NCBI RefSeq assembly: GCF_947500255.1
Contig: NZ_CANMRL010000009.1
Location: 4,692-68,691, forward strand
DNA length: 64,000 bases
Direction: 5' to 3'
DNA from: an uncultured Psychroserpens sp.
GTDB taxonomy: Bacteria > Bacteroidota > Bacteroidia > Flavobacteriales > Flavobacteriaceae
Below, one piece after another: positions 1 to 64,000 of the stretch. Every line of letters begins with the position of its first letter. Positions within the stretch are counted from its first letter, which is position 1. A model generated the notes under the pieces. The model did not search any database and had not been told where the DNA came from. It saw only the letters and a list, made by a program, of their open reading frames with translations. The position numbers were made by a program, and so were the translations under genes.

Positions 1-122
1 GCTTGGAAATGGATACCTTTAGAAGCCGTTAAAGTTGATATAGAACTCAATCCAGATCAATATACTGAGTGGTTTAAAATTATTTTTGATAAATTTTACG
101 AACACATTAATATTTCAAAGTA

Positions 123-533
123 ATGCGAGTAACAGTAAGTAGAAAAGCACATTTTAATGCAGCTCATCGCTTGTATCGTAAGGATTGGAGTTTTGAGAAA
201 AATGATGAGATCTTTGGAAAATGTAATAATCCAAACTTTCATGGTCACAACTATGAATTGATTGTTAGTGTTACAGGTGAAATAGATCCAGAAACAGGAT
301 ATGTGATCGATATGAAAGTATTAAAAGATATCATTAAATCTGAAATTGAAGATGCATTTGATCATAAAAACCTGAATGTAGAAGTTCCAGAATTCAAAGA
401 TTTAAATCCTACTGCCGAAAATATTGTCGTTGTCATTTATGATAAGATCAAACCCAAACTTAAGACTGATTTTGATTTAGAGATTACATTATATGAAACG
501 CCTCGTAATTTTGTAACCTATTCTGGAGAATGA
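123..533 (+). CDS. queD: 6-carboxy-5,6,7,8-tetrahydropterin / 6-pyruvoyl-tetrahydropterin synthase
   Basis: HFNAAHRL, CNNPNFHGHNY and PTAENI motifs of the PTPS/QueD family. Confidence 0.9.
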   Translation: MRVTVSRKAHFNAAHRLYRKDWSFEKNDEIFGKCNNPNFHGHNYELIVSVTGEIDPETGYVIDMKVLKDIIKSEIEDAFDHKNLNVEVPEFKDLNPTAENIVVVIYDKIKPKLKTDFDLEITLYETPRNFVTYSGE

Positions 534-1501
534 AAAAATCACTATATCCTATTAAGTTTCAACCCATTTTAAAAGATAAGATTTGGGGAGGTCAAAAGTT
601 AGCGACGCTACTCAATAAAGCATCAAGTTTACCCAATGTAGGTGAAAGTTGGGAAATTAGTGATGTTGAAGGAGATACTTCAGTCGTTGTAAATGGCGAT
701 TTAAAAGGACAGTCTTTAAAAAAACTTCTTGAAGATTACAAAGCAGATATATTAGGAGAAAAGAATTATAAAATCTTTGGAAACAAATTTCCGTTATTAA
801 TTAAATTTATTGACGCTAAAGAGGATTTATCTATTCAATTGCACCCTAATGATGAACTTGCAGCAAAACGCCATAATTCATTTGGAAAAACGGAGATGTG
901 GTACGTGATGCAAGCAGATGACGATGCTAATTTAATTGTTGGCTTTAATCAAGAAATGACGTCCGAAAAATACCTGAAGCATCTTGAGGATAAAACACTT
1001 ACTCAAATTTTAAATTTCGATAAGGTAAAAGCAGGAGATACCTACTTCATCGAAGTTGGCCGTGTTCATGCCATTGGTGCAGGTGTGTTATTAGCCGAAA
1101 TCCAACAAACAAGTGATATCACGTACAGAGTTTACGATTGGGATCGTGTGGATGATCAAGGTAACGAAAGAGAACTGCATAACGATTTAGCGATTGATGC
1201 GTTTAATTTTGAAATGAAAGACGATTTTAGAGTAGATTATTCAAATGAAAAGAATATATCAAATGAAATGGTGAGTTGTGATTACTTTACAACAAGTATA
1301 CTTCATGTCACTGAGTCTATTTTGAAGTTAAATACCAAAGATTCCTTCTTTATATACATGTGTGTTGAAGGTGAAGCAATCATAGAAACCGAATACGCTT
1401 CAGAATTTATAAAACAAGGGGAAACGATACTACTTCCCGCAGCAATAAAAACCTATAAAATAACATCTGACAATGCGAAACTATTGGAAGTTTATGTTTA
1501 A
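530..1501 (+). CDS. manA: Type I mannose-6-phosphate isomerase
   Basis: KIWGG, LSIQLHP, GKTEMW and HAIGAG cupin Zn-ligand motifs; ATGA overlap with queD. Confidence 0.9.
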   Translation: MKKSLYPIKFQPILKDKIWGGQKLATLLNKASSLPNVGESWEISDVEGDTSVVVNGDLKGQSLKKLLEDYKADILGEKNYKIFGNKFPLLIKFIDAKEDLSIQLHPNDELAAKRHNSFGKTEMWYVMQADDDANLIVGFNQEMTSEKYLKHLEDKTLTQILNFDKVKAGDTYFIEVGRVHAIGAGVLLAEIQQTSDITYRVYDWDRVDDQGNERELHNDLAIDAFNFEMKDDFRVDYSNEKNISNEMVSCDYFTTSILHVTESILKLNTKDSFFIYMCVEGEAIIETEYASEFIKQGETILLPAAIKTYKITSDNAKLLEVYV

Positions 1502-1527
1502 TTTTGTAGCAAACAAATTAAGTAATT

Positions 1528-1797
1528 ATGGCAAATATTAGAGACCTTAAAAAAGACATTAACTTTGTTCTAGGAGACATTATAGAAGCAGTTTATGTTT
1601 GGGAATATAGCAACACAGATAAAGACACAAAGAAGAGTGAGGCGATTATTGATGAGGCAATCGAAACTTTTGACGTCTTAATCGCAAAAGTAAATGATAA
1701 AAGTGTTGAGAATAAAAAAGCACACTTTAAAGCGATCAATAATGAGCTCGAAGAAAAAGGTAGAGCTTTGATCGATAAATTAAATAAATTAGGATAA
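1528..1797 (+). CDS. Conserved small helical Bacteroidota hypothetical protein
   Basis: 89-aa ORF with host-like codon usage, cotranscribed orientation. Confidence 0.7.
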   Translation: MANIRDLKKDINFVLGDIIEAVYVWEYSNTDKDTKKSEAIIDEAIETFDVLIAKVNDKSVENKKAHFKAINNELEEKGRALIDKLNKLG

Positions 1798-1836
1798 TTT
1801 TTTTGAGAGTGTATTTGCAAATTTAGATATCAACAC

Positions 1837-1844
1837 TATATTTG
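1837..1844 (+). promoter_or_regulatory. Bacteroidota sigmaA -7 element for tRNA-Thr
   Basis: TATATTTG (TAnnTTTG) 12 nt before the tRNA, with TTTG about 19 nt upstream. Confidence 0.75.
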
Positions 1845-1856
1845 CACCTCTTAAAA

Positions 1857-1930
1857 GCCGATGTAGCTCAGCTGGCTAGAGCAGCTGATTTGTAATCAGC
1901 AGGTCGTGGGTTCGAGTCCCTCCATTGGCT
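1857..1930 (+). tRNA. tRNA-Thr(TGT), CCA not encoded
   Basis: Cloverleaf: acceptor GCCGATG/CATTGGC, D stem GCTC/GAGC, anticodon stem GCTGA/TCAGC with loop TTTGTAA, T loop TTCGAGT. Confidence 0.97.
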
Positions 1931-1931
1931 C

Positions 1932-1967
1932 AAAAAAAATCCCAAACGTAATGTTTGGGATTTTTTT
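1932..1967. terminator. Bidirectional intrinsic terminator
   Basis: A8-TCCCAAAC gtaat GTTTGGGA-T7 between the tRNA and a convergent gene. Confidence 0.85.
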
Positions 1968-1985
1968 ATTCATATGAGATAAAAA

Positions 1986-2711
1986 CTAGTCTTGGCTGTT
2001 CTTATCTTGCTTTTCTTTTTCTGCTTTTCGTTCTTTAATAAACGCGTCTAATTGTTTACCATATTTTGATGCTTTCACATTAGTCGTAAGTGTATCGTAA
2101 ATTTGCTGTAAATAACTAATACTTGTATTTGGAACTTCACTTATAGCTAAATAAGGAGAAACTTCACTGTCTGGATGACTTACGGCGAAATTAATTGTGT
2201 AGCGATACTTACTTTTTAAAAGGTTGTCAAAGTCTGTTTTTAAAGATTCAACTTTACTAGTATCTTTTGCTTTTTGAGACTCAAGACTCTCCTTAATCAT
2301 ATCTAAATTTTTATCATTAAACTTAGACATCATGTCTAGATATTTATCTAAAACAGCTTGCTGTTTCGATCCTTTTACTGTAGCGTCAATATTAAAATTC
2401 TTAAGTGTAGAGTTAATTTCAGTAATTCCTTTATCTGCAAAAAAAGCAATAGTGCCTTCTTCGTTGTCATTTTTATCCAGCTTTAAAAATAAAATCTCAG
2501 GTTCTTGTAGTTTCGAATGAAGCACAAAATTAGAATCACCATTAACAGCAACAGAATCTAAAGTCACCATAATGGTATCCTGTTGTTTCTGTAAATAAAC
2601 GGTTCCTTTTTTTAGACCTTTAACATGACCATTAAGTGTGAAATCATGTTGCTCTTCCTTTCCGCAGGAAACCAATAAAAGTGCTAGTAATACAACAATA
2701 AATTGCTTCAT
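1986..2711 (-). CDS. DUF4369-domain lipoprotein
   Basis: LVSC lipobox; 'GHVKGLKKGTVYLQK' type N-terminal domain. Confidence 0.75.
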   Translation of the reverse strand: MKQFIVVLLALLLVSCGKEEQHDFTLNGHVKGLKKGTVYLQKQQDTIMVTLDSVAVNGDSNFVLHSKLQEPEILFLKLDKNDNEEGTIAFFADKGITEINSTLKNFNIDATVKGSKQQAVLDKYLDMMSKFNDKNLDMIKESLESQKAKDTSKVESLKTDFDNLLKSKYRYTINFAVSHPDSEVSPYLAISEVPNTSISYLQQIYDTLTTNVKASKYGKQLDAFIKERKAEKEKQDKNSQD

Positions 2712-2760
2712 TTAATTTTGATTTTGAGTGCGCAAATATCTTATAAAAAATAATTAAAAA

Positions 2761-4071
2761 CTAACTTACAGCAGCTAATTCCATTAAAATTGTACAGCCA
2801 ATAGCTGCTATAGTTCCAATGGCATAACCAAAGACAGCAAGAAGCACTCCAACTGTAGCTAACGATGGGTGAAAAGCAGATGCAACAATAGGAGCAGAGG
2901 CAGCTCCACCAACATTTGCTTGACTACCAACAGCTAAGAAGAAGTATGGTGCTTTGATAAGTTTTGCTATTCCAATAAGTAAAAGAGCATGTATGGTCAT
3001 CCAAACAACACCAATGGCTATGAGACCCAAGTTATCAAATATGAGTGTCAAATCCATTTTCATTCCAATACTTGCAACAAGGATATAGATAAAAACACTA
3101 CCAAATTTACTAGCGCCTGCACCTTCATAGTTTTTAGCTTTTGTAAAGGATAGTAGTATGGCGATAAGAGTTGCTATACTTATCATCCAAAAGAATTTTG
3201 ATCCTAAGAACGTAAATATATTTCGAGTAGTTTGAGATTCTATGCCAGCCACCAAGTTGTCAAAAAATGGCGCTAGAAAGTTAGAACATAAATGAGCAAT
3301 ACTTACTGTTCCAAACGCAATAGCTCCTATAATCATTATGTCTGTAAGTGACGGATTACGTTTTACTTTTTCTGAGAATGTAGATACTTTTTCTTTAAGC
3401 TCTTCAATAGACGATGTATCAGCTTTTAACCATTTATTAATTCTGTTTCGTTTTCCAATACCAATCAATATGATAGCCATCCATATGTTGGCAACTACGA
3501 TATCGACAAATACCATTCCACCATAAAGTTTTTGATTATACCCATAGATCTCTAACATGGCAGTTTGATTTGCGCCACCACCAATCCAGCTTCCAGCAAG
3601 TGTTGAAAGACCTCTCCAAACAGCATCTGGGCCAACACCACCAACAGTTTCTGGTGAGACAGCTGCAATTAATAGAATAGCAATTGGTCCACCAATAACA
3701 ATTCCTAAAGTTCCAGTAAAAAACATCACCAAGGCTTTCCAACCTAGATTAAAAACGGCTTTTAAATCGATACTTAAAGTCATTAAAACTAATGCTGCTG
3801 GTAATAAATATCTACTGGATACATAATACAAATTTGAACTATGCTCTGTTACTTCTCCACTATCAGAGACTGTTGTCCATTCTGAAGATATAAGACCAAC
3901 TGTAGTTAATACTGCTGGAATCATATAAGCCATAAATAATCCAGGAACTATTTTATAAAACTTGGGCCAAAAGCCAGTCTTTATAGATTCTGTTAGGAAT
4001 ACAAACCCTAATGAGAGCATTAGAAGTCCAAAAACGATAGTATCATCAGTAAATAAAGGTGTATTGTCCAT
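2761..4071 (-). CDS. DUF819 family polytopic membrane protein
   Basis: About 10 TM segments; GSWIGGGANQ and SQANVGGAASAP motifs. Confidence 0.85.
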   Translation of the reverse strand: MDNTPLFTDDTIVFGLLMLSLGFVFLTESIKTGFWPKFYKIVPGLFMAYMIPAVLTTVGLISSEWTTVSDSGEVTEHSSNLYYVSSRYLLPAALVLMTLSIDLKAVFNLGWKALVMFFTGTLGIVIGGPIAILLIAAVSPETVGGVGPDAVWRGLSTLAGSWIGGGANQTAMLEIYGYNQKLYGGMVFVDIVVANIWMAIILIGIGKRNRINKWLKADTSSIEELKEKVSTFSEKVKRNPSLTDIMIIGAIAFGTVSIAHLCSNFLAPFFDNLVAGIESQTTRNIFTFLGSKFFWMISIATLIAILLSFTKAKNYEGAGASKFGSVFIYILVASIGMKMDLTLIFDNLGLIAIGVVWMTIHALLLIGIAKLIKAPYFFLAVGSQANVGGAASAPIVASAFHPSLATVGVLLAVFGYAIGTIAAIGCTILMELAAVS

Positions 4072-4134
4072 ATTGTAGTTGTCTTTATAGTTCGCAAAAT
4101 ACCAAAATAAAAGCGCATAAAAAAAGCGACGTTT

Positions 4135-4314
4135 TTAAGTGTCGCTTTCATCGGTCTTTTTTGGCTTGGGTTGCCTGTTTTGTTCTTTAAGGTATTGCAT
4201 AAGCATCCATTCGATCTGGCCATTAGTACTTCTAAATTCATCAGAAGCCCATTTTTCGATCGCTTTGAGCATATCTTCGTTTATTCGCAATGCAAATGCT
4301 TTTTTCTTTGCCAT
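4135..4314 (-). CDS. Arc-like ribbon-helix-helix DNA-binding protein (59 aa, absent from ORF track)
   Basis: Hand translation MAKKKAFALRINEDMLKAIEKWASDEFRSTNGQIEWMLMQYL...; alternating beta-ribbon FALRI and RSTNGQIE match the Arc/RHH family. Confidence 0.85.
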   Translation of the reverse strand: MAKKKAFALRINEDMLKAIEKWASDEFRSTNGQIEWMLMQYLKEQNRQPKPKKTDESDT

Positions 4315-4387
4315 TTTTATTGTGTTATAAATAGAGCTTTTATGAAACTTAATATAAGTATTAAAAGCAAAAATACTATTTTGATAA

Positions 4388-4894
4388 TCATGACTTATTA
4401 ATTTTTCGACTATAGATTAAAACCAAAATGGGTAAAATAATACTAAGACCTATAATAGTTGGAACAAACCAAGTACCAATACTAGTGGCATGCCCTTTAG
4501 CTGTTTGAATTGTGAAATAAGCTATACATGCAAAAACGAGAACAACAAACAAATTAGTAAACCTTAATATTCGAGTACTAAAGCGATAGTTCTTGAGGGC
4601 ATTTTCTTCTGTGATATTCACCATGTAATTATGAATATGTGGAAACTTATTTAAATATGACAATCCTAAAAACATGATAAGACCCAGTCCAGGTAAAACC
4701 CATAAAAAGCTTTTTTCACTGTGACCATCAACTTCTCCTTTCACATTAAGATGTGAAGGGATGATGTCTGGTAATTCAGAATAAGACATAATGGTATATA
4801 CGATCATCAATAGCAATAGGGTCACAGATGTCAAATCAACAGCTATGTCTAAGGGTTCATAAGGCACTTTTATTCTTGGTCTATTATTACTCAT
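4388..4894 (-). CDS. DUF1648 (SdpI N-terminal-like) membrane protein
   Basis: LPDIIPSH...GEVDG and NYMVNITEENA motifs; 4 TM; ATG at 4894 preferred over track TTG at 4918. Confidence 0.8.
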   Translation of the reverse strand: MSNNRPRIKVPYEPLDIAVDLTSVTLLLLMIVYTIMSYSELPDIIPSHLNVKGEVDGHSEKSFLWVLPGLGLIMFLGLSYLNKFPHIHNYMVNITEENALKNYRFSTRILRFTNLFVVLVFACIAYFTIQTAKGHATSIGTWFVPTIIGLSIILPILVLIYSRKINKS

Positions 4895-4895
4895 T

Positions 4896-5054
4896 TTATC
4901 TGTTTTTATCTCGCTCAAAAACTACGCTTGTCCAACCTTGCGTGATATGGTTAACTACCCATCCCTCTCTTGAATATTGATTAAGCAAGTCTTCAAAATG
5001 TTTAGTTCTATTTCTAAATCCGAGTTTTGGTACAACAACTTTATATTCTTTCAT
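4896..5054 (-). CDS. DUF4177-like small protein (52 aa, absent from ORF track)
   Basis: Hand translation MKEYKVVVPKLGFRNRTKHFEDLLNQYSREGWVVNHITQGWTSVVFERDKNR; EYKVV...LN...EGW...FER pattern; fills the operon gap exactly. Confidence 0.8.
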   Translation of the reverse strand: MKEYKVVVPKLGFRNRTKHFEDLLNQYSREGWVVNHITQGWTSVVFERDKNR

Positions 5055-5072
5055 CTGTTTTGTTTTACGGGT

Positions 5073-5270
5073 TTAAAGTGGGTCATTATCTGATGGGTCA
5101 TTCTCACCTTTAAAAATCACAAGTGCTAATATAACTCCAATAATAGTCCCTATGAGAGCGCCGTAAACAACTCCCATTGCCACATCACCAATAACGGCTC
5201 CTATCGTAGTTCCAATGCTGCTTCCTAATGCGCTTCCAATAGCAATGCTATAAATTTGATTCTTGTTCAT
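5073..5270 (-). CDS. Small glycine-zipper membrane protein
   Basis: GxxxG-rich double TM hairpin, 65 aa, abuts the SPFH stop. Confidence 0.7.
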   Translation of the reverse strand: MNKNQIYSIAIGSALGSSIGTTIGAVIGDVAMGVVYGALIGTIIGVILALVIFKGENDPSDNDPL

Positions 5271-5271
5271 T

Positions 5272-6132
5272 TTAGTGGTTTAATGTTCCAGTATTTAAAA
5301 CAGGTGAGGCATCTTTGTCGCCACAAAGGATGACCATTAAATTACTTACCATAGCAGCTTTGCGTTCTTCATCTAAATCGACAATTTGTTTCTTACCAAG
5401 TTCTTCTAAAGCCATTTCTACCATGCTTACAGCACCTTCAACAATTTTATGTCTAGCAGCTACAATTGCTGTTGCTTGCTGACGTTTTAGCATAGCATTA
5501 GCAATCTCTTGTGCATAGGCTAAATAACCAATACGTGCTTCTAAAACTTCAATTCCAGCAATAGCCAAGCGTTCTTCTATTTCTTTCTCTAAAGCGTTAC
5601 TTACTTCATTAACACTAGAGCGTAACGTAATGTCTTCATCGTGCCCTTCATCTGCGAAATTGTCATATGGATACATACTCGCTAGCTTACGTACTGCAGC
5701 ATCGGTTTGTACACGAACAAAGTTTTCGTAGATATCGACATCAAAAGCTGCTTTATAAGTGTTTTGAACACGCCATACTAAAATAGTGCTTATCATTACA
5801 GGGTTACCCAGCTTGTCGTTTACTTTTAATCGCTCGCTATCAAAATTTCGAGCCCTTAATGATATTTTCTTTTTAGTATAAAATGGATTTACCCAGTAAA
5901 AGCCATTCTTCTTCACAGTACCTATGTATTTTCCAAATAGTAATAATACACGCGAGCCATTAGGTTGTACCATAATAAATCCAGGGGCAATAATAATTGC
6001 TATAGGAAGCAATAGTAAAAACTCACCACTTTCAGTAATAATGGCTGAAGCTATTGGTCCAAAGAATAGTATAAGGAATATGAATAGCATAAGATAACCG
6101 TTTGCTGGAACTATTATTTTTTCTTCTTTCAT
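5272..6132 (-). CDS. SPFH/band-7 domain membrane protein
   Basis: Two N-terminal TMs; LKVNDKLGNPV, IEVLEARIGYLAYAQEIANAMLKRQQA. Confidence 0.92.
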   Translation of the reverse strand: MKEEKIIVPANGYLMLFIFLILFFGPIASAIITESGEFLLLLPIAIIIAPGFIMVQPNGSRVLLLFGKYIGTVKKNGFYWVNPFYTKKKISLRARNFDSERLKVNDKLGNPVMISTILVWRVQNTYKAAFDVDIYENFVRVQTDAAVRKLASMYPYDNFADEGHDEDITLRSSVNEVSNALEKEIEERLAIAGIEVLEARIGYLAYAQEIANAMLKRQQATAIVAARHKIVEGAVSMVEMALEELGKKQIVDLDEERKAAMVSNLMVILCGDKDASPVLNTGTLNH

Positions 6133-6162
6133 TTGATTAGGTTTTAATTAAATAATTCAATA

Positions 6163-6181
6163 TGATATTATTTTGATATCA
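6163..6181. promoter_or_regulatory. Candidate RHH operator (TGATATTA-N3-TGATATCA)
   Basis: Tandem 8-bp near-palindromic boxes, 11-bp period, overlapping the predicted SPFH transcription start. Confidence 0.55.
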
Positions 6182-6211
6182 AATTTACATCAAAGATTTT
6201 TAATTTGCAAA
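6180..6211 (-). promoter_or_regulatory. sigmaA promoter of the SPFH operon
   Basis: TTTG (6211-6208), 20-nt spacer, TAAATTTG (6187-6180). Confidence 0.7.
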
Positions 6212-6217
6212 TTGAGT

Positions 6218-6234
6218 TTGGCACGCCATTTGCT
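6218..6234 (+). promoter_or_regulatory. sigma54 (RpoN) -24/-12 promoter
   Basis: TTGGCACG-CCAT-TTGCT, exact match to the YTGGCACG-N4-TTGCW consensus. Confidence 0.7.
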
Positions 6235-6245
6235 TTATATAAAAT

Positions 6246-6360
6246 GTAAATGCTTATGAAGATGTTAGACGAGGAGTGATTACCTCACATAACGGAGTAA
6301 CATTTATCATTTGGTTGGTTAGTTAATAAAAACGCATCTCGAACTTTGAGATGCGTTTTT
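6246..6360 (+). ncRNA. Candidate sigma54-dependent small RNA
   Basis: Bounded by the sigma54 promoter and a terminator; only a 9-codon ORF inside; ends approximate. Confidence 0.45.
6328..6360. terminator. Intrinsic terminator
   Basis: AAAAACGCATCTC...GAGATGCGTTTTT. Confidence 0.85.
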
Positions 6361-6383
6361 AACTTTTAATAAGATGCTGTTGT

Positions 6384-7313
6384 TTATTTTTTGAGAATAA
6401 AGTCAGATACTTTTATAATAAGATCTTCGGAAATTTTTCTAAAAGATTCATTGTAAGATTTCGAGTTTTCCAATTTATCACCAGCAATAATAAACAATAC
6501 ATGGTTCATATTATCAATGATTTCAATTTCTGCTTTATTAGAACCTTGCTTTAGAAGTTTTGCTTCATCTACAGATACCTGAAGATCCTTTGTACCATTG
6601 ATTATAAGTATAGGAATGTCTAAAGTTTTAATGATCTCTTGTGGTTTGTATTGCATCCAATTCATGATAAACGGTTGAACGTCTGCTCTAAAAATTGATC
6701 CTAATGCCTGAGGATATTCTGTAGTTAATTTTCCTTCCTTTAAACTGTCAAATGCTTTTTTAGTGCCTTCAACTAATGACGGATCCATTGCGGCAATTTG
6801 TTCGGTAATAACATCGTCTATAGATTGTCCTGCACCAGCTAATGAAACAAAACCATTTGCTTTCCCTTTAGCGGCCAACATACCAACAAGGCTTCCTTGA
6901 CTATGTCCAATAACATAAATACTTGAATACTTACCTTCATTTTTGAAGTAATCAATAACCGAAATGGCATCAGTCACAAAATCATCAAATGTTATGTTAG
7001 GGTCTATTTTCTTTTTAAGAATTTGTTTAACAATACGTTTATCATATCTGTAGGTGGCAATACCTCTATTAGAAAGTGATTCTGCAAGTTTTTTTAATGA
7101 ATTGTTATTCGAAAAATTTTGATTTCCATTTCTATCTGTTGGCCCAGAACCAGCAATAATAATGGCAAGTTTAGGTTTTTCATTGCCTTTTGGTACTAAT
7201 AAAGTACCATCTATTAATTCATTTACAGAAACCTCTTGTGATGTAAACTTAGAATCTTGGGCATAGATTATTGTACCTAAACAAAAGAGGAGAACACTCA
7301 TATAATATTTCAT
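6384..7313 (-). CDS. Secreted alpha/beta hydrolase
   Basis: Signal peptide; GSGPTDRNGN, GHSQG nucleophile, GTKD, NH triad. Confidence 0.88.
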   Translation of the reverse strand: MKYYMSVLLFCLGTIIYAQDSKFTSQEVSVNELIDGTLLVPKGNEKPKLAIIIAGSGPTDRNGNQNFSNNNSLKKLAESLSNRGIATYRYDKRIVKQILKKKIDPNITFDDFVTDAISVIDYFKNEGKYSSIYVIGHSQGSLVGMLAAKGKANGFVSLAGAGQSIDDVITEQIAAMDPSLVEGTKKAFDSLKEGKLTTEYPQALGSIFRADVQPFIMNWMQYKPQEIIKTLDIPILIINGTKDLQVSVDEAKLLKQGSNKAEIEIIDNMNHVLFIIAGDKLENSKSYNESFRKISEDLIIKVSDFILKK

Positions 7314-7420
7314 AGTCGTTTTTTTATAACACCTAATAATTGATGTACCAAAGTTAACTAAAAATTAAAACGAAAATTATGTGATTTTATGACTTTATAA
7401 TGAGTTTTTTTTATTTGACG

Positions 7421-7450
7421 ATATTGCATTTCATCGATGAAATGCAATAT
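7421..7450. repeat. Perfect 30-bp palindrome
   Basis: ATATTGCATTTCATC|GATGAAATGCAATAT, no spacer. Confidence 0.9.
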
Positions 7451-7588
7451 TTCATCTTATAATGTTAAAATTAAGTGTATTTCATCGATTAATTGTGTAT
7501 TTTAACTTGTATAATGAAATAGAGTTCTATATTTGAAGTGTACTAAAATTTAGTTTTTAGTTCAATGGATTAATTAATTAATATTTGC

Positions 7589-7673
7589 ATATGTGATGGC
7601 TTAGTGACCCTAAATCTACCACATATTTAAAAAGCAAATTAGGAAAACCAAGGTTGAGGGACCTTGGTTTTTT
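7589..7673 (+). ncRNA. Candidate structured small RNA
   Basis: Hairpin ATATGTG...TTAG-TGACC-CTAA...CACATAT (7589-7626) plus terminator; no ORF. Confidence 0.4.
7644..7673. terminator. Intrinsic terminator
   Basis: AAAACCAAGGT tgaggg ACCTTGGTTTTTT. Confidence 0.85.
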
Positions 7674-7691
7674 CGTTTTATATGGTTGAAC

Positions 7692-8294
7692 TTAAATAAT
7701 GCTTCTAAAGGTCAAGTTAATCCGTTCACCAATGGTCTTTTTGGTTTTAGCGATTTGATGTAGCCAAAAATGTTGCATTTCTCCTTTCATAACCAATAAA
7801 CTTCCATGATGTAAATTGAGTTTATGTCGTTCTTCTTTTATATATCGATGTTTAAAATGAAAGGGTCTCATTTCCCCAAAACTCACCGAAGCTATTATTG
7901 GGTTTTTACCAAGCTCTTTTTCATTATCTGCATGCCAACCATTACTATCATTACCATTGCGATATAAATTGAGAAGAACAGTTGTAAATTGATGTTTGAT
8001 TTCTTGTTCTATATCTGCCTTTATTTCTGATAGTTCCGAAGAGAACTGATGAGGTTTCATGGTAATCCCAGAGTAGGAGTAGGTGCTGTGGTTATTAGCA
8101 TATAGAGCTGTTAATCTTGGCTGTTGATGGGTTTTTCCAAATATTGTGATGCTGTCTTGCTGCCATTTAATTGTATTTTTTAAAACTTCAAAATAACGAT
8201 TAGCAATATCCGAGTTATAAAAACCCTCAATGTAAATGAGTTCTGCATTTGGTCGTTTAATTATCGTTTTTTCTTCGGAAAATAAGTCCATCAC
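7692..8294 (-). CDS. AlkB-family 2OG-Fe(II) dioxygenase
   Basis: WHAD...H facial triad, QPRLTA, RINLTFR. Confidence 0.9.
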   Translation of the reverse strand: MMDLFSEEKTIIKRPNAELIYIEGFYNSDIANRYFEVLKNTIKWQQDSITIFGKTHQQPRLTALYANNHSTYSYSGITMKPHQFSSELSEIKADIEQEIKHQFTTVLLNLYRNGNDSNGWHADNEKELGKNPIIASVSFGEMRPFHFKHRYIKEERHKLNLHHGSLLVMKGEMQHFWLHQIAKTKKTIGERINLTFRSII

Positions 8295-8321
8295 TTAATT
8301 TTTATCTAAATTAGCTATATC

Positions 8322-9005
8322 ATGAAGATTCACAAAATATTAATTATCATAGCTGTAGCTATTGTGTTTGGGTTTACAGCACAAGAAAAAAATGGGCTAC
8401 CTGAAGGGTTTATACATGTTAAAGATATCATTCCAGATATTGATGTGGAGCTACGCTATTTTTCTAATAATAATTTTGTTGGAGATACTATTGTAGGCTA
8501 TAAGGCCAATACTTTGATTTTAACAAAACAGTCTGCCGAAGCTCTAAAAAAAGTGCAAGATGAGTTACAAGAGCAAAATTTATGTTTGCGTGTCTATGAT
8601 GGGTATCGTCCTCAGCGCGCAGTAAACCACTTTATGCGTTGGGCTAAAGATTTAAACGATACGATTAACAAACAACAGTTTTATCCAGATGTTGAAAAAC
8701 GACATTTGTTTAAAGAGGAGTATATTGCAACACGCTCTGGTCATAGTCGAGGAAGTACTATAGATTTGACAATTATCGATGGTAATACCAACGAGCCATT
8801 AGATATGGGAAGTCCGTATGATTTCTTCGGAAAAGAATCTTGGGTTGAGCACCCAGATCTAACCAAAGAACAAAAGAATAACAGGCAGATGTTACAACAA
8901 GTGATGTTAAAACATAATTTTAGAAATTATCCCAAAGAGTGGTGGCATTTCACATTGCGTTGGGAACCTTTTCCCAAGACTTATTTTGATTTTGAAGTAG
9001 AGTAG
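8322..9005 (+). CDS. ddpX: D-alanyl-D-alanine dipeptidase (M15D, VanX/DdpX-like), exported
   Basis: YDGYRP, SGHSRG, IDLT and EWWHF motifs; signal peptide. Confidence 0.88.
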   Translation: MKIHKILIIIAVAIVFGFTAQEKNGLPEGFIHVKDIIPDIDVELRYFSNNNFVGDTIVGYKANTLILTKQSAEALKKVQDELQEQNLCLRVYDGYRPQRAVNHFMRWAKDLNDTINKQQFYPDVEKRHLFKEEYIATRSGHSRGSTIDLTIIDGNTNEPLDMGSPYDFFGKESWVEHPDLTKEQKNNRQMLQQVMLKHNFRNYPKEWWHFTLRWEPFPKTYFDFEVE

Positions 9006-9008
9006 ACC

Positions 9009-9746
9009 TTACTTTTGTCTTTTTTGAAATGTTCCATTCTTGAATACCCAAGTAACTTTTTGCTGCTCTCTTTTATGAAATCCATTGTCTGGATCAAATT
9101 CATAATAAAAATGTGAGAGTTCTTTAGATTTTGGATTGTATTTAAGATTGATTTTATCGACGCGATTTGCGTAGACGGGTAAATGTTTTTGTCCACCAAA
9201 CATAGAATCACATAATTCTAAAGTATTGTCTTTAAATCTATAAACCCTAGCTAATGAATGATGTTGTCCTCCACCATAAGTTCCCCAACCTAGTAATAAA
9301 TAAAACGATTCGTTTTTGGCTTTGATTTGATAAACGCCATAAATTATAACCGATGTTGGTTCACCAGTCATATGTTCATCTCCAGAATCTAATTTCAAAT
9401 ATTTAATTTGTCCAGAACTAGTTTTAAACTGGGCATATGAGGCCATATCATGCCAGCTTCCGCCATTTATTCTATCCCAACTATAGGTTTTTATCAAACT
9501 ATCTTCTGATGTTTTTATAGTCACGTATTTTGATAATTTTGTCAAAGGACTGTAAAAGCTACTTGAATCTTTAAGATCAAATACTAAGCGTTTCTCAATA
9601 ATTGGAGATATAGCAATTGCCAATTCAGAATCAACCGAATTTAAAAGTTTAAAGTTTTCAGAGATAAAAGTGTCATCAAACTCATTATTTTGTGCATTTA
9701 ATGTGTATGAAAAAACTAATAGTAATAGTATGGTTATTCTAATCAT
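9009..9746 (-). CDS. Secreted hypothetical protein
   Basis: Start reassigned to ATG 9746 (MIRITILLLLVFS signal peptide), overlapping the upstream stop by 8 nt. Confidence 0.7.
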   Translation of the reverse strand: MIRITILLLLVFSYTLNAQNNEFDDTFISENFKLLNSVDSELAIAISPIIEKRLVFDLKDSSSFYSPLTKLSKYVTIKTSEDSLIKTYSWDRINGGSWHDMASYAQFKTSSGQIKYLKLDSGDEHMTGEPTSVIIYGVYQIKAKNESFYLLLGWGTYGGGQHHSLARVYRFKDNTLELCDSMFGGQKHLPVYANRVDKINLKYNPKSKELSHFYYEFDPDNGFHKREQQKVTWVFKNGTFQKRQK

Positions 9747-10290
9747 TGAACTTGCCTTTATATTTAATAGCTTGTTTAACATGTGCCAAGTGATGATTAC
9801 TATGCCATGCATATGTACCAATGGTTTCGTCTAATCTAAACCGTTTTCCATGTTCTGGATGTACAAACTCTCTAGATAACTCTTCCTCTGAAATATTGCG
9901 AAGTAGCTTACTCAGTTTGGCGTGTAGTCCTTTGAGTAAACTTAGTGTATCATCTAAACTATCATCATTGCTATCAATCAAATTTGCCCAGCGATCTTCA
10001 TAATAAGGTCTGATGGTTGGTGAATCTTCAGTTAGTGCAAGTTTAAACCTAATGATACTATTCATATGACTATCTGCACAATGATGCACCACTTGTTTGA
10101 TGTTCCATCCATCTGGTCTGTATTGCCATTTGAGTTGGTCTACATTTAGATCTTTGATTGCTTCATTAATCGCTTTTGGAAATTGTTCGATGTCATTTAT
10201 CCAACCCGATATCATTTCCGAAGAGATATTTTTGGGAGCAGTAAATTCACCAATTGGAAATCGTAATTTGTATAATTCTTCTGAAATCAT
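9739..10290 (-). CDS. YfiT/DinB-family metal-dependent (bacillithiol-type) transferase
   Basis: YRPDGWNIKQVVHHCADSH and YAWHSNHHLAH. Confidence 0.88.
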   Translation of the reverse strand: MISEELYKLRFPIGEFTAPKNISSEMISGWINDIEQFPKAINEAIKDLNVDQLKWQYRPDGWNIKQVVHHCADSHMNSIIRFKLALTEDSPTIRPYYEDRWANLIDSNDDSLDDTLSLLKGLHAKLSKLLRNISEEELSREFVHPEHGKRFRLDETIGTYAWHSNHHLAHVKQAIKYKGKFND

Positions 10291-10304
10291 GCCATTATTT
10301 TATT

Positions 10305-12620
10305 TTAAAATCGTACTCTAAAACTAATATTAGGTGTAATGCCTAAAGATACATTTTCAATGGTTACAATATCACCATTTGTATTTTCTGAATAGTAGGT
10401 ATTGATCACATTTTCCCTGTCTAATAGATTCCATATCGACGCTCCAATAGATGCATTCATTCTATTGGTAAGTCTTAACTGGTACGTTGCAGAAAGATCT
10501 GTTCTGAAGTAATCACTCTGTCTACTACTATTTGGAGTTGTATATTCAATTTGCGAATTGGTATCATCTTGCATTGATAAAGGCAATGTTTGGGGTTTTC
10601 CAGAATGCCAATTAACGCCTAATGCTAATTTTAAATCATTAATAGTGTAAGTGCCAGCAAAGGTTGCGGTATGTCTTACATCGATATTATTAGGAAACGG
10701 GTTACCATTGTTTAAGTCGTCAAATTCATAATCATTCTGGCTGTAAGAATAACTTAACCACGTACTAAATGAATCAAATTGTTTGTTGATTAAAAAATCG
10801 ATACCTCTTACTTGATATTTTCCGATAGCATCTGTGAATTGAAACTGATTTTGAAATCCTTGACTTCTAGACGTAATACCGTCAATATCTTTAATAAAAC
10901 CTTCGGCACTAATAAGTAGCTTGTTTTTATTATAATGAATTCCAACAGCGCCTTGAACACTTTTAATGATAGGTATATCTTCGTTATTAGATAAGATCCA
11001 ACGTCGTTTTTCAATACCTAAGAAGTCATTTTGTAAATCGATGATTTGAGAGGTAGTCTGACTTTTTAATTCGGCTAAAAATTCTAATCTAAAATCATTA
11101 CTCAGCTTGTGGCTCAACGATAAACGCGGTTCTGTGAAAAATTCCGAGAATTTTTCAATGTAATTAGTTCTTAGTCCAATTCGTGCATATGTGCTTTTAC
11201 TGGCTGAGGTAAATTCGGCTTCACCATAAATAGAATGTGTTCGTACAACTTCTTTGATAAAACTCTCTGAGTCTGGATTATTAGTGTCTTCCGCATTACT
11301 AATAATAACCTCACTAAATTGATAACCACCATGTAATTTTAAATTGTCATCTATATGATTTGTAGCATTAATCTTAATACCTAAATCGTTAACGCGATTG
11401 TCTTGATTGGTACGTTGACTACTTGCAATATCAAAGTTTGTGGCTCTTAAGTCATAACCTGTATAGTAAAATTGCGCTGTGGTCGTAAGCTTACTATTCC
11501 AGTATTTTAGATATTGAAAACCAGTAGCAAAATTGTTTTGTATGAGTTCATTTTTTAAAGGAATACCAGAATCATCATCAGACCTTTGGTCATAGGTAAG
11601 CTTGTTGTTTATGGTTAAAAAATTAAAACGAAATTGATCTTGATCTGTGATATCGTATAAAAACTTTGTCGCTATATCATAAAAGTAAAAACGTTCATTA
11701 TTAGAGATTACTTCAGAGCTGCCTTGTTGCGGATTAGAAAAGTCACTATCCTGAAAGACACGTTGTAGATATTGATCATAGGTTGGCGTGAAAATAAAAT
11801 CGGTAACAGAGCGTCGAGCTGAGACTTGTATTTCGGTGTAATCATTTAAGGGGACTTTAGCAAAACCATCAGCATTGATAAGATTAAAGCCAGCTCCAGC
11901 GATAAAATCTTGATCCAAACTATTAGATTGTGTCATATCTATCACACTTGATACACCATCACCAAATTTTACGCTCGTACCATTTTTTGAAATATTAACC
12001 TCTTTTGTGAGGTATGGATTAAAAGCAGATACCAAACCAAAAAAATGTCCAGATTGATACATTTTTATACCATCCCAAAGAATTAAGTTTTGATCGTGAG
12101 TGCCACCTCTAACATTGATGCTAGAGACACGTTCATCTACACTAAGAATTCCTGGTAAGGCTTGTATACTTTGTAAAACATCAGATTCTATTAATCCTGG
12201 GAGTATTCCAAAATCTTCAGTTTTAATATTGATTTTACCGTCACTCTTTTTGGAAATACCTTTGGTTAAGAAATTAGTAATGACGACTTCTTCCAGCTTT
12301 TGAGTAATAAAGCTACTAAATGGATTTGAACGTTTAGAGATGACTACATTAGTGTCATTGATGCGTATGAAATCTAGGTTGGTTTCAGATTTTAAAAACT
12401 TTAGAACGTCTTCTAACGATAATTCATCATCAGGTAGCACAGCAGTTTTGTTTTCAACAGTTTGATCTAAATAACTAAAGTTAATATTGAATTTTTGCTC
12501 TAATTGTAAAATAATTTCGACAAGCGGAAGTTTCTTTTTTGAATTAGTTTGTGCATAAGTGCGACTAGCATTCAAAAAGAATAAGGTTATAAAAAGATAG
12601 AAGACACCTTTTTTACTCAC
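10305..12620 (-). CDS. TonB-dependent receptor with N-terminal signalling (STN) domain
   Basis: N-terminal LEQKFNINFSY STN-like region, plug NVRGGTHDQNLILWDG, terminal Phe. Confidence 0.9.
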   Translation of the reverse strand: MSKKGVFYLFITLFFLNASRTYAQTNSKKKLPLVEIILQLEQKFNINFSYLDQTVENKTAVLPDDELSLEDVLKFLKSETNLDFIRINDTNVVISKRSNPFSSFITQKLEEVVITNFLTKGISKKSDGKINIKTEDFGILPGLIESDVLQSIQALPGILSVDERVSSINVRGGTHDQNLILWDGIKMYQSGHFFGLVSAFNPYLTKEVNISKNGTSVKFGDGVSSVIDMTQSNSLDQDFIAGAGFNLINADGFAKVPLNDYTEIQVSARRSVTDFIFTPTYDQYLQRVFQDSDFSNPQQGSSEVISNNERFYFYDIATKFLYDITDQDQFRFNFLTINNKLTYDQRSDDDSGIPLKNELIQNNFATGFQYLKYWNSKLTTTAQFYYTGYDLRATNFDIASSQRTNQDNRVNDLGIKINATNHIDDNLKLHGGYQFSEVIISNAEDTNNPDSESFIKEVVRTHSIYGEAEFTSASKSTYARIGLRTNYIEKFSEFFTEPRLSLSHKLSNDFRLEFLAELKSQTTSQIIDLQNDFLGIEKRRWILSNNEDIPIIKSVQGAVGIHYNKNKLLISAEGFIKDIDGITSRSQGFQNQFQFTDAIGKYQVRGIDFLINKQFDSFSTWLSYSYSQNDYEFDDLNNGNPFPNNIDVRHTATFAGTYTINDLKLALGVNWHSGKPQTLPLSMQDDTNSQIEYTTPNSSRQSDYFRTDLSATYQLRLTNRMNASIGASIWNLLDRENVINTYYSENTNGDIVTIENVSLGITPNISFRVRF

Positions 12621-13509
12621 GTTTTAGCCTAATGATATTATCCGTTTTACTATACTTCAATTGTAATGGTAAAGTAATGGATTTTAAGGCAATTTCTATA
12701 TCATTATGCATAAAACTTCCTGTAAATTTTTGAGAATCGTCAATATTGTTAAATTCAACAGACACATTATATTGTCTTTCGAATTCGGCAATGACCTCTC
12801 TATATGGAATACTTTTAAAGGTACTCTTATGGTTTAACCACGATGGACTTGGTAATTCTTCTTTTTCTGTAGCAATATATTTCCCATCAATAATTAAAAA
12901 AGTATCTCCAGGTAGGAGTGTTGTTTGTTTTGTATTTGTGTGAACACCAACTTTACCTTCATAACAAGTCACTTCAAAATACTTGTCTCGCTGCTTAACA
13001 TTAAATTGAGTACCGAGAACTGTTACTGTTCCTATTTCGGTTTTTACATCAAAACGTTGTCCTTTAGCAACATTAAAAAAAGCTTCTCCTTGAAGTGATA
13101 AATTACGATTATCGTCCCAGTTAGAGGCGTTAAACACAATACTGGATACAGCATTAAGTTCAACACGTGATGCATCAGGTAATACCAAAGATTTTTGTTC
13201 AGATACCAGAGTTCTTGTGGTCGTATCTAAGCTATTGCTGTAAAAATAAATACCAAAGCAAATTACTAGTACAGCAGCAATTTTAGACACGATTGATATG
13301 AGTTTATAGCGTTTTGTAGGTTTTGATTTGACGGTGTTCCATACAGTATCTAACTCATCTTCAGTGTCTAAAGCTTTTGCTTTAAACCCTTTAAGTTGTA
13401 GGTCTAATTTGATGAGATCATTATAATCTTCAAGCTGCTTGAATGCTTCAAGCTCTTGAGGGTTAAGATCGTGATCTAACCATTTTTGTATGAGGCTTTC
13501 TCTGTTCAT
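12613..13509 (-). CDS. FecR-family anti-sigma factor
   Basis: Single TM; LPDASRVELN, LQGEAFF, VLGTQFNV. Confidence 0.92.
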   Translation of the reverse strand: MNRESLIQKWLDHDLNPQELEAFKQLEDYNDLIKLDLQLKGFKAKALDTEDELDTVWNTVKSKPTKRYKLISIVSKIAAVLVICFGIYFYSNSLDTTTRTLVSEQKSLVLPDASRVELNAVSSIVFNASNWDDNRNLSLQGEAFFNVAKGQRFDVKTEIGTVTVLGTQFNVKQRDKYFEVTCYEGKVGVHTNTKQTTLLPGDTFLIIDGKYIATEKEELPSPSWLNHKSTFKSIPYREVIAEFERQYNVSVEFNNIDDSQKFTGSFMHNDIEIALKSITLPLQLKYSKTDNIIRLKRE

Positions 13510-13525
13510 AATATAAATTCACTCA

Positions 13526-13556
13526 TATAACAGTTCAAGAATAAAAATTCCTACCT
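13526..13556 (-). promoter_or_regulatory. Candidate ECF sigma promoter of fecR-TBDR
   Basis: AGGTAGGAATTTTTA-N9-TGTTATA; same motif and spacing at 14111 and 60350. Confidence 0.65.
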
Positions 13557-13557
13557 T

Positions 13558-14073
13558 TTATAGTTCATCAATATCTTGTCTTAATTTTTTTAATGCACCA
13601 TAAATACGCTTTTCTACAGCTTTCGTAGAAATATCAAGTAATTGGGCAATTTCCTTGAAGCGTTTTCCTTCAACTCTATTCATTAAAAAGGCGACACGTT
13701 GTGCTTCGGTTAGATTGGCAATGGCTTTTTCTAATTTCTCTTTGTATTGCTTTTCTTGTAACAGAAACTCGGGATTGATATTGGTGCTGTGTTTTGGTTT
13801 GATTTGTTGATGTCTTAATACTACTTTTCGATGGGCAAATTCGTTTAACATGAGATTATTAGCTGTCGTAAACAAAAAACTTTTTGCTTTGTCCTGTGGT
13901 ACTTTAGCACAATTTTCCCACAATTTCACAAACGCTTCTTGCATTTTGTCTTGCGGATTGAACTGGCTTCCAAACTTGTAGTAGAGAAAGTCATATAAGT
14001 CTTTAGAATACTTTCTGAAGATAGAAGAAAACAATTGTTCTTCGCAAATATGTTCCTTAAGTGGTTTTGACAT
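13558..14073 (-). CDS. ECF RNA polymerase sigma factor
   Basis: sigma2 (DKMQEAFVKLW) and sigma4 (KEIAQLLDISTKAVEKR) regions. Confidence 0.92.
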   Translation of the reverse strand: MSKPLKEHICEEQLFSSIFRKYSKDLYDFLYYKFGSQFNPQDKMQEAFVKLWENCAKVPQDKAKSFLFTTANNLMLNEFAHRKVVLRHQQIKPKHSTNINPEFLLQEKQYKEKLEKAIANLTEAQRVAFLMNRVEGKRFKEIAQLLDISTKAVEKRIYGALKKLRQDIDEL

Positions 14074-14110
14074 TTTTATTCTTGGTTGCGCTAAGTTATA
14101 AAAATTATTG

Positions 14111-14141
14111 AGGTAGGAATTTTTAAGATATAAATGTTCTA
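14111..14141 (+). promoter_or_regulatory. Candidate ECF sigma promoter, divergent from the sigma gene
   Basis: AGGTAGGAATTTTTA-N9-TGTTCTA; 15-mer identical to the fecR promoter. Confidence 0.65.
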
Positions 14142-14145
14142 TTAA

Positions 14146-14234
14146 AAATATAAGTAATTGTTAAGCAAACTTAACCGTTAGTTTTAGTTTTTAGTTGGTA
14201 AAAAAGGATTGTTGGTCATAGCAATCCTTTTTTT
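14146..14234 (+). ncRNA. Candidate ECF-dependent small RNA
   Basis: Bounded by the ECF promoter and a + strand terminator; no ATG inside; ffh has its own promoter downstream. Confidence 0.45.
14200..14234 (+). terminator. Intrinsic terminator
   Basis: GGATTGTTG gtca TAGCAATCC plus T7; G.U pairs form only on +. Confidence 0.75.
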
Positions 14235-14279
14235 ATGGCTTAATTTCAAACTTCGCTTTATAAATACATCACAAATCGT

Positions 14280-14287
14280 TAAATTTG
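14280..14287 (+). promoter_or_regulatory. sigmaA -7 element of ffh
   Basis: TAAATTTG 23 nt before the ATG. Confidence 0.65.
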
Positions 14288-14310
14288 CATCTTTAAAATT
14301 CTATAAGAAT

Positions 14311-15639
14311 ATGTTTAATAATTTAAGTGAAAAGTTAGATAAAGCATTACACGTCTTAAAAGGGCATGGTAGTATTACCGAAGTCAATGTAGCAGAAACT
14401 TTAAAAGAAGTTCGTAGAGCCTTATTAGATGCCGATGTCAACTTTAAAATAGCTAAAGAATTTACCAATAGAGTCAAGGAAAAAGCTTTAGGCCAAAACG
14501 TATTGACGAGCTTACAACCAGGTCAATTAATGGTCAAGCTTGTTAAAGATGAATTGACTGAACTTATGGGTGGAGATGCCGAAGGTATTAACCTTTCTGG
14601 AAACCCAAGCGTGATTTTAATGTCTGGTTTACAAGGTTCTGGTAAAACGACGTTTTCAGGTAAATTGGCAAACTATCTCAAAAATAAAAAAACAAAACGC
14701 CCTCTTTTAGTAGCCTGTGATGTTTACCGTCCTGCTGCGATTGACCAATTACATGTTGTAGGAGAGCAAATTAATGTTGAGGTTTATAGTGATAAAGGTA
14801 ATAGTGATCCAGTAGCTATTGCTCAAGCAGGTATAGCGCACGCAAAAGCTAATGGTTTTAATGTGGTTATTATAGATACTGCTGGACGTTTAGCAGTTGA
14901 TCAAGCCATGATGGATGAAATTTCTAATATCCACAGTGCAATACAACCGCAGGAAACTTTATTTGTAGTCGATTCTATGACAGGTCAAGATGCTGTGAAT
15001 ACAGCAAAAGCCTTCAATGATATCTTAAATTTTGATGGTGTTATCCTTACCAAATTAGATGGTGATACTCGAGGTGGTGCTGCCATTTCAATTAAGTCTG
15101 TGGTAAATAAGCCAATTAAATTTATTGGTACAGGAGAAAAGATGGAAGCTATTGATGTCTTCTATCCATCACGTATGGCAGATCGTATCTTAGGAATGGG
15201 AGATGTGGTGTCTCTTGTAGAAAGAGCACAAGAACAATATGATGAAGAGGAAGCTCGTAAAATCCAAAAGAAAATTGCCAAAAATCAGTTCGGATTTGAT
15301 GATTTCTTGAAGCAGATACAGCAAATCAAGAAAATGGGTAACATGAAAGATTTGATTGGAATGATTCCAGGAGCAGGAAAAATGATGAAGAATATAGATA
15401 TTGATGACGATGCTTTTAAAGGTATTGAAGCTATTATTCATTCTATGACTCCAGGAGAACGATCTAATCCTTCTATTATAAATGCAAGTAGAAAAAAGCG
15501 TATTGGAAAAGGTTCTGGAACCTCGGTACAAGAAGTCAATCAGCTTTTAAAGCAATTCAATCAGATGAGTAAGATGATGAAGATGATGCAAGGCGGAAAA
15601 GGAAAAGCAATGATGCAAGCTATGAAAGGCATGAGATAA
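14311..15639 (+). CDS. ffh: Signal recognition particle protein Ffh
   Basis: GLQGSGKTT, DTAGR, TKLDGDTRGGAA, Met-rich M domain; true start MFNNLSEKL at 14311. Confidence 0.97.
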   Translation: MFNNLSEKLDKALHVLKGHGSITEVNVAETLKEVRRALLDADVNFKIAKEFTNRVKEKALGQNVLTSLQPGQLMVKLVKDELTELMGGDAEGINLSGNPSVILMSGLQGSGKTTFSGKLANYLKNKKTKRPLLVACDVYRPAAIDQLHVVGEQINVEVYSDKGNSDPVAIAQAGIAHAKANGFNVVIIDTAGRLAVDQAMMDEISNIHSAIQPQETLFVVDSMTGQDAVNTAKAFNDILNFDGVILTKLDGDTRGGAAISIKSVVNKPIKFIGTGEKMEAIDVFYPSRMADRILGMGDVVSLVERAQEQYDEEEARKIQKKIAKNQFGFDDFLKQIQQIKKMGNMKDLIGMIPGAGKMMKNIDIDDDAFKGIEAIIHSMTPGERSNPSIINASRKKRIGKGSGTSVQEVNQLLKQFNQMSKMMKMMQGGKGKAMMQAMKGMR

Positions 15640-15656
15640 TAACTCATGCTTTTTTT
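15628..15656 (+). terminator. Intrinsic terminator overlapping the ffh stop
   Basis: GGCATGAG ataataa CTCATGCT followed by a T run. Confidence 0.7.
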
Positions 15657-15685
15657 ATATAATTAAAACACACAACAATCAACAC

Positions 15686-16561
15686 ATGGTAATTCTAGAC
15701 GGAAAAAAGGTAAGTAACGACATTAAAGACGAAATCAAACAACAGGTTGACAAGATGAAGGCTAAAGGAGAGAAAGTTCCTCATTTAGCTGCTGTTATTG
15801 TTGGAAATGATGGAGCAAGTTTAACCTATGTAGGAAGTAAAGTACGTGCTTGCGAACGGGTAGGTTTTGAGTCTACAATGGTACGCATGTCAAACACGAC
15901 CAGTGAAATAGAATTATTAGATAAGATTGAAGAATTAAACCAAAATAATGATATCGACGGATTTATCATTCAGTTGCCATTGCCTCCTCAAATTAATACT
16001 CAAAAAGTACTGATGGCTGTAGATCCCAGTAAAGATGTAGATGGATTTCACCCTGAAAACTTTGGAAAAATGGCACTTGATATGAGTACCTTTATTCCGG
16101 CGACACCTTTTGGAATTTTAGAATTATTAGATCGTTACGGAGTAGAAACTAAAGGAAAACATACAGTTGTCATTGGAAGAAGTCATATTGTTGGTCGTCC
16201 AATGAGTATCTTAATGGGACGTAAAGGATTTCCTGGGAACTCAACAGTGACATTAACTCACAGTCACACAAAAAACATCACTCAAATTACATCACAAGCC
16301 GATATTATTATATCTGCTTTAGGCGTTCCAAACTTTTTAAAAGCAGAAATGGTAAAAGATGATGTTGTTATTATCGATGTTGGAATTACTAGAGTACCAG
16401 ATGATAATTCTCCTAAAGGATATATCATAACTGGTGATGTTGATTTTCAAAATGTAAGTAAAAAAGCAAGTTATATTACACCTGTTCCAGGAGGTGTTGG
16501 TCCAATGACTATCGCTATGCTACTTAAAAACACATTGCTTGCTAGAGAGCAGCGTATGTAG
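15686..16561 (+). CDS. folD: Methylenetetrahydrofolate dehydrogenase/cyclohydrolase
   Basis: KDVDGFHP, GRSHIVGRP, TPVPGGVGPMT. Confidence 0.97.
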   Translation: MVILDGKKVSNDIKDEIKQQVDKMKAKGEKVPHLAAVIVGNDGASLTYVGSKVRACERVGFESTMVRMSNTTSEIELLDKIEELNQNNDIDGFIIQLPLPPQINTQKVLMAVDPSKDVDGFHPENFGKMALDMSTFIPATPFGILELLDRYGVETKGKHTVVIGRSHIVGRPMSILMGRKGFPGNSTVTLTHSHTKNITQITSQADIIISALGVPNFLKAEMVKDDVVIIDVGITRVPDDNSPKGYIITGDVDFQNVSKKASYITPVPGGVGPMTIAMLLKNTLLAREQRM

Positions 16562-16586
16562 TCTCCTTATTTACTTATATTGCAGT

Positions 16587-17300
16587 ATGGTTAATCTCTG
16601 TGCTGCTTTAGAACGTGTGCTTATTTTAAGTTGGGAACATGTATTGCCAATTGTTATGGCTGTTGTTTTTACAATTACCTTAATACGGTATGCAAGGACT
16701 ATTTCTACTGAAAAGCAGCAGCATTTCATTCATCTCATAGCTGTTTTTATTTCTATTACAGTTGTAGCATTTCATATCTATCACATGATATTAGGCGACT
16801 ACGATTTTAAAAATGATCTCCCTTTGTATTTGTGTAGTTTATTAGGAGTGATTATTCCTGTATACACGTATTATAAACGCTATTGGATGTTTGAAATTTT
16901 AGTGTTTTGGATTATCGCAGGAACTCTACAAGCTGTAATTACACCAGATATTTCAGAAGGTTTTCCAAGTTTAGATTATTTTAGATATTGGATAGTTCAT
17001 TTAGGATTACTGATTGTTATCTTCTACAGTATTTTTGTTTTTAAGCTCAAACCGAAGCTCAAAAGTGTTTTTAAGTCTTTTTTTGCATTGCAGATTTATG
17101 TGATACTCATGATCTTGGCAAATTTTCTTTTGGATTCTAATTATTTTTACCTTAATAGTAAACCAGAGTCCGCTTCTGTATTAGATTATTTTGGAGAGTG
17201 GCCGTATTATATTATTATTTGTCAGCTCATAATTATTCCTTTATTTCTTATTATTTATTTGCCATTTTATTTCCGAAGAAATCATTTAGCAAACAATTGA
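16587..17300 (+). CDS. YwaF/TIGR02206-like integral membrane protein
   Basis: [21 protein letters not shown]...[12 protein letters not shown]; start uncertain (first ATG at 16587). Confidence 0.8.
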
Positions 17301-17704
17301 TTGATGTCTTTAAACGCTTTAAATTCTAAAGCATTTCCAGATGGGTCTAAAAAAAACATGGTTGCCTGTTCTCCTGCTAGACCTTCAAATCGTATGTAAG
17401 GATCGATAACAAATTTTATACCTTTTTTTGTAAGTGTATATGCAAAATTGTGAAAGGTATCCCATGGCAGTACTACACCAAAATGCGGGACAGGAACTGC
17501 TTTTCCGTCTACAGCATTTGTATGAATATCATTTTCAGATTTTGGTTTATAGTGAATAACAAGTTGATGACCAAAGAGGTTAAAATCTACCCAATGTTCA
17601 CTACTTCGTCCTTCGTCACAATTGAGTATATCTCTATAAAATGTTCGACATTCATTAAGGTTATGAACGGGAATTGCGATGTGAAATGGTGCTATGTTAT
17701 TCAT
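17282..17704 (-). CDS. VOC-family glyoxalase/dioxygenase
   Basis: [25 protein letters not shown]. Confidence 0.9.
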
Positions 17705-17757
17705 GATTAAAATAATTTACAGGTAAAAATAACATTTAATCACTACAATGTAAAGGC

Positions 17758-17805
17758 AAAAAAGACTTACTAAAAACAATCTGTTTTTTTAGCAAGTCTT
17801 TTTTT
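17758..17805. terminator. Long hairpin, probable terminator of the minus-strand cluster
   Basis: AAAAAAGACTT-a-CTAAAAA...TTTTTAG-c-AAGTCTTTTTT. Confidence 0.6.
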
Positions 17806-17826
17806 AATTAGCAAGTTATCAATTAG

Positions 17827-18702
17827 TTACTCTGATTTTCGTTTGTATAAACCGTCAAAGGCTTTCGTCCATGTTTGCCCTTGATCTGAGCTTGACTCTT
17901 GGACTTGTCTTACCGTATCGTCTTCTTTGTTATAATACCAGATCATTCGAAACCAAACGTTTGGTCCTTTGGCAATCATCAACATATCTCCATCGGTTTC
18001 TGTTTTAGGTTGCTCGTAATGGCTTACACTTCCTGAAGCTACCCAGTTTTGTTTCCATACTTTATCATTACTGTCATAATAGCTTATAGAGTTTCCACCA
18101 TTACTGCCAATAGGTCTCCAATTTTCTAGAATTCCACAGTCGCCATTAGTATTTGTGATGCTACTTTCGGCAATTTTTTGATGTTGAGCATAAACATCCC
18201 ATTCACCTAACCAGAAGTCGAATTGTCTATAACTATCACTAAACTTGCATGGGTTGGCTCGTTTATACATACTTTCTCTTACTTTAATAAAACGTTTGTT
18301 ATCTCTTAAAGCATCAAATTCGGGTTTGTCTAAGCGCTTATAAAAAGCGAATTGCAAGCTATCTAATGTCTCCAATTGTACAAGGGCATTATCAGGTTGA
18401 TTTTCGGCGGTATAACTTATTGCGAGTCTTAAGAAGATGGCTGGTCCTGTAAGTCCGCTTTTCTTTACTGCCTCTAAGTTTTTTATTGCTTTTTTATGCT
18501 GTTTTAGATTTGAGTAGCTGAACCCCATAAAATAGCTGGCCATAGAATCTTTAGGATTTATTTTAAGTTGCTTTTTAGCAGTTGTTATCACCTTCTCATA
18601 ATCTTTATTGTTGAAGTCAGGTTGGTAAGGTGAATTATTTTGGGATATACCGCACTGAGGAATAAAAATAATAAGACATACGGTTATAAGTGCTTTTTTC
18701 AT
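17827..18702 (-). CDS. Secreted TPR protein with DUF1579-like C-terminal domain
   Basis: TPR-like helices, then YRQFDFWLGEWDV...GNSISYYD...WKQNWV. Confidence 0.65.
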   Translation of the reverse strand: MKKALITVCLIIFIPQCGISQNNSPYQPDFNNKDYEKVITTAKKQLKINPKDSMASYFMGFSYSNLKQHKKAIKNLEAVKKSGLTGPAIFLRLAISYTAENQPDNALVQLETLDSLQFAFYKRLDKPEFDALRDNKRFIKVRESMYKRANPCKFSDSYRQFDFWLGEWDVYAQHQKIAESSITNTNGDCGILENWRPIGSNGGNSISYYDSNDKVWKQNWVASGSVSHYEQPKTETDGDMLMIAKGPNVWFRMIWYYNKEDDTVRQVQESSSDQGQTWTKAFDGLYKRKSE

Positions 18703-18708
18703 GATGTT

Positions 18709-19905
18709 TTAGTTTTTGATGACTATTTTTTGAACTTCTTTTTTGTTGTTGGAAATCATATGGACAAAATATACACCGCTGCTGTATGTACTTGGTGTCC
18801 ATTCTAAATTGTTGTCTAATACTATAGTTTCTATAAGCTTTCCAATGGTATTGTAGATATATATCTTGTCTGAAGGCTTAATAATTTCTGGATTAAATTT
18901 AAATTGGTGGCCTACAGTTGGAGTTATGAACGTCTCTTCTCTCGAATTAACTTCTGAAATTGATAATGTTGATGGCATAATATAAAAGGCATTAGGATTT
19001 ATAAGATTAGCTTGAGAAGATGCAGTTGAATCGATAAAGTTTTCAATAAAATTTCCGTCGTTGTCATACATTTTAATCAATCCTGTAAGGCCATTTCCTA
19101 CGAGGAAATTTCCGTTACTTAAAAAGGCCACGCCTTCAGGAGTACTTAAACCACTAACTATTGTGCCTATTAAAAGACCGTTATTATTAAATCGTTTAAT
19201 AGAGTTGTCATTATAGTCAATAACCAATAAATCGCCATTTCCAGATGTGTCAAACCAAATATTTGTAGGTCCAGAAAGTGAAAGTTCACTAATAAAAATA
19301 CCTTCATATACTCCCATGCTGTTGTATTTATACACTTGAGCTGGGATAGCTGGATTACCATTAAAAGGAGGTTGACCATAAGAGCTTACATAGAAATTAT
19401 CGTTCGCATCCCAATCCATACCAATGCTAAGTCTTATTCCTGTATTTGTAAAATTGGATAAAGGTGTTCCGTCTAAAGCAAAACGCAACACATATTCTGG
19501 CACTGATTGATTAAACCATTGAAGTACATATAGTATGTTGTCTTTGATGCGCATTCGAGTTGGTCCACCAATTCCTGTAGCAAAATTACCAACATAGTTC
19601 CCTTCTAAGTCATATTTGGTTATTCTTCCGCTACTAAGATTAGATACCAGTACTCTAAAGCCTTCATTTGGTATTTGAGCAATAACGATATCTTGAGGCC
19701 AAGCAAGTTGTTGATCGGTGAAGATTTCACCATTTTCACCATTGTGATCAAATTTTAAAATTTTATAAGCTGACGTTGAGCTAATTTGAGCAGTTATGTC
19801 GCTAACTAATAAATGAGAACCTTCAGGCAGTTGTGCGAATAGTGTATGTACAAAAAAAAGACATAAGAGTATACATGTACTTGTATTAAGAGTAATTTTT
19901 TTCAT
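18709..19905 (-). CDS. T9SS type-A cargo, NHL/SMP-30-like beta-propeller
   Basis: Repeated GP/P-x-I blades; CTD IYNTIGKLI...SGVYFV...KIVIKN. Confidence 0.8.
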   Translation of the reverse strand: MKKITLNTSTCILLCLFFVHTLFAQLPEGSHLLVSDITAQISSTSAYKILKFDHNGENGEIFTDQQLAWPQDIVIAQIPNEGFRVLVSNLSSGRITKYDLEGNYVGNFATGIGGPTRMRIKDNILYVLQWFNQSVPEYVLRFALDGTPLSNFTNTGIRLSIGMDWDANDNFYVSSYGQPPFNGNPAIPAQVYKYNSMGVYEGIFISELSLSGPTNIWFDTSGNGDLLVIDYNDNSIKRFNNNGLLIGTIVSGLSTPEGVAFLSNGNFLVGNGLTGLIKMYDNDGNFIENFIDSTASSQANLINPNAFYIMPSTLSISEVNSREETFITPTVGHQFKFNPEIIKPSDKIYIYNTIGKLIETIVLDNNLEWTPSTYSSGVYFVHMISNNKKEVQKIVIKN

Positions 19906-19984
19906 AATAGTAGTTTTTTGATTCTACTCAAAAAAAGATGAAAAAAATTTAGATGTCGTATGTAATTATAATTGTTTACTTTTT

Positions 19985-21073
19985 TTAATACATATGAATC
20001 TTTTTGTATTCTGTTGGTGTGCAGTTATGCTTTCCTTTGAATGCCTTATAAAAGGTAACTTTGTTATTAAAGCCTACATCAAAATAAATAGTCTTTACAC
20101 TATAACTATTTGAGGAGGTTAATAGTTTTTCGGCTTCTAATAAGCGGTAATCATTTATAAAGTGATTGAAATTTTTGCCAGATTTTTTATTAATCACTTT
20201 TGAGAGAAGATGCGTAGAGTAACCTACTTGATCTGCAAGGTTTGCTAACCTCAAATCATTATCCGTAAACGGCTTATCGGTTTCAATGTATTGTACTAAA
20301 TTATTATAAAGTTCATTAATGAGATGATCCTCTAAGCTATCTTTTTTGTTTTCTATGGGTAAAAATAAATCCGAAATGAATTCGCCATCAAAAATTTGTG
20401 GTTCCTTATATACAAAATAACCAATAGCGTAAATAGCTAAAGACATGCTTACCGAAATCATATAATCCCATTGGTTATTAAAAAAAGAAAAATTTATCAA
20501 TATGTAATACGAGATATAGGATAGTACAAATAGAGCATAGAGAACAATTAAAACCCTAATCCATTTATGTCTTATTTTTTGAACTTCAGTGTCTGTGGTA
20601 TTATTCTTTTTAAAAAGCCATATAATAGCAAAGAGATAACCAATTAAATGCATAATTATTAGCACATAATTAGAAAAGAACTTCACGATCTCTCTTAAAT
20701 CTAAACGGTATTTAAAAAGATATTGAGACCAAAATATTAAGGTTAAACCAATCCATAAAAAACTAAAACCAAAATGAAAAATAAAGCGTTTAAGTTTTAC
20801 ATTATAAATGTTTGAAACATAAGTGTAAATTAATGGGCCTGCTGAGTAAAGACCTATATACTGGAATGAGTTAAAATAAGGGATTTGATGCGCATATTTA
20901 GTCCAGTAGAGTACATAAGCAAATAGTATTCCCGAAAAGGCCAATACTAAAAAAGCAATTGGATAATTTTTTTTATTTCTTTTAGCTATAAGAATCAAAA
21001 ACAAAAAGATTCCCATTGCTACTGCAAATAAGAATCCTGATGTCCAGGTATCAAAAGAAGGAGTTTGTTGCAT
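19985..21073 (-). CDS. Membrane-anchored AraC-family regulator
   Basis: About 7 N-terminal TMs plus C-terminal HTH (LSKVIN...NFNHFINDYRL, VGFNNKVTFYKAFK). Confidence 0.88.
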   Translation of the reverse strand: MQQTPSFDTWTSGFLFAVAMGIFLFLILIAKRNKKNYPIAFLVLAFSGILFAYVLYWTKYAHQIPYFNSFQYIGLYSAGPLIYTYVSNIYNVKLKRFIFHFGFSFLWIGLTLIFWSQYLFKYRLDLREIVKFFSNYVLIIMHLIGYLFAIIWLFKKNNTTDTEVQKIRHKWIRVLIVLYALFVLSYISYYILINFSFFNNQWDYMISVSMSLAIYAIGYFVYKEPQIFDGEFISDLFLPIENKKDSLEDHLINELYNNLVQYIETDKPFTDNDLRLANLADQVGYSTHLLSKVINKKSGKNFNHFINDYRLLEAEKLLTSSNSYSVKTIYFDVGFNNKVTFYKAFKGKHNCTPTEYKKIHMY

Positions 21074-21137
21074 CTTAAAAGCTAAGGTAAATAATTTGTT
21101 GCGCTTTAAGTTTAGTATTATAAATATTTACTTAAGA

Positions 21138-22034
21138 TCAATGATTGTTAATCCAATTGATCACATAAGGAAATACGAGCACATGAGTCACATTTGGGAC
21201 AGGTTTTTCCCAGCTGCCTCCTGTTTTGCATTTCTTTAACGAATGATTTGCATTTTCGAATAGCTTCCATTCAAAATCTCTATTCCATCTTTTTTTAATA
21301 GCTTTTAAATCAATTACGGATTGATAAACAGGAATGTTTTTATCAAGAGTTCCAAAAACCCAAAGAGAGGGAATGGTCATTTCTTCAATAAATGGATATG
21401 GATCATAGCCAGCCGAATTAAGTTTACTCATTTCAGCTTCTATAAATTCCTTACTGTTTTTTGTAGGTGCCCCATTAGCATCGCCTGTAAGATTACTGTA
21501 AACATTCTCTTCATAAATGCTTACGGTTGGACCAGAATAGATAATACTGAAAGCAAGTTCTTTTTTTAAAATAGAGACCACTATTGGGATAATAAAACCT
21601 GCCTGACTAATTCCCGATACGCCAATTTTCTTAGAATCAAACCTATCATCCAATTTCATTTTGTCAAATGCGGCAATAACGTCAATAGCATAAGTTATCA
21701 TAGAGCTACTGTAACTTCCAATATAGACACCATCAGATTTTCCAACCCCTCTTTTGTCATAAGTTAGAACGGCGATACCATTGGCTGTATAATGTTTAAC
21801 CATTTCAAGTATGAAACTATCATTTCTGTCGGTTTTTCCGCTTCCATGAACTGCAATAATCAAAGGCATTTTTTTAACAGCGTTGTTAGGTATCCATAGA
21901 TCTCCTCTAAGTGTTGCCTCTCTGGTTGATTGAAATTCAATTGCTTCCTTTTTTGCATTAGGAATTTGACCAAAGGCGCTAAATACAACTAAAGTTTGTA
22001 GTATACAGCAGAGTACTTTAAACGTCTTAGTCAT
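21138..22034 (-). CDS. Secreted alpha/beta hydrolase
   Basis: HGSG, YDKRGVGKS, GISQAG nucleophile, GTLD, ANH. Confidence 0.85.
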   Translation of the reverse strand: MTKTFKVLCCILQTLVVFSAFGQIPNAKKEAIEFQSTREATLRGDLWIPNNAVKKMPLIIAVHGSGKTDRNDSFILEMVKHYTANGIAVLTYDKRGVGKSDGVYIGSYSSSMITYAIDVIAAFDKMKLDDRFDSKKIGVSGISQAGFIIPIVVSILKKELAFSIIYSGPTVSIYEENVYSNLTGDANGAPTKNSKEFIEAEMSKLNSAGYDPYPFIEEMTIPSLWVFGTLDKNIPVYQSVIDLKAIKKRWNRDFEWKLFENANHSLKKCKTGGSWEKPVPNVTHVLVFPYVINWINNH

Positions 22035-24156
22035 GTTCTGTTAAGTATTTGGAAATAAAAACAAGTTCTTGGGCTTCTGTATAATTTCTCGCTTCAATTG
22101 TGGTGCCTTTGCCATGACCAGATTGTCTTGAAACTTTAAGAAGTATTGGATTACTACAGTTTTGATTTTGTTGAGCTGCAGCTACAAATTTATAACCATG
22201 GCTAGGAACTGCGGTTTGATCGTTTTCACCAACTTGAACTATAGTAGGCGGTAAGCATTCAATAGAGTTAAGGTTGTGATATGGTGAATATTTTAAAATG
22301 TTAACTAAGTCTTCTTCAACATTAGGATTCCCAAATTCGTTCATTTTAGTTTTTCCACCAGTAAATAGATGAAATCTCGTCAGGTCTAAGGTTGGTACGC
22401 TTATAAGTGCTGCGCCATATAAATCTGGACGTTGCATAACACTTGCTATTGCTGTACTACCACTTGCACTAATTCCGTTAGCAGCAATCATTTTACGTGA
22501 TGTATAGTTGTTATCTATAAGCCATTCTGCTGCTGAATTAAAATCGTCAAAAGCATTTTGTTTATGTTGTTTTATACCTCCTTGATGCCATGACTCACCA
22601 TATTCGCCACCTCCTCTAATATTGGCATAGGCATAAATCCCTCCCATATTCAACCATTGTAGAATTTGAGGCGAGTATCCAGGAAAACCAATAGAACCAT
22701 AGGCACCATAGCCAAATAATAGAACTTTGTTTTTAGAGTTTAATTCTATCCCTTTTTTATGAGTGAGATACATAGGAACTGTAGTGCCATCTTTACTTTT
22801 GTAAAACACTTGCTTTAGCTCATAGGTCTCATTCAAATTATCTTTAAATCCTTGATATATTAATTCGCTAGTATATGTTTCGCTGTTTATTTTATAGATT
22901 TCAACAGGAAAAAACGGTCCAAAAATGCCTATAAAAGTTTCTGGAGATTCAATATGATCTGGGTAAAATACAATATAGCCAAGTTTAGGTAAATTGATCT
23001 GATTTTTAAAATTTCCATCGAAATCATACACATGTAATTCTTGATGTGCATCTATAATATATTTTATCACAAAACGCTTACCAACTCTATTTACAGTATT
23101 CATTGGGTGTTTACCTTCTTTTATTGTAGTTTTCCAATGCTCTGGAGAAGGGTTTTCAATATTGATCTTGATTATTTTTTTATTTGGGGATTGTAAATTT
23201 GTACTGAAATACCAATTCGTGCCTTCTGATGCTTCAAATGTAAATCGAGCCATAGTATCACCAAGAAGTTTTGTTGGCGTACTTTTTAAATGAGTTACTT
23301 TTTTGTAATATATATCATTTCCTGGTGAATCGGAGTTTACAACTTTAATTATAATGTATTGCTGGTCATTACTTAAGTAAGGAATAAAATAATTATCTGG
23401 TTTGTTAGGCTGATTAAACACCAAAATATCTTCTTGCGAAGAAGTATATAATTGATGAAACATAATTCTTGCATTTGAAAGCGTAGAGGATAATTCATTT
23501 TCAACGTTTGGTGCGTCAAATTTTAAATAGAAAAAACCACTACTGTCAGCATTCCAAAGCACATTTCCGGAAGGCCCTATAGTTTGTATCCCGTTTATCT
23601 CTTCTTTCAGATACGTATTAGTTTCAATATTTTTAATTCTTATGTTATGCCAAGAAGAGCTTCCTTTACTGGGTAATATGGCAAGATATTTACCATTATC
23701 GCTAACGTCGTGAAATCCTAAAAAAGACTCATTGTCTTTGAGCTCTTTCTCTGGATTGAATATGATATCTCCTTTATCATTTAAGTCCTTTTTTCTAATA
23801 ATGATCTCTGATTTTCGTTCAGGATCTTTTCTTCTATAGAAAAAATAGCCTCCTTTTTGAAAAACAGGTTCATGCCAAGTGAAATTTTGATAGGCCGCCA
23901 TTCTGTTATAAACAGAATCAACTTTATTTTTATCTGCCAAGAATTGAGTATTGTAGAATGCTTCTTGATTGTCAATCCATGTTTTAGTGTCTTGATCATT
24001 TAAATCTTCTAACCACCTATAGTTATCTGTTATTACTTGGTCAAAAAGTGTATCGTTAATTGGTGTTTTGTAACTCTCGGGATATTGAGGACTAGGAAGG
24101 CTTTTTTGACAAGACACGATAACGATTAGATAAAAAATAAGAGTTAAGTGTTTCAT
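22027..24156 (-). CDS. Prolyl oligopeptidase family S9A lipoprotein (divergent)
   Basis: DNYRWLED, beta-propeller, ANIRGGGEYG, GISASG, END, SGHG; start probably MKHLTL (24156; track starts at 24198); IVSC lipobox. Confidence 0.88.
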   Translation of the reverse strand: MKHLTLIFYLIVIVSCQKSLPSPQYPESYKTPINDTLFDQVITDNYRWLEDLNDQDTKTWIDNQEAFYNTQFLADKNKVDSVYNRMAAYQNFTWHEPVFQKGGYFFYRRKDPERKSEIIIRKKDLNDKGDIIFNPEKELKDNESFLGFHDVSDNGKYLAILPSKGSSSWHNIRIKNIETNTYLKEEINGIQTIGPSGNVLWNADSSGFFYLKFDAPNVENELSSTLSNARIMFHQLYTSSQEDILVFNQPNKPDNYFIPYLSNDQQYIIIKVVNSDSPGNDIYYKKVTHLKSTPTKLLGDTMARFTFEASEGTNWYFSTNLQSPNKKIIKINIENPSPEHWKTTIKEGKHPMNTVNRVGKRFVIKYIIDAHQELHVYDFDGNFKNQINLPKLGYIVFYPDHIESPETFIGIFGPFFPVEIYKINSETYTSELIYQGFKDNLNETYELKQVFYKSKDGTTVPMYLTHKKGIELNSKNKVLLFGYGAYGSIGFPGYSPQILQWLNMGGIYAYANIRGGGEYGESWHQGGIKQHKQNAFDDFNSAAEWLIDNNYTSRKMIAANGISASGSTAIASVMQRPDLYGAALISVPTLDLTRFHLFTGGKTKMNEFGNPNVEEDLVNILKYSPYHNLNSIECLPPTIVQVGENDQTAVPSHGYKFVAAAQQNQNCSNPILLKVSRQSGHGKGTTIEARNYTEAQELVFISKYLTEHD

Positions 24157-24203
24157 TTTTTTACTATTAAGTTTTAATTTAAACTCATTTGTATGCACTG
24201 TAA

Positions 24204-26135
24204 TTAGTTTTTGTCTAAGGCCATAACTGAGTCTAATGGTATTGTGTATAAATCTACATTGTTGTTATTCATTTCTATTTGGAAGTTGCTATGTCTATTG
24301 CTGGCAAAGTATAACATGTTGTTGTGAATTTTTGGTGACAAGTCGCTACCACCAGAATTAAGAGCATTTAAATGTTGTGATTTTGACCATTTATTATTTT
24401 TAAAATAGCTGATATATAAATCGCCATCATGTGTTATATTTTGGTCTCTTCCGCTGGCTTCATAAATAAAGAAATCACCATTGGGAGAAATACAACCTCC
24501 CCATTCACCAGTATTTGTATTTATATTGGAACCCAAATTGATCGGAGTTTGATAGGTGTTATTCTCTAAGTAAGAAACCCAGATATCACCAGATCCCAAA
24601 CCGCCTTCGCGATATGAGCTAAAATAAAGATTCCCATATTTGTCTAAAGTTGGGCTATACTCTGATTTTTCAGAATTATAAATTGACAGGTACTTTGGAG
24701 CACCCCATGTATTATTTTCTTTTTCAACATACCAAATGTCTCTGTCTTGCTTTTCCGTATCTCCGCTAATTGGGCGGTTTGAAGTAAAATAGATTCTTTT
24801 CCCATTTGGTGTTACAAAGGGAGATGAGTCGGAATAGGAGCCGGAAAAACTGGCTATTTGAGGCTTGGACCAATTTCCATTTATATTAATAGATTTATAA
24901 ATTGTACTTTTTTGATTGTTCGCATAAAAAGAATCTTTTTTTGCAAAATAGAGTTCACGATTATTAGGTGTAAGAGTGGCTGAAATTTCGACATGCGTTG
25001 AAAGAATGCTTTCTGCAAAAAGTTTTGGTGTTATGACGTCATGAATTTCTGGTTGAAAATAGCGGGTATAGAGATTGAAAATGTAATTTCCTTTTTGTAA
25101 ATCCCAGGCGGTTATAACAGCAACTATTTTATGCTTTGGGTCTATGATAATATATTGCCCTCCATCTCCTCTGGCTAAATAGATATCGCTGTTGGTTTCG
25201 GGATTGTTTCCACTAGCTTTAGGAGTGTTCCACCAAAAGTATCCATAACCAAAGCGATAAAATCTATTGTCACGATGGTTTTCAGTTATAGGTGTTTTAG
25301 CGGCTTTTTTTGTCCAAGTTGTGGGTAAAATTTGCTTGTTATTCCAACGGCCATTATTTAGGTATAGTTGACCTATTTTAAGCATATCCCTTGATGTTAA
25401 AAATAATAATGCTAGACCATTGTTTTTCGGACCATCATTACCTTGCCAAAAACGATATGAATTAATTTCTAAAGGTTTAAACAAATATCTTTTTGCAAAA
25501 CTGTCTATAGACATTTTAGACGCTTCTTGAATAATTCCTGATGTTAATACTGGTGCGGCATTACTGTAATTGAATAATGTACCCGGCTCACATTCCATTG
25601 GTGTACTTAATATGGATGTATACCAGTCGCCCTGTGTAGCCAATAGTTTACGCCAAGTATTATCAGGGGAGTTCCAAGGTGCTTCTTGCCACTTTAAGCC
25701 ATGTTGTTGGGTTAATAGATCTTCAATAGTCATGTCCTCTTTCCATGTATTAATGTTTTCTATAGGTTTATGTTCATAAAAAGAAAGCACTTTCTGATTT
25801 ACATCTTGTATATATCCTTCTTGAATAGCAATTCCCATTAGTGTAGCAATAACACTTTTTGTTGCCGATTGCATCATATGTAGAGAATCTTTTGTCCAAC
25901 CGTTAAAGTACTTTTCAAAAATGAGTTCGTTGTTTTGCATAATTAGTACACTATGAATAGTGCCGTAAGTACTATCACTAATTGCTTTTAAACCGTCATT
26001 CAGCCTGGCTTTGTTTTGATTGAGGTAATTAAGTTTGTTGTTTTCAGTTTTGGTAGTATTACAGCCAAGGATAATTGCAACCAGTGATGCCATAAAAACG
26101 GCTTTTAGACTGTAGATGTTTATTTTGGTTGCCAT
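24204..26135 (-). CDS. AmpC-like serine hydrolase fused to PD40/TolB-like repeats, lipoprotein
   Basis: SATK, YSN, ARGDGGQ; C-terminal SPFVTPNGKRIYFTSNRP-type repeats; ILGC lipobox; ATG at 26135. Confidence 0.85.
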   Translation of the reverse strand: MATKINIYSLKAVFMASLVAIILGCNTTKTENNKLNYLNQNKARLNDGLKAISDSTYGTIHSVLIMQNNELIFEKYFNGWTKDSLHMMQSATKSVIATLMGIAIQEGYIQDVNQKVLSFYEHKPIENINTWKEDMTIEDLLTQQHGLKWQEAPWNSPDNTWRKLLATQGDWYTSILSTPMECEPGTLFNYSNAAPVLTSGIIQEASKMSIDSFAKRYLFKPLEINSYRFWQGNDGPKNNGLALLFLTSRDMLKIGQLYLNNGRWNNKQILPTTWTKKAAKTPITENHRDNRFYRFGYGYFWWNTPKASGNNPETNSDIYLARGDGGQYIIIDPKHKIVAVITAWDLQKGNYIFNLYTRYFQPEIHDVITPKLFAESILSTHVEISATLTPNNRELYFAKKDSFYANNQKSTIYKSININGNWSKPQIASFSGSYSDSSPFVTPNGKRIYFTSNRPISGDTEKQDRDIWYVEKENNTWGAPKYLSIYNSEKSEYSPTLDKYGNLYFSSYREGGLGSGDIWVSYLENNTYQTPINLGSNINTNTGEWGGCISPNGDFFIYEASGRDQNITHDGDLYISYFKNNKWSKSQHLNALNSGGSDLSPKIHNNMLYFASNRHSNFQIEMNNNNVDLYTIPLDSVMALDKN

Positions 26136-26144
26136 CCTGTTCAA

Positions 26145-26897
26145 TTATTTAAGTGATTCAATATTCCAAATTGTAGTTTGACCATTATCTTGTTCGAACA
26201 TCACTTTTACAATATAAGGTTTTGATGTAGAAAGCCAATAAGTGGTTTGAGTATTTCCATTATTAAGCACTTCTATCTTTTTTGTATTTACTTTTCCAAT
26301 TTGCTTTATGTCTAGCACTTCTGTATCAATGATTTTGAAGGATTTTACACCAAGTTTAGGGTTTTTTGGAAGCCCTTGAATGACTTGCATTGAAAATGTA
26401 CCTTCAATATTGCGGTTAAGGATGCTTGTTAATGCAAAGCCATCAGAAGACCAAGTGAAACCACTATCGTTAAGCGTGTTTATGGACAGTTTTGAGTTGC
26501 TGGTACTATTAGTTAATGATGTGGTGATGTATGTGTTATCAATTATATCAGTGTGTTGAACATATTCTGGATTCCACCTAATATCAATTGATAAGGGTTT
26601 AAGAGTAGACTGTTTTAGTACATCTGTTTTAGTATATGTATTATTTGATGTATCTACCCAATACATAGATCTAGTGATACTGTCATTACTAACAATGACT
26701 TTATCTGTCATTGTATTGATGCCTTTTCTTTTAGTACCATTAGGCTCTATTACTGTTTGCGACCAAACTAGTGTATAGGATTCAATTTCAACATTGGTTT
26801 GCGATGGTTTTATAATACTATCGGTTTGGGCAATACTCGTAAAGCTTATTAATAAGCAACTTATAGAGTTAATGAATGTTCTAAAATGATTCATCAT
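26145..26897 (-). CDS. Secreted beta-rich hypothetical protein (DUF3108-like, tentative)
   Basis: Signal peptide; TTYWLSTSKPYIVK C-terminus. Confidence 0.6.
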   Translation of the reverse strand: MMNHFRTFINSISCLLISFTSIAQTDSIIKPSQTNVEIESYTLVWSQTVIEPNGTKRKGINTMTDKVIVSNDSITRSMYWVDTSNNTYTKTDVLKQSTLKPLSIDIRWNPEYVQHTDIIDNTYITTSLTNSTSNSKLSINTLNDSGFTWSSDGFALTSILNRNIEGTFSMQVIQGLPKNPKLGVKSFKIIDTEVLDIKQIGKVNTKKIEVLNNGNTQTTYWLSTSKPYIVKVMFEQDNGQTTIWNIESLK

Positions 26898-26900
26898 GAT

Positions 26901-27473
26901 TTAGTCTTCACTTCTCGTGCATTCGATTTTCCATGTTGGATAAACAATTTTTTCGGTCGTATCTACCCATTCTCCTACCCATTTATAACCAGTTTTACTC
27001 ATGTCATAGAAAGTAAGTCTATAAAATCCATCCATACCGTTCGGAGCTTTTGCTTCGCGATACAAGATGATTTTATTGTCTTCTGTTTTATTTCCTTCCC
27101 AAGTTGGTAACGATGTTGTAGGAAACTTAGTAGAGAAAAAATGTACATACCATCTGCTACTATCTTTAACGAATTGTCTAATGCTACCTGTATGGGCGCC
27201 ATCAGCTTTTAAGGTTTCATCTTGCACAGCTGTACCGTTCATAATATATTTCCATCGCCAAATCATATCTTCGGTATCGTTCCAAGCACCATCTTGTTTT
27301 CTCGTTGTTGATTTGCAATTACAGGAGCCAATCATAGCTTCAAAATCTTTGACCTGTTCTGGAGCTTCAGGGTTTGGTTGTCCGTAAGGATGTTTTTCCG
27401 AAGCATCATATTCATATTGTGCATGAACTGTGATGGTAAATACAAAAATTAAACTGTAAGCTAGATATTTCAT
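26901..27473 (-). CDS. Secreted hypothetical protein (DUF1579-like, tentative)
   Basis: Signal peptide; FEAMIGSCNC...WKYIMNGTAVQD...YRLTFYD..KTGYKW. Confidence 0.6.
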   Translation of the reverse strand: MKYLAYSLIFVFTITVHAQYEYDASEKHPYGQPNPEAPEQVKDFEAMIGSCNCKSTTRKQDGAWNDTEDMIWRWKYIMNGTAVQDETLKADGAHTGSIRQFVKDSSRWYVHFFSTKFPTTSLPTWEGNKTEDNKIILYREAKAPNGMDGFYRLTFYDMSKTGYKWVGEWVDTTEKIVYPTWKIECTRSED

Positions 27474-27655
27474 AGTATAAAGTGTTAGTTATTAATGTCT
27501 ATCTGAGCCTTCTCACTATCCTTTGTCTTAATAAAGTTAGTTAGTCATGTGATATAGACCCAGAGAGACTAATTCAAAAAATCAATTGAACTCAATATCT
27601 AATATTGAAAATCAACCTATCTCAAAGCAATGAAAAAAGATAGTGGGTTGTTAAG

Positions 27656-27685
27656 TAATTGCAGAGAGTTGTATCTAATTTGCAG
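27656..27685. promoter_or_regulatory. Candidate LytTR direct-repeat site
   Basis: TAATTGCAG and TAATTTGCAG, 21-bp period, upstream of the minus-strand cluster. Confidence 0.4.
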
Positions 27686-27705
27686 TAAACAGAGTTAACA
27701 AAATG

Positions 27706-28578
27706 CTAATTAAGAAAATCTTTTACGGTTTTTAGGTTGCTCTTAGATACAGGAATTTGCATATCGTTTTCAAGGATAAGATTTGGAGATCCTGAAATGT
27801 GTAATTCTTTAGCGAACGACATATTAACTATAGCTTTTCTATGTACTCGTAGAAAGTTAGTACTTAGTTTTTCTTCTAAGGCTTTTAATGAACTGCGCAT
27901 GGTATAAGATCCATTAGTTGTTGTGTGTACTTTTACACAGTAATCATCGGCTTCAATCCAACTAATGTCTTCTACAGGAATGATTTTACGTTTATTTCCT
28001 ATCTTGATATTAAGCACTTTCGCCTTTTCATCAATTGTAGAGTTTAATTTTTTAAAAAGTCGCGCGTTGGTTAATTTGAGTTCTGAAAGTTCCTGAACCT
28101 CAATTTGTAGTTTTTCATTTTCAAAATATAAGTGCAAAATCATAGCTATAGCAATATAGCCCAGTGTATAAAGCGTTGCTTTTTGAAACATAAAGAACGT
28201 AAAGTATTCTTTTATTAATAATGTAAAACTGAAATCGTCATTCGAGTATAGCAGTCGGCTAAGTGAAATAATAAAAATACATAGAACGACTAGTGCGAAA
28301 ATAACTAGTGCATATTTAAAAATCTTGACGTTATCAAGCTTCTTTGTAGATTGAGATTTCGTGTAGAAAAATAAAACGCTTGACATCATACTCCAGATAA
28401 TCCAACTGTTTAACTGACTTTTCAAAACATCAAAAAAGGAAACGTTTTCGACGATGTTGTATCGAGTCACAAAATAGATTTGCTGAAAGGTTTCAAAAAT
28501 CACGGCAAAAATGAGAACTAAGGCAATAATAAAGATGCTTAGTTTGAAATTTGATATTTTGCTCATGAGATTTTTCAC
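27706..28578 (-). CDS. Membrane-anchored LytTR regulator
   Basis: 4 TMs plus IPVEDISWIEADDYCVKVH...SLKALEEKL...FLRVHRKAIVN. Confidence 0.9.
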   Translation of the reverse strand: MKNLMSKISNFKLSIFIIALVLIFAVIFETFQQIYFVTRYNIVENVSFFDVLKSQLNSWIIWSMMSSVLFFYTKSQSTKKLDNVKIFKYALVIFALVVLCIFIISLSRLLYSNDDFSFTLLIKEYFTFFMFQKATLYTLGYIAIAMILHLYFENEKLQIEVQELSELKLTNARLFKKLNSTIDEKAKVLNIKIGNKRKIIPVEDISWIEADDYCVKVHTTTNGSYTMRSSLKALEEKLSTNFLRVHRKAIVNMSFAKELHISGSPNLILENDMQIPVSKSNLKTVKDFLN

Positions 28579-28582
28579 GACG

Positions 28583-29335
28583 CTAGGATTTAGGTTTTAC
28601 TGACTTAAATGTTTTATGCGAATCTTCTAAAAGTGTACTTAATTCTTTAAATTCCTCTGAAGTCAATTCACGATATTTACCAACAGGCACGTCTAATTCA
28701 ATGTTCATGATACGAACCCGCTTTAATGTTTGTACATCATAAGTTAAATAATCACACATACGACGAATTTGCCTGTTTAAACCTTGAGTTAATATAATGC
28801 TAAAGGTATGTGAATTGATTTTTCTTACAATACACTTTTTTGTTGTTTGCCCCAATTCCTCTAGATAAATCCCTCCAGACATTCTATTGATAAAGGTTTG
28901 GGAAATTGGTTTATCTACAGTAACAATGTATTCTTTTTCGTGATTATTACTCGCTCTTAAAATTTTATTGACAATATCACCATCATCTGTTAATAGTATT
29001 AAACCTTCACTAGGCTTATCTAATCGGCCAATTGGAAAAATACGTTTTGGATAATTGATAAAGTCAATAATATTATCTTTTTCAACACGAGTATCAGTAG
29101 TACATACAATACCAATGGGTTTATTAAAAGCCAGATATACAAATGCCTCTTTGGTGTTTTTTATCAATTCACCATCGACACGAACTTCATCATTAGGAGC
29201 AATTTTAGTTCCCATTTCTGGTACAGTGCCATTTATTGTAACATGACCAGCTTCAATGAGTCTGTCGGCCTCACGACGTGAACAGTAACCTACTTCACTT
29301 AAATATTTGTTGATTCGTTTTAGATGCTCAGACAT
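28583..29335 (-). CDS. rluF: 23S rRNA pseudouridine(2604) synthase
   Basis: S4 domain RINKYLS..CSRREAD, GRLDKPSEG, GLNRQIRRM; start MSEH at 29335. Confidence 0.9.
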   Translation of the reverse strand: MSEHLKRINKYLSEVGYCSRREADRLIEAGHVTINGTVPEMGTKIAPNDEVRVDGELIKNTKEAFVYLAFNKPIGIVCTTDTRVEKDNIIDFINYPKRIFPIGRLDKPSEGLILLTDDGDIVNKILRASNNHEKEYIVTVDKPISQTFINRMSGGIYLEELGQTTKKCIVRKINSHTFSIILTQGLNRQIRRMCDYLTYDVQTLKRVRIMNIELDVPVGKYRELTSEEFKELSTLLEDSHKTFKSVKPKS

Positions 29336-29476
29336 GAAACAAAAGTACAATAAAGATTACTGACAATGAAAACGAAGATTAATTAACAGAAATCAAATAG
29401 TTTACAAATCTTATGACTTCGGAAATAGAATACGCTACTAAAATCGTGAGTATTGAAATAATAAGTTTTCCTAAAG

Positions 29477-30310
29477 TCATATATTAGGATTAATAAAATC
29501 AAGAATATGATTATTTACTTCTTCTGCACGTAAACTATGACCATAACCTTTTGTAGCTATAAGTCTTGATTTTTTGTAGAAATTTTTAAAGTCTTCTGCA
29601 TCGTTATAAGGTATGATCTTATCAAGCTCGTCATGAATAATGAGCCCGTCGGCAGTTATATTTTCAGATAGACGAGCAGCATTAAAATACTCTGGCTTTT
29701 CATTAAAACGTTCAAGTATAATGTCGTTCATACTTTTAGAGACACGATTGTTATAATTCATCATGTTTACATATCTACTAAAAACACCAACAAAATTAGA
29801 AGGCGCTCCAAGTAATACCAACTTTTCAACAGAGTCTAATTGATACTTCTGTTGAAAAAAAGCAGTAGCCATTCCACCAACAGAATGTCCAATAATTATA
29901 TTGGCACTAAACTTTTTTGCAACAATATTAATGCATTCAGAATATAAAATAGCATTAAATAATTTACCTGTAGAATACCCATGAGCAGGTGCGTCTAAAG
30001 CGACAATGTTATAATCTAAGTCCTTTAGTTTCTCTATTAAAGCTTTCCATCTAAATGAATTGCTTTCCCAACCATGAGCTAGTAATATAGTTTCTTTATT
30101 GCCAAGCCAACGGTAGGTCCTAATACTTAAGTTTTCATAATCTAGATCTTCAGTATAAGCGGTCTGTAAGAAATCAACTTCTATTTCTTTAAGTTTTACT
30201 TTACGTGGAGAAGAGAATAGCCTTATAGCAAGTTTTCCAGCCGTTTTGCGTGAGAATACACTAATAATGTTGATAGACATTCCAATAACTTTGAAAAGCA
30301 CCTGTTTCAT
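29477..30310 (-). CDS. alpha/beta hydrolase
   Basis: HGWES, DAPAHG, GHSVGG, HDELD, GH. Confidence 0.88.
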   Translation of the reverse strand: MKQVLFKVIGMSINIISVFSRKTAGKLAIRLFSSPRKVKLKEIEVDFLQTAYTEDLDYENLSIRTYRWLGNKETILLAHGWESNSFRWKALIEKLKDLDYNIVALDAPAHGYSTGKLFNAILYSECINIVAKKFSANIIIGHSVGGMATAFFQQKYQLDSVEKLVLLGAPSNFVGVFSRYVNMMNYNNRVSKSMNDIILERFNEKPEYFNAARLSENITADGLIIHDELDKIIPYNDAEDFKNFYKKSRLIATKGYGHSLRAEEVNNHILDFINPNI

Positions 30311-30681
30311 TAATCTTCTCTATTTACTAAATCCATCGAAAATGCAGGCACACAAATGGCTATATACTCACAAGCATCTGTAAATGGATTAGAGTATTGT
30401 ACTCTTACATTTTTATTAATCTTAATGGATTGGCCTGCTTCAAGAATCAAAATTTCATCATTAATGATAAATTGTTTTTTTCCTTTAATTATATAGGTGT
30501 ACTCATCAAATTCTGGAGTTTGAAAAGGTTCGCTCCAACCAGGAGGAGCAACCATGTGGGCAATACTTAATTGAGTGTTTCCATCAGTAGCATTTCCAAA
30601 GTGTTCTTCAATTAGTTTTCCATCTGTTGTTGGTACCACAAATGGCGAATTTTGAATGATGTACGGTTTTTTACTCAACAT
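30310..30681 (-). CDS. Cupin-domain protein
   Basis: APPGWSEPFQTPEFDEY. Confidence 0.85.
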   Translation of the reverse strand: MLSKKPYIIQNSPFVVPTTDGKLIEEHFGNATDGNTQLSIAHMVAPPGWSEPFQTPEFDEYTYIIKGKKQFIINDEILILEAGQSIKINKNVRVQYSNPFTDACEYIAICVPAFSMDLVNRED

Positions 30682-30694
30682 AAAGATCTTTTAA

Positions 30695-31258
30695 TTACCA
30701 ATGCACTATAAAATATTTAATTTTTGCATTATCTGGAATTTGAACAGCTTCAATATTCAACGTCATATCAAATCTTAGATTTGCTGGTAATTCTTTTTTA
30801 TCAATGGTAAATGAGGCATTGATTTCATTTACGGTGACAACCACTGTAGAAATCAAATTATTGATACTGGAGATTTTATAGTTGTCATTAATGTCTTTAA
30901 ACGTGCTTAGTGTAGAAATATTTTTATCGGTCTTGTACTTTTCGTTTAAGATAAGAACACTCTCAATCACAGCCGTTGAATCTAATGCCTGACTTGGTGT
31001 TAAGATAAGCGACTTTTTCCCTTCTTTATAAATTTCTATGTCATTATTATCTCCAGCAAATTCATCTCCTTTTATAGAGGTTACAATTGAGTCGTTAGGA
31101 AATGCAATATCTAAATCCTTCACCATTGTAGAGTCTGTTAGTAAACCAATATGTTGCTTACTAATTTGAAAAGGATCTTGCTTTTTTTCTTTAGTACAAC
31201 TAGCTATAACTATTGAAGCTATGGTTAAGATCGAAATGTATTTTAATTGTGTTTTCAC
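30695..31258 (-). CDS. Hypothetical lipoprotein
   Basis: IASC lipobox. Confidence 0.75.
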   Translation of the reverse strand: MKTQLKYISILTIASIVIASCTKEKKQDPFQISKQHIGLLTDSTMVKDLDIAFPNDSIVTSIKGDEFAGDNNDIEIYKEGKKSLILTPSQALDSTAVIESVLILNEKYKTDKNISTLSTFKDINDNYKISSINNLISTVVVTVNEINASFTIDKKELPANLRFDMTLNIEAVQIPDNAKIKYFIVHW

Positions 31259-31298
31259 TAATTTAGTATTAAATATGGTTATTAATTTGAGGTGTTTT

Positions 31299-32837
31299 TT
31301 ATTTAAGCATCTTTGTTAAGATACCAAGAACGCTTCTTATTACAGTTGGACTTGTCAAAACTTTAACAATAGGGTTTTGTCTTGTGCTTCTACTTCTGGA
31401 ACGAGATGTTTTTCGTTTGCTTTCTTCTTTTTCTAGAGCTTCTTTTTCTTTGCGCGCTTTTTCTTTAGCTTCTTCGGCTTCAGCGACTTCAATTTTTTTA
31501 TTGAGCATTTCATAGGCACTCTCTCGGTCAATTTCCTCGTTGTATTTTTTAGCAAGTTTAGATTTCCCAAGTAAACTTCCTAATTCTGTTTCAGTTAATA
31601 CATCCATCCTGCTCATTGGTGCACGCATCATCGTGGCAGCAAGCGGCGTTGGTTTTCCTTTTTCATTTAATGCCGAAACTAAAGCTTCTCCAATTCCCAG
31701 TGATGTAAGTACATCTGCGGTGTCATAATATGCGGTGTCAGGATAATTTTGCGCAGTTAGCTTGATTGCTTTCCTGTCTTTTGCAGTAAAGGCTCTCAAT
31801 GCATGCTGAACTTTTAAACCTAATTGACCTAAAACAGCTTCAGGAACGTCTGTTGGATTTTGAGTGACGAAATATAAACCAATACCTTTACTTCTAATTA
31901 ATTTGACAATACTTTCAATTTGGTTTAGTAGTGCTTTGGACGCTTCATTGAAGATTAAGTGCGCTTCATCAATAAACATAACCAACTCTGGTCGACCACT
32001 ATCACCTTGCTCAGGAAATGTCGAGTATATTTCGGCCAGTAAGCTTAGCATGAAAGTTGAAAACAACTTAGGTTTGTCTTGAATGTCTGTTAAACGAATA
32101 ATGTTGATGTATCCTCTTCCGTCATCATCAACACGTAGTAAATCGTCTACTTCAAATGATGTTTCACCAAAGAAGAGCTCGCCACCTTGTTGCTCTATTT
32201 CAACAACTTTTCTTAGAATTGCTCCTGTCGAAGCGGTAGAAATTCTTCCATAAGCTTCGGTAAATTCTTTTTTCCCTTCTTGAGTTGCGTATTGAAGTAT
32301 CTTTTTAAAATCTTTTAAATCTAATAATGGTAATTTATTATCGTCACAATATTTAAAGATAACTGCAACCACACCAGATTGTGTTTCAGATAGGTCTAGA
32401 ATTCGAGAGAGTAGTACAGGCCCAAACTCACTAACTGTAGCACGTAAGCGTACACCATCTTGTTCTGATAATGTTAAAATTTCTACTGGAAATGACTTAG
32501 GATCAAATTGTAAACCAATTTTTTCGTGACGCTCATCAATTTTTGGATGTCCAGGACTGGGTTGTGCTAACCCACTTAAATCTCCTTTGATATCCATTAA
32601 AAGTACTGGAACACCCTTTTCACTCAAATTTTCAGCTAGAACCTGAAGCGTTTTTGTTTTTCCAGTTCCAGTAGCACCAGCAATTAAACCATGTCTATTC
32701 ATGGTTTTTAATGGTACATTGACATAAGCATTGGTTAATGTTTCGCCATCTAACATAGCAGAACCTAGCGTAATGTAGTCGCCTTTGTTAGTATTTCCGT
32801 CTGTGATTTCTTTTAAAAAATCGTCCGTTCTACTCAT
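31299..32837 (-). CDS. DUF853 / HerA-like ATPase (YjgR family)
   Basis: NRHGLIAGATGTGKT, DEAH, LIRSKG, QHALRAFT. Confidence 0.9.
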   Translation of the reverse strand: MSRTDDFLKEITDGNTNKGDYITLGSAMLDGETLTNAYVNVPLKTMNRHGLIAGATGTGKTKTLQVLAENLSEKGVPVLLMDIKGDLSGLAQPSPGHPKIDERHEKIGLQFDPKSFPVEILTLSEQDGVRLRATVSEFGPVLLSRILDLSETQSGVVAVIFKYCDDNKLPLLDLKDFKKILQYATQEGKKEFTEAYGRISTASTGAILRKVVEIEQQGGELFFGETSFEVDDLLRVDDDGRGYINIIRLTDIQDKPKLFSTFMLSLLAEIYSTFPEQGDSGRPELVMFIDEAHLIFNEASKALLNQIESIVKLIRSKGIGLYFVTQNPTDVPEAVLGQLGLKVQHALRAFTAKDRKAIKLTAQNYPDTAYYDTADVLTSLGIGEALVSALNEKGKPTPLAATMMRAPMSRMDVLTETELGSLLGKSKLAKKYNEEIDRESAYEMLNKKIEVAEAEEAKEKARKEKEALEKEESKRKTSRSRSRSTRQNPIVKVLTSPTVIRSVLGILTKMLK

Positions 32838-32893
32838 AATTCAAAATTTGCATAAAAATAGTGTAATTTTAGTCAAGTTTAAAATGAACTAAA

Positions 32894-33340
32894 ATGAAAA
32901 ACACATCTCCTTTTATAATTTTATTATTTCTCTTCGGAATGATGTCTTGCCAACAAAATAATCAAGATGTTATATTTCATAAATCGCATGAACCTAAAAA
33001 AGCTCAAGCACCATTTAGTGATGTGGTTGAAGCTAATGGTCTTTTGTTCTTGGCTGGCCAAGTAGGAATGAATCATAGTACACGTACATTAGTAGAAGGT
33101 GGAATAGAAGCAGAAACGAAACAATGTATTGAAAACATAAAAGCCGTTTTGAGTCTGCATGGATCTTCCTTGGATCGTGTTGTGAAATGTACTGTTGTAC
33201 TAAAAGATATTAACGATTTTGCTGCTTTCAATGAGGTATATAAAACTTATTTTCCTAATAAACCAGCAAGAACAACATTCGCTGCTTCAGGTTTAGCAGT
33301 TAATGCTAATATCGAAATAGACGTTATTGCAGTGAAATAA
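32894..33340 (+). CDS. RidA/YjgF family protein with lipoprotein signal
   Basis: PFSDVV, LAGQVG, PARTT, IEID; MMSC lipobox. Confidence 0.88.
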   Translation: MKNTSPFIILLFLFGMMSCQQNNQDVIFHKSHEPKKAQAPFSDVVEANGLLFLAGQVGMNHSTRTLVEGGIEAETKQCIENIKAVLSLHGSSLDRVVKCTVVLKDINDFAAFNEVYKTYFPNKPARTTFAASGLAVNANIEIDVIAVK

Positions 33341-33379
33341 ATAAAATAACTTCTAACTTTTAAAGTATATTTGCAGGCT

Positions 33380-34012
33380 ATGACGAGAAGAGAACGACAA
33401 GAACTGATAGACAAAGGTTTGTTACTTCCTTTAATGGAGGAATTTTATACAATTCAAGGAGAAGGATATCATAAAGGAACGGCTGCGTATTTTGTAAGAA
33501 TTGGTGGCTGTGATGTAGGTTGTCATTGGTGTGATGTTAAAGAAAGCTGGTTGGCTGAATTGCATCCTCCAACAGCAACAGAAAAAATAGTTGAAAATGC
33601 TGCAAAATACAGTAAAACTATTGTAGTTACTGGTGGAGAGCCATTAACTTGGGATATGGGACCTTTGACAGAGCAGCTCAAAGCCAAAGGCTTACAAACA
33701 CATATTGAAACTTCTGGAGCCTATAAGTTATCAGGAATTTGGGATTGGATTTGCCTCTCACCAAAAAAAATGAAACTGCCTACAGAAGAAGTTTATGCCA
33801 AAGCAGATGAGTTAAAATGCATCATTTACAATAAAGATGATTTTCGCTTTGCCGAAGAACAAGCTGCAAGAGTTAGTAAGGATTGTATTTTATACTTGCA
33901 ACCAGAATGGAGCAAGCGTGATAAAGTAGTGCCTCAAATTGTTGACTATGTCATGGATAATCCTAAATGGAAAGTCTCTTTGCAAACACACAAGTATTTA
34001 AATATACCATAG
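33380..34012 (+). CDS. queE: 7-carboxy-7-deazaguanine synthase
   Basis: FYTIQGEG, CDVGCHWCD radical-SAM motif, SLQTHK; ATG at 33380. Confidence 0.93.
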   Translation: MTRRERQELIDKGLLLPLMEEFYTIQGEGYHKGTAAYFVRIGGCDVGCHWCDVKESWLAELHPPTATEKIVENAAKYSKTIVVTGGEPLTWDMGPLTEQLKAKGLQTHIETSGAYKLSGIWDWICLSPKKMKLPTEEVYAKADELKCIIYNKDDFRFAEEQAARVSKDCILYLQPEWSKRDKVVPQIVDYVMDNPKWKVSLQTHKYLNIP

Positions 34013-34042
34013 AATAGAATAGTATAGTTAATCAAATTTAAT

Positions 34043-34294
34043 ATGCCAAAGAGGAAGAACCCTGTAGTATTAAGTTCTTTGGAATTAGAAAAGAAAGATA
34101 CAAGAGAATTACTTGGGTATCTTAAACGTTTGCATCAATGTGAAGAATCATTTGAAGCTTCTGATTTAACAGAAAACATAGATTTAAAAAATGACAATAT
34201 TATTTACTTCAAGAATACCGAAAAATGGAATATTGCTTACAGTAAGCTAAAATTCATTTTAAGTACTAGAGAACATTTGAACAAAAAAACATAA
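34043..34294 (+). CDS. Small hypothetical protein
   Basis: 83-aa ORF between queE and a terminator. Confidence 0.6.
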   Translation: MPKRKNPVVLSSLELEKKDTRELLGYLKRLHQCEESFEASDLTENIDLKNDNIIYFKNTEKWNIAYSKLKFILSTREHLNKKT

Positions 34295-34323
34295 AAAAAG
34301 CTCTGAATTTTCAGAGCTTTTTT
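34293..34323. terminator. Bidirectional terminator
   Basis: AAAAAAAGCTCTGAA tt TTCAGAGCTTTTTT. Confidence 0.85.
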
Positions 34324-34338
34324 GTTTGAATAGAGTAG

Positions 34339-34884
34339 TTATTTGGTAAACGGAACAGCTATCCTAACAGTTCCCCAACCTAAATGCATATGAGCGCCAT
34401 CTTTAGAATCTTCAAATACGATAGCGAAAGATTCTAGAGAGTCCTTAGCAGTAGTCACAGGTACGTTGAGTCGCGCCACATCATTTTCTTTTTTATAGAA
34501 ATAACTTCCCCAAACGTTGAGGTCTTTACTTATTATTGCGGTCCATTCTGTATCACCAGGAATAACATAAAATGTGTAAGTCCCAGCAGGAACTTTTGTA
34601 GAACCTAACATCATATCTTTGTATAGTGTTAGTTCTGCAGCTTCATTAGCTCCAGTTCTCCAAACTTCTCCCTTTGGAGCCAATTTGTCAAGACTACGTC
34701 CTTTAAGCTGCGGTCTGCTATATGATATTTTAATGAGCTTGTCTGCATTTCTCCAGTTTGTAGGAAAGGAAGCGACATCCATCGGACTCTTATCCATTTT
34801 TGGAAAGTCTTGAGCGTTCATGTTTACCGATATAAGCATTAAGAATGCCATGGTAATTGCAGAAATAATTGATTTTGTTTTCAT
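34339..34884 (-). CDS. DUF2911-domain secreted protein
   Basis: SYSRPQLKGR, VWRTGANEA, GTYTFYVIP; start MKTK at 34884. Confidence 0.88.
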   Translation of the reverse strand: MKTKSIISAITMAFLMLISVNMNAQDFPKMDKSPMDVASFPTNWRNADKLIKISYSRPQLKGRSLDKLAPKGEVWRTGANEAAELTLYKDMMLGSTKVPAGTYTFYVIPGDTEWTAIISKDLNVWGSYFYKKENDVARLNVPVTTAKDSLESFAIVFEDSKDGAHMHLGWGTVRIAVPFTK

Positions 34885-35153
34885 GATGTGTTTTTTAGTT
34901 AATTTGAATTGTATAAAGTTAAACCGCATAGGTCTTAATATTATATTAAATGTCGAGCCTTGATGTTAAAGTTTACAATTTTTCCTAAAAAATGATGAAA
35001 TCATGTTACAATAATTACAATAAAGCATTAAATAATCAAATAAAGTTTTAAATTATAAGTATTTTATTGTTTTATATTTAATAATTATAATCTTAGCATC
35101 ATATTTGCTTTATCAAATTAAATAAATACTAAAAAAATATAAAGATTAAAGCT

Positions 35154-36818
35154 ATGTGTGGAATTGTATGTGCGTTTGATTTAAAACAGAAATCGGAAGA
35201 CTTAAGACCTCAAATATTAGAAATGGCGAAAAGTATTCGTCACAGAGGACCGGACTGGAGTGGAATTTATAGTGATGAGAAAGCCATTTTGGCTCATGAA
35301 CGTTTAGCTATTGTTGATCCAGCTTCGGGTAAACAACCTTTATTTAGTGAAGATAAAAAACTCATTTTGGCTGCCAATGGAGAAATTTATAACCATAGAT
35401 TATTGCGCTCACAATTTGAAGGTAAATATCAGTTTCAAACCGAAAGCGACTGTGAAGTGATTTTAGCCTTATATCAAGAAAAAGGTGTTGATTTTGTGGA
35501 TGAGATGAACGGCATCTTCGGATTTGCAATTTATGATGCTGAAAAGGATGAGTATTTTATAGCTCGAGATCATATGGGAATTATTCCTCTTTATATAGGT
35601 TGGGATCAAAACGGAACATTTTATGTCGCCTCAGAATTGAAAGCATTAGAAGGCGTATGTACCAAAATTGAATTGTTTCCTCCTGGACATTATATGTCTA
35701 GCAAAGATGGAAAATTTGTACAGTGGTATAAGCGTGATTGGATCGAGTATGAAGCTGTAAAGGATAATGATACAAGTATTGAAGAAGTAAAGCAAGCTTT
35801 AGAAGATGCTGTACATAGACAGCTTATGAGTGATGTGCCTTATGGAGTACTTTTGTCTGGTGGATTGGACTCTTCGGTAACATCAGCCATAGCTAAAAAA
35901 TACTCTGAAAGACGTATAGAAGCTAATGATAAAGAAAAAGCTTGGTGGCCACAGCTGCACTCATTTTCTGTTGGTTTAGAGGGATCTCCTGATTTGGCTG
36001 CTGCTAAAAAAGTAGCTGATCACATTGGTACAGTGCATCATGAAATAAAGTTTACAATTCAAGAAGGCTTAGATGCTATAAGAGATGTGATATATAATAT
36101 AGAAACTTATGATATTACGACAATCCGTTCATCCACACCAATGTATTTAATGGCGAGAGTAATTAAATCAATGGGTATTAAAATGGTGTTATCTGGTGAA
36201 GGCGCAGATGAAATTTTTGGAGGCTATTTATATTTTCATAAGGCACCAAATGCAAGAGAGTTTCATGAAGAAACAGTTCGTAAATTAGATAAATTACATA
36301 TGTATGATTGTTTAAGAGCAAATAAAAGTTTAGCAGCTTGGGGAATTGAAGGGAGAGTTCCGTTTTTAGATAAAGAATTTATGGACGTTGCCATGCGTAT
36401 CAATCCTAAAGATAAAATGATCAATGGCGAACGTATGGAGAAATGGGTTATTCGTAAAGCATTTGAAGATATGATACCAGAAAGTGTAGCTTGGAGGCAA
36501 AAGGAACAGTTCAGTGATGGAGTAGGTTATAGCTGGATTGATACGCTAAAGGCGCTTGTTGAGAGAGAAGTTACTGATGAGCAAATGAACAATGCTAAAT
36601 TTCGTTATCCAATCCAAACTCCAATAAATAAAGAGGAATACTATTACAGAAGCATTTTTGAAAGTCACTTCCCAAGCGATGCTGCAGCCTTAAGTGTTCC
36701 GCAAGAGCCTAGTGTTGCATGTAGTACAAAAATTGCTTTAGAGTGGGATGAGGCATTTAAAAACATGAATGATCCTTCTGGTAGAGCAGTAGCAAAAGTT
36801 CATGCCGATGCTTATTAA
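35154..36818 (+). CDS. asnB: Glutamine-hydrolysing asparagine synthetase B
   Basis: N-terminal MCGI, HRGPDW, LLSGGLDSS, SGEGADE, RVPFLD. Confidence 0.97.
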   Translation: MCGIVCAFDLKQKSEDLRPQILEMAKSIRHRGPDWSGIYSDEKAILAHERLAIVDPASGKQPLFSEDKKLILAANGEIYNHRLLRSQFEGKYQFQTESDCEVILALYQEKGVDFVDEMNGIFGFAIYDAEKDEYFIARDHMGIIPLYIGWDQNGTFYVASELKALEGVCTKIELFPPGHYMSSKDGKFVQWYKRDWIEYEAVKDNDTSIEEVKQALEDAVHRQLMSDVPYGVLLSGGLDSSVTSAIAKKYSERRIEANDKEKAWWPQLHSFSVGLEGSPDLAAAKKVADHIGTVHHEIKFTIQEGLDAIRDVIYNIETYDITTIRSSTPMYLMARVIKSMGIKMVLSGEGADEIFGGYLYFHKAPNAREFHEETVRKLDKLHMYDCLRANKSLAAWGIEGRVPFLDKEFMDVAMRINPKDKMINGERMEKWVIRKAFEDMIPESVAWRQKEQFSDGVGYSWIDTLKALVEREVTDEQMNNAKFRYPIQTPINKEEYYYRSIFESHFPSDAAALSVPQEPSVACSTKIALEWDEAFKNMNDPSGRAVAKVHADAY

Positions 36819-36825
36819 TAAAAAG

Positions 36826-36857
36826 AAAAAAGGAGGCTAATAGCTCTCCTTTTTTTT
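36826..36857 (+). terminator. Intrinsic terminator
   Basis: AAAAAAGGAG-GCTA a TAGC-t-CTCCTTTTTT. Confidence 0.75.
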
Positions 36858-37109
36858 CGATTAATAATTTTATCCCTAAAAATTATTAATCTCTCCATCC
36901 CAAAATTATAAACCTGAGTATGACTTATTTTATTACGAGTTTATATATTTCTATAAGACTTAAAATTGCAACAAAGCTAGATATAGAAAATAGTATAATC
37001 CATATTAAATTATAAAAGCTAAATTGTTTTTTATTAGTTGTTTTCATAATCATTTTTTTAAGGGAAGGCTATGTTAATACAATCACCTTCCCAAGTATTA
37101 ACAGCTTAA

Positions 37110-39833
37110 TTATCTTTTTATTATTCTCTTAGTAACAATGGCTTTACTATTTGTATCTGTAATGTTTATGAGATACATACCACTTTCAAAATTTGAAATA
37201 TTAATTTGTAAAGCATTGCTTAAATTAGAAGTATTTTGATATACTTTTCTTCCTCTTAAATCGTACATTTCTACTGAAGCATTAATACTCTCACTTGAAT
37301 TATTGCTAATATTAATTATATCTATAGCTGGATTAGGAAATACATTTAGTGTATTAGAAAGACTAAAATCATCTACACTTAATGATTCGCAGTCAGTTCC
37401 AGTTAAGCGTGTTACAATAATTGCATTATCAGAAATATCAGAACAATCTAAGTTGTCAAGAGATGATAAAGGTTGGCCAATTTGATCAAGTCCGTTATTA
37501 GGAACACCTCTATAAGACCATCCCCAAATTTCACATACACCTGCTCCAGCACCGTCTAAATCAATAACGTTAGTATTAACAACATTTAAAATTAATCCAG
37601 TATTTGCGTCTGTAATAACATATCTATAGGATAGATTTTCAGCACCAGGATTTTCATGTATAACGTCTAACGGGTTTGGAAGGCCATCTCCTGCGCAAAT
37701 TGAAATTTCTGTATCTCCATTTGAAAGACTTACAGTACCACCATCGGCAGCTTCACGGATAACATTTACAGCATTATCAGAGATGTCTGAACATTCAGCA
37801 GCATCAAGATCAGCTAAAGGTCCACCAATAAACGATGCACCATTATCAGCCATTCCTCTGTATGACCATCCCCAAATTTGACAAGTACCAACACCAGCAC
37901 CATTAAGATCGATAGTTGCAGAAGGAGATATAGCTAAGATTACCGAAGCATCTTCGTTGGTAATCACATATCTATAAGATAAATTCTCAGCTCCAGGATT
38001 CTCATGAATGATCACTAAAGGATCGGCTTGTGAATCAACACAAATAACAGCTTCAGTGTCACCATTAAAAGAAGTTGTATTATTAGGATTTCCAGTAGCT
38101 GCAAGATCGATAGCAACAGTACCACCATCGGCAGCTTCACGGATAACATTTACAGCATTATCAGAGATGTCTGAACATTCAGCAGCATCAAGATCAGCTA
38201 AAGGTCCACCAATAAACGATGCACCATTGTCAGCCATTCCTCTGTATGACCATCCCCAAATTTGACAAGTACCAGCACCAGCACCATTAAGATCGATAGT
38301 TGCAGAAGGAGATATAGCTAAGATTACCGAAGCATCTTCGTTGGTAATCACATATCTATAAGATAAATTCTCAGCTCCAGGATTCTCATGAATGATCACT
38401 AAAGGATCGGCTTGTGAATCAACACAAATAACAGCTTCAGTGTCACCATTAAAAGATGTTGTATTATTAGGATTTCCAGTGGCTGCAAGATCGATAGCAA
38501 CAGTACCACCATCGGCAGCTTCGCGGATAACATTTACAGCATTATCAGAGATGTCTGAACATTCAGCAGCATCAAGATCAGCTAAAGGTCCACCAATAAA
38601 CGATGCACCATTATCAGCCATTCCTCTGTATGACCATCCCCAAATTTGACAAGTACCAACACCAGCGCCATTAAGATCGATAGTTGCAGAAGGAGATATA
38701 GCTAAGATTACCGAAGCATCTTCGTTGGTAATCACATATCTATAAGATAAATTCTCAGCTCCAGGATTCTCATGAATGATCACTAAAGGATCGGCTTGTG
38801 AATCAACACAAATAACAGCTTCAGTGTCACCATTAAAAGAAGTTGTATTATTAGGATTTCCAGTAGCTGCAAGATCGATAGCAACAGTACCACCATCGGC
38901 AGCTTCACGGATGACTTGTACTGGATTTGATAAATCAAAGCATCCAGTTAAATCTGATAAGCTATTACCAACTATATTTCCAGAAAAATCATTCTCGTAG
39001 CGTACATACCAAATTTCACATATACCAGTTCCTGCGCCATTTAAATTAAAAGGCCCACTACTTGGAAGTCCTAAGATTTCATTCGTAGCGGCATCAGTAA
39101 TAATAAATCCTGAATTAGTACCTACACTGCCAGAGCCTATATTTACATTAATGAAGTCATCTTGGTTATCAACACAAATAACAGCGTTTAAACCGTCAGC
39201 AGCAACTGTAGTGGTATTGTTTAAATTAGTATTATCAATTGTAATATCTGCAGCATGCGCATTACATATAACAATATTATTATCACTACCTAGAGTGTCA
39301 GTATCTTCAAAATAATCAGAAGGGCTATCACCTGTGCCATCATATTGTAGAGATAGAGATTCTCCAAATGCAGGAATAAAATCTGTTGCAATACTCCAAA
39401 CTCCTGCGCCTACCGCAACGTTTGCACGACCGTGATTTCCAGATCCCCATTGAATATAATCTACTATAGCAGAACTACTTCCAAAAGAGTTAGTTGAGTA
39501 TAAACCTAATTCACCATCGGCACTATCGATAAAGTTGAATCCGCTTATTTCTAAGATTGCTCCTGGAGTCATATTAAGGTTTCCGGACTCTACAGTGATA
39601 GAACCATTATTCAATTGTCTATAACTAGGGAAGTCACATAACCAATAGGTTGAGACATCTATTGTTGTAGCACCTAAATTTTTAAGTTCTACGCTTCCGT
39701 TTTCTTTAACTTCATTTATAACAATTTGAGCTTGTGAAAAGCTAACTGCGAATAAAAAGAAAAAAAGAAACACTACTTTGTTAAAATGTGTGGCAGAAAT
39801 CGTGGGCCACTTTTTGAGTACTTTTTTCATCAT
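37110..39833 (-). CDS. T9SS type-A cargo: lamin-tail-like N-domain plus five Cys-containing repeat domains
   Basis: Signal peptide; YWLC domain; 128-aa repeats; CTD VFPNP...YDLRGRKV...SGMYLI...KRIIKR. Confidence 0.9.
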   Translation of the reverse strand: MMKKVLKKWPTISATHFNKVVFLFFFLFAVSFSQAQIVINEVKENGSVELKNLGATTIDVSTYWLCDFPSYRQLNNGSITVESGNLNMTPGAILEISGFNFIDSADGELGLYSTNSFGSSSAIVDYIQWGSGNHGRANVAVGAGVWSIATDFIPAFGESLSLQYDGTGDSPSDYFEDTDTLGSDNNIVICNAHAADITIDNTNLNNTTTVAADGLNAVICVDNQDDFINVNIGSGSVGTNSGFIITDAATNEILGLPSSGPFNLNGAGTGICEIWYVRYENDFSGNIVGNSLSDLTGCFDLSNPVQVIREAADGGTVAIDLAATGNPNNTTSFNGDTEAVICVDSQADPLVIIHENPGAENLSYRYVITNEDASVILAISPSATIDLNGAGVGTCQIWGWSYRGMADNGASFIGGPLADLDAAECSDISDNAVNVIREAADGGTVAIDLAATGNPNNTTSFNGDTEAVICVDSQADPLVIIHENPGAENLSYRYVITNEDASVILAISPSATIDLNGAGAGTCQIWGWSYRGMADNGASFIGGPLADLDAAECSDISDNAVNVIREAADGGTVAIDLAATGNPNNTTSFNGDTEAVICVDSQADPLVIIHENPGAENLSYRYVITNEDASVILAISPSATIDLNGAGVGTCQIWGWSYRGMADNGASFIGGPLADLDAAECSDISDNAVNVIREAADGGTVSLSNGDTEISICAGDGLPNPLDVIHENPGAENLSYRYVITDANTGLILNVVNTNVIDLDGAGAGVCEIWGWSYRGVPNNGLDQIGQPLSSLDNLDCSDISDNAIIVTRLTGTDCESLSVDDFSLSNTLNVFPNPAIDIINISNNSSESINASVEMYDLRGRKVYQNTSNLSNALQINISNFESGMYLINITDTNSKAIVTKRIIKR
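37732..38912. repeat. Intragenic tandem repeat, 384-bp unit, about 3.1 copies
   Basis: ACAGTACCACCATCGGCAGC starts at 37732, 38116, 38500 and 38884; copies differ at only a few positions. Confidence 0.95.
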
Positions 39834-39921
39834 TCAATTTTTTTTGTGATTAAAATGTTTTATTAATTTGATGATGCAAATAAAATGAGGAAAGGAACCT
39901 TAATACAATTAAATTATAGCG

Positions 39922-39950
39922 AAGCGGAAAATGGGGCTTTAAAACGGAAT
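39922..39950. promoter_or_regulatory. LytTR-type direct repeat box 1
   Basis: AAGCGGAAAAT...AAAACGGAAT, 20-bp period. Confidence 0.7.
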
Positions 39951-40156
39951 TGTTGAAAGTATTGTAAACAGTGGTGTTGTCATCTTTTTGTTTGGAAATC
40001 ACTACGACTTAGAAGTTATTGGCGTTTATTTGAAGAATTTTGAAGAATTAAACCTTTTTTAAGTGAATTGTATTAATATACCATAGTGAGACTTTTTTGT
40101 ATTTAATCTAAATGAGTTTAGTTTTATTCTAAAAGACACAAGGAATTATAATAAAG

Positions 40157-40187
40157 AAAAAAGGCATCAATACTATTGATGCCTTTT
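40157..40187 (-). terminator. Intrinsic terminator of the lipoprotein gene
   Basis: AAAAGGCATCAATA c TATTGATGCCTTTT with a T6 tract on -. Confidence 0.8.
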
Positions 40188-40227
40188 AGGTTGGTTATTA
40201 AATATAAGTAGGTAACGTTAATCGGGC

Positions 40228-41187
40228 TTAATTCCAAAATGTAGAGCCAAAATCATCAGCTTCTCCAGTAAAGTTGTAAGGGGATCCTCCTTGTAAAAAA
40301 TTATCGGCATTATCCCAGCGTCCAGCAGTTACCGCTTGGTTAACTCGAGCTTGATTGGCAGCACCCCATTGTACATAATCTACTAGTACGTTTGGATCTG
40401 TAGATCCAAATGAATTTGTAGAAAAAATACTTAACCCATCTGCTGTTGGATTCACATCATAAGATAATGTAATACTAGCATTAGGTGCTAAGTTTGTTGA
40501 ACCTGAAGCCGCATTAGAAACTTGAACATAGGTTCCAGGTCCAAGACATAACCAGTAATCTCCTATATCTATTGCTGTACCTCCAAGGTTAGATATCGTA
40601 ACTTGGTCTGTTGTGGTATTGACTTCCAAAATCTTTACAACACTAGGAGTTGGTGTGACTACTACAGTTGTTCCTTCCCAAAAAGTAGATCCAAATTGAT
40701 TGGCTTGTCCATTAAAAATGTAAGGAGACCCTTCTTGAACGAAGTTGTTAGCATTATCCCAACGTCCAGCTGTTATGGCTTGGTTAACTCGAGCTTGATT
40801 GGCAGCTCCCCATTGTACATAATCTAAAAGTACGTTTGGGTCTGATGATCCAAATGTGTTGGTAGTAAAAATACTAAGTCCGTCTGCGGTAGGGTTAACA
40901 TCATATGATAGAGTGATGTTTTGATTTGGACTTAAGTTTGTTGAACTATTTGTAGCATCGGAAATTTGAACATAAGTTCCAGGACCTAAGCATAGCCAGT
41001 AAGTACCAATATCTACTGAAGCATCACCAAAATTTGAAATAATAATTTCGTCTGTGTCGGCATTTACCTCTGTAATGCGAATAATACTCTCGCCAATATC
41101 AATTGGATTAATAGTGTCGTCATCTGAACTACAGCTTGCAAATAAAGCTGTTAGTATCATGAATAAAAAAAAATTTTTCATTTTCAT
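40228..41187 (-). CDS. Surface lipoprotein with two lamin-tail-like YWLC domains
   Basis: FASC lipobox followed by SSDDD; internal duplication with 444-bp (148-aa) period. Confidence 0.85.
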   Translation of the reverse strand: MKMKNFFLFMILTALFASCSSDDDTINPIDIGESIIRITEVNADTDEIIISNFGDASVDIGTYWLCLGPGTYVQISDATNSSTNLSPNQNITLSYDVNPTADGLSIFTTNTFGSSDPNVLLDYVQWGAANQARVNQAITAGRWDNANNFVQEGSPYIFNGQANQFGSTFWEGTTVVVTPTPSVVKILEVNTTTDQVTISNLGGTAIDIGDYWLCLGPGTYVQVSNAASGSTNLAPNASITLSYDVNPTADGLSIFSTNSFGSTDPNVLVDYVQWGAANQARVNQAVTAGRWDNADNFLQGGSPYNFTGEADDFGSTFWN

Positions 41188-41264
41188 TGCGTTTAAATTT
41201 GTTTAAATTATTTGATACCGTAAATGACGTCTGTTTTTATGCATCCTGACAACAAAAAAGTGCG

Positions 41265-41294
41265 AAACGGAAAATTGCCAGTTAAAACGGAAAA
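41265..41294. promoter_or_regulatory. LytTR-type direct repeat box 2
   Basis: AAACGGAAAAT...AAAACGGAAAAT, 20-bp period. Confidence 0.75.
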
Positions 41295-41324
41295 TTTGTA
41301 GACTTATTTATTTCAAAAGGATTA

Positions 41325-42200
41325 TTACAATTGAATATGATAAGTAGCGTGGAAGCCAAAGAAGAAATTTCCATCTCTAAAATTAAAGTTTTGGGCAGTT
41401 TGAGTGATGAAAGCATCTTCAGTGAAAATTTGATTATTGGTCATTTTAAACTGTAATAATAAGTCACTAACTTCCCAATTTGCTCCTAGTGAGAACGCAC
41501 CAAAAGTTTCTATAGATTTTAGAGGATTTGCAACATAATAATATTCTGAAACAATAGAGACGTGATTGCTTACTTTATAACGTGAGCCAAAACCTACAGC
41601 GAAATGATTATGATCATCGACACTAAAATTAGAAGATGTTCTATGAACGAATGTCGGTGATATTTGAAGCGAAAAATCTCTCGTTATTTTTCTTGCAATT
41701 AATAGTTGAGTTGTAAAAGCCAATTTTTCACCAAAAGTATTTCTACGTTCAATTCCTTTTATGGATCGCGTTCGGTAAGTGCTTGTTTGCAATAAGGTTA
41801 TACCTACAGGACTTCCTTTTTTTGTTGTACTTTGTTGAAATAGCCTATACTTTAAGTAAGAATCGATTATGCCATTTGGGTTTCCAGAGCCTATTCCAAA
41901 GGTTAAACGATCGGAAATCCCATAATCCAATCCTACTCTTGTGCACATTCTATCAGCTATAAAAGAATTACTTGTCTCTTGTGGAACATTCCAATAACGG
42001 CTCATAAAGGAAATTTCTAATGTATTCTTTTTCCGAGTCTCAATAGAATGACCAATAGAAAGTCGAGTACCTTTAAATGTAGACATTACATAATTTTTTG
42101 TTTCTAAATCTTCATTGGCCAATTTGTCTAGCAAATTTTGAGATGATAAACATGATGGTATACTTAAGAAAAGTACAAACTGTAGTATTTTACTTTTCAT
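41325..42200 (-). CDS. DUF5777-family outer-membrane beta-barrel
   Basis: TFKGTRL..GHSIET, QLLIARK, QISPTFVHR, FFGFHATYHIQL. Confidence 0.85.
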   Translation of the reverse strand: MKSKILQFVLFLSIPSCLSSQNLLDKLANEDLETKNYVMSTFKGTRLSIGHSIETRKKNTLEISFMSRYWNVPQETSNSFIADRMCTRVGLDYGISDRLTFGIGSGNPNGIIDSYLKYRLFQQSTTKKGSPVGITLLQTSTYRTRSIKGIERRNTFGEKLAFTTQLLIARKITRDFSLQISPTFVHRTSSNFSVDDHNHFAVGFGSRYKVSNHVSIVSEYYYVANPLKSIETFGAFSLGANWEVSDLLLQFKMTNNQIFTEDAFITQTAQNFNFRDGNFFFGFHATYHIQL

Positions 42201-42780
42201 GTTGAGAATATTTAAAATTAAAAGTAACTTCTATTTTTTTTGAAATATTGGGTGACAATAAAGCGGGTACTTTGATATTATAATCGTCTATTAAAATGTC
42301 TAGACCTCCTTTGATAATGTAATTTCCATCAACTATGGATATGGTAGCTTTAATGTCGACTGATTTGGTAACATCTTTCAATGTAAAATCACCTTTTATA
42401 ATGCGAGTTTGCATGGTTTCAATACTTGGGTCAAAATCTATGATTTTTCCACTAAATGTTGCTTCAGGATATAGGTCGGATTCAATATAACTTTCGTTGA
42501 AATGTTCATGCATTAATGATTTCTTAAAAACGAAGGCCCTCATCAAAATTCTTACCGCAACTTCATTTGTCTTGGTGTCAAAGATACTTAAGGCTTGATT
42601 GTTAGTTGCTTGAATGTTTTCTACTGGAGTATAAGAGAAAAAAGAGACTTCGCCTTGTCTTTCAATGTACTCTTCTTTATAATCTTTTTTGTTTGGAAAA
42701 TGAGAAGGGTAATTAATAAAAGCGATAAGAATTAATAGTAAAGTTTTATTCATGAATACTCTTTTTATATAATAACACAA
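42190..42780 (-). CDS. YceI-family protein
   Basis: FFSYTPVENIQATN, LMHEHFNESYIESDLYPEATF; start may be MNKT a few codons in. Confidence 0.88.
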   Translation of the reverse strand: MCYYIKRVFMNKTLLLILIAFINYPSHFPNKKDYKEEYIERQGEVSFFSYTPVENIQATNNQALSIFDTKTNEVAVRILMRAFVFKKSLMHEHFNESYIESDLYPEATFSGKIIDFDPSIETMQTRIIKGDFTLKDVTKSVDIKATISIVDGNYIIKGGLDILIDDYNIKVPALLSPNISKKIEVTFNFKYSQHEK

Positions 42781-43175
42781 TTCAATAATATAACATCCAT
42801 TAAATGACCTTTTAATATGCCTTTAATTTTAACTCTTTTCCCTATGTTAAGTTGTGATACTTTTTCAATTTGATCACTTTGTAATTCGCATAAAATATAT
42901 GTTTTATGATTGCCATCAGTTAAATACAGCGTATAGATATCATTTTTATATTTTATCTCTTTTAAAATACCATCAACTTCAATAGCTTTTTCTATAAATT
43001 GTCCAAGCGATTGATTTTTATATTCAAAAATCAATTCATTTGTTGTTAGTTGTTTAGTAGTTTGTTTCTGATTCGTATTACTATCAGATTTGGTTATTAA
43101 ATCTATTGTTATAATTGTAATCGAAATAAGTAAAAACACGGCTACAAAAATTTTATCCAAATGTCGCTTTATCAT
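42765..43175 (-). CDS. Membrane-anchored OB-fold (tRNA_anti-like) protein
   Basis: N-terminal TM; KAIEVDG...LCEL...VKIKGILKGHLMDVILLNCVII. Confidence 0.8.
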   Translation of the reverse strand: MIKRHLDKIFVAVFLLISITIITIDLITKSDSNTNQKQTTKQLTTNELIFEYKNQSLGQFIEKAIEVDGILKEIKYKNDIYTLYLTDGNHKTYILCELQSDQIEKVSQLNIGKRVKIKGILKGHLMDVILLNCVII

Positions 43176-43297
43176 AATTCTAATTAATTATTTAACCTAT
43201 TATATACTACCTTAAATTGGTTACTATTTCTAATAATTAATGTAAAAGTATGTAATTAAACTCCCAAAAAAACGTCTATAGTAGCACAAAATAATTG

Positions 43298-43326
43298 AAA
43301 CGGAAAAATGAATCTTAAAGTGGAAT
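43298..43326. promoter_or_regulatory. LytTR-type direct repeat box 3
   Basis: AAACGGAAAAA...AAAGTGGAAT, 20-bp period, in the divergent spacer. Confidence 0.65.
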
Positions 43327-43406
43327 TTTGAGCTTTGAATTTTTTATGTTTTGATTACCTAACGTTTAAATTAGTGGTATAAATTAGATAACCTTACAAA
43401 CCAACA

Positions 43407-44537
43407 ATGAAAAATTATAGAATTTATATTCTGATATCAATCATTTTTAGTGTTTTATACTTGATAATATCTTATTTAGCAATAAACTTTATTTCTAAGA
43501 GCAGTTCAATTTTGCTCATTGAAAATGAAATTAATTCAGCAAAAAGAAGAGCTAAAGAGATTTCTTTGATAAGCTCAAAAGCTCTTGAAAATAAGTTAGA
43601 AAAGAATAATGTTGTAGACGCAATTCAAAAAAGTATCGAAGATGTTAACGAAGAAAATATTTTTTTATCAGTAATCGATTGGTCTGGTAAGATTGTTTGT
43701 TATCCAGATATTACAAAGGTTGGAGCCGTTGATGCTAGGGAGAACCCTTTGGTCTCTAGTGTAAAAAATGAAGTTTCAATTGAAGACCTCTATGCTTTTA
43801 TAAGCGATTATAATTTAGAAGGTAAAGAGCAAAACACTTCTGAGATTATTCGTCTTGATCCCATACCAAATTCTGATATGATCATTGCTACTCATATCAA
43901 TTTAAAAAACATTATTAGCAAACTAGATAGTTTTAAAAGTGGCTTTTTGTTTGTGTTTCTTATTCTCGGACTCATAATTTTAATTTTTCTATTAGGAATC
44001 ACACGTTATATAGGTAGTTATTATTATGAAGCTTTAGAACAACGTTCTTCTCGTTTAGAAGACGGAATGCTTAATTTATCAAAGCTCAATACGTCATTGG
44101 AGAACTACCAAAAAAATATTGCAATTATAAAAGAACAGCAAGCTAAGGCCGAAATTGAAGCATTTGAAAAAGAAGATGAAGACCAAGTAAAAGAATTGCC
44201 TAAAAAAAGACTTCTTACCTACATTAGGAATGAATTAATGCCTGTTTCAATAGAAGACATTTCTTATATCTATGTTGAAAACACCATTACTTATATTGTT
44301 AGAAAGGATGGAAAGCGCTATACAGCTAATGATAGTTTAGACCAAATTTATTCGTCTTTGGATCAAAAATTATTTTTTAGGGCTAATAGGCAAATAATTG
44401 TGTCGATCTACGCTATAGATAAGATCATTAAATTTGGGAATAGTTCTCTTAAAATAGAAACGAAACCTGCTTCGGAAATTGATATCGTTATTGGCAAAAA
44501 TAAAGCATCTTCTTTTAAACAATGGTTAGATCTATAG
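43407..44537 (+). CDS. One-component transmembrane LytTR regulator with Cache-like sensor
   Basis: TM - SVIDWSGKIVCYP domain - TM - coiled coil - LytTR (SIEDISYIYVE...FFRANRQIIV). Confidence 0.88.
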   Translation: MKNYRIYILISIIFSVLYLIISYLAINFISKSSSILLIENEINSAKRRAKEISLISSKALENKLEKNNVVDAIQKSIEDVNEENIFLSVIDWSGKIVCYPDITKVGAVDARENPLVSSVKNEVSIEDLYAFISDYNLEGKEQNTSEIIRLDPIPNSDMIIATHINLKNIISKLDSFKSGFLFVFLILGLIILIFLLGITRYIGSYYYEALEQRSSRLEDGMLNLSKLNTSLENYQKNIAIIKEQQAKAEIEAFEKEDEDQVKELPKKRLLTYIRNELMPVSIEDISYIYVENTITYIVRKDGKRYTANDSLDQIYSSLDQKLFFRANRQIIVSIYAIDKIIKFGNSSLKIETKPASEIDIVIGKNKASSFKQWLDL

Positions 44538-44599
44538 TGGGTTAAACCTTAATAGTTACACGCTTAATCTTTTTTTTGCTAGTTTAAAAATCAAAGCTA

Positions 44600-44658
44600 T
44601 ATATTTGCTGAAACCCTTATGGATACTGTATGTGACATATAGGTGACATTTAAATGTC
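44600..44658 (+). promoter_or_regulatory. sigmaA -7 element plus candidate XRE operator
   Basis: TATATTTG (44600-07); GTGACAT twice at 11-bp period; palindrome GACATTTAAATGTC (44645-58). Confidence 0.55.
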
Positions 44659-44689
44659 GTGTTAAAGACCAAGAATACGCTATAGATTT

Positions 44690-45283
44690 GTGTCAATAAA
44701 AATGACCAAAATGAAACAACGTACACTTAAAGAAAATTTAGTATACCAACGAAAGTTAAAAGGGTACACGCAAGAAGAACTTTCTCATCAAACTGGAGTT
44801 ACTGTTCGTACAATTCAGCGTATTGAAAAAGGAGAGGTGCAACCTCATTTGCAAACTGTAAAATTATTAGCAGAAGGTCTAGAAATTGATGTTAATGATT
44901 TACTAGTTTTAGATAATCCAAATGAAGAAACTCTTAAAAGAAAATGGATGATGTTAATTCATGGTTCTCCATTTTTTGGATTGCTCATACCATTTGCAAA
45001 CATCTTGATTCCAATATTTATATGGGTTAGCAAGAGCGAAGATAATAAAGTTTATGATGAGCATGGGAGAGCAGTCATTAACTTTCACTGTACCTTAAAT
45101 CTCATGTTAATTGTATCACTATTACTGTTTTTTCCATTACCTGGGTATAATTTTTTTGGAACTGTTGCTGTATTTCTTTTTGGTATTGTATTTAGCATTA
45201 AGAGTTTAATGTCTGCCTTAAGCAAAGGGACATACTACTATCCCCTTTCTATTCCATTTTTAAAACCAAAAAGTAAAGTTTAA
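44690..45283 (+). CDS. XRE-family HTH fused to DUF4870 membrane domain
   Basis: YTQEELS...VTVRTIQRIEKG; DEHGRAVINF...YYPLSIPF; start may be ATG 44702 or 44711. Confidence 0.85.
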   Translation: MSIKMTKMKQRTLKENLVYQRKLKGYTQEELSHQTGVTVRTIQRIEKGEVQPHLQTVKLLAEGLEIDVNDLLVLDNPNEETLKRKWMMLIHGSPFFGLLIPFANILIPIFIWVSKSEDNKVYDEHGRAVINFHCTLNLMLIVSLLLFFPLPGYNFFGTVAVFLFGIVFSIKSLMSALSKGTYYYPLSIPFLKPKSKV

Positions 45284-45305
45284 TCTTTTTAAAATTTCAT
45301 TTCAA

Positions 45306-46022
45306 ATGTTAGGATTATTAGTCATAATAGTAATCTCATGGGTGCTGTTGCATTTCATTGAGAAAAAGAACTTAAATGTTCTAGGAATCATTCCGAATAA
45401 AAATCGAACAATCCAGTTTATAATTGGCTTAATAATGATAAGCTTAATCTGTCTTTTAATGATCTATATTGAAACGCAGATAAAGTCGATTACATGGAAA
45501 CAACAAGTGATTAATTATAAATCAATGGGTAGTGCATTTATCTATCACCTTAGATCTGCTTTAACAGAAGATTTGGTGTTTAGAGGAGCCCTTTTGTATA
45601 TCCTCATAAGTAGAATAGGAAGTAAATGGGCAATTTTGATATCTGCATTTATCTTTGGGGTTTATCATGTCTTTTCTTATGGAATGACGAATGATAGAAT
45701 TGTTCCTATCATATACGTTGTTCTGGTTACAGGGTTTACTGGATATGTTTGGGCTTATGGATTTCATAAAACTAAATCAATCATGCTGGGTTTGGGGCTT
45801 CATATAGGCTATAATTTTATAATGACCTGCTTTTATCCAAGTCAGCCTTTTGGAGAGCTGCTATTTACCGAACTTTCAAAAACCGACTTGTCCGAATGGA
45901 ATCAATTCTATTATTCACTATTTAGAGGGTTCTTTCCTTCTATAATGACACTAATAGGTTTTAAGCTCTTATTTAAATCAAATCTCTTTGTTAATCACAT
46001 TAAGGAGGAAAATGCCAAATAA
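45306..46022 (+). CDS. CPBP (CAAX/Abi-like) intramembrane metalloprotease
   Basis: TEDLVFRG, FGVYH, GLHIGYN. Confidence 0.85.
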   Translation: MLGLLVIIVISWVLLHFIEKKNLNVLGIIPNKNRTIQFIIGLIMISLICLLMIYIETQIKSITWKQQVINYKSMGSAFIYHLRSALTEDLVFRGALLYILISRIGSKWAILISAFIFGVYHVFSYGMTNDRIVPIIYVVLVTGFTGYVWAYGFHKTKSIMLGLGLHIGYNFIMTCFYPSQPFGELLFTELSKTDLSEWNQFYYSLFRGFFPSIMTLIGFKLLFKSNLFVNHIKEENAK

Positions 46023-46155
46023 TATAAAACACTTGTTATCTAGATATCCCATAGCAACACGCTTAATATTGACCCTTTTAGCAGTCACCTATTTAATTTG
46101 GAAATGGAATGATTTCCCATGGCTTAAAAAGCGAAAAAACACGCCTGAAATTTAG
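46012..46155 (+). CDS. Candidate 47-aa single-TM small protein (absent from ORF track)
   Basis: MPNNIKHLLSRYPIATRLILTLLAVTYLIWKWNDFPWLKKRKNTPEI; start overlaps the CPBP stop. Confidence 0.4.
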   Translation: MPNNIKHLLSRYPIATRLILTLLAVTYLIWKWNDFPWLKKRKNTPEI

Positions 46156-46438
46156 ACGTTGTAGACATTTTTTAAATCTGAAATATCACCTCTAAAGCCT
46201 TTTTCAATTTTAGTGTTTTTACACAGGTGTTAAAAAGCAAGAAAATCGATTTTAAGCTACTTTTTAGACGATTTAAGACATTTTTAAGTAATTAACAAAT
46301 GTTGATAATTATTGTTTTCAATCGATAAAAAGCTTTTAAAATGCATGATTATTTCGTATCTTTGTTTGTATTCAAAAGGATGCTATAAAAGCATCTTTTT
46401 TTATTTCAGTAAGAATTAAAAAATTGAATGAATTTTAA

Positions 46439-48418
<1,980 letters not shown>

Positions 48419-48458
48419 TTAAATAAGTACACTTACTTAAACTTAAGTATAAAAATAT

Positions 48459-48493
48459 AAGCAACTACATACATATCTGTAGTTGCTTTTTTT
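48459..48493 (+). terminator. Intrinsic terminator
   Basis: AAGCAACTACA-N8-TGTAGTTGCTT plus a T run. Confidence 0.8.
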
Positions 48494-48599
48494 ATACAAT
48501 ATCTTTATTTTCATATCGACAAAAGGTGGTTTTTTGACGATAAAAAGCAGATATTCTTGTTTTTTTATTACATTTATAATAACCTATAAATCAAATGCT

Positions 48600-49646
48600 A
48601 TGAAAAATCTATTGATTGTATTCATACTACTCTTCTCGATACAAAATTCAAAATCACAAGAACTCGAAACAATTCTATTGGCTGCAGATGATGCTAGCTT
48701 ACTTACTCAAAACTATCTAAATCCAGCTATGGAAGGTTTAATGTATAGTATGAATGGTGGTTGGTACTCGACAGCTAAAACTCATAAAAAATTTGGTTTC
48801 GATATTATGATTAATGCCAATGCCTCTTTTGTTCCTAGTCAAGATCAACTATTTGCATTTGTACCAGGAGACTATACATTTCTATCATTACCTAATGGAG
48901 AAACATCTTTAAATACAGTAATGAGCGAAAATGATGCTGAGACCCAAATAGATATTAGTATTCCAACAGGAGAGGGTACTTTTAAAGTAGCTAGTTTTGA
49001 TATGCCTGGAGGTATTACTGATGACTTACCAATTAATGCAGTTCCTACACCAATGGTACAATTAGGATTTGGACTCCCTTTCAACACAGATATAAAACTT
49101 AGACTATTCCCAGAATTAAATTTTGATGATAGTGTCAATGCTAATCTCATTGGATTTGGTTTACAACATGATCTTATGCAGTATTTGGGACCATTAGATA
49201 AATTGCCTTTGAGTTTATCTATATTAGGTGCATTTACTAATATGAAAGTGACCTATGATATTGATGATGAAAATACCGAAGATGAGGTTGCAGTAAGTAA
49301 CGGAGAAGCAGAATTTAAAATGAATACTTGGACAATCCAGGCCATTGCTTCGTTAGATTTTAAAATTATTACACTATATGGAAGTCTAGGTTATAATCAA
49401 GGTAAGACGACCGCTAAAATGAAAGGCGATTATATATTGACCTATGATGTTGTAGATAGCAACGGTAATGTCATCGGAACCATTGACGAATCAATTCGTA
49501 ATCCGATAAATTTAGATTTTGAAGCCAACGGGATGCGAGCAACTTTAGGAACTCGATTAAATATTGGGTTTTTTAAGATTTTTGCAGATTATACGTTTCA
49601 AGACTATAATACAGCAACAGCAGGAATTGCCTTTAGTTTCAGATAA
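48600..49646 (+). CDS. DUF6588-family outer-membrane protein
   Basis: Signal peptide from ATG 48600; MNGGWYSTAK; terminal AGIAFSFR. Confidence 0.75.
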   Translation: MKNLLIVFILLFSIQNSKSQELETILLAADDASLLTQNYLNPAMEGLMYSMNGGWYSTAKTHKKFGFDIMINANASFVPSQDQLFAFVPGDYTFLSLPNGETSLNTVMSENDAETQIDISIPTGEGTFKVASFDMPGGITDDLPINAVPTPMVQLGFGLPFNTDIKLRLFPELNFDDSVNANLIGFGLQHDLMQYLGPLDKLPLSLSILGAFTNMKVTYDIDDENTEDEVAVSNGEAEFKMNTWTIQAIASLDFKIITLYGSLGYNQGKTTAKMKGDYILTYDVVDSNGNVIGTIDESIRNPINLDFEANGMRATLGTRLNIGFFKIFADYTFQDYNTATAGIAFSFR

Positions 49647-49674
49647 CATTTTGTAAATTTAAAAAGTAATGAGT

Positions 49675-49703
49675 AGGCGTAGGATTTTATCTTACGCTTT
49701 TTT
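49675..49703 (+). terminator. Intrinsic terminator
   Basis: GGCGTAGGAT ttt ATCTTACGCT plus a T run. Confidence 0.7.
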
Positions 49704-49771
49704 CATTAAAAGCCTAAAAATTTGTAATTTTGCACTCTCAAATAACAACACAATTTAAAACATAAAATTAT

Positions 49772-50698
49772 ATGAAGGTTACAGTAGTTGGAGCAGGAGC
49801 AGTAGGTGCAAGTTGCGCAGAATATATTGCAATTAAAGATTTTGCTAGCGAAGTTGTATTATTAGACATTAAAGAAGGTTTTGCAGAAGGTAAAGCAATG
49901 GATTTAATGCAAACCGCTTCTTTAAATGGTTTTGATACTAAAATTACAGGTGTTACTAACGATTATACAAAAACAGCTAATAGCGATATTTGTGTGATTA
50001 CTTCTGGAATTCCGCGTAAACCAGGTATGACTCGTGAAGAGTTAATTGGCATTAATGCAGGAATCGTTAAATCTGTATCTTCTAGTTTAATCGAACATTC
50101 TCCAAATACAATCATCATTGTAGTCAGTAACCCAATGGATACTATGACTTACTTGGTTCATAAAACTACTGATCTTCCTAAAAACCGAATTATTGGTATG
50201 GGAGGTGCACTAGATTCTGCACGTTTTAAATACAGATTGGCAGAAGCTTTAGGAGCTCCTATTAGTGATGTTGATGGAATGGTAATTGGAGGTCACAGCG
50301 ATAAAGGTATGGTGCCTCTAACTGCACATGCAACTAGGAATAGTGTGAAGGTTTCGGAGTTTTTATCAAACGAACGTTTAAATCAAGTGAAAGAAGATAC
50401 TAAAGTTGGTGGAGCAACGCTAACCAAATTATTAGGAACTTCTGCTTGGTATGCGCCAGGAGCTGCTGTAAGTGGATTAGTTCAAGCTATAGCTTGCGAT
50501 CAAAAGAAAATGTTCCCTTGCTCTACATTATTAGAAGGAGAATATGGCTTGAATGATCTATGCATTGGTGTTCCTGTTATTTTAGGACGCAATGGTATTG
50601 AAGAGATTGTAAAAATCAATTTGAGTGATGCCGAAGAAGCTCATTTAAATGAAAGTGCTGAAGGTGTTAAGAAAACTAACGGTTTGTTAGAATTATAA
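49772..50698 (+). CDS. mdh: Malate dehydrogenase (LDH-like)
   Basis: GAGAVG, RKPGMTREEL, NPMD, LDSARF, SAWYAPG. Confidence 0.95.
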   Translation: MKVTVVGAGAVGASCAEYIAIKDFASEVVLLDIKEGFAEGKAMDLMQTASLNGFDTKITGVTNDYTKTANSDICVITSGIPRKPGMTREELIGINAGIVKSVSSSLIEHSPNTIIIVVSNPMDTMTYLVHKTTDLPKNRIIGMGGALDSARFKYRLAEALGAPISDVDGMVIGGHSDKGMVPLTAHATRNSVKVSEFLSNERLNQVKEDTKVGGATLTKLLGTSAWYAPGAAVSGLVQAIACDQKKMFPCSTLLEGEYGLNDLCIGVPVILGRNGIEEIVKINLSDAEEAHLNESAEGVKKTNGLLEL

Positions 50699-50723
50699 TA
50701 CCAATACATTTTTAAATATATTT

Positions 50724-50752
50724 AAGGCTGTTATTAGATATGACAGCCTTTA
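50724..50752 (+). terminator. Probable weak terminator after mdh
   Basis: AAGGCTGTTA...TGACAGCCTT with a short T tail. Confidence 0.55.
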
Positions 50753-50767
50753 TTATTTCTATAACCT

Positions 50768-51685
50768 ATGAAGTATCTCTATATTATTAGTATTACAATA
50801 TTGTTTCTTTCCTGCGGAAATGTAAAACCTAAACATCACTATCGTATCATTTACGAATTTGAAAATTCGGAGACGGTTTCTGCTAATGATAAACAGGGAA
50901 CCATCGCTACATTAATTACTCGATTAAAACCTCTTGCTTCAGATGTCGAAGTGACATTGAATAATAAACAACAAATTGAAATCAATATTAATTCCAATGC
51001 TAAGTTAGATAGATTACAGCTTATCTTGGAAAATCGCGGACAATTAGATTTTTGGGAATGTTTACAACTAAATGACTTAAATACATTTATAATTGAAGCC
51101 ATCGGAACTTTTGCAAGTGAAGTTGATGATTCAGGATCTGCGGTAGATATAATCAAAGCACCAACTGATCATTTTGGAGCTCTCTTTTCAGTAGCAACAA
51201 AGGATACAGCAACCATTAGTAATTTTTTGAATAGGAAAGACATAAGAGCATTGCTACCTGCTGAATTGAAAAAGACAAAATTCTTATTCGGACTGCCAAA
51301 TGATATAGGTGAACGCGATGTTTATGGGATTAGATCCACTTCCAGTGGTAGGGCTTTTGTAAATGAAACCCATATTGTTAGTGCAGAACAAATCTATTCA
51401 TTCAACGATCGTCCATCCATAAGTATGGTAATGAATCAAAAGGGAGCACAACGTTGGGAAAGAATGACAGAGATAGCATATCAAAAAGGTTCTCGAATAG
51501 CTATTACAGTAAATAATATTATATACTCGGCTCCAACAGTGTCAAGTGGACCAATTAGTGCTGGTAAAACAGAAATCACAGGAGGGTTTACCTTAGATAA
51601 AGCACAAATATTAGCATTAGTTTTAAATTCACATAGACGTATTCCTAAGCTAAAGTTCGTCAACTCTTCTGCTATAAACGATTAA
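50768..51685 (+). CDS. Lipoprotein consisting only of the SecD periplasmic P1 domain
   Basis: FLSC lipobox; RGQLDFWE, SISMVMNQKGAQRWERMT, IAITVNNIIYSAPTV, ITGGFTLDKAQILALVL parallel the secDF P1 in this window; no TM helices. Confidence 0.8.
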   Translation: MKYLYIISITILFLSCGNVKPKHHYRIIYEFENSETVSANDKQGTIATLITRLKPLASDVEVTLNNKQQIEININSNAKLDRLQLILENRGQLDFWECLQLNDLNTFIIEAIGTFASEVDDSGSAVDIIKAPTDHFGALFSVATKDTATISNFLNRKDIRALLPAELKKTKFLFGLPNDIGERDVYGIRSTSSGRAFVNETHIVSAEQIYSFNDRPSISMVMNQKGAQRWERMTEIAYQKGSRIAITVNNIIYSAPTVSSGPISAGKTEITGGFTLDKAQILALVLNSHRRIPKLKFVNSSAIND

Positions 51686-51724
51686 GTGTAACAATAGATT
51701 CTTTATTTTTTATATATTTGGCGC

Positions 51725-52360
51725 ATGAATTCGAGATGGTACATTAGTATTCTCATAATAACGTTAACTTTACTAGGTAGTATAGCTAGTAATGATCAAA
51801 CGTCTGTACCTAATCAAGAGATTGTTCTACAGTTTACATCCAGCTCTATTACATCTCAGGATACGCAGCATGCGATTGCTCTTGTAAAGCAGAAACTTCA
51901 AACGGCTGATGTTAAAGATATCAAAGTACAAGAGCAGCTTAATGGACAATTAAAAATTTCTTACTACAGTAGTTCGGATGTATCCATTATAAAAGCATTG
52001 CTTTCTGAAGATGATAACCTTTCCATAGATTATGTTTCTAAAGAGGATAATCAAAACAAAGTGCCTTCCGAAGATAAAACAATCACTTACAATGTTGATG
52101 TTTATGAAATTCTAAAAGGTGATGATGCTTCAAGTTTAGATGGGAAACTGGCCTTAGAGACTAAAGCAGAAAATGATAGATTCTCAAATCCTAATAGTTT
52201 TCTATCTACAAAGAACATAGATGATAGAGCACTTAGCAGAATTGTTAAAGTCGCTTACAGATTCAATAAAAATATTGCAATCGCAATAGATAATAGGTCA
52301 CGCAAAATCCCTGAGGTTAGGGCAGGGCCTACTACAAATGTGAGTGATCTATTAAGCTAA
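51725..52360 (+). CDS. Exported protein upstream of secDF, candidate RAGP translation-arrest peptide
   Basis: N-terminal hydrophobic signal; IPEVRAGP at aa 195-202 near the C-terminus. Confidence 0.75.
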   Translation: MNSRWYISILIITLTLLGSIASNDQTSVPNQEIVLQFTSSSITSQDTQHAIALVKQKLQTADVKDIKVQEQLNGQLKISYYSSSDVSIIKALLSEDDNLSIDYVSKEDNQNKVPSEDKTITYNVDVYEILKGDDASSLDGKLALETKAENDRFSNPNSFLSTKNIDDRALSRIVKVAYRFNKNIAIAIDNRSRKIPEVRAGPTTNVSDLLS

Positions 52361-52478
52361 TTTGCTTAAGATTCCCACAATACTTTCAGTATATAATTGA
52401 GATATATCTCAATCAATTAAATGGTGATCAACTAAGTTGAAAAGCCTTACAACAATTTCATATAATTATAAAAAACAA

Positions 52479-52508
52479 TTGTCAAATTCGGTGTGAATTC
52501 TATATTTG
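52479..52508 (+). promoter_or_regulatory. sigmaA promoter directly upstream of secDF
   Basis: TTG, 19-nt spacer, TATATTTG (52501-08). Confidence 0.65.
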
Positions 52509-52540
52509 CGCGATTAAAAATTTGACCTAAAAAAAGTACA

Positions 52541-55500
52541 ATGCAAAACAAAGGACTAGTTAAGCTTTTTGCAGTGTTATTTGGATTGGTAAGTATCTAC
52601 CAATTATCATTTACATTCAAAAACAACCAAATCGATGAAGCTGCAAAGACATTTGCAGAAAGTAAATATGACAACCCAGATGATGTCAATGCAGAGGAAG
52701 TACGCTATATAGACTCGCTGTCTAATATAGAAGCTTACAATATGGGTATTGCAAGTTTTACAGGTAAAGAAGTTAAGGAGAAAGCCATGAATCTTGGTCT
52801 TGACCTTAAAGGTGGATTAAATGTTATTCTTCAAATTTCTGTTAGAGATATCCTTTTCGGTTTATCAAATAACAGTAAAGACCCAGCATTTAATAAAGCA
52901 CTAAGCGATGCTCAAGAAATTCAGAAAAATGCTCAAGAATCGTATTTAGAGTCTTTCTTTACAGCTTGGGAGGCAGTAAAAGGTGATCAAAAATTAGCAT
53001 CACCAGATATTTTTGCTAATAGAGATCTAGATGATGTTATTGATATTTCGATGACAGATGCTGATGTGAAAAACAAATTACAGGAAAAAGTAGATGAATC
53101 AATCGTTTCGGCATTTGAAGTATTACGTAAACGTATAGATCAATTTGGTGTAACATCTCCAAATATCCAACGTTTAGGAAACTCTGGTCGTGTATTAGTT
53201 GAATTACCAGGAGTTAAAGATGTACAACGTGCTACCGAATTAATTACAACCACAGCACAATTACAGTTTTGGGATGTGGCTAAACCGGGAGAGTTAGGAA
53301 CCTTTTTAAATCAAGCTAACGAAATACTTAAAGCAAAATTAGATGTTGATGAGAAAGAAGAGGCGGTAGAAGTTCAAGATACAGTAGCTACTGATAGTAC
53401 TGATACTAAAGATAGCACAATTGATGATTTATTAGGAGAAACATCTACAGATTCTACCGCTGTACAAACAGTAGTTAATCCGATAGGTGATATGATCGTT
53501 GCTGTATATCCAAACACGCAAGGTGGTTTATTTGCTATCGAATCAAGTAACAAGGAGTTGCTTGAATCTTACCTTAAAATGCCAGAGGTTAGAGCTGCAT
53601 TACCTGCAGATGCTCGTTTTACTAAGTTTGTATTTGGATTACCTTATATAGCAAATGCCGAAACTGGTATTGAGTATATCGATTTATATGCTCTCAAAGG
53701 AAATAGAGATAATGAACCAGAATTAAGCGGAGGTGTAGTAACAGATGCGCGTCAATCATTTAGCCAGAGCAACCAGCCATCAGTATCTATGCAGATGAAT
53801 GCTAAAGGTTCTAAGGTTTGGGAAGAGATGACTGGTAGAGCCAATCAAAACCAAAGTCAGATTGCCATAGTATTAGATGATATCGTATACTCTGCGCCTA
53901 CAGCATCAAATGGAGCGATTTCTGGTGGTAACACTGAGATTTCTGGAAACTTTACAGTTAAAGAAGCTGAAGATTTAGCTAATGTTTTAAGAGCTGGTAA
54001 ATTACCAGCAAAAGCTGAGATTGTTCAAGCTGATCAAGTAGGTCCTTCTTTAGGAAAAGAAGCTATAGAGAGTGGTACTAAATCATTCTTAATTGCTTTA
54101 TCATTAGTGTTGATTTGGATGATTCTTTACTATGGAAAGGCAGGTATCTTTGCAGATATCGCTTTATTATTAAACATCTTATTAATCTTTGGTGTATTAT
54201 CAGGATTAGGAGCTGTATTAACGCTTCCTGGTTTAGCAGGTATCGTATTAACAATTGGTATGTCGGTAGATGCTAACGTACTTATTTTTGAACGTATACG
54301 TGAAGAGCTTGGTAAAGGGAAGTCGCAAAAAGAAGCAGTTAAAGACGGTTTCGCTAACGCATTATCTTCAATTTTGGATGCCAACATTACAACAGGTTTA
54401 ACAGCATTAATCCTATTTGTATTTGGTACAGGACCAATTAAAGGTTTCGCAACAACATTATTAATAGGTATTTTAACATCATTATTTACAGCAATCTTTA
54501 TTACTCGTTTGTTAGTAGATTGGTATGTAAATAGTGGTAAGAAGTTGGACTTCTCTACATCGATTACTAAAAACTTATTTAAAAATAATAAGATCAACTT
54601 TATTGGTAAACGTAAAGTTGCTTATGTGGTTTCAGGAATTTTAATTGCAGTATGTTTAGGATCGTTATTTACTAATAAACTAGATCAAGGTATTGATTTT
54701 GTTGGAGGTAGAACATATCAAGTTCGTTTTGATGATGCAGTAAGTTCAGAGGCAGTTGCTAAAGATTTAACTGCAGTGTTCCAAAGTGTTGAAGTAAAAA
54801 CAATTGGTAGTGCAAATCAATTAAAGATTTCTACGAAATATAAAGTCGACGAAAACTCTGTTGAGGTTGATGAAGAAGTACAAACAATGCTTTTTAATGG
54901 ATTAAAATCATACTTGCCAGAAGGACTGTCATATGCAGACTTCTCTGAAGGTAAAAATAATATTGGTAAAGTGCTCTCTAGTAAAGTGAGTCCGACCATT
55001 GCCGATGATATTAAGAGAGAATCATTACTAGCAGTTTTAGGATCGTTAGTGGTTGTATTCTTATATATCTTATTCCGTTTTAAAAGATGGCAATTCTCAT
55101 TAGGAGCTGTAGCGGCAGTTTTCCATGATGTGATTATTGTATTAGGTATCTTCTCATTATTATACAAGTTCATGCCATTTAGTATGGAAATTGACCAAGC
55201 ATTTATTGCGGCAATTTTGACCGTTATTGGTTACTCGTTAAATGATACGGTTGTTGTATTTGATAGAATTAGAGAAGTACTTGCTGAACGTGCAGGATTT
55301 AAAGGAGGTGTAAACATCAACTCGGCAATTAATAGTACATTAAGTAGAACATTAAATACGTCGTTAACAACATTAGTAGTGTTATTGGCAATGTTCATCT
55401 TTGGTGCCGAATCACTTAGAGGTTTATTATTTGCCTTAATCGTAGGTGTTGTTGTTGGTACCTACTCTTCGGTATTTATCGCAACACCATTAATGTATGA

Positions 55501-55555
55501 CACATTAAAAAATAAAGGTATTGCGCCTCCAAAAGAGGAAGACAATAAAAAGTAA
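52541..55555 (+). CDS. secDF: Fused protein translocase subunit SecDF
   Basis: LGLDLKGG, GPSLG, IGMSVDANVLIFERIRE, GIDFVGG, GYSLNDTVVVFDRIRE. Confidence 0.97.
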   Translation: MQNKGLVKLFAVLFGLVSIYQLSFTFKNNQIDEAAKTFAESKYDNPDDVNAEEVRYIDSLSNIEAYNMGIASFTGKEVKEKAMNLGLDLKGGLNVILQISVRDILFGLSNNSKDPAFNKALSDAQEIQKNAQESYLESFFTAWEAVKGDQKLASPDIFANRDLDDVIDISMTDADVKNKLQEKVDESIVSAFEVLRKRIDQFGVTSPNIQRLGNSGRVLVELPGVKDVQRATELITTTAQLQFWDVAKPGELGTFLNQANEILKAKLDVDEKEEAVEVQDTVATDSTDTKDSTIDDLLGETSTDSTAVQTVVNPIGDMIVAVYPNTQGGLFAIESSNKELLESYLKMPEVRAALPADARFTKFVFGLPYIANAETGIEYIDLYALKGNRDNEPELSGGVVTDARQSFSQSNQPSVSMQMNAKGSKVWEEMTGRANQNQSQIAIVLDDIVYSAPTASNGAISGGNTEISGNFTVKEAEDLANVLRAGKLPAKAEIVQADQVGPSLGKEAIESGTKSFLIALSLVLIWMILYYGKAGIFADIALLLNILLIFGVLSGLGAVLTLPGLAGIVLTIGMSVDANVLIFERIREELGKGKSQKEAVKDGFANALSSILDANITTGLTALILFVFGTGPIKGFATTLLIGILTSLFTAIFITRLLVDWYVNSGKKLDFSTSITKNLFKNNKINFIGKRKVAYVVSGILIAVCLGSLFTNKLDQGIDFVGGRTYQVRFDDAVSSEAVAKDLTAVFQSVEVKTIGSANQLKISTKYKVDENSVEVDEEVQTMLFNGLKSYLPEGLSYADFSEGKNNIGKVLSSKVSPTIADDIKRESLLAVLGSLVVVFLYILFRFKRWQFSLGAVAAVFHDVIIVLGIFSLLYKFMPFSMEIDQAFIAAILTVIGYSLNDTVVVFDRIREVLAERAGFKGGVNINSAINSTLSRTLNTSLTTLVVLLAMFIFGAESLRGLLFALIVGVVVGTYSSVFIATPLMYDTLKNKGIAPPKEEDNKK

Positions 55556-55573
55556 TTGCTTTTATTATATATT

Positions 55574-55603
55574 AAAAAACCACTTCATTTGAAGTGGTTT
55601 TTT
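55574..55603 (+). terminator. Intrinsic terminator
   Basis: AAAAAACCACTTCA tt TGAAGTGGTTTTTT. Confidence 0.85.
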
Positions 55604-55617
55604 GTTTATATTTAACT

Positions 55618-56136
55618 ATGAATAAAATACTTTTTATTTCTGTATTATTTTTCACTTCCTTGTTTTCGTATGCTCAAAGCGGAGAGCCAGATAAATATAA
55701 GAAAACCTATAATGATATCATTTTTTCTCCCGGGCTTATCGTTCAGCATGAAACGTTTTTAGAAGTTAATGTATTGATTGGTGATGTTACTGTAGAGACT
55801 AATGGGAAAATTCCTATTGTTGGTGTAGACGGATTTAGAATTGGTGTTGAGACCAACCTACGTGATGGTCGCAATCATACTATTGCTCCCAAAATTGGAT
55901 ACGAATTATCAGCAACGGTTTTTGCAATTCGCTTATCAGCAGTTAATTATTTCCAAAATGGGAACTCAGAGTTCAGAGTGCTTCCGGAAGTGGGAATAAG
56001 TATGGGAGGTTGGGCTAATCTAACGTATGGTTATGGCATTCCATTTAATAATGGAAATTTAAATAATGTGAGTAATCATAGAGTAGGACTCAGTTTTAAT
56101 CTTGATAGGAGGCTAAGTGATGAGGTTGGTTTGTAG
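55618..56136 (+). CDS. Secreted or outer-membrane hypothetical protein
   Basis: Signal peptide MNKILF...SYAQ from ATG 55618; amphipathic beta pattern. Confidence 0.65.
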   Translation: MNKILFISVLFFTSLFSYAQSGEPDKYKKTYNDIIFSPGLIVQHETFLEVNVLIGDVTVETNGKIPIVGVDGFRIGVETNLRDGRNHTIAPKIGYELSATVFAIRLSAVNYFQNGNSEFRVLPEVGISMGGWANLTYGYGIPFNNGNLNNVSNHRVGLSFNLDRRLSDEVGL

Positions 56137-56137
56137 G

Positions 56138-56641
56138 CTATTGTTTTGAAAACTCAACAAGGTCTCCTTTTTCCAGAGTCCAAATATCACTTAATCCAGC
56201 ATTCACTTCAAGTACATATTTTGCGGGACCTTCAGATGGTAAAGAGGTTTCGTCATAAGGTTTGGCGTTTTTTTGAATACTCACCACAGTTTTGTCTTCA
56301 GCGATATAAATAATATCTAATGGAATTTCGGTATTCTTCATATAAAACGAACGATAGTCTATATTTGGAAAAATAAAAAGCATACCATGACTGTCTTTCA
56401 TGCTATCGCGATACATTAAACCAGTTTGAGTAGAGTACTCATCATCGGCTATTTCAATATCAAGCGATACTAAAAGTGAATCTGAAACGGCTTTTTTTAA
56501 TTGTAATTCTCCTTCTTTTTTGAAATTGATCTTTGCTATAGTAACTTCGGAAGATTTTTTATCTTCTTTACAAGATGATACCTGAAGCATAATTATTCCG
56601 GAGAACAAAATAACAGCCAACCTTATATAGAGACGATTCAT
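56138..56641 (-). CDS. DUF192-domain lipoprotein
   Basis: GLMYR, GMLFIF, FYMKNTEIPLDII, YVLEVNAG. Confidence 0.9.
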   Translation of the reverse strand: MNRLYIRLAVILFSGIIMLQVSSCKEDKKSSEVTIAKINFKKEGELQLKKAVSDSLLVSLDIEIADDEYSTQTGLMYRDSMKDSHGMLFIFPNIDYRSFYMKNTEIPLDIIYIAEDKTVVSIQKNAKPYDETSLPSEGPAKYVLEVNAGLSDIWTLEKGDLVEFSKQ

Positions 56642-56642
56642 C

Positions 56643-57572
56643 TTAGCTTAATTTAGATTTAGGCTTATAAATAAACATAAAGTAAAGTCCGATAAGTATA
56701 AAAGGAATACTTAGTACTTGTCCTGTATTCATAAATAGGACATAATCATCCCTGCCGTCGACTTGGGCTTCTTTTACAAACTCAACAAAGAATCTAACTG
56801 TCCATAATAACACTAAGAATAATCCAAATAAGAAGCCTTGTTGTTCACTCTTTTTAGTTTTCCAATAGACAAATAATAAGATGAGAAACACAAAAATATA
56901 ACTCCCAGCTTCGTACAATTGAGCTGGGTGTCTATAAGGCACATTTTCTAGATATTCAGCATACTTAGGATCGCTACCTAATTTGCTATATGCATCTTTT
57001 ATATTTTTAAGTCCAGTAATCTTTTCAACATCATATTTATTGTATTGATCCTGAACAAAGCGTACACCTAAAGATGACTCTGTAACTTTACCAATAATTT
57101 CAGAATTAATAAAGTTGCCCAATCTCACAAAAACAGCACCTAAAGCTACAGGTACAACAACACGATCTAAAATCCAAAGCACCGTTTTTTTCAATACTTT
57201 TTTATTGTAGAGATACATCGATATAATCATTCCAATAGCTGCTCCATGACTGGCAAGACCTTGAAATCCTGTAAATTCAAAGCCCCCTTTAAATTTAAAA
57301 GGAAGAAAAATGCTAAAAAAGTCTTGTGAAATCAATTCAGATTGGTAAAAAATAACATGCCCCAAACGTGCGCCTAGCATGATGCCAACAACCGAATAAA
57401 TGAACAATGAGTCTAAAGATTCATTGGTTTGGTTTTCATTCTTATACATACGTTTCATAATGGTGAAACCTAACAAGAATGCGACAATCCACATAATACT
57501 ATAATAATGTAGAGTAAAGAAGCCTAGATCTATTCCTTTAGAAGGATTCCATGTCATTTGAAGAGCAAGCAT
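56643..57572 (-). CDS. lgt: Prolipoprotein diacylglyceryl transferase
   Basis: GARLGHV, LASHG, RLGNFINSEI, RHPAQLYE. Confidence 0.95.
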   Translation of the reverse strand: MLALQMTWNPSKGIDLGFFTLHYYSIMWIVAFLLGFTIMKRMYKNENQTNESLDSLFIYSVVGIMLGARLGHVIFYQSELISQDFFSIFLPFKFKGGFEFTGFQGLASHGAAIGMIISMYLYNKKVLKKTVLWILDRVVVPVALGAVFVRLGNFINSEIIGKVTESSLGVRFVQDQYNKYDVEKITGLKNIKDAYSKLGSDPKYAEYLENVPYRHPAQLYEAGSYIFVFLILLFVYWKTKKSEQQGFLFGLFLVLLWTVRFFVEFVKEAQVDGRDDYVLFMNTGQVLSIPFILIGLYFMFIYKPKSKLS

Positions 57573-57648
57573 ACATTTAATTTTTGTTGGGATAAAGATA
57601 GTATTTATGTCTAAACTACCAGTATTGTTAAGATAGTTTTAATCTTCT

Positions 57649-57808
57649 TTCTCCGGAACTGGATCATAGCCAGATTTTCCCCAGGGCGACTGAACGAAGG
57701 AAAGAATGTACGGTGTACATTTTTAGTGAAAGTGCGAGCTGGTGCGCTGGTAAATTTTTAGTTGTCATCCTTCTCCGGAACTGGATCATAGCCAGATTTT
57801 CCCCAGGG
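57649..57808. mobile_element. Miniature insertion or scar at the yidD 3' end
   Basis: Exact 38-bp direct repeats (57649-57686, 57771-57808) around a 67-bp foreign core and a 17-bp inverted copy of yidD sequence. Confidence 0.65.
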
Positions 57809-58000
57809 ATGACAACTAAAAATACGTTTAAGTGCTAATCTCCCTCCTTTCCAAAGGCCATGTTTTTCTAATGCTTCTTTGGAGTAGTGTGAACAAGTTG
57901 GCTGAAATCTACAAGTTGCAGGTGTTAGTGGAGAAATCAAAGTTTGATACACTTTAATTAAAAACAGAAAAGGTGCAACTAGGATACGTTTCATGATCAA
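57758..58000 (-). CDS. yidD: Membrane protein insertion efficiency factor
   Basis: [10 protein letters not shown]...[13 protein letters not shown]. Confidence 0.95.
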
Positions 58001-59478
58001 TTGGTCGTAAAAGTCGTTCCGTCCTTGCCGTCATTTAACTGAATACCTTTAGCTGCTAAATCATCACGGATTTTATCAGACAAAGCAAAATCTTTATTGG
58101 CTCTTGCTTGCTGACGTAATTCAATAAGTAATTCAACAGCTCCAGCTAATTTATCTGTTCCAGTATCTGCTTTAGATACATTTACCAATCCTAATACGTC
58201 AAATGTAAAATCATTCATTGTTTTTTTCAGTAGCTCTAGATCTTTCGGCGCCAATGAAGCATTGCCATCTTTTATTTGATTGATCTGTTTTGCAGCTTCA
58301 AAAAGATGTGCGATTAAAATAGGCGAGTTGAAATCGTCATTCATTGCATCATAACATTTTCGTCTCCATTCTGAAACATCAAATGTAGAAGAGTCTCCAG
58401 CTTTGAGTTCTTCTAATACATTAATGGCATCCATTAATCGGAAAAATCCTTTTTCACTTGCCAGTAATCCATCATCGGTTAAATCTAATACACTTCTGTA
58501 AGACGATTGTGCATTAAAAAAACGGATGACACTAGGTGCAAAAGCTTTACTGAAAAATGTATTCTCACCTGAAAGTAATTCATTTGGATTGACGACATTT
58601 CCAGTCGATTTTGACATGCGTTGCCCATTTAGATGTAACATATTTGCATGCATCCAATAGTTTACTGGTGCTTGTTTTTTTGCTGCTTCACTTTGTGCTA
58701 TTTCACATTCGTGATGAGGGAATTTTAAATCCATTCCACCACCATGGATATCAAAATTGTCACCAAGATATTTAGTGCTCATTGCTGTACATTCTAAATG
58801 CCATCCAGGAAAACCGTCACTCCAAGGAGAAGGCCATCTCATAATGTGTTGAGGTTCGGCACGTTTCCAAAGTGCAAAATCTTGCGGGTTTTTCTTATCG
58901 CTTTGCCCATCTAAAGCTCGCGTATTATGGATAAGATCTTCTAAATTACGCTTGCTTAAAATACCGTAGTCATGATTTTCATTGAACTTGTGGACATCAA
59001 AATAAACAGAGCCATTGACTTCATAAGCAAATCCATTATCAATAATCATTTTGATAAGTTCTATTTGTTCAATGATGTGACCTGTTGCTGTTGGTTCAAT
59101 GCTAGGAGGTAGAAAATTAAGTGTCTTTAAAATATTATGAAAATCTACAGTATAACGTTGTACGACTTCCATGGGTTCAATTTGTTCTAATCGTGCTTTT
59201 TTAGTAATCTTATCTTCACCAACATCTGCATCATTTTCTAAATGTCCAGCATCAGTGATATTTCTTACATAGCGAACTTTGTAACCCAAATGTTTAAGAT
59301 AGCGAAATACCATGTCGAAAGACATGAATGTTCTCACATTTCCTAAGTGTACATTACTATATACTGTTGGTCCACAAACATACATTCCAACATATCCATC
59401 TTGAATAGGTTTGAAAACTTCTTTTTTTCCACTAAGCGTATTGTAAATTTGAATCTTTTGCTCTTCGTACAAATGCAT
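57997..59478 (-). CDS. cysS: Cysteinyl-tRNA synthetase
   Basis: CGPTVY, HLGN, PGWHLEC, HHECE, RMSKS. Confidence 0.97.
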
Positions 59479-59569
59479 GCTGTAAGGTATTTAAAATGTA
59501 TTGATAGGTTTGATATTAATTTCAATACCCAAATCTAATATTTTATTTTTTCTTCGGAAGGCTGTATAC

Positions 59570-60247
59570 TTAAAAAGTAGTATCTAATTTAATGTAGTCC
59601 AAAAATTCTCGTTTCGTTTCTTTTTCTTTGAATTTTCCACCAAACTCTGAAGTAACTGTACTGCTATCTACATCTCTTATACCTCTTGAATTAACACATA
59701 AATGTTTTGCATCAATAACGCATGCAACATCTTCTGTGTTTAAAACATTTTGAAGTTCTTTTACTATTTGTATTGTAAGGCGTTCTTGTACTTGAGGACG
59801 TTTTGCAAAATAATCAACAATTCGATTCATTTTAGAAAGGCCTACCACTGTGCCATTAGAGATATAGGCTACATGAGCTTTCCCAACAATGGGCAATAGG
59901 TGGTGTTCGCAAGTTGAATATACAGTAATGTTTTTTTCAACGAGCATTTCTCCGTATTTATATTTGTTGTCAAACGTAGAAGCACTAGGTTTTTTATCCG
60001 GATTGAGGCCTCCAAAGATTTCATTCACAAACATTTTCGCAACACGTTTTGGAGTTCCTTTTAAACTATCGTCATCTAAATCTAGACCAAGTGTTTCCAT
60101 GATGTGTCTTACATCATCTTTGATGATATCAATTTTTTCAGAAGACGTTAATTCAAATGCATCATTACGCATAGGAGTTTCAGAAGATGTTCCTACATGA
60201 TTGTCTCCTAAAGCATCTATATCTTGTGTGTCTTTATCTATTTTCAT
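59570..60247 (-). CDS. folE: GTP cyclohydrolase I
   Basis: TPKRVAKM, CEHHLLP, GLSKMNR, QVQERLT, HLCV; start probably MKID at 60247. Confidence 0.95.
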   Translation of the reverse strand: MKIDKDTQDIDALGDNHVGTSSETPMRNDAFELTSSEKIDIIKDDVRHIMETLGLDLDDDSLKGTPKRVAKMFVNEIFGGLNPDKKPSASTFDNKYKYGEMLVEKNITVYSTCEHHLLPIVGKAHVAYISNGTVVGLSKMNRIVDYFAKRPQVQERLTIQIVKELQNVLNTEDVACVIDAKHLCVNSRGIRDVDSSTVTSEFGGKFKEKETKREFLDYIKLDTTF

Positions 60248-60349
60248 TTTTTGTATTCCGTAGTAACGGAAATTCATTTAAATTAAAAAATATAATATCT
60301 CTATTTAAAAGAGAATGCAAAGATACGTAATAAAAAAAAACGAGACTAG

Positions 60350-60379
60350 GGTAGGGATTTATTAATTTAAGATGTTATA
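60350..60379 (+). promoter_or_regulatory. Candidate ECF sigma promoter
   Basis: GGTAGG-N17-TGTTATA, same spacing as the two promoters at the ECF locus. Confidence 0.55.
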
Positions 60380-60474
60380 TGCCTATAATCGGAATGTATG
60401 TACATGATATCCGATTTAACAGTTTGTTTATTAAAATTTTCTTAAATTTCAAGTCTTTAAATACCTAAATAATC

Positions 60475-60948
60475 ATGAACTCAAAATTACTGTTCCCTCT
60501 CATGTTGTTATGTGCTTTATTAACAACACCTACCATGTTTTCTCAATCTACAAATACATCAAGAAAGCAAAAAACAGTTAACTACAATTCCAACGTAAAT
60601 AATCCATTGACCAATAGTGAGTTAGCGCTAATAAATGAAGTTTACGGAAACAAGGCGAACGCTAATGTTCTAAGTAAGCCACAACGATTAAAAGACATTA
60701 AAAATATTCTACGCAATAGAGTAGAAATTAAAAACATACCTAATCAAAGTGACCAAAAGCCATGTACGTTATTATCGGAAGTACCATTGATGGATTACTA
60801 TGTTGATAATTTACAACGTGACACTAATTTTAATCCGCAAAATTTCAATCCGTTGAAATACTTATTCAATTTTAATTCTTACGGGTCGCATATGTATCGA
60901 GTTGATAATACGAATTACTTCATTATTATTAAATCTCAACATAAATAA
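60475..60948 (+). CDS. Secreted hypothetical protein
   Basis: Signal peptide; FNPLKYLFNF...YRVDNTNY motif. Confidence 0.75.
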   Translation: MNSKLLFPLMLLCALLTTPTMFSQSTNTSRKQKTVNYNSNVNNPLTNSELALINEVYGNKANANVLSKPQRLKDIKNILRNRVEIKNIPNQSDQKPCTLLSEVPLMDYYVDNLQRDTNFNPQNFNPLKYLFNFNSYGSHMYRVDNTNYFIIIKSQHK

Positions 60949-60980
60949 AATAATTAATTAGCCATTTATAATCTTTAGCT

Positions 60981-63900
60981 ATGAAAAAAGCATTACTCAT
61001 AATTTTCGCATTATTTTCATTACATACCTACGCACAAGATGTTCTTATGCAAGATGGTACTGTTACTGCCTGTTCTGGAACTTTTCTTGATACAGGTGGA
61101 GCAGGTGGAGCCTATTCAAGTGATGAGAATTTAGTAATAACCATTTGTCCTGATAGTCCGGGTCAATTGGTACAATTAACGTTTACAGATTTCAATACAC
61201 AACTTGGTGCAGATATCATGACCATATACAATGGCGATAGTGTAGCAAGTCCACCATTTGGAACTTTTGATGGAGCAAATAATCCAGGTTTTGTTACTGC
61301 TACTGATGATAATGGTTCTGGGTGTTTAACCATTCAGTTTGTTTCTGATGGTGCAGGTACGACAACAGGTTGGTCTGCAGATATTTCATGTTTTACACCA
61401 TGTCAAACAATTGTGTCTCAATTAGATTCTTCTACACCAGCAGCAAATGCTGATGGTTATATAAGAGTTTGTCCAAATGAAGAGATTACCTTAACAGGTA
61501 GTGGTGTTTTCGAATTTGATGGTACAGGAGCAACATATCAATGGGATTTAGACAACGGAAATTTTGTAGATGGTCAAACAGCTACATTTTCATATGATAC
61601 ACCTGGAGTTTACATTGTAAATTTAAATGTTAGAGATACGAATACAGATTCTGACCCCTTGGGTTGTGCTAATACAAATTTGATTAATCAGGTCATACAA
61701 GTTGCAACAGAGCCTGATTTCACAGGAACACAAGCTGCAGATGATACTTTGTGTTTTGGAGAAACAACAACTATTGATGGTGTCGTTAATGCTGTTCCTT
61801 TTGTTAATGATTGTACACCACCAGTTAGTGGTACCACATTCTTACCTGATGGTTCAGGTGCTGTTTATACAACATGTATTACTGTAGATTGCTTTGAGTC
61901 TGATCAATTATTGACCGATCCAAACCAACTCATAGAGATTTGTGTAAATATGGAGCACTCTTACTCTGGAGATTTAGACATAAAAATAATTTCTCCTAAT
62001 GGACAAGAAGCCGACTTATTTACTCAAGCTGGTGGAGGAACATACTTTGGAGGAGCCAATGATGATAATTCTAACACGCCAGGTGTTGGAGCTGATTATT
62101 GTTTTTCAATGTCTGCAACAACATTACTTTCAAATGCCAATACAATTACAGCAGGAACAAACCCTCCAAACAATTCATGGGAACCAGGTACATATTTGCC
62201 TGTAGAGTCTTTTAACGACCTAGTAGGAAGTCCACTTAATGGTGATTGGTGTATCGAAATAGTTGATAATTTATCTATTGATAATGGATATATATTTTCT
62301 TGGGGATTGAACTTTGATCCTAATATTCAACCTCCAGAATTATCTTTTACTCCTGTTATCACTTCAGAAACATGGGACGCAGATCCTTCGATTACAAATG
62401 TTACTGGAAGTACAATTACAGTAGCTCCAGCTACTGCAGGAGTGCATTGCTATACGTTTAGAGTAGTTGATGATTTTGGCTGTGAATATACTGAAGAGGT
62501 ATGCATCACAATGGAAGAAGAGCTTTTAGCAGATGTTACAGCTGTAACAAATCCAATATGTGATGGTGAAGATGCTGAATTTTTAATAACGGGTTCACCT
62601 AATGGATCAGTAAATTATACAATCAATGCTGGTGCAACGCAAACAGTCGTCTTAGATGCAGCAGGAACAGCAACTGTAACTATCACAGGCCCTACGATTG
62701 ATCAAGTCTTTAATCTTGTAGATATTACAGTTGGTGCATGTACGCTAACAGTTAATGATACTGAAACTATTCTTGTAGGTCAAGTATTTGATACGTCATT
62801 TACAATGACACCTACATGTGATGGAGGTACCGCTACTATAACTGGAGATGTTGGAGGCGTGTTTTCATTTGAAGACCCTCAGCCTACAGATGGCGCGGTA
62901 ATTGATCCTGTAACAGGTACAATTACTAATGGTGTTTCAAGTACAACTTATACTGTTGTATATGAATTTGCTAGTTCTTGTAGTCCAGGTACAACACAAA
63001 CAGTGACAGTGTTGCCTGCTCAAGATGCAAGTTTTACGTTAACACCTACATGTGATGGTGCAACGGCAACCATAACAGGTGATGCAGGTGGTACATTTAC
63101 TTTTAATCCAGTACCAACTGATGGAGCAATTTTAGATTTATTAACAGGAACTATTACTAACGGAACACAAGGCGCCACTTATACTGTAGAATATGCTGTT
63201 GCTGGTGCATGTCCAGTATCATCTACCGAAACAGTTACAGTATTACCTTTTGAAGATGCTACGTTTACATTAACTTCAACTTGTGAGGGAGCTACAGCGG
63301 TCATTACAGGAGATACAGGCGGTACTTTTGCTTTTAATCCAGTACCAGCTGATGGAGCCGTAATAGATACTAATACAGGATTAATTACTGGAGTTTCGGG
63401 TACAACTTATACTGTAGAATATACAACCTCAGGACCTTGTCCTGAAACAACAAGTGAAAGCGTGACAGTTTTTCCTGCGGAAGATTCATCATTTACGTAT
63501 TTGGCAAGTTGCACAGGCGCAACGGCTACTATAGTGGGAGATGCTGGCGGTGTTTTTGCGTTCAATCCTGAACCAGGAGATGGAGCTATATTAGATCCAG
63601 TTACAGGTGAAATTACTAATGGATTACCAGGAGTATCTTACTCTGTTGATTATATAACTTCTGGAAACTGTCCATCAACGACTACACTGACAGTTACTGT
63701 TTTCCCTGAAGATGATTCAAGTTTTACAATGTCACCAACTTGTGATGGAGGAACAGCGACTATTACAGGATTACCAGGAGGAACATTTGCATTTAATCCT
63801 AACCCTGGAGATGGAGCAGTTATAGATCCTGCAACGGGTACTATAACTGGTGGGCAATTTGATGCTACTTATACAGTAGATTATACTACAAATGGAGCTT

Positions 63901-64000
63901 GTCCGACGACTAGTACAGAAACAGTTACTGCTTTTTCTCAGCCTATTGTTATTGCACCAACTCCGTTAGAGGTTTGTGACGATGGAGTTCCAGATGGTCT
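60981..64000 (+). CDS. Large T9SS-type surface adhesin, 5' part (runs off the window, so absent from ORF track)
   Basis: MKKALLIIFALFSLHTYAQ signal; CUB-like (CSGTFLDTGG..YSSDE), PKD-like and P-domain-like (HSYSGDLDIKIISPNG) segments, Thr/Gly-rich repeats. Confidence 0.88.
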   Translation, partial: MKKALLIIFALFSLHTYAQDVLMQDGTVTACSGTFLDTGGAGGAYSSDENLVITICPDSPGQLVQLTFTDFNTQLGADIMTIYNGDSVASPPFGTFDGANNPGFVTATDDNGSGCLTIQFVSDGAGTTTGWSADISCFTPCQTIVSQLDSSTPAANADGYIRVCPNEEITLTGSGVFEFDGTGATYQWDLDNGNFVDGQTATFSYDTPGVYIVNLNVRDTNTDSDPLGCANTNLINQVIQVATEPDFTGTQAADDTLCFGETTTIDGVVNAVPFVNDCTPPVSGTTFLPDGSGAVYTTCITVDCFESDQLLTDPNQLIEICVNMEHSYSGDLDIKIISPNGQEADLFTQAGGGTYFGGANDDNSNTPGVGADYCFSMSATTLLSNANTITAGTNPPNNSWEPGTYLPVESFNDLVGSPLNGDWCIEIVDNLSIDNGYIFSWGLNFDPNIQPPELSFTPVITSETWDADPSITNVTGSTITVAPATAGVHCYTFRVVDDFGCEYTEEVCITMEEELLADVTAVTNPICDGEDAEFLITGSPNGSVNYTINAGATQTVVLDAAGTATVTITGPTIDQVFNLVDITVGACTLTVNDTETILVGQVFDTSFTMTPTCDGGTATITGDVGGVFSFEDPQPTDGAVIDPVTGTITNGVSSTTYTVVYEFASSCSPGTTQTVTVLPAQDASFTLTPTCDGATATITGDAGGTFTFNPVPTDGAILDLLTGTITNGTQGATYTVEYAVAGACPVSSTETVTVLPFEDATFTLTSTCEGATAVITGDTGGTFAFNPVPADGAVIDTNTGLITGVSGTTYTVEYTTSGPCPETTSESVTVFPAEDSSFTYLASCTGATATIVGDAGGVFAFNPEPGDGAILDPVTGEITNGLPGVSYSVDYITSGNCPSTTTLTVTVFPEDDSSFTMSPTCDGGTATITGLPGGTFAFNPNPGDGAVIDPATGTITGGQFDATYTVDYTTNGACPTTSTETVTAFSQPIVIAPTPLEVCDDGVPDG
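62799..63950 (+). repeat. Five degenerate 76-78 aa repeats in the adhesin
   Basis: FT-x-x-x-x-C-x-G unit starts at 62799, 63033, 63264, 63492 and 63723. Confidence 0.85.

What the first reader, a model, noticed from the sequence alone, without database searches (positions are those of the whole stretch)
37110..44537. Self-contained LytTR regulon: OB-fold, YceI, DUF5777 barrel, surface lipoprotein and T9SS repeat protein
Seen: all three internal spacers carry the same oriented box, about GAAACGGAAAAT-N6-TTAAAACGGAAW, with CGGAA/TGGAA exactly 20 bp apart (39925/39945, 41268/41288, 43301/43321). Each lies 80-130 bp upstream of a minus-strand start. A terminator at 40157 explains why the last gene needs its own box. 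The divergent gene is a one-component TM-Cache-TM-LytTR sensor. Known: LytTR domains bind such direct repeats, YceI proteins bind lipophilic or isoprenoid ligands, and DUF5777 is an uncharacterised barrel. Inferred: an envelope-spanning system (inner-membrane OB-fold, periplasmic carrier, outer-membrane pore, surface lipoprotein, secreted partner) switched on by a periplasmic ligand. I know of no functional description of it.
Basis: partly seen in the sequence, partly recalled or inferred. Interest (0 to 1): 0.8.

Follow-up and report, generated by a model that had tools for sequence, protein, structure and literature searches.

The report
Membrane LytTR sensor's local envelope regulon
A marine flavobacterium has a membrane-anchored sensor-regulator whose conserved DNA box sits in front of each neighbouring gene unit for envelope and surface proteins of unknown function; the switch is kept across many genera and I found no published description of it.

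Summary
Three copies of GAARCGGAAAAW-N6-TTAAARYGGAAW lie at 39921, 41264 and 43297, all on the + strand, and nowhere else in the 64 kb. A weight matrix trained only on other genera scores them at 30-34 bits; the next best site scores 9.5.

The box is conserved. 76 of 80 Flavobacteriaceae loci with an orthologous regulator carry it upstream of that gene, and extra copies precede neighbouring units. Its half-sites (AAAnGGAA) repeat every 20 bp. It ends about 35 nt (sometimes 45) before a Bacteroidetes -7 element on the target side. That places it at roughly -44 to -77, an activator position.

The regulator has no receiver domain. It reads as TM, Cache-like periplasmic domain, TM, coiled coil, LytTR.

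Targets in the window:
- an OB-fold / YceI / DUF5777 operon, the conserved core;
- a lipoprotein with two LTD domains;
- a T9SS protein with an LTD head on five Ig-like repeats.

Other genera swap the LTD genes for cupredoxin, cytochrome c, Reeler, Spondin or CHRD proteins. Some also have Sco1/YHYH genes alongside, which hints at copper or redox handling. The biochemical function is unproven. I rate it a new variant of a known kind.

The parts
43407..44537 (+). One-component sensor-regulator, 376 aa. Order: N-terminal TM helix, periplasmic Cache-like alpha/beta domain (about residues 30-165), second TM helix, long coiled coil to about residue 255, C-terminal LytTR DNA-binding domain (276-374). 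No receiver domain.
   Evidence: Pfam LytTR E=4.8e-15, and no Response_reg hit. AF2 model, pLDDT 70 overall and 81-91 across most of the N-terminal part. Foldseek hits are almost all Cache sensor domains (3ub6, 2qhk/4exo, 6ior, 5avf and others) plus the LytTR structure 3d6w. Homologues carry PF08269, PF17200 or PF17201.
43296..43329 (+). Box 3 (TGAAACGGAAAAATGAATCTTAAAGTGGAATTTT), in the divergent spacer between the OB-fold operon and the regulator gene.
   Evidence: 33-35 bits. The orthologous box is present upstream of the regulator in 76 of 80 loci.
43243..43250 (-). Predicted -7 promoter element of the OB-YceI-DUF5777 operon (TACTTTTA), starting 45 nt after box 3 in the gene's direction.
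   Evidence: Sequence. The 45-nt class makes up 22 of 121 boxed promoters. This is a prediction; the transcription start is not mapped.
43367..43374 (+). Predicted -7-like element of the regulator's own promoter (TAAATTAG), starting 37 nt after box 3.
   Evidence: Sequence. TAnnTT[TA][AG] starts at offset 37 in 31 of 70 non-redundant regulator-adjacent boxes. Prediction.
42765..43175 (-). OB-fold protein (tRNA_anti-like, 136 aa) with an N-terminal membrane anchor. First gene of the core operon.
   Evidence: Pfam PF12869 E=5.1e-12. Present in 77 of 80 loci. Two largely conserved Cys and no His/Met motif.
42190..42780 (-). YceI-like protein. The likely start is the ATG at 42753 (MNKTLLL...), followed by a signal sequence.
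   Evidence: Pfam YceI E=2.4e-12. Present in 79 of 80 loci. Conserved LMxEHFNESYIESDxYPKAxFxG block; the alignment begins at M10.
41325..42200 (-). DUF5777 predicted outer-membrane beta-barrel (291 aa) with a signal peptide. Last gene of the core operon.
   Evidence: Pfam DUF5777 E=1.5e-72. Present in 76 of 80 loci.
41263..41296 (+). Box 2 (CGAAACGGAAAATTGCCAGTTAAAACGGAAAATT), 77 bp upstream of the lipoprotein start codon and 29 nt after the DUF5777 stop.
   Evidence: 33.7 bits. LTD-family genes in other genera carry a box 73-96 bp upstream of their start.
40228..41187 (-). Lipoprotein (319 aa; signal peptide ending LFAS|C, then SSDDD) made of two lamin-tail-like (LTD) domains.
   Evidence: Pfam LTD E=4.9e-6, which is below the gathering score. 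Family members in other loci score 45-90 bits for LTD. It belongs to the boxed family 4.
40159..40187 (-). Intrinsic-terminator-like hairpin with a T-run, ending the lipoprotein transcript.
   Evidence: 13 pairs, loop of 3, tail TTCTTTATTA.
39920..39953 (+). Box 1 (CGAAGCGGAAAATGGGGCTTTAAAACGGAATTGT), 88 bp upstream of the T9SS gene start.
   Evidence: 30 bits.
39877..39884 (-). Predicted -7 element of the T9SS gene (TTTATTTG), starting 35 nt after box 1.
   Evidence: Sequence. 78 of 121 boxed promoters have a -7-like element starting 34 or 35 nt after the box. Prediction.
37110..39833 (-). T9SS cargo protein (907 aa): signal peptide, one LTD-like head (about residues 36-185), five Ig/cadherin-like repeats of about 128 aa, and a type A C-terminal sorting domain.
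   Evidence: Por_Secre_tail E=1.7e-16 and TIGR04183. The head is 35-39% identical to both lipoprotein domains, E=1e-23. AF2 model of two repeats has pLDDT 93. Foldseek hits are cadherin EC, FN3 and other Ig-like tandem modules.
37732..38912 (-). Tandem DNA repeat of 384 bp, 3.1 copies, 98% identical. It encodes three near-identical Ig-like units of the T9SS protein.

Best explanation
This is a compact, locally acting regulon. I propose that it is switched on by a membrane-anchored one-component regulator.

Proposed mechanism. The 376-aa protein has both termini in the cytoplasm. A Cache-like domain faces the periplasm, and a LytTR DNA-binding domain follows a coiled coil on the cytoplasmic side. 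When the periplasmic domain is in its active state (ligand unknown), two or more LytTR domains bind a direct repeat of AAAnGGAA half-sites spaced 20 bp apart, which puts them on one face of the DNA. The repeat lies immediately upstream of the -33 region of Bacteroidetes-type promoters, at about -44 to -77. From there it would recruit RNA polymerase to three units: (i) the OB-fold / YceI / DUF5777 operon, and probably the divergent regulator gene from the same box; (ii) a lipoprotein with two LTD domains; (iii) a T9SS-exported protein that carries the same LTD head on a stalk of five Ig-like repeats.

What is shown. The box exists. It is conserved, has a fixed orientation and phasing, and sits at a fixed distance from -7 elements. 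It is linked to the regulator across genera. The domain content of every gene is established.

What is inferred. Binding by this regulator, activation rather than repression, and protein localisation are not shown.

Likely function, at low confidence. The conserved OB-YceI-DUF5777 triad would be an envelope module: a membrane-anchored periplasmic protein, a periplasmic lipocalin-like carrier and an outer-membrane barrel. It would work with interchangeable surface-exposed 'head' proteins to capture or process an external small ligand. In relatives those heads are copper or haem proteins, so trace-metal (copper) or redox handling is my leading guess. Lipophilic-ligand transport and adhesion are the alternatives.
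For: Box statistics: three sites against 0.00-0.04 expected. An independent matrix gives 30-34 bits against 9.5 for the next best site and a shuffle maximum of 20.1.

Conservation:
- 232 relatives of the regulator were found among species-representative genomes, and 80 loci were fetched.
- OB, YceI and DUF5777 lie next to the regulator in 77, 79 and 76 of 80 loci.
- A box of at least 14 bits lies within 300 bp upstream of the regulator in 76 of 80 loci.
- There are 148 hits of at least 14 bits in 1.49 Mb, against 0 in shuffles.
- 147 of 159 sites (at least 12 bits) are on the regulator's strand and 152 of 159 are intergenic.
- All 121 strong sites lie within about 6 kb of the regulator, although 10 kb was available on each side.

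Geometry:
- The target gene always lies 5' of TGAAA.. on the opposite strand. For LTD-family genes the start codon is 73-96 bp away.
- A -7-like element T[AT]nnTTT[GA] starts 34-35 nt after the box in 78 of 121 promoters and 45 nt after it in 22 of 121. There are TTG/TTTG peaks at 5-11 nt.
- A 20-bp period is found in 32 loci, against 0-3 loci for any other period from 16 to 25.
- Some loci carry tandem arrays in 20-bp register (L053, L048).

Independent loci not used for the matrix also carry boxes in the expected places: Dokdonia L081 and Zobellia L203. Five distant loci were recovered from a DNA pattern alone.

Regulator: LytTR domain and no receiver domain. TM / alpha-beta / TM / coiled-coil / LytTR model. 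Cache-type Foldseek hits. Cache Pfam hits in homologues.

Effectors.

Metal or redox context in relatives:
- Boxed genes encode Lipoprotein_15 with a cupredoxin-like C-terminus, CHRD with a cupredoxin-like C-terminus, small cytochrome c, and Reeler with CxxCH. The cupredoxin reading of these C-termini comes from my reading of the sequences; Pfam reported no cupredoxin domain there.
- HMA-like genes sit inside the operons.
- SCO1/SenC, YHYH and EF-hand genes lie alongside in three lineages.
- Fur-family, MerC, CobW and FolE genes lie alongside in Zobellia sp..
Against: - There are no binding or expression data. No RNA-seq could be found for this organism or for the two relatives tried.
- The genome-wide distribution of the box is unknown beyond 64 kb here and 10 kb on each side in relatives.
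- The window protein itself gets no Pfam Cache hit. The Foldseek E-values are weak (about 1e-2), and the LytTR part of the model has low pLDDT.
- Activation is inferred from position only.
- The copper/redox idea rests on neighbours in other genera. This window has no cupredoxin, cytochrome c, Sco1 or YHYH gene.
- Alignments of OB, YceI and DUF5777 show no conserved His/Met metal site, only two Cys in the OB protein.
- The variable base of the half-site agrees within a locus only moderately often (26/49 and 34/49, against about 15 and 19 expected), and that comparison is confounded by phylogeny.
Confidence: 0.7

Rival explanations
1. The boxes are real regulatory sites but another transcription factor binds them. 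The neighbouring LytTR protein would then be one more target, not the regulator.
For: Nothing here shows binding. The box lies upstream of the regulator gene itself in 76 of 80 loci, which is also what a shared external regulator would produce.
Against: All 121 strong sites lie within about 6 kb of the LytTR gene. A direct repeat spaced about two helical turns apart is the usual LytTR site architecture (established knowledge of AgrA, ComE, BtsR and YpdB; from memory). No other regulator gene is conserved in the loci. The box persists, with a 21-bp period, next to LytTR orthologues of only 28-50% identity.
Confidence: 0.08
2. The regulator is a repressor, or acts mainly on its own gene, and the boxed promoters are otherwise constitutive.
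For: Box 3 lies at the same distance (37 nt) from a -7-like element on the regulator side, in the opposite orientation. Many boxed promoters have a TTG or TTTG in the -33 region, so they may not strictly need an activator.
Against: The box ends upstream of the -33 region and does not cover the -7 element or the start site. That is the usual place for an activator. Known LytTR regulators with sites in this position act as activators (from memory).
Confidence: 0.1
3. Functional rival, and the first reader's idea. The module moves a lipophilic or isoprenoid compound (quinone, carotenoid, fatty-acid derivative) across the envelope, with YceI as the carrier, and has nothing to do with metals.
For: YceI-family proteins with known ligands bind polyisoprenoids or fatty-acid amides (TT1927b, HP1286; from memory). 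The conserved YceI signature is intact. This window lacks any copper or haem gene. No conserved metal-binding motif was found in the core proteins.
Against: In other genera the units driven by the same box encode cupredoxin-like (my reading of the sequences), cytochrome c and Reeler-CxxCH proteins. Operons include HMA-like genes. Sco1/YHYH operons lie alongside in three lineages. No lipid-metabolism gene is conserved in the loci.
Confidence: 0.2
4. Functional rival. The regulon is mainly a surface-adhesion or biofilm switch, with LTD heads on Ig-like stalks acting as adhesins towards algal or particle surfaces. The OB-YceI-DUF5777 genes would serve envelope maintenance.
For: The T9SS protein has cadherin/FN3-like tandem modules and near-identical repeats typical of variable surface proteins. 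DNA close to this window is found in algal and biofilm metagenomes.
Against: The LTD genes are present in only about 30 of 80 loci, whereas OB-YceI-DUF5777 is nearly universal. In other genera they are replaced by redox or metal proteins rather than by other adhesins.
Confidence: 0.12
5. The three boxes are a chance similarity, or a by-product of duplicating the LTD gene together with its promoter.
For: Boxes 1 and 2 precede paralogous LTD genes.
Against: Box 3 precedes an unrelated gene. Apart from the box and promoter elements, the three spacers do not align. A matrix trained on other genera still scores all three boxes at 30-34 bits. Chance expectation is 0.00-0.04 sites.
Confidence: 0.01

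Closest known systems
LytTR response regulators of Gram-positive peptide quorum-sensing systems (AgrA, ComE, BlpR, PlnC/D); from memory
   Same: A LytTR DNA-binding domain. Imperfect direct repeats about two helical turns apart, placed just upstream of the -35 region. A small regulon of neighbouring operons, including the regulator's own.
   Different: Here there is no receiver domain, no histidine kinase and no peptide gene. The sensor is fused to the regulator and anchored in the membrane. The half-site is AAAnGGAA with a 20-bp period, not ACAGTTAAG-like 9-mers with 12-bp spacers. The promoters are of the Bacteroidetes -33/-7 type. The targets are envelope proteins.
E. coli BtsS/BtsR (YehU/YehT) and YpdA/YpdB LytTR two-component systems; from memory
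   Same: A LytTR regulator binds a direct repeat upstream of one or a few genes for handling a small external molecule, giving a very small regulon.
   Different: Those are two-component systems and control an inner-membrane transporter. Here a single polypeptide controls periplasmic, outer-membrane and surface proteins.
Membrane-bound one-component regulators (ToxR, CadC, TcpP) and the receiver-less LytTR systems HdrRM/BrsRM of Streptococcus mutans; from memory
   Same: Signal perception outside the cytoplasm and DNA binding without phosphotransfer. HdrR and BrsR are LytTR proteins without receiver domains.
   Different: ToxR-type proteins have an N-terminal winged-helix domain and one TM helix. 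HdrR and BrsR are soluble and are held by a separate membrane inhibitor. Here there are two TM helices, a Cache-like domain between them and a C-terminal LytTR domain.
YceI family (E. coli YceI with cytochrome b561 YceJ; Thermus TT1927b; Helicobacter HP1286); from memory
   Same: The YceI domain is present above the Pfam threshold, with the family's conserved block. Like E. coli yceI-yceJ, relatives of this locus pair YceI with a redox protein, here cytochrome c.
   Different: No cytochrome b561. YceI is always paired with an OB-fold protein and a DUF5777 barrel. Its ligand is unknown.
Bacteroidetes surface-lipoprotein plus outer-membrane-barrel uptake loci (SusC/D-type PULs, HmuY/HmuR); from memory
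   Same: Surface-exposed lipoproteins and T9SS cargo are encoded beside an outer-membrane barrel and a dedicated envelope-sensing regulator.
   Different: No TonB-dependent transporter, SusD-like protein or enzyme. The barrel is small (about 290 aa). The regulator is of the LytTR type, not a hybrid two-component system or an ECF/anti-sigma pair.

Membership tests
LytTR-family transcription factor | LytTR DNA-binding domain (PF04397) | tested here: met
   E=4.8e-15, 56 bits against a cut-off of 22.6, residues 276-374. Foldseek also hits the LytTR structure 3d6w.
LytTR-family transcription factor | Candidate operator made of direct repeats about two helical turns apart, upstream of the promoter | tested here: met
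   AAAnGGAA half-sites with a 20-bp period (32 loci, against 0-3 for other periods). The repeat ends 34-35 or 45 nt before a -7 element. The period is 21 bp in distant relatives.
LytTR-family transcription factor | Demonstrated binding of the protein to the repeats | not testable with these tools
   Needs EMSA, footprinting or ChIP.
LytR/AlgR-type two-component response regulator (the name NCBI gives to homologues) | N-terminal receiver (Response_reg) domain and a partner histidine kinase | tested here: not met
   No Response_reg hit; the N-terminal 260 residues are TM / alpha-beta / TM / coiled coil. No kinase gene in the window neighbourhood or conserved in the loci.
Cache-domain extracytoplasmic sensor | Periplasmic PAS-like alpha/beta fold after a long N-terminal helix, flanked by two TM helices | tested here: inconclusive
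   The AF2 topology fits. Foldseek hits are overwhelmingly sCache and dCache ligand-binding domains, but with E about 1e-2. Pfam Cache families (PF08269, PF17200, PF17201) hit some homologues but not the window protein.
T9SS cargo (type A C-terminal domain) | C-terminal Por_Secre_tail / TIGR04183 domain and an N-terminal signal peptide | tested here: met
   PF18962 E=1.7e-16. TIGR04183 scores 47.8 bits against a cut-off of 23. The signal peptide is read from the sequence.
Lamin-tail-domain (LTD) proteins | PF00932 match above the gathering score | tested here: inconclusive
   The window lipoprotein scores 27.3 bits, below the cut-off of 34.3. BLAST-linked family members in other loci score 45-90 bits with 2-4 LTD copies. 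The T9SS head is 35-39% identical to both lipoprotein domains.
YceI family | PF04264 domain | tested here: met
   47.9 bits against a cut-off of 23.7. Conserved family block. The ligand was not tested.
DUF5777 outer-membrane barrel | PF19089 domain over its full length | tested here: met
   E=1.5e-72, profile positions 1-244 of 247. The barrel itself and its pore were not modelled.
SusC/D-type polysaccharide utilisation locus | TonB-dependent SusC-like transporter with a SusD-like lipoprotein | tested here: not met
   No such domains in any gene of the locus or conserved in relatives.

The most novel reading that the evidence does not exclude
OB-fold / YceI / DUF5777 would be the conserved engine of a previously unrecognised envelope-spanning system of marine Flavobacteriaceae. 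It would work with interchangeable surface 'heads': LTD, Lipoprotein_15-cupredoxin, CHRD-cupredoxin, Spondin, or Reeler-haem, plus a small cytochrome c. Its role would be to capture, reduce and import a scarce trace metal, most plausibly copper, or a metal-ligand complex. The whole system would be run by a one-component Cache-LytTR sensor. That would make it a new kind of acquisition or extracytoplasmic electron-transfer pathway, not a variant of TonB-dependent or ABC-type uptake.
Probability: 0.25. Interest if true: 0.8.

Novelty: new variant of a known kind. Interest (0 to 1): 0.6.

Why it matters
LytTR regulators are well studied in Firmicutes and in a few Proteobacteria. To my knowledge none has been characterised in Bacteroidota, and a Cache-LytTR one-component sensor with a defined operator has not been described. 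Full-text searches for DUF5777, and for LytTR together with YceI and Flavobacteria, returned nothing.

The system comes with its wiring already readable: one regulator, a 30-bit operator, fixed promoter geometry and a handful of targets. That makes four uncharacterised protein families directly testable in abundant, cultivable marine bacteria: DUF5777, the PF12869 OB fold, bacterial LTD and Lipoprotein_15.

If the copper/redox link holds, it would bear on how particle- and algae-associated flavobacteria obtain trace metals. The operator and regulator could also serve as an inducible expression switch for Flavobacteriaceae genetics.

Tried and rejected
1. Metagenome DNA scan. I wrote N8 instead of N7 between the half-sites, so the scan looked for a 21-bp period. 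Five hits turned out to be genuine distant loci with a 21-bp period. The intended unbiased test, asking where 20-bp boxes occur when the regulator is not used as bait, was therefore not done.

2. Expression evidence. There are no RNA runs for the window, for Kordia algicida or for Polaribacter Hel1_85. The Dokdonia Dokd-P16 locus could not be submitted, and no usable twin exists among my loci.

3. Zobellia galactanivorans lead. ZGAL_4453-4457 include two YceI genes and are strongly differentially expressed on fresh brown algae (bioRxiv 10.1101/2021.11.29.470388, supplement 2). I could not show orthology. The orthologous locus in a Zobellia sp. has one YceI gene and different neighbours, so this is probably another locus. 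I dropped it as evidence.

4. Sequence searches of the PDB with the T9SS protein, the lipoprotein and a Lipoprotein_15-cupredoxin protein gave no hits.

5. Rfam finds no RNA family in 36800-44800. Sigma-70-type promoter consensus matches are not enriched (32 found, 39.6 expected), as expected for a Bacteroidetes genome.

6. Literature searches for COG4315/PF03640, for the ZGAL tags and for membrane-bound Cache-LytTR regulators found nothing relevant.

7. I looked for conserved metal-binding residues in OB, YceI and DUF5777 and found none beyond two Cys in the OB protein.

8. HTH_3-DUF4870 and the CAAX protease downstream of the regulator were considered as members and rejected. They are conserved only in Psychroserpens.

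Full report
OBSERVATION. The finding is accurate. The window holds five minus-strand genes between 37110 and 43175 and a divergent plus-strand gene at 43407-44537. The three internal spacers each contain one copy of GAARCGGAAAAW-N6-TTAAARYGGAAW, at 39921, 41264 and 43297, all written on the + strand. With up to three mismatches allowed there is no further copy in 64 kb, and none in 100 shuffles. The bare pattern CGGAA-N15-YGGAA gives the same three sites against 0.04 expected. The boxes lie 88, 77 and 122 bp upstream of the start codons of the T9SS gene, the lipoprotein gene and the OB-fold gene. A 13-pair hairpin with a T-run follows the lipoprotein gene on the minus strand at 40187-40159. 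Outside the box and a few promoter positions the three spacers do not align.

GENES.
- Pfam assigns Por_Secre_tail to the 907-aa protein, DUF5777 (E=1.5e-72) to the 291-aa protein, and YceI to the 196-aa protein. The 136-aa protein is a tRNA_anti-like OB fold, and residues 276-374 of the divergent 376-aa protein are a LytTR domain. There is no receiver domain.
- The lipoprotein scores below threshold for the lamin tail domain (LTD). Relatives in the same BLAST family score 45-90 bits with two to four LTD copies.
- The N-terminal 150 residues of the T9SS protein are 35-39% identical to both lipoprotein domains, E=1e-23. The two accessory genes therefore display the same head domain.
- The middle of the T9SS gene is a 384-bp tandem repeat, 3.1 copies at 98% identity. 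An AlphaFold model of two units (pLDDT 93) is a pair of beta-sandwiches whose Foldseek neighbours are cadherin EC, FN3 and other Ig-like tandem modules. This is a stalk, not an enzyme.
- No RNA family is found in the region.

THE BOX IS CONSERVED AND TRAVELS WITH THE REGULATOR. The regulator has close homologues across Flavobacteriaceae. A scan of one genome per species found 232 relatives; I fetched the best 80 loci with 10-kb flanks. The window is essentially Psychroserpens luteolus (L001, 98% protein identity).
- OB, YceI and DUF5777 homologues lie beside the regulator in 77, 79 and 76 of the 80 loci. The exceptions are short contigs. LTD-family genes occur in about 30 loci.
- In 55 loci a bipartite motif A.GGAR-N15-.GGAR lies within 200 bp upstream of the regulator. 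The consensus is TGAAAnGGAAwwT-N5-yTTAAAAnGGAAT.
- A 34-bp matrix built from these sites holds 30.7 bits. It finds 148 sites of at least 14 bits in 1.49 Mb, against none in shuffles.
- Of 159 sites of at least 12 bits, 147 are on the regulator's strand and 152 are intergenic.
- A matrix rebuilt without any locus whose regulator is 75% or more identical to the window's still scores the three window boxes at 30.0, 33.7 and 33.1 bits. The next best window site scores 9.5, and the maximum over 200 shuffled windows is 20.1.
- The 20-bp period is found in 32 loci, against 0-3 for every other period from 16 to 25, and never on the opposite strand.
- Loci not used for the matrix behave the same way. 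Dokdonia sp. Dokd-P16 has boxes in front of a 325-aa gene and between the OB and regulator genes. A Zobellia sp. has one 74 bp upstream of its Lipoprotein_15 gene.

GEOMETRY.
- The target gene always lies on the 5' side of TGAAA.. on the opposite strand. For the LTD family the start codon is 73-96 bp from the box edge in 22 of 24 cases; for Lipoprotein_15 genes it is 62-83 bp. The rare minus-oriented boxes precede plus-strand genes.
- With 121 strong sites aligned on the box, a -7-like element T[AT]nnTTT[GA] begins 34-35 nt after the box in 78 and 45 nt after it in 22. TTG/TTTG peaks lie 5-11 nt after the box. This matches the Bacteroidetes -33/-7 promoter type (established knowledge, from memory).
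- The box therefore spans roughly -44 to -77. It abuts the -33 region and does not cover the -7 element or the start site, which is an activator position.
- In the window the predicted -7 elements are TTTATTTG (39877-39884), TCATTTAC (41220-41227, weak) and TACTTTTA (43243-43250, the 45-nt class), all read.
- On the regulator side of box 3, TAnnTT[TA][AG] starts at offset 37 in 31 of 70 non-redundant loci, including the window (TAAATTAG, 43367-43374). Box 3 probably serves both divergent promoters, so autoregulation is likely.
- All 121 strong sites lie within about 6 kb of the regulator, and none lies in the outer 4 kb on either side. That supports a local regulon within the limits of what I could see.
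- Several loci carry tandem arrays in 20-bp register, which suggests cooperative oligomeric binding.

THE REGULATOR. The AlphaFold model has mean pLDDT 70, with 81-91 across most of the N-terminal part and lower confidence in the LytTR part. It shows a TM helix continuing into a long helix, an alpha/beta domain at residues 62-165, and a second hydrophobic helix continuing into a coiled coil to residue 255. A beta-rich domain follows. Charges flanking the hydrophobic segments put both termini in the cytoplasm (read). Foldseek against the PDB returns almost only Cache-type ligand-binding domains of chemoreceptors and kinases (TlpB, 2qhk/4exo, Mlp24/37, PctA-C, CtaA) plus a LytTR domain, but with weak E-values. 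Some homologues carry Pfam Cache hits PF08269, PF17200 or PF17201; the window protein does not. I accept 'Cache-like' with moderate confidence. The NCBI name 'LytR/AlgR response regulator' is wrong in one respect: there is no receiver domain.

WHAT THE REGULON DOES.
- Across genera the constant part is OB-YceI-DUF5777.
- Saonia, Flagellimonas/Allomuricauda, Ulvibacterium, Polaribacter and Aquimarina have two modules, each behind its own box. Module A is a head gene followed by OB, YceI and a DUF5777 of about 300 aa. Module B is a small lipoprotein cytochrome c (CxxCH) followed by YceI, OB and a DUF5777 of 281 aa. Module B is often followed by a small CxxC HMA-like protein.
- The head gene varies. 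It can be an LTD lipoprotein or a Spondin_N lipoprotein. It can be Lipoprotein_15 repeats, or a CHRD domain, in each case ending in a cupredoxin-like domain with a His...Cys-x2-His-x2-Met pattern; that cupredoxin reading is mine, from the sequences, and Pfam reported none. It can also be a T9SS protein with a Reeler/choice-of-anchor-V domain and a CxxCH motif.
- An EF-hand / YHYH / SCO1-SenC operon lies directly beside the regulon in Flagellimonas-type and Aquimarina loci, whose other flanks differ. YHYH also lies nearby in Kordia.
- In a Zobellia sp. the neighbours are a Fur-family regulator, MerC, FolE and a CobW-type GTPase.
- These associations point to trace-metal (copper) or extracytoplasmic redox handling. 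They come from other genera, however. The Psychroserpens window contains none of these markers, and the core proteins show no conserved His/Met site.
- The function is therefore an inference. I rank metal/redox handling first, a lipophilic ligand carried by YceI second, and adhesion third.

COMPARISON WITH KNOWN SYSTEMS (from memory unless a call is cited). The system works like the LytTR activators AgrA, ComE and BlpR, and like BtsR and YpdB. All use direct repeats two helical turns apart just upstream of the promoter, control a small neighbouring regulon, and probably autoregulate. It is not a member of the two-component LytR/AlgR class, because the receiver domain was tested for and is absent. 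It resembles ToxR/CadC in being a membrane-bound one-component regulator, and HdrR/BrsR in being a receiver-less LytTR protein. Its architecture (two TM helices, a Cache-like domain, a C-terminal LytTR domain) matches neither. I found no paper on DUF5777, none combining LytTR, YceI and Flavobacteria, and none describing such a regulator.

LIMITS AND FAILURES.
- There is no binding or expression evidence.
- My single metagenome scan was mis-specified with a 21-bp period. It returned mostly chance hits, plus five genuine distant loci that do use 21 bp.
- No usable RNA-seq was found.
- A transcriptomic lead in Zobellia galactanivorans could not be tied to this locus and was dropped.
- Within-locus agreement of the variable half-site base is only moderate and is confounded by phylogeny.

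VERDICT. This is a new variant of a known regulatory kind that controls an uncharacterised, widely conserved envelope module. Interest 0.6.

Noticed in passing
window 37732-38912: A 384-bp tandem repeat, 3.1 copies at 98% identity, lies inside the T9SS gene. In the P. luteolus XSD401 assembly (L001) the gene appears as two shorter ORFs (574 and 375 aa), and public proteins of this family are mostly marked 'partial'. This reflects either copy-number variation or assembly collapse.
   Followed up: partly
window 44690-46022: An HTH_3 + DUF4870 membrane protein and an Rce1-like CAAX protease follow the regulator on the same strand. They are kept there only in Psychroserpens (L001, L002), so they are not part of the regulon. 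The pair itself is uncharacterised.
   Followed up: partly
L040, L044, L047, L048, L051, L062, L067, L073, L077 (about 2000-14000): Many genera carry two paralogous modules, each behind its own box. One is head gene-OB-YceI-DUF5777 (about 300 aa). The other is cytochrome c-YceI-OB-DUF5777 (281 aa), often followed by an HMA-like CxxC protein or a 4HBT thioesterase-like gene. Gene order of OB and YceI is inverted between the two modules.
   Followed up: partly
L045, L051, L057, L065, L078, L067, L074 (next to the regulon); L013, L020: An EF-hand / YHYH / SCO1-SenC operon lies directly beside the regulon in Flagellimonas-type and Aquimarina genomes, whose other neighbours differ. YHYH also lies a few genes away in Kordia. 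No box was found in front of this operon.
   Followed up: partly
L203 3900-6500 (Zobellia sp.): A Fur-family regulator, MerC, GTP cyclohydrolase I and a CobW-type GTPase lie immediately after the DUF5777 gene. This set is typical of zinc or other metal-starvation responses.
   Followed up: no
L120:1450, L124:6023, L132:1771, L165:1094, L194:2633: Metagenome contigs with distant LytTR orthologues (28-50% identity) and the same gene set carry the box upstream of the regulator with a 21-bp half-site period instead of 20 bp.
   Followed up: partly
L053:9857-9929; L048, L058, L064, L070 around 9848-9901: Three or four half-sites stand in tandem in 20-bp register upstream of the regulator and cytochrome c genes. 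This suggests higher-order oligomers of the regulator.
   Followed up: no
bioRxiv 10.1101/2021.11.29.470388, supplementary file 2: In Zobellia galactanivorans, ZGAL_4453 (YceI), 4454, 4455 (YceI) and 4457 change by up to 6.5 log2 units between growth conditions on brown algae. Orthology to this regulon is not shown and seems unlikely given the neighbours.
   Followed up: partly
window 39990-40060: The long spacer between the lipoprotein terminator and box 1 contains a short direct repeat (ttgaagaatt ttgaagaatt) and no ORF of 60 aa or more. Its role, if any, is unknown.
   Followed up: no

Follow-up and report, generated by a model that had tools for sequence, protein, structure and literature searches.

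Within the window, the 64,000-nucleotide stretch of DNA from an uncultured Psychroserpens sp. that was analysed as a whole, a fused secDF gene is preceded by an open reading frame on the same strand, termed uORF, that ends 180 nt before it (Table 1). The product of uORF is labelled hypothetical in the source databases. Its N-terminus, MNSRWYISILIITLTLLGSIAS, is hydrophobic, and its C-terminus reads ...SRKIPEVRAGPTTNVSDLLS*, with the tetrapeptide RAGP encoded by AGG GCA GGG CCT and followed by nine codons and a TAA stop codon (52358-52360). RAGP occupies residues 199–202 of 211, within the C-terminal 40, after a spacer of approximately 175 residues behind the signal. The SecDF protein is matched by the Pfam models SecD_SecF_C, SecDF_P1_head and SecD_1st. 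As a single sequence, uORF reached threshold with no Pfam or NCBIfam family, and its matches to SecD stayed sub-threshold (E 0.003–0.008). In the same Pfam and NCBIfam searches the SecM model gave zero matches to uORF; the gene 3′ of uORF is secDF, not secA.

Table 1. Coordinates of genes, protein regions, promoters and RNA structures at the uORF–secDF locus (positions within the window).
Feature	Coordinates	Strand	Description
ORF305	50768..51685	+	Lipoprotein-like; paralogous to the entire SecD P1 domain; lipobox LSCGN; SecDF_P1_head, E 7.5e-15; NF009585, E 9e-36
P1	51713..51720	+	Bacteroidetes-type -7 box TATATTTG, then GCGC, then the uORF ATG
uORF	51725..52360	+	211 aa; ATG start; probable arrest peptide of the uDF_RQH_Flavobacteriales group; truncated SecD-P1 paralogue at profile level
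Signal or signal-anchor	51731..51790	+	Residues 3-22; hydrophobic stretch; predicted AlphaFold2 helix 3-22
Ferredoxin-like alpha/beta domain	51815..52108	+	Residues 31-94 plus strand 122-128; pLDDT ~84; related to the N-terminal part of the SecD P1 base
C-terminal region	52094..52330	+	Residues 124-202; homologous to a truncated SecD P1 head; predicted mostly disordered
Arrest core	52319..52330	+	R199-A200-G201-P202; invariant (81/81 loci, 265/265 listed proteins); synonymous codons vary
HP1	52339..52379	+	Two-tier RNA hairpin in the MFE fold; begins 9 nt after the Pro codon; stop codon in the apical loop
HP2 and HP3	52396..52439	+	Predicted by folding; HP2 ATTGAGATA/TATCTCAAT, 52396-52413; HP3 CAAC/GTTG, 52429-52439
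P2	52479..52508	+	Predicted secDF promoter; TTG 52479-81, 19-nt spacer, TATATTTG 52501-08
Stem-loop enclosing the P2 -7 box	52481..52526	+	Outer helix GTCAAAT 52481-87/ATTTGAC 52520-26; inner helix 52491-94/52508-11
secDF	52541..55555	+	Fused; 1004 aa; presumed regulated gene; NF009585, 1341 bits; Pfam matches

Conservation and predicted architecture of uORF

A protein search returned 580 relatives of uORF, and those that carry names all belong to the Flavobacteriaceae (Psychroserpens, Formosa, Seonamhaeicola, Mangrovimonas, Wocania and others). RAGP was present in 120/120 homologues among the matches listed, where it is followed by tails of 2–12 residues. When 1.84 billion representatives were scanned in full with an HMM, at least 440 uORF-family clusters at 50% identity were recovered; the 145 further representatives listed from these clusters all contain RAGP, with tails of 2–16 residues. 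Relatives of uORF were also located in 353 species genomes, the best 80 of which were kept and make up, with the window, a set of 81 loci. Among these, the closest to the window is that of Psychroserpens luteolus, at 97% identity. Counted together, RAGP is found in 265/265 listed homologous proteins and in 81/81 genomic loci, a conservation far above chance.

In an alignment of 26 uORF homologues sharing 45–68% identity, residues Pro196, Val198, Arg199, Ala200, Gly201 and Pro202 are invariant, and both sequence and length vary after Pro202. Across the 81 loci, residues 203–204 vary freely, and the motif arginine is held to a narrow range of positions (residues 190–202). The commonest variant of the motif is SYKIPEVRAGP, found in 48 of the 120 listed homologues, and 204 residues is a common length. 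The arginine, alanine, glycine and proline of RAGP are specified by six, four, four and four different codons, respectively, in the 81 loci. As the tetrapeptide is invariant but its codons vary synonymously, selection is on the amino acids of the motif.

In all 80 related loci, uORF is the immediate 5′ neighbour of secDF and shares its strand; 124–352 nt separate the two, and mdh is found further upstream. The sequence-only reading had described an ORF with an export signal and a C-terminal RAGP nine codons before its stop, directly upstream of secDF, and had named conservation of RAGP against a variable background as a check. Re-reading of the coordinates and codons agreed with this description, the synteny extends it to 80/80 related loci, and the invariant motif with its variable tail is what the alignments revealed.

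The export signal proposed in that reading is likewise supported by a conserved hydrophobic stretch at residues 5–22, in which Trp5, Tyr6, Leu10 and Gly18 are conserved, and by a helix predicted at residues 3–22. The prediction comes from an AlphaFold2 model built on an alignment of 60 homologues, with a mean pLDDT of 60. Residues 31–94 were modelled confidently as a β-α-β-β-α arrangement. The N-terminal domain has a mean column identity of 54–55% and contains an invariant PNQ motif together with invariant residues Tyr80, Ser82 and Asp125. Confidence was low for residues 100–117 and 133–191, with pLDDT below 50 for the latter, and the last folded element of the model ends approximately 73 residues before Gly201. 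The last 28 or so residues up to Pro202 are conserved, with the pattern KVAYK....IAIAIDN.S.KIPEVRAGP. A C-terminal sorting signal, composed of a motif, a transmembrane segment and a basic tail, was considered and rejected, as the tail can be only two residues long.

A published arrest-peptide group upstream of secDF

Fujiwara, Tsuji, Yoshida, Takada and Chiba (2024, Nat Commun 15:2711; PMC10987492) described a group of arrest peptides named uDF_RQH_Flavobacteriales. Their screen of 30,175 genomes collected small uORFs of secA, secDF and yidC that combine a localisation signal with a conserved motif near the C-terminus; the RQH family comprises those with RAPP-like motifs and is divided into groups by bacterial order. 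The flavobacterial representative is a 204-residue peptide from Aequorivita sublithincola, supplied as the synthetic fragment uSecDF_Aequo_subli. It was assayed as a construct of residues 19–204 with the mutants R199A and GP201AA. The peptide stalled ribosomes in vitro, and either R199A or GP201AA abolished the arrest, which was efficient on B. subtilis ribosomes and less so on E. coli ribosomes. Toeprinting placed the third motif residue in the P site for every RQH member tested. In the accessible portions of the paper, arrest-dependent induction of secDF is demonstrated for uDF_RQH_Enterobacterales only, and the authors favour repeated independent emergence as the origin of RAPP-like arrest peptides.

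Translation of the primers in the paper reads YKIPEV-A-AGPLT, ITSYKIPEV and VRAGPLT, with mutagenesis corresponding to ITSYKIPEV(R>A)AGPLT, so that the A. sublithincola representative ends in ITSYKIPEVRAGPLT at residue 204. The parts of this peptide that the published material allows to be rebuilt, namely its last 15 residues (ITSYKIPEVRAGPLT) and residues 19–25 only, agree with the consensus, numbering and length of the uORF family. Since both peptides share the SxKIPEVRAGP module and the same numbering of Arg199, Gly201 and Pro202, the ORF in the window would be an orthologue of the published arrest peptide and appears to possess every sequence feature of its group. Members of uDF_RQH_Flavobacteriales and uORF are alike in their position directly 5′ of secDF in Flavobacteriales, in their length of about 204–211 residues (below the 300-residue limit of the published group), in their N-terminal localisation signal and in carrying RAGP at residues 199–202, between an S-x-K-I-P-E-V stretch and a short tail. 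They differ in that tail, which has nine residues in the window and two in the representative; nothing essential separates them in the published portions compared.

A SecM-like RAGP arrest peptide upstream of secDF in Flavobacteriaceae, as proposed from the sequence alone, therefore matches a group already published and assayed in vitro. That reading had cautioned that existing catalogues might list the family, and uDF_RQH_Flavobacteriales is indeed listed. An arrest peptide upstream of secDF is the right reading but not a new one: in vitro tests of the group were in print in 2024, and seen purely as a stalling peptide, uORF brings nothing further. The points that appear to be new are the SecD-P1 paralogy, a predicted leaderless uORF and, within the gap, a secDF promoter, a hairpin and a covarying stem-loop. 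No report of the paralogy, the internal secDF promoter, the leaderless layout or the gap hairpins was found in the portions of PMC10987492 that were accessible, and a literature search found no later paper on the flavobacterial secDF arrest group.

Comparison with other arrest-peptide systems places uORF among functional analogues. SecM of E. coli shares with it a signal sequence, a long spacer, an RAGP core with glycine in the P site and prolyl-tRNA in the A site, and a location upstream of a sec gene; SecM senses export, as uORF may also do. The two are not homologous, however, and SecM precedes secA rather than secDF. Their tunnel residues also differ, with FxxxxWIxxxxGI in SecM and KVAYKxxxxIAIAIDNxSxKIPEV in uORF. 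VemP of Vibrio and ApdA/ApdP resemble uORF in being arrest peptides with export signals encoded upstream of secDF, but their sequences are unrelated to it. The arrest motif of VemP is a different and longer one. ApdA/ApdP stall at the third motif residue, as predicted for uORF, with an RAPP core in place of RAGP, and belong to Actinobacteria and Alphaproteobacteria.

It is thus probable that the uORF product is a Sec-linked peptide that halts its own translation at Gly201/Pro202, like its published orthologue. Going by the published toeprint, the ribosome would stop with peptidyl-tRNA(Gly201) in the P site (52325-52327) and Pro202-tRNA in the A site (52328-52330).

Relationship of uORF to the SecD P1 domain

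The sequence-only reading had noted a loose resemblance between the N-domain of uORF and the SecD P1 base. At profile level this likeness is real, in both hhalign and HMM comparisons, and it reaches further, into the P1 head. The closest relative of uORF is ORF305. Of the 80 related loci, 22 have a segment resembling ORF305 upstream, and in 18 of these it is a full-length ORF. Aligned with hhalign, the uORF and ORF305 families gave a probability of 96% and an E-value of 3.5e-9 over 181 collinear columns. A repeat of the profile–profile comparison yielded E 7e-10, and controls with reversed sequences gave E-values of 0.017 or higher. When the N-terminal half of SecDF was taken as the partner of the uORF family, the match covered the P1 head with E 4.7e-5.

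An HMM of the uORF family was also searched against 1038 ORF segments from the window and the 80 loci, with 81 self matches set aside. All 67 remaining matches with E < 1e-3 were SecDF proteins or ORF305 paralogues, with best E-values of 1.3e-10 and 3e-12, respectively, and the best unrelated ORF had an E-value of 0.03. SecDF and ORF305 were each matched as two collinear pieces corresponding to the P1 base and the P1 head: HMM positions 47–104 align with SecDF residues ~193–256, and positions 126–206 with residues ~379–459. The resemblance is found at profile level only, and single sequences fall below Pfam thresholds; a Pfam scan of 75 individual uORF sequences produced weak SecD-TM1 matches in nine and nothing else consistent. 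Searching the uORF model against the PDB with Foldseek returned only generic ferredoxin-like folds, none with E ≤ 0.001 and none from SecDF, and PDB sequences searched with a profile yielded no meaningful match (the best, the Spo0J C-terminus, had E 0.023). The fold by itself is therefore no proof of a relationship with SecD.

Within these alignments, IAIAIDNRSRKIPEVRAGP of uORF is matched to IAITVNNIIYSAPTVSSGP of ORF305 and to IAIVLDDIVYSAPTASNGA of SecDF, and PEVRAGP falls on the SAPxVxxG motif of the P1 head. Residues Pro196, Val198 and Gly201 are common to both motifs, and the positions of Arg199 and Ala200 are occupied by Ser-Ser or Ser-Asn in SecD and ORF305. The collinear alignments indicate that the arrest peptide copies SecD from the signal/transmembrane segment through the P1 base into part of the head, where it breaks off at the head motif. 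Accordingly, SecD P1 (SecD_1st, PF21760; SecDF_P1_head, PF22599) and ORF305 share with uORF a collinear profile homology that runs from the signal/transmembrane segment through the base to SAPxVxxG in the head. In contrast to SecD P1, uORF lacks the membrane domain, has a truncated head that is predicted to be disordered and ends in the arrest motif. On this comparison of profiles, uORF is a truncated paralogue of SecD P1, in which YSAPxVxxGxIxGG would have become KIPEVRAGP. Pro196, Val198 and Gly201, and Pro202 too in the case of ORF305, would be inherited, and Arg199 and Ala200 would be new.

The shared motif also permits a reading in which the native ribosome does not arrest at all, and PEVRAGP, inherited from the P1 head, still serves a SecD-P1-like protein in its structure or in binding. 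Alignment with SAPxVxxG and the three common residues fit such a role. Yet Arg199 and Ala200 are invariant in the uORF family and absent from SecD and ORF305, the domain is cut right after the motif in a segment predicted to be disordered, and the tail after Pro202 varies freely, down to two residues. Moreover, a homologue stalls ribosomes in vitro unless it carries R199A or GP201AA (PMC10987492), and the literature describes RAGP as a depleted, arrest-prone tetrapeptide across bacterial proteomes. We regard the absence of arrest as highly improbable.

Descent from SecD would supply a concrete route to an arrest peptide, in which the gene under control donates a duplicate of its own export-competent domain that is then truncated. 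The change from P-x-V-S-S-G-P to P-E-V-R-A-G-P needs only two substitutions (SS/SN to RA). Such an origin bears on the view of repeated independent emergence set out in the accessible text of Fujiwara et al. (PMC10987492).

Predicted promoters, RNA structures and the proposed route from stall to SecDF

Promoters of Bacteroidetes follow the consensus TTG...TAnnTTTG, with TAnnTTTG as the -7 box. The box TATATTTG lies exactly 4 nt before the uORF ATG in 67/81 loci, and from this consensus a leaderless or near-leaderless uORF mRNA is predicted, with transcription probably starting at or beside the ATG. A second copy of TATATTTG begins 40 nt before the secDF ATG in the window. The motif TA..TTTG occurs in 63/81 gaps, nearly always as TATATTTG, and at about 60 of the 81 loci it is found 40–69 nt before the secDF ATG. 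The associated TTG, 19 nt upstream of the box in the window, is part of a conserved AATTGTCAAAT 5′ of the box. These conserved elements argue that secDF has its own promoter, P2, and uphold the caveat raised by the sequence-only reading, which had placed such a promoter at 52501. With a promoter conserved between uORF and secDF, much of the secDF mRNA may be without uORF.

A scan for sigma-70 promoters and terminators found no terminator. Across the 81 loci the gap has no conserved intrinsic terminator, and weak candidates occur in ten, at scattered positions. Terminator candidates upstream of uORF were detected in 43/81 loci and are taken to be the terminator of the preceding gene, which is mdh where ORF305 is absent.

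The -7 box of P2 is enclosed by a stem-loop. In its outer helix, 93% of cells are paired, with G-U and compensatory variants among them, and the inner pair 52492:52510 is AU in 13 cases, CG in 12, UG in 12, GU in 10, GC in 6 and unpaired in 5. The covariation score of the stem was matched by 0/500 shuffles and lay above all slid registers, for a structure that was chosen by hand rather than predicted by a program; RNAalifold returned no consensus structure for the P2 region. The wobble pairs around P2 point to RNA, and transcripts that start upstream of P2 therefore appear to be under selection. A search for RNA-seq or metatranscriptome runs covering the window, a Dokdonia locus and a Cellulophaga locus turned up none usable to confirm co-transcription.

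Given this arrangement, it is proposed that uORF would be transcribed leaderless from P1 with read-through into secDF, and that P2 would provide basal secDF expression. At the stall, the last 28 or so conserved residues would occupy the ribosomal exit tunnel, the N-terminal signal/anchor would have engaged SecYEG, and the ferredoxin-like domain of approximately 100 residues would be just out on the periplasmic side. The ~73 residues between this domain and the peptidyl-transferase centre would be about the length required to span the ribosomal tunnel and SecYEG. The nearly fixed spacer length would follow if the domain emerged and folded at the moment when RAGP arrives at the peptidyl-transferase centre. 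Translocation and folding of the domain, aided by SecDF, would then pull on the chain and release the stall, and poor export would prolong the stall and lead to more SecDF. That the stall senses export and raises SecDF seems rather likely to us; this judgement draws on the synteny and the signs of read-through, on the presence of a signal sequence, and on the precedents of SecM, VemP and ApdA/ApdP.

Alternatively, the arrest may be real without regulating secDF. In that case uORF would be a SecD-like accessory protein, consisting of an anchor and a P1-base-like domain, and secDF would be expressed essentially from P2; the pause would serve the biogenesis of the protein itself or tether the uORF–secDF mRNA and its ribosome to the translocon. 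In eukaryotes, the XBP1u pause tethers mRNA and ribosome at the translocon. The conservation of P2 in most loci is compatible with an accessory protein, as are the nearly fixed spacer length and an N-terminal domain conserved (54–55%) and folded (pLDDT ~84) beyond what is usual for the spacers of monitoring substrates; the 81 loci also revealed no RNA switch toward the secDF start. We nevertheless consider this alternative unlikely. Synteny with secDF, in the same orientation, is absolute across the 80 related loci, the covariation of the gap RNA implies selection on a read-through transcript, and no conserved terminator follows uORF. Furthermore, as far as the accessible text of PMC10987492 extends, the characterised sec- or yidC-linked arrest peptides are all cis-regulators.

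If uORF acts in cis on secDF, as we favour, the coupling of the stall to secDF is the least certain part of the mechanism. SecM melts a hairpin that hides the secA Shine–Dalgarno sequence, whereas no equivalent pairing was found at the uORF locus, and secDF has its own predicted promoter. RNAduplex comparison of the stall-proximal RNA with the secDF start region gave a mean z of 0.08, and z fell below -2 at 4/81 loci. For the same RNA paired with the 5′ arm of the P2 stem the mean z was 0.23. Neither is better than shuffles. SecM-type unmasking thus fails its one testable prediction here, and for want of such complementarity the secDF start is probably not unmasked directly; the coupling mechanism may be new, as the sequence-only reading suggested. 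Bacteroidota mostly initiate translation without Shine–Dalgarno pairing. Together with the internal promoter and the lack of a start-masking helix, this could make the locus mechanistically interesting to specialists.

One RNA structure is placed where a stalled ribosome would meet it. With Gly201 in the P site, position +9 after the Pro codon corresponds to approximately +15 from the first P-site nucleotide, which is the leading edge of the ribosome, and HP1 begins there. In 80 distinct sequences, the mean pairing probability at +9 to +13 was 0.53–0.73, compared with 0.42–0.45 in shuffles, and positions +1 to +8 were paired less than in shuffles. The HP1 site is paired in the MFE fold of 50 of these 80 sequences. 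Its nucleotides GGGAU...AUCCC and UUAGC are kept whether they are coding, as in long tails, or past the stop, as in short ones. It is proposed that the stalled ribosome would abut HP1 and that the stall would alter the folding or stability of the read-through transcript.

A related possibility is that the arrest acts through the fate of the RNA rather than through exposure of a start site. A long-lived stalled ribosome and those queued behind it might shield the read-through transcript from decay, as in ermC-type stabilisation, or Rho-dependent termination might be altered. The predicted leaderless uORF mRNA would suit such a mechanism, as would an HP1 that abuts the stalled ribosome, the absence of both an intrinsic terminator and anti-start-site pairing, and the general disuse of Shine–Dalgarno initiation in the phylum. 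The gap is also C/A-rich and G-poor, and in many loci a CA-rich tract resembling ACACAACAACAC precedes P2. The case is purely inferential, however, and with the stop codon only 6–27 nt past the stall, a difference in Rho loading between stalled and terminating ribosomes is not obvious. Control through RNA fate therefore strikes us as somewhat doubtful.

Tentatively, the sensor may be a truncated duplicate of 5′ secD whose RAGP derives from SAPxVxxG, coupled to secDF independently of Shine–Dalgarno pairing by a leaderless mRNA, an abutting hairpin and a promoter-overlapping stem-loop. If so, the sensor would be built from the very domain whose activity it senses, and the coupling would follow a Shine–Dalgarno-independent route not yet described for monitoring substrates.

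The gap of the window as a whole folds marginally better than its shuffles (z -1.29), and an Rfam search of 51600-52700 returned chance snoRNA matches only. By inspection of the 81 gaps, hairpins stand at places equivalent to HP2 and HP3 in the relatives, with differing sequences.

Predicted leaderless transcription of the arrest-peptide gene

The arrest-peptide gene upstream of secDF (uORF) is preceded by a −7 promoter box, TATATTTG, that is separated from the start codon by 4 nt only. Given this short spacing, the arrest-peptide mRNA is predicted to be leaderless. The arrangement was compared between the window and the best 80 related loci found in 353 species genomes (L001–L080). The 14 of these 81 loci that lack it share a different upstream sequence, and their uORF may instead lie on a common transcript with the gene before it. 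Among database entries for uORF homologues, P0022, P0055, P0074, P0076 and P0081 carry non-conserved N-terminal extensions of 10–25 residues. As conservation extends to M1, W5 and Y6 of the shorter form, the start codons of these five entries have probably been mis-called.

Features of the arrest-peptide locus, with coordinates on the window
Feature	Position	Strand	Remarks
ORF305	50768–51685	+	Resembles a lipoprotein (LSCGN); paralogous to the SecD P1 domain over its full extent, covering both base and head
−7 box and uORF start, TATATTTG-GCGC-ATG	51713–51727	+	Compared with the same place in L001–L080; kept in 67 of 81 loci
Stem-loop enclosing P2, the predicted secDF promoter	52481–52526	+	RNA-type covariation, including G-U pairs

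An optional SecD-derived neighbour

In the window, ORF305 lies between mdh and the arrest-peptide gene. ORF305 is an optional additional SecD-derived gene, since a matching segment is found upstream of the uORF in just 22 of the 80 related loci, 18 of which contain the full-length ORF. In loci without ORF305 (e.g. L018–L021 and L024–L027), AAAGACTGTAGAAATACAGTCTTT and the T run after it make up a strong intrinsic terminator, which is located ~80 nt upstream of the uORF and directly adjoins the uORF promoter without a break. This is taken to be the mdh terminator.

RNA elements at the peptide tail and before secDF

In the loci compared here, the residues that follow the RAGP motif form either a short (2-aa) or a long (9-aa) tail. 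Comparison of the first 50 nt after the RAGP proline codon in L004, L005, L009–L011 and L015 (short tail) versus the window, L006, L008 and L012 (long tail) revealed that the two forms differ solely in the position of the stop codon, within otherwise conserved nucleotide sequence. It follows that the RNA element, and not the protein, shapes the tail.

Promoter P2 and the covarying stem-loop coincide in the window. An extra hairpin, such as CUUCCG-loop-CGGA or CUCCCG-loop-CGGG, is present ~15–45 nt before the secDF ATG in L004, L005, L007, L011, L012, L015–L018, L023, L030, L031, L033, L034, L036 and L042. It is inserted immediately 3′ of the P2 −7 box, where the P2 transcript is predicted to begin, and its arms resemble both the GGGAU arm of HP1, the hairpin starting 9 nt after the proline codon, and ACUUCCG, a conserved sequence located 3′ of HP1.

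Divergent leaders in Wocania and Hwangdonia

The leader layout is different in L028, L044, L054 and L060, which are loci of Wocania and Hwangdonia. The TATATTTG box is missing in L028 and lies farther from the ATG in L044 (111 nt, with an additional TAAATTTG at 52 nt), L054 (161 nt) and L060 (113 nt). Some 25 nt upstream of the secDF start codon, these leaders carry a G-rich element of the GUGGGAAAC type, which in L028 could pair with a CCCAC adjoining TTGTCAAAT.

Follow-up and report, generated by a model that had tools for sequence, protein, structure and literature searches.

A hairpin repeat unit with a duplicated gene end behind yidD in marine Flavobacteriaceae, and its apparent relation to a dispersed stem-loop family

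How does a conserved gene come to be closed by an inverted copy of its own coding sequence, with its former end displaced behind a short insert? The question is raised by yidD in an uncultured Psychroserpens sp. (Flavobacteriaceae; contig NZ_CANMRL010000009.1), of which a stretch of 64,000 nt, here called the window, was analyzed and compared with genome and metagenome sequences. The genes around the insert run in the order cysS-yidD-lgt-DUF192-secDF, and the features of the locus, all on the minus strand, are as follows (loci in other genomes and contigs carry three-digit numbers such as L002).

57758..57994 (-): yidD coding sequence (78 aa, PF01809), whose last five codons and stop (EKDDN-TAA) come from the repeat unit
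57807..57823 (-): L17, the IFSCHP codons, ATTTTTAGTTGTCATCC; host sequence and 5' arm of a 17-bp hairpin
57771..57808 (-): direct-repeat copy 1, 38 nt (CC + M36); live coding end of yidD and loop of the big hairpin
57754..57770 (-): L17', GGATGACAACTAAAAAT, exact reverse complement of L17; the DDN codons and the TAA stop lie within it
57687..57753 (-): 67-nt core, apparently of a yidD-linked sub-lineage of a dispersed stem-loop family; GCTCGC at 57734-57739, end ...GTCG
57689..57733 (-): predicted core stem-loop (P1, P2 and P3), with an A-tract and a U-rich tract on its flanks
57649..57686 (-): direct-repeat copy 2, 38 nt, equal to copy 1 and out of frame with yidD, at a spacing of 122
57639..57648 (-): displaced old yidD tail, AGAAGATTAA (..ED-stop), identical to the tail that closes yidD in the empty alleles L002 and L055
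57573..57638 (-): original yidD-lgt spacer, conserved relative to the empty allele

An inverted-repeat search finds the arms L17 and L17' 36 nt apart and matching over all 17 nt (100%), and the direct repeat (CCCTGGGG...GGAGAA), exact at 57771-57808 and 57649-57686, can be extended to 44 nt at 95% identity. The chance expectation for a perfect 17-nt inverted repeat and a perfect 38-nt direct repeat within 700 nt is of the order of 1e-5 or less. The core is present once in the 64-kb window and had no match in 100 shuffles. The live stop codon of yidD lies inside L17', and the displaced copy (57639-57686) can still be read as the old YidD C-terminus, 15 residues followed by a stop. An earlier note on this DNA had described L17, its exact reverse complement, the 67-nt core and the 38-nt duplication at these coordinates and with these sequences, and translation confirms its account of a displaced old end with a stop at 57639-41 and of a live EKDDN-stop supplied by the inverted copy. 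The spacer at 57573..57638 can be read as containing a candidate TAnnTTT-like -7 box for lgt.

That the arrangement is real and not an artefact of assembly follows from contigs of independent public runs, which span both junctions (X1 records cover 57433-57678 and 57649-57800, and X3 covers 57662-57808), and from the separate assembly of Psychroserpens luteolus XSD401, which is 96.1% identical to the window over 6.2 kb and has the same architecture. An assembly artefact or a private rearrangement of the window strain would be in keeping with the fact that repeats of this type do break short-read assemblies, and the Algibacter MAG contigs L009 and L027 do end inside the unit; however, both junctions are reproduced by independent runs and assemblies and the architecture is seen again at about 90 loci in many genera, so that we give such an explanation a negligible probability. 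Misassembly and a one-off event were the two outcomes against which the earlier note had asked its own reading to be checked, and the same loci and contigs exclude both.

The core pattern was searched against one genome per species and returned 48 loci, all of them in Flavobacteriaceae, and the element lies directly 3' of yidD in 48/48 of these genome-representative matches (every locus with upstream sequence), the usual order being cysS-yidD-unit-lgt. Among the matches listed from metagenomes there are about 40 contigs with this yidD-type architecture. The carriers belong to a marine clade of the Flavobacteriaceae and include Psychroserpens, Winogradskyella, Algibacter, Lacinutrix, Bizionia, Hanstruepera, Geojedonia, Mangrovimonas and other genera, and of the 120 closest YidD protein clusters about half (some 58-66) end in ...KDDN or ...DDN. 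Three hosts with DDN-ending proteins, Hanstruepera flava, Psychroserpens sp. Hel_I_66 and Geojedonia litorea, have the same parts in the same order, with 38-mers that are alike within each genome and different between genomes. The direct repeat is thus made from each genome's own yidD sequence, as the earlier note had supposed, and the host gene is left intact with its stop provided by the element, another part of that reading that is borne out.

Across these hosts the unit forms tandem arrays of 1-4 head-to-tail copies, each of 120-122 nt and composed of 38-mer, 17-mer and core, which terminate with a partial unit followed by the lineage-specific old tail. Two to four near-identical units with a partial end are present at L006, L016, L024, L026, L036, L089, L131 and other loci, and Bizionia myxarmorum is one of the hosts with 3-4 units. 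The left junction is at an identical position everywhere, and the right edge varies: most lineages have it behind the 38-mer, L007, L015, L032, L039 and L047 have it behind the 17-mer, and in L022 and L026 it lies within the core. Because the relatives show head-to-tail arrays of this same unit, the window is best described as an array of 1.3 units.

The arrays also bear on where the inverted 17-mer comes from, which the earlier note had taken to be copied from the adjacent target at each insertion. L17' is present in every internal unit of the arrays with two to four units, where it is preceded by the end of a core rather than by L17, and L042 has it unaltered even though the IFSCHP codons there are ATACTGAAATGCCACCC. 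Its inner 12 nt (GGATGACAACTA) are nearly invariant across 72 distinct loci, its outer 5 nt are variable or missing, and against L17 there are about 6 compensated changes versus dozens of uncompensated ones. L17' is, to judge from this comparison of loci, a constant component of the repeat unit and not a copy made locus by locus, and the proposal of an arm templated anew each time has to be given up. The native yidD tail (AGAAGAT-TAAAAC) is already similar to L17', and we infer that the perfect match arose once, by hairpin-templated correction or by template switching. The near-invariance of the inner arm in spite of a seemingly dispensable tail peptide implies either selection or templated correction; under the former, what is selected could be a 12-17-bp hairpin that buries the stop codon.

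Empty yidD alleles, which the earlier note had proposed to look for, were found at four loci, in each of which a single 38-mer runs straight into the old tail, so that the old tail is the live gene end: L002 (a metagenome contig near the window), L055 (Psychroserpens sp. XS_ASV72), L056 (Winogradskyella) and L057 (Oceanihabitans). The spacer to lgt is 64-70 nt long at these sites, except in Oceanihabitans with 137 nt, and the tail and spacer of L002 and L055 are those displaced in the window. L17 is as conserved in empty as in occupied sites, and its conservation is therefore independent of the element. We infer that the empty alleles arose through recombination between two 38-mers. The C-terminus of YidD thus depends on the allele, and contigs tend to break within the array.

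The two 38-mers of a locus change together. In a blind mutual-information scan of 43 loci the top couplings were of the identity type, between column i and column i+128, and in 26/42 genomes the two copies are identical or have at most 3/38 differences. Between the window and XSD401 the 38-mer differs at two sites, each of them changed in both copies (57669/57791 and 57684/57806), and the element region is no outlier amid the patchy divergence of these two strains. In an Algibacter MAG a second unit is stranded 320 nt downstream and has decayed, its 38-mer included, which argues that a downstream 38-mer is normally kept by homogenization and not by a function of its own. The concerted change of the 38-mers, together with the variable right edge, points to a tandem repeat that undergoes unequal recombination and gene conversion, and in copy number, in coupling and in paired changes the unit behaves as a member of the concerted-evolution, minisatellite-like class of tandem repeats. 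Homogenization by gene conversion is also a long-standing proposal for REP sequences.

Those differences that do exist between copy 1 and copy 2 are at third codon positions in 65% of cases, against about 45% expected if only copy 2 drifted freely. In most lineages the displaced tail still reaches an in-frame stop after a few codons, and in L017, L037 and L043 copy 2 encodes a different but plausible YidD end. The third-position bias and the intact tail stops resemble DNA that coded until recently, or codes from time to time, more than a relic that has long been silent, and with the alternative copy-2 ends they suggest that occupied and empty alleles may be toggled within lineages by ordinary homologous recombination, or that the unit may occasionally be re-acquired together with donor yidD sequence. 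There is no sign of recent inter-genus transfer of yidD, as no two distant hosts show an anomalously high similarity in the gene upstream of the element, and core divergence does not track host divergence, a comparison that saturation of the host distances makes uninformative.

The core itself folds, as far as an alignment of 43 sequences can tell, as an irregular stem-loop supported by covariation. RNAalifold applied to this alignment returned P3 alone, and P1 and P2 came from the unbiased mutual-information scan followed by pair counts. The predicted pairs in the window are the following.

57731-57733 with 57689-57691 (-): P1, from pair counts
57726-57727 with 57694-57695 (-): P2, from pair counts
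57715-57721 with 57705-57711 (-): P3, with the loop ACC, from pair counts and RNAalifold

By pair counts 93% of the alignment cells pair, and sliding the partners lowers this to 36-44%. Of the 43 sequences, 26 have CG and 17 have UA at pair 120:162, which is never unpaired; pair 121:161 shows six standard pair types in the same set, pair 125:158 switches between GC and AU and is broken in 16, and CG, UA and AU are all seen at the apex of P3. P2 is broken in about 37% of the yidD-linked cores. P3 is an A/U-rich hairpin of 7-10 bp that contains just two G-C pairs; on either strand it is preceded by an A-tract and followed by a U-rich tract. A scan for consensus terminators did not call it on the yidD strand. 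The earlier note had proposed two hairpins within the core, and they fared differently: AATGTAC/GTACATT (57705-57721, loop ACC) is P3, real and conserved, and AGTGCG/TGCGCT is specific to the window, since the corresponding GCG/CGC pairs in relatives never covary and variants break the pairing. Rfam 15 had no relevant match to the window region at E values up to 10, and a scan of 12 dispersed-family loci at Rfam gathering scores gave nothing that matched the core. Flavo-1 and a SAM riboswitch are present elsewhere on L166. A reading of the unit as a carrier of small ORFs was dropped, as some of its indels between genomes are not multiples of 3.

A metagenome scan with the P3 pattern alone returned at least 120 loci, and among the matches listed about 39 are of the yidD type and 81 lie elsewhere. 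Some 55 of the 81 non-yidD matches listed share the pattern ...CGCGCC.GCTGGCC..TC.CTAAAAA-stem-ACY-stem-TTTTCTT.ACGCTC.GTCC over about 64 nt; the remaining ones listed belong for the most part (about 25) to a different conserved region, which has the hairpin alone in common. The dispersed copies follow unrelated genes, with the GTCC end typically 5-75 nt past the stop codon, and they rarely lie between divergent genes; single metagenome contigs can carry two or three separated copies, or short tandems of differing stem sequence. They covary at the same pairs as the yidD-linked cores (Y:Y' CG 29 and TA 7; Z:Z' TA 11, AT 9, CG 5 and GC 3). The core is therefore foreign to yidD, as the earlier note had held, in the sense that its repeat-family relatives are found elsewhere. 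Searches of the literature found no description of the element.

The dispersed copies also give an indication of strand. What appear as A-C mismatches on the yidD-sense strand are G-U pairs on the other strand, 8 of them at P2 and 29/45 at the base of P3, and the strand call from G-U versus A-C counts is clear in the dispersed family and ambiguous in the yidD set. It follows that the active strand of the family, whether RNA or single-stranded DNA, would be the one read from the adjacent gene, and that it is probably opposite to the orientation at yidD; relative to the upstream gene, the core at yidD is indeed oriented opposite to most dispersed copies. The yidD-linked cores differ from the dispersed copies in sequence as well. 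CTCGC is present in 32/41 of the former and in 0 of the latter, where CTGGC is found (34/48), as counted in the pattern-unbiased metagenome set, and the 3' end is ...GTCGCC in the former versus ...GTCC in the latter. The diagnostic CTCGC and the different 3' end point to one derived sub-lineage of the dispersed family with a single origin at yidD, and not to repeated insertions from the pool. The earlier note had asked whether other copies of the core have direct and inverted flanks specific to their loci, and they do not: flanking direct repeats above shuffled controls were absent in 43/44 dispersed copies, a single one having them. Another candidate, that the IFSCHP codons mimic a TTGTCAT-type tag (TTGTCATT) of a second REP-like repeat present at some loci, was rejected since the second repeat is not enriched in the window.

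Based on these data we now put forward a hypothetical course of events, to which we give a little over half of our belief, in which a REP/MITE-like hairpin was grafted once behind an ancestral yidD along with a duplication of the gene end and the locus was thereafter shaped by unequal recombination and gene conversion. In the founding event a member of the dispersed family would have been placed behind yidD together with the duplicated gene end, candidates for this step being a template-switch or a replication-repair type of insertion at a quasi-palindromic gene end. The perfect inverted 17-mer would have formed at that time, or later through hairpin-templated correction of the similar native tail. 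What the loci show is that the site has since then behaved as a tandem repeat, with arrays grown to 2-4 units and copies homogenized within each genome; loss would occur when recombination of one 38-mer with the other restores a single 38-mer and the old tail. We know of no REP or MITE mechanism that yields a 38-55-bp duplication plus an inverted 17-mer. On present evidence the locus does not reveal a new transposition chemistry.

The main competitor for the origin is close to what the earlier note had put forward, an active, non-autonomous, site-specific element mobilized in trans, which would insert at cuts staggered by 38 bp with the upstream 17 nt copied in inverted form, its arrays resulting from repeated insertion into the duplicated target. 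Such an element would explain why the direct repeat is drawn from each genome's own sequence, why occupied and empty sites coexist within genera, why displaced tails still resemble coding ends, why the left junction has the same position everywhere and why the core is part of a dispersed and presumably mobile family. It does not explain L17' in array units that have no adjacent L17, its constancy in L042 where the local L17 differs, or the large excess of uncompensated over compensated changes in L17'. The right edge of the arrays varies, the concerted change in strains that are 96% identical took place with no sign of re-insertion, the yidD-linked cores are one diagnostic lineage, and the dispersed relatives do not have flanks of this kind. 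Moreover, no recombinase or RT gene is found at or near the element in the window or at sampled loci, and the longer copies encoding an RT, HUH enzyme or recombinase that the earlier note had envisaged are absent from all of the roughly 90 loci; about 170 loci yielded no longer relative of the element with an ORF, and a second core copy is absent both from the 64-kb window and from the roughly 450 kb of yidD-type genomes that were sampled. We consider such an element unlikely. Of the non-autonomous, target-templated element of the earlier note, the foreign core, the host-derived direct repeat, the intact gene and the empty alleles thus stand; the templated arm does not, and separate insertions look improbable. 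The boldest version, in which guide-like or hairpin-directed insertion continues at yidD to this day and the wider family is a new class of structured 3'-end element, we also regard as improbable. In that version an enzyme encoded elsewhere would recognize a pseudo-end in the IFSCHP codons (TTGTCATCC), and an element of 84 nt would enter at staggered cuts about 38 bp apart, regenerating the gene end, with its arm kept perfect by templating; the arrays would be serial insertions, formally like the duplication of repeats at a CRISPR leader, and the wider family would act as RNA or single-stranded DNA, through conserved GA/GAA internal-loop bases and a putative protein partner.

A direct repeat of a gene's 3' end combined with a substitute end from the insert is likewise the classic signature of an integrative element, and the unit could accordingly be an attL-attR scar (CIME-like) of one that targets the yidD 3' end and brings a replacement gene end, a history with which the third-position bias of the between-copy differences would also agree. 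We hold this to be very improbable, given that the repeats are specific to the host and not to an element, that no larger element or integrase lies between the 38-mers at any of about 90 loci, and that the insert belongs to a family of short dispersed hairpins. The hairpin pattern, run against viral contigs, gave a single chance match, within a coding region, and a link to phage was discarded. Three other known processes were considered and rejected. A diversity-generating retroelement would have an RT, of which there is none in cysS-yidD-lgt-DUF192-secDF, and the copies are identical in the window and differ elsewhere mainly at third positions, not specifically at A. An intragenic inverton was dropped as none of about 90 loci has the 38-mer in inverted form, a spacer of 36 bp is too short for inversion and there is no recombinase. 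Translational bypass was dropped as the copies lie in different frames and a hop would alter almost nothing.

A separate matter is whether the unit is maintained by function or by drift or selfishness, a question that is compatible with the graft origin. The core may be a cis-acting element, a hairpin with a U-tract positioned between yidD and the lgt promoter that serves as a transcript end or in mRNA stability. In its full form this reading makes the unit a cis-regulatory RNA of the host that is under selection, tuning the termination of YidD or the 3' end of its mRNA and insulating lgt, with the 17-bp hairpin burying the stop codon and with tandem copies and losses as side effects. The core and L17' are far more conserved than the synonymous sites of the adjacent 38-mer, in hosts whose cysS is only about 67% identical across genera, the paired positions covary, and the element is located between yidD and the lgt promoter. 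There are parallels as well, since E. coli REPs that lie 15 nt or less from a stop codon are reported to stall ribosomes and lower translation (PMC12306157) and the ends of REPs often provide stop codons (PMC3733652). The clean loss of the unit in several lineages speaks against it, as do the frequent breaks in P2, an orientation opposite to the strand on which the family has its G-U pairs, the presence of just two G-C pairs in P3 and the failure of a standard terminator scan to pick P3 up on the yidD strand. A search for transcripts returned no run with the locus as RNA, metatranscriptome contigs from a related study do not extend over it, and a TARA contig carrying the element comes with no RNA run. 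We therefore view selection for such a role as a possibility, and a rather doubtful one.

The locus offers a clean natural case of repeats that evolve in concert, of arrays that expand and of loss without a scar, all at one bacterial site. A previously uncurated family of stem-loops appears to exist past the stop codons of unrelated genes in contigs from aquatic metagenomes, and one of its lineages appears to be welded to a conserved housekeeping gene, where it has rewritten the C-terminus and carries a spare gene end. The transcript-end signals of this phylum are poorly known, and the family is a candidate for Term-seq and for protein-binding assays. The locus is also a warning for annotation and assembly, as the array fragments contigs and the end of yidD varies from allele to allele.

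Among known systems the element is most readily compared with REP/BIME sequences, which are also short dispersed hairpin repeats just downstream of genes, clustered, and rare in divergent promoter regions. They too overlap gene ends and donate stop codons (PMC3733652), and termination, mRNA stabilization and stop-proximal effects on translation are among the roles reported for them (PMC3733652, PMC12306157); palindromic elements within the ORFs of Rickettsia are mentioned in the same context (PMC3733652). It differs from REPs in that there is no GTAG/CGTC tag at the ends of the core (GCCAACGCGCC... and ...GTCC or ...GTCGCC), in that the core, with its three parts and conserved internal-loop bases, is an irregular stem-loop and not a simple palindrome, and in that the yidD lineage occupies a single locus, head-to-tail with 38 nt of coding sequence and with a 17-nt arm complementary to the gene. 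CGTC-tagged palindromes do occur, though solely as separate outer modules of one dispersed sub-group. REPINs are mobilized by RAYT transposases (HUH, Y1), whose single-copy genes usually have REPs on their flanks, and no such gene lies near the yidD element in the 64 kb of the window or in the 2-14-kb loci from other genomes. With MITEs such as Correia/NEMIS, ERIC, RUP and the Rickettsia palindromic elements it shares the character of a small, structured, non-autonomous insert. Bacterial MITEs of this type, which insert at gene ends, are co-transcribed with their neighbors and can alter or extend reading frames and have terminator-like hairpins. However, the unit does not have terminal inverted repeats (GGATGAC versus GGCGAC is weak at best) and no related autonomous IS was found; L17/L17' is its sole inverted repeat, with one arm in host coding sequence, and the duplication at yidD is 38-55 bp long compared with a target duplication of 2-10 bp.

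Integrative elements and CIMEs resemble it in the direct repeat of the target end, the live end taken from the insert, the displaced old end and the possibility of tandem accretion, and differ from it in that the yidD insert is 84 nt long and has no integrase, its repeats follow the host and the unit is a hairpin repeat. Quasipalindrome and template-switch mutation produces perfect inverted copies of nearby sequence and templated insertions flanked by duplications, and the A-B-A'-X-B layout with a native tail similar to L17' is of this type (FoSTeS/MMBIR-type), but it is a mutational mechanism and not an element family, and it explains the origin only and not the long-term conservation. The yidD unit is thus provisionally filed, on its sequence features, as a variant of the REP/BIME/MITE-like repeats in which, unusually, the gene end is duplicated.

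Short tandems of units of the dispersed family, whose core relatives mostly lie 5-75 nt past the stops of unrelated genes, occur at the scanned loci L078/L082/L113/L116, L166:5511-5628 and L164:1276-1451. In these tandems the stem of P3, the palindromic hairpin inside the core, is wholly different (e.g. AAAAACAGCC-ACT-GGCTGTTTT) while the loop and flanks are retained, and such stem-swapped tandems are strong natural compensatory support for the hairpin. The L166 contig carries, together with its dispersed-family copies, two known RNAs, a SAM riboswitch and a Flavo-1 RNA (676-780 and 835-915), both scoring above the Rfam gathering score.

L081:4230-4350 and some 25 further metagenome loci (L062, L094, L109 and L127 among them) carry a second conserved region, and the AAAAATGTACACTGTACATTTT hairpin is the sole feature that this region has in common with the core repeats. 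It has the layout ...GGATGATTGTATTTGGATACAACACTTTACTAAAT..TAGTTTCAAATCGTATTTAG-hairpin-CTTAACGCCAAATAGTCTAAAATATAGCGAATGAGC, and ORFs of at least 60 aa are absent for about 90 nt around it. Many metagenome contigs are nearly identical over this region, and hence it may represent an unannotated RNA or leader region.

In Lacinutrix himadriensis (L032:4167-4420), the yidD unit is directly followed on its 3' side by another tandem duplication, distinct from it and made up of 2.0 copies of 129 nt at 96% identity; the end of yidD thus seems prone to duplication. The 129-nt duplication starts within the end of the 38-mer, the gene-end repeat, plus a GGAGGACAACTAAAAAG tail, and inside it is another kind of repeat, AGATTCCTCC...GTCGGAATGACA. 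In Bizionia myxarmorum (L036), the 5' part of yidD recurs in degenerate form (ATGAAAAAGTTTTATCAAATTTTTATTTCAACTCTGACACCAGCGAC...) between the array and lgt, about 80-200 nt beyond the three-unit array, and this second copy appears to be a pseudogene fragment. One Algibacter MAG (L009:374-418 and L114) has, besides its intact unit, a decayed extra one consisting of the core, a degenerate 38-mer and the tail; the decayed unit lies downstream, 320 nt away, with unrelated AT-rich DNA in between.

Within the window, positions 56700-56849 in the 3' part of lgt differ from Psychroserpens luteolus XSD401 at 24 sites per 150 nt versus a mean of about 6, and from this sequence comparison the segment is likely a recombination patch. 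At 57995-58000 the yidD ATG is preceded, two codons earlier, by an in-frame TTG that overlaps the cysS stop (TTGATCATG). It is ambiguous whether yidD starts at the TTG or at the ATG, the latter being the start in public gene calls.

The dispersed family also includes sub-groups, in one of which CCTCCCTTCGGGGGTTAGGGGGC is always next in line. Others are nested inside constant outer inverted modules, either CGTCATTCG ... CGTAATGACG or TTGTCATTTCGA ... TCGAAATGACAA, at these loci:

L058, L061, L088, L097, L130, L148, L160, L175: nested sub-group loci
L067, L076, L086, L095, L169, L172: further nested sub-group loci

These outer inverted modules are similar to CGTC-tagged REP-like palindromes.
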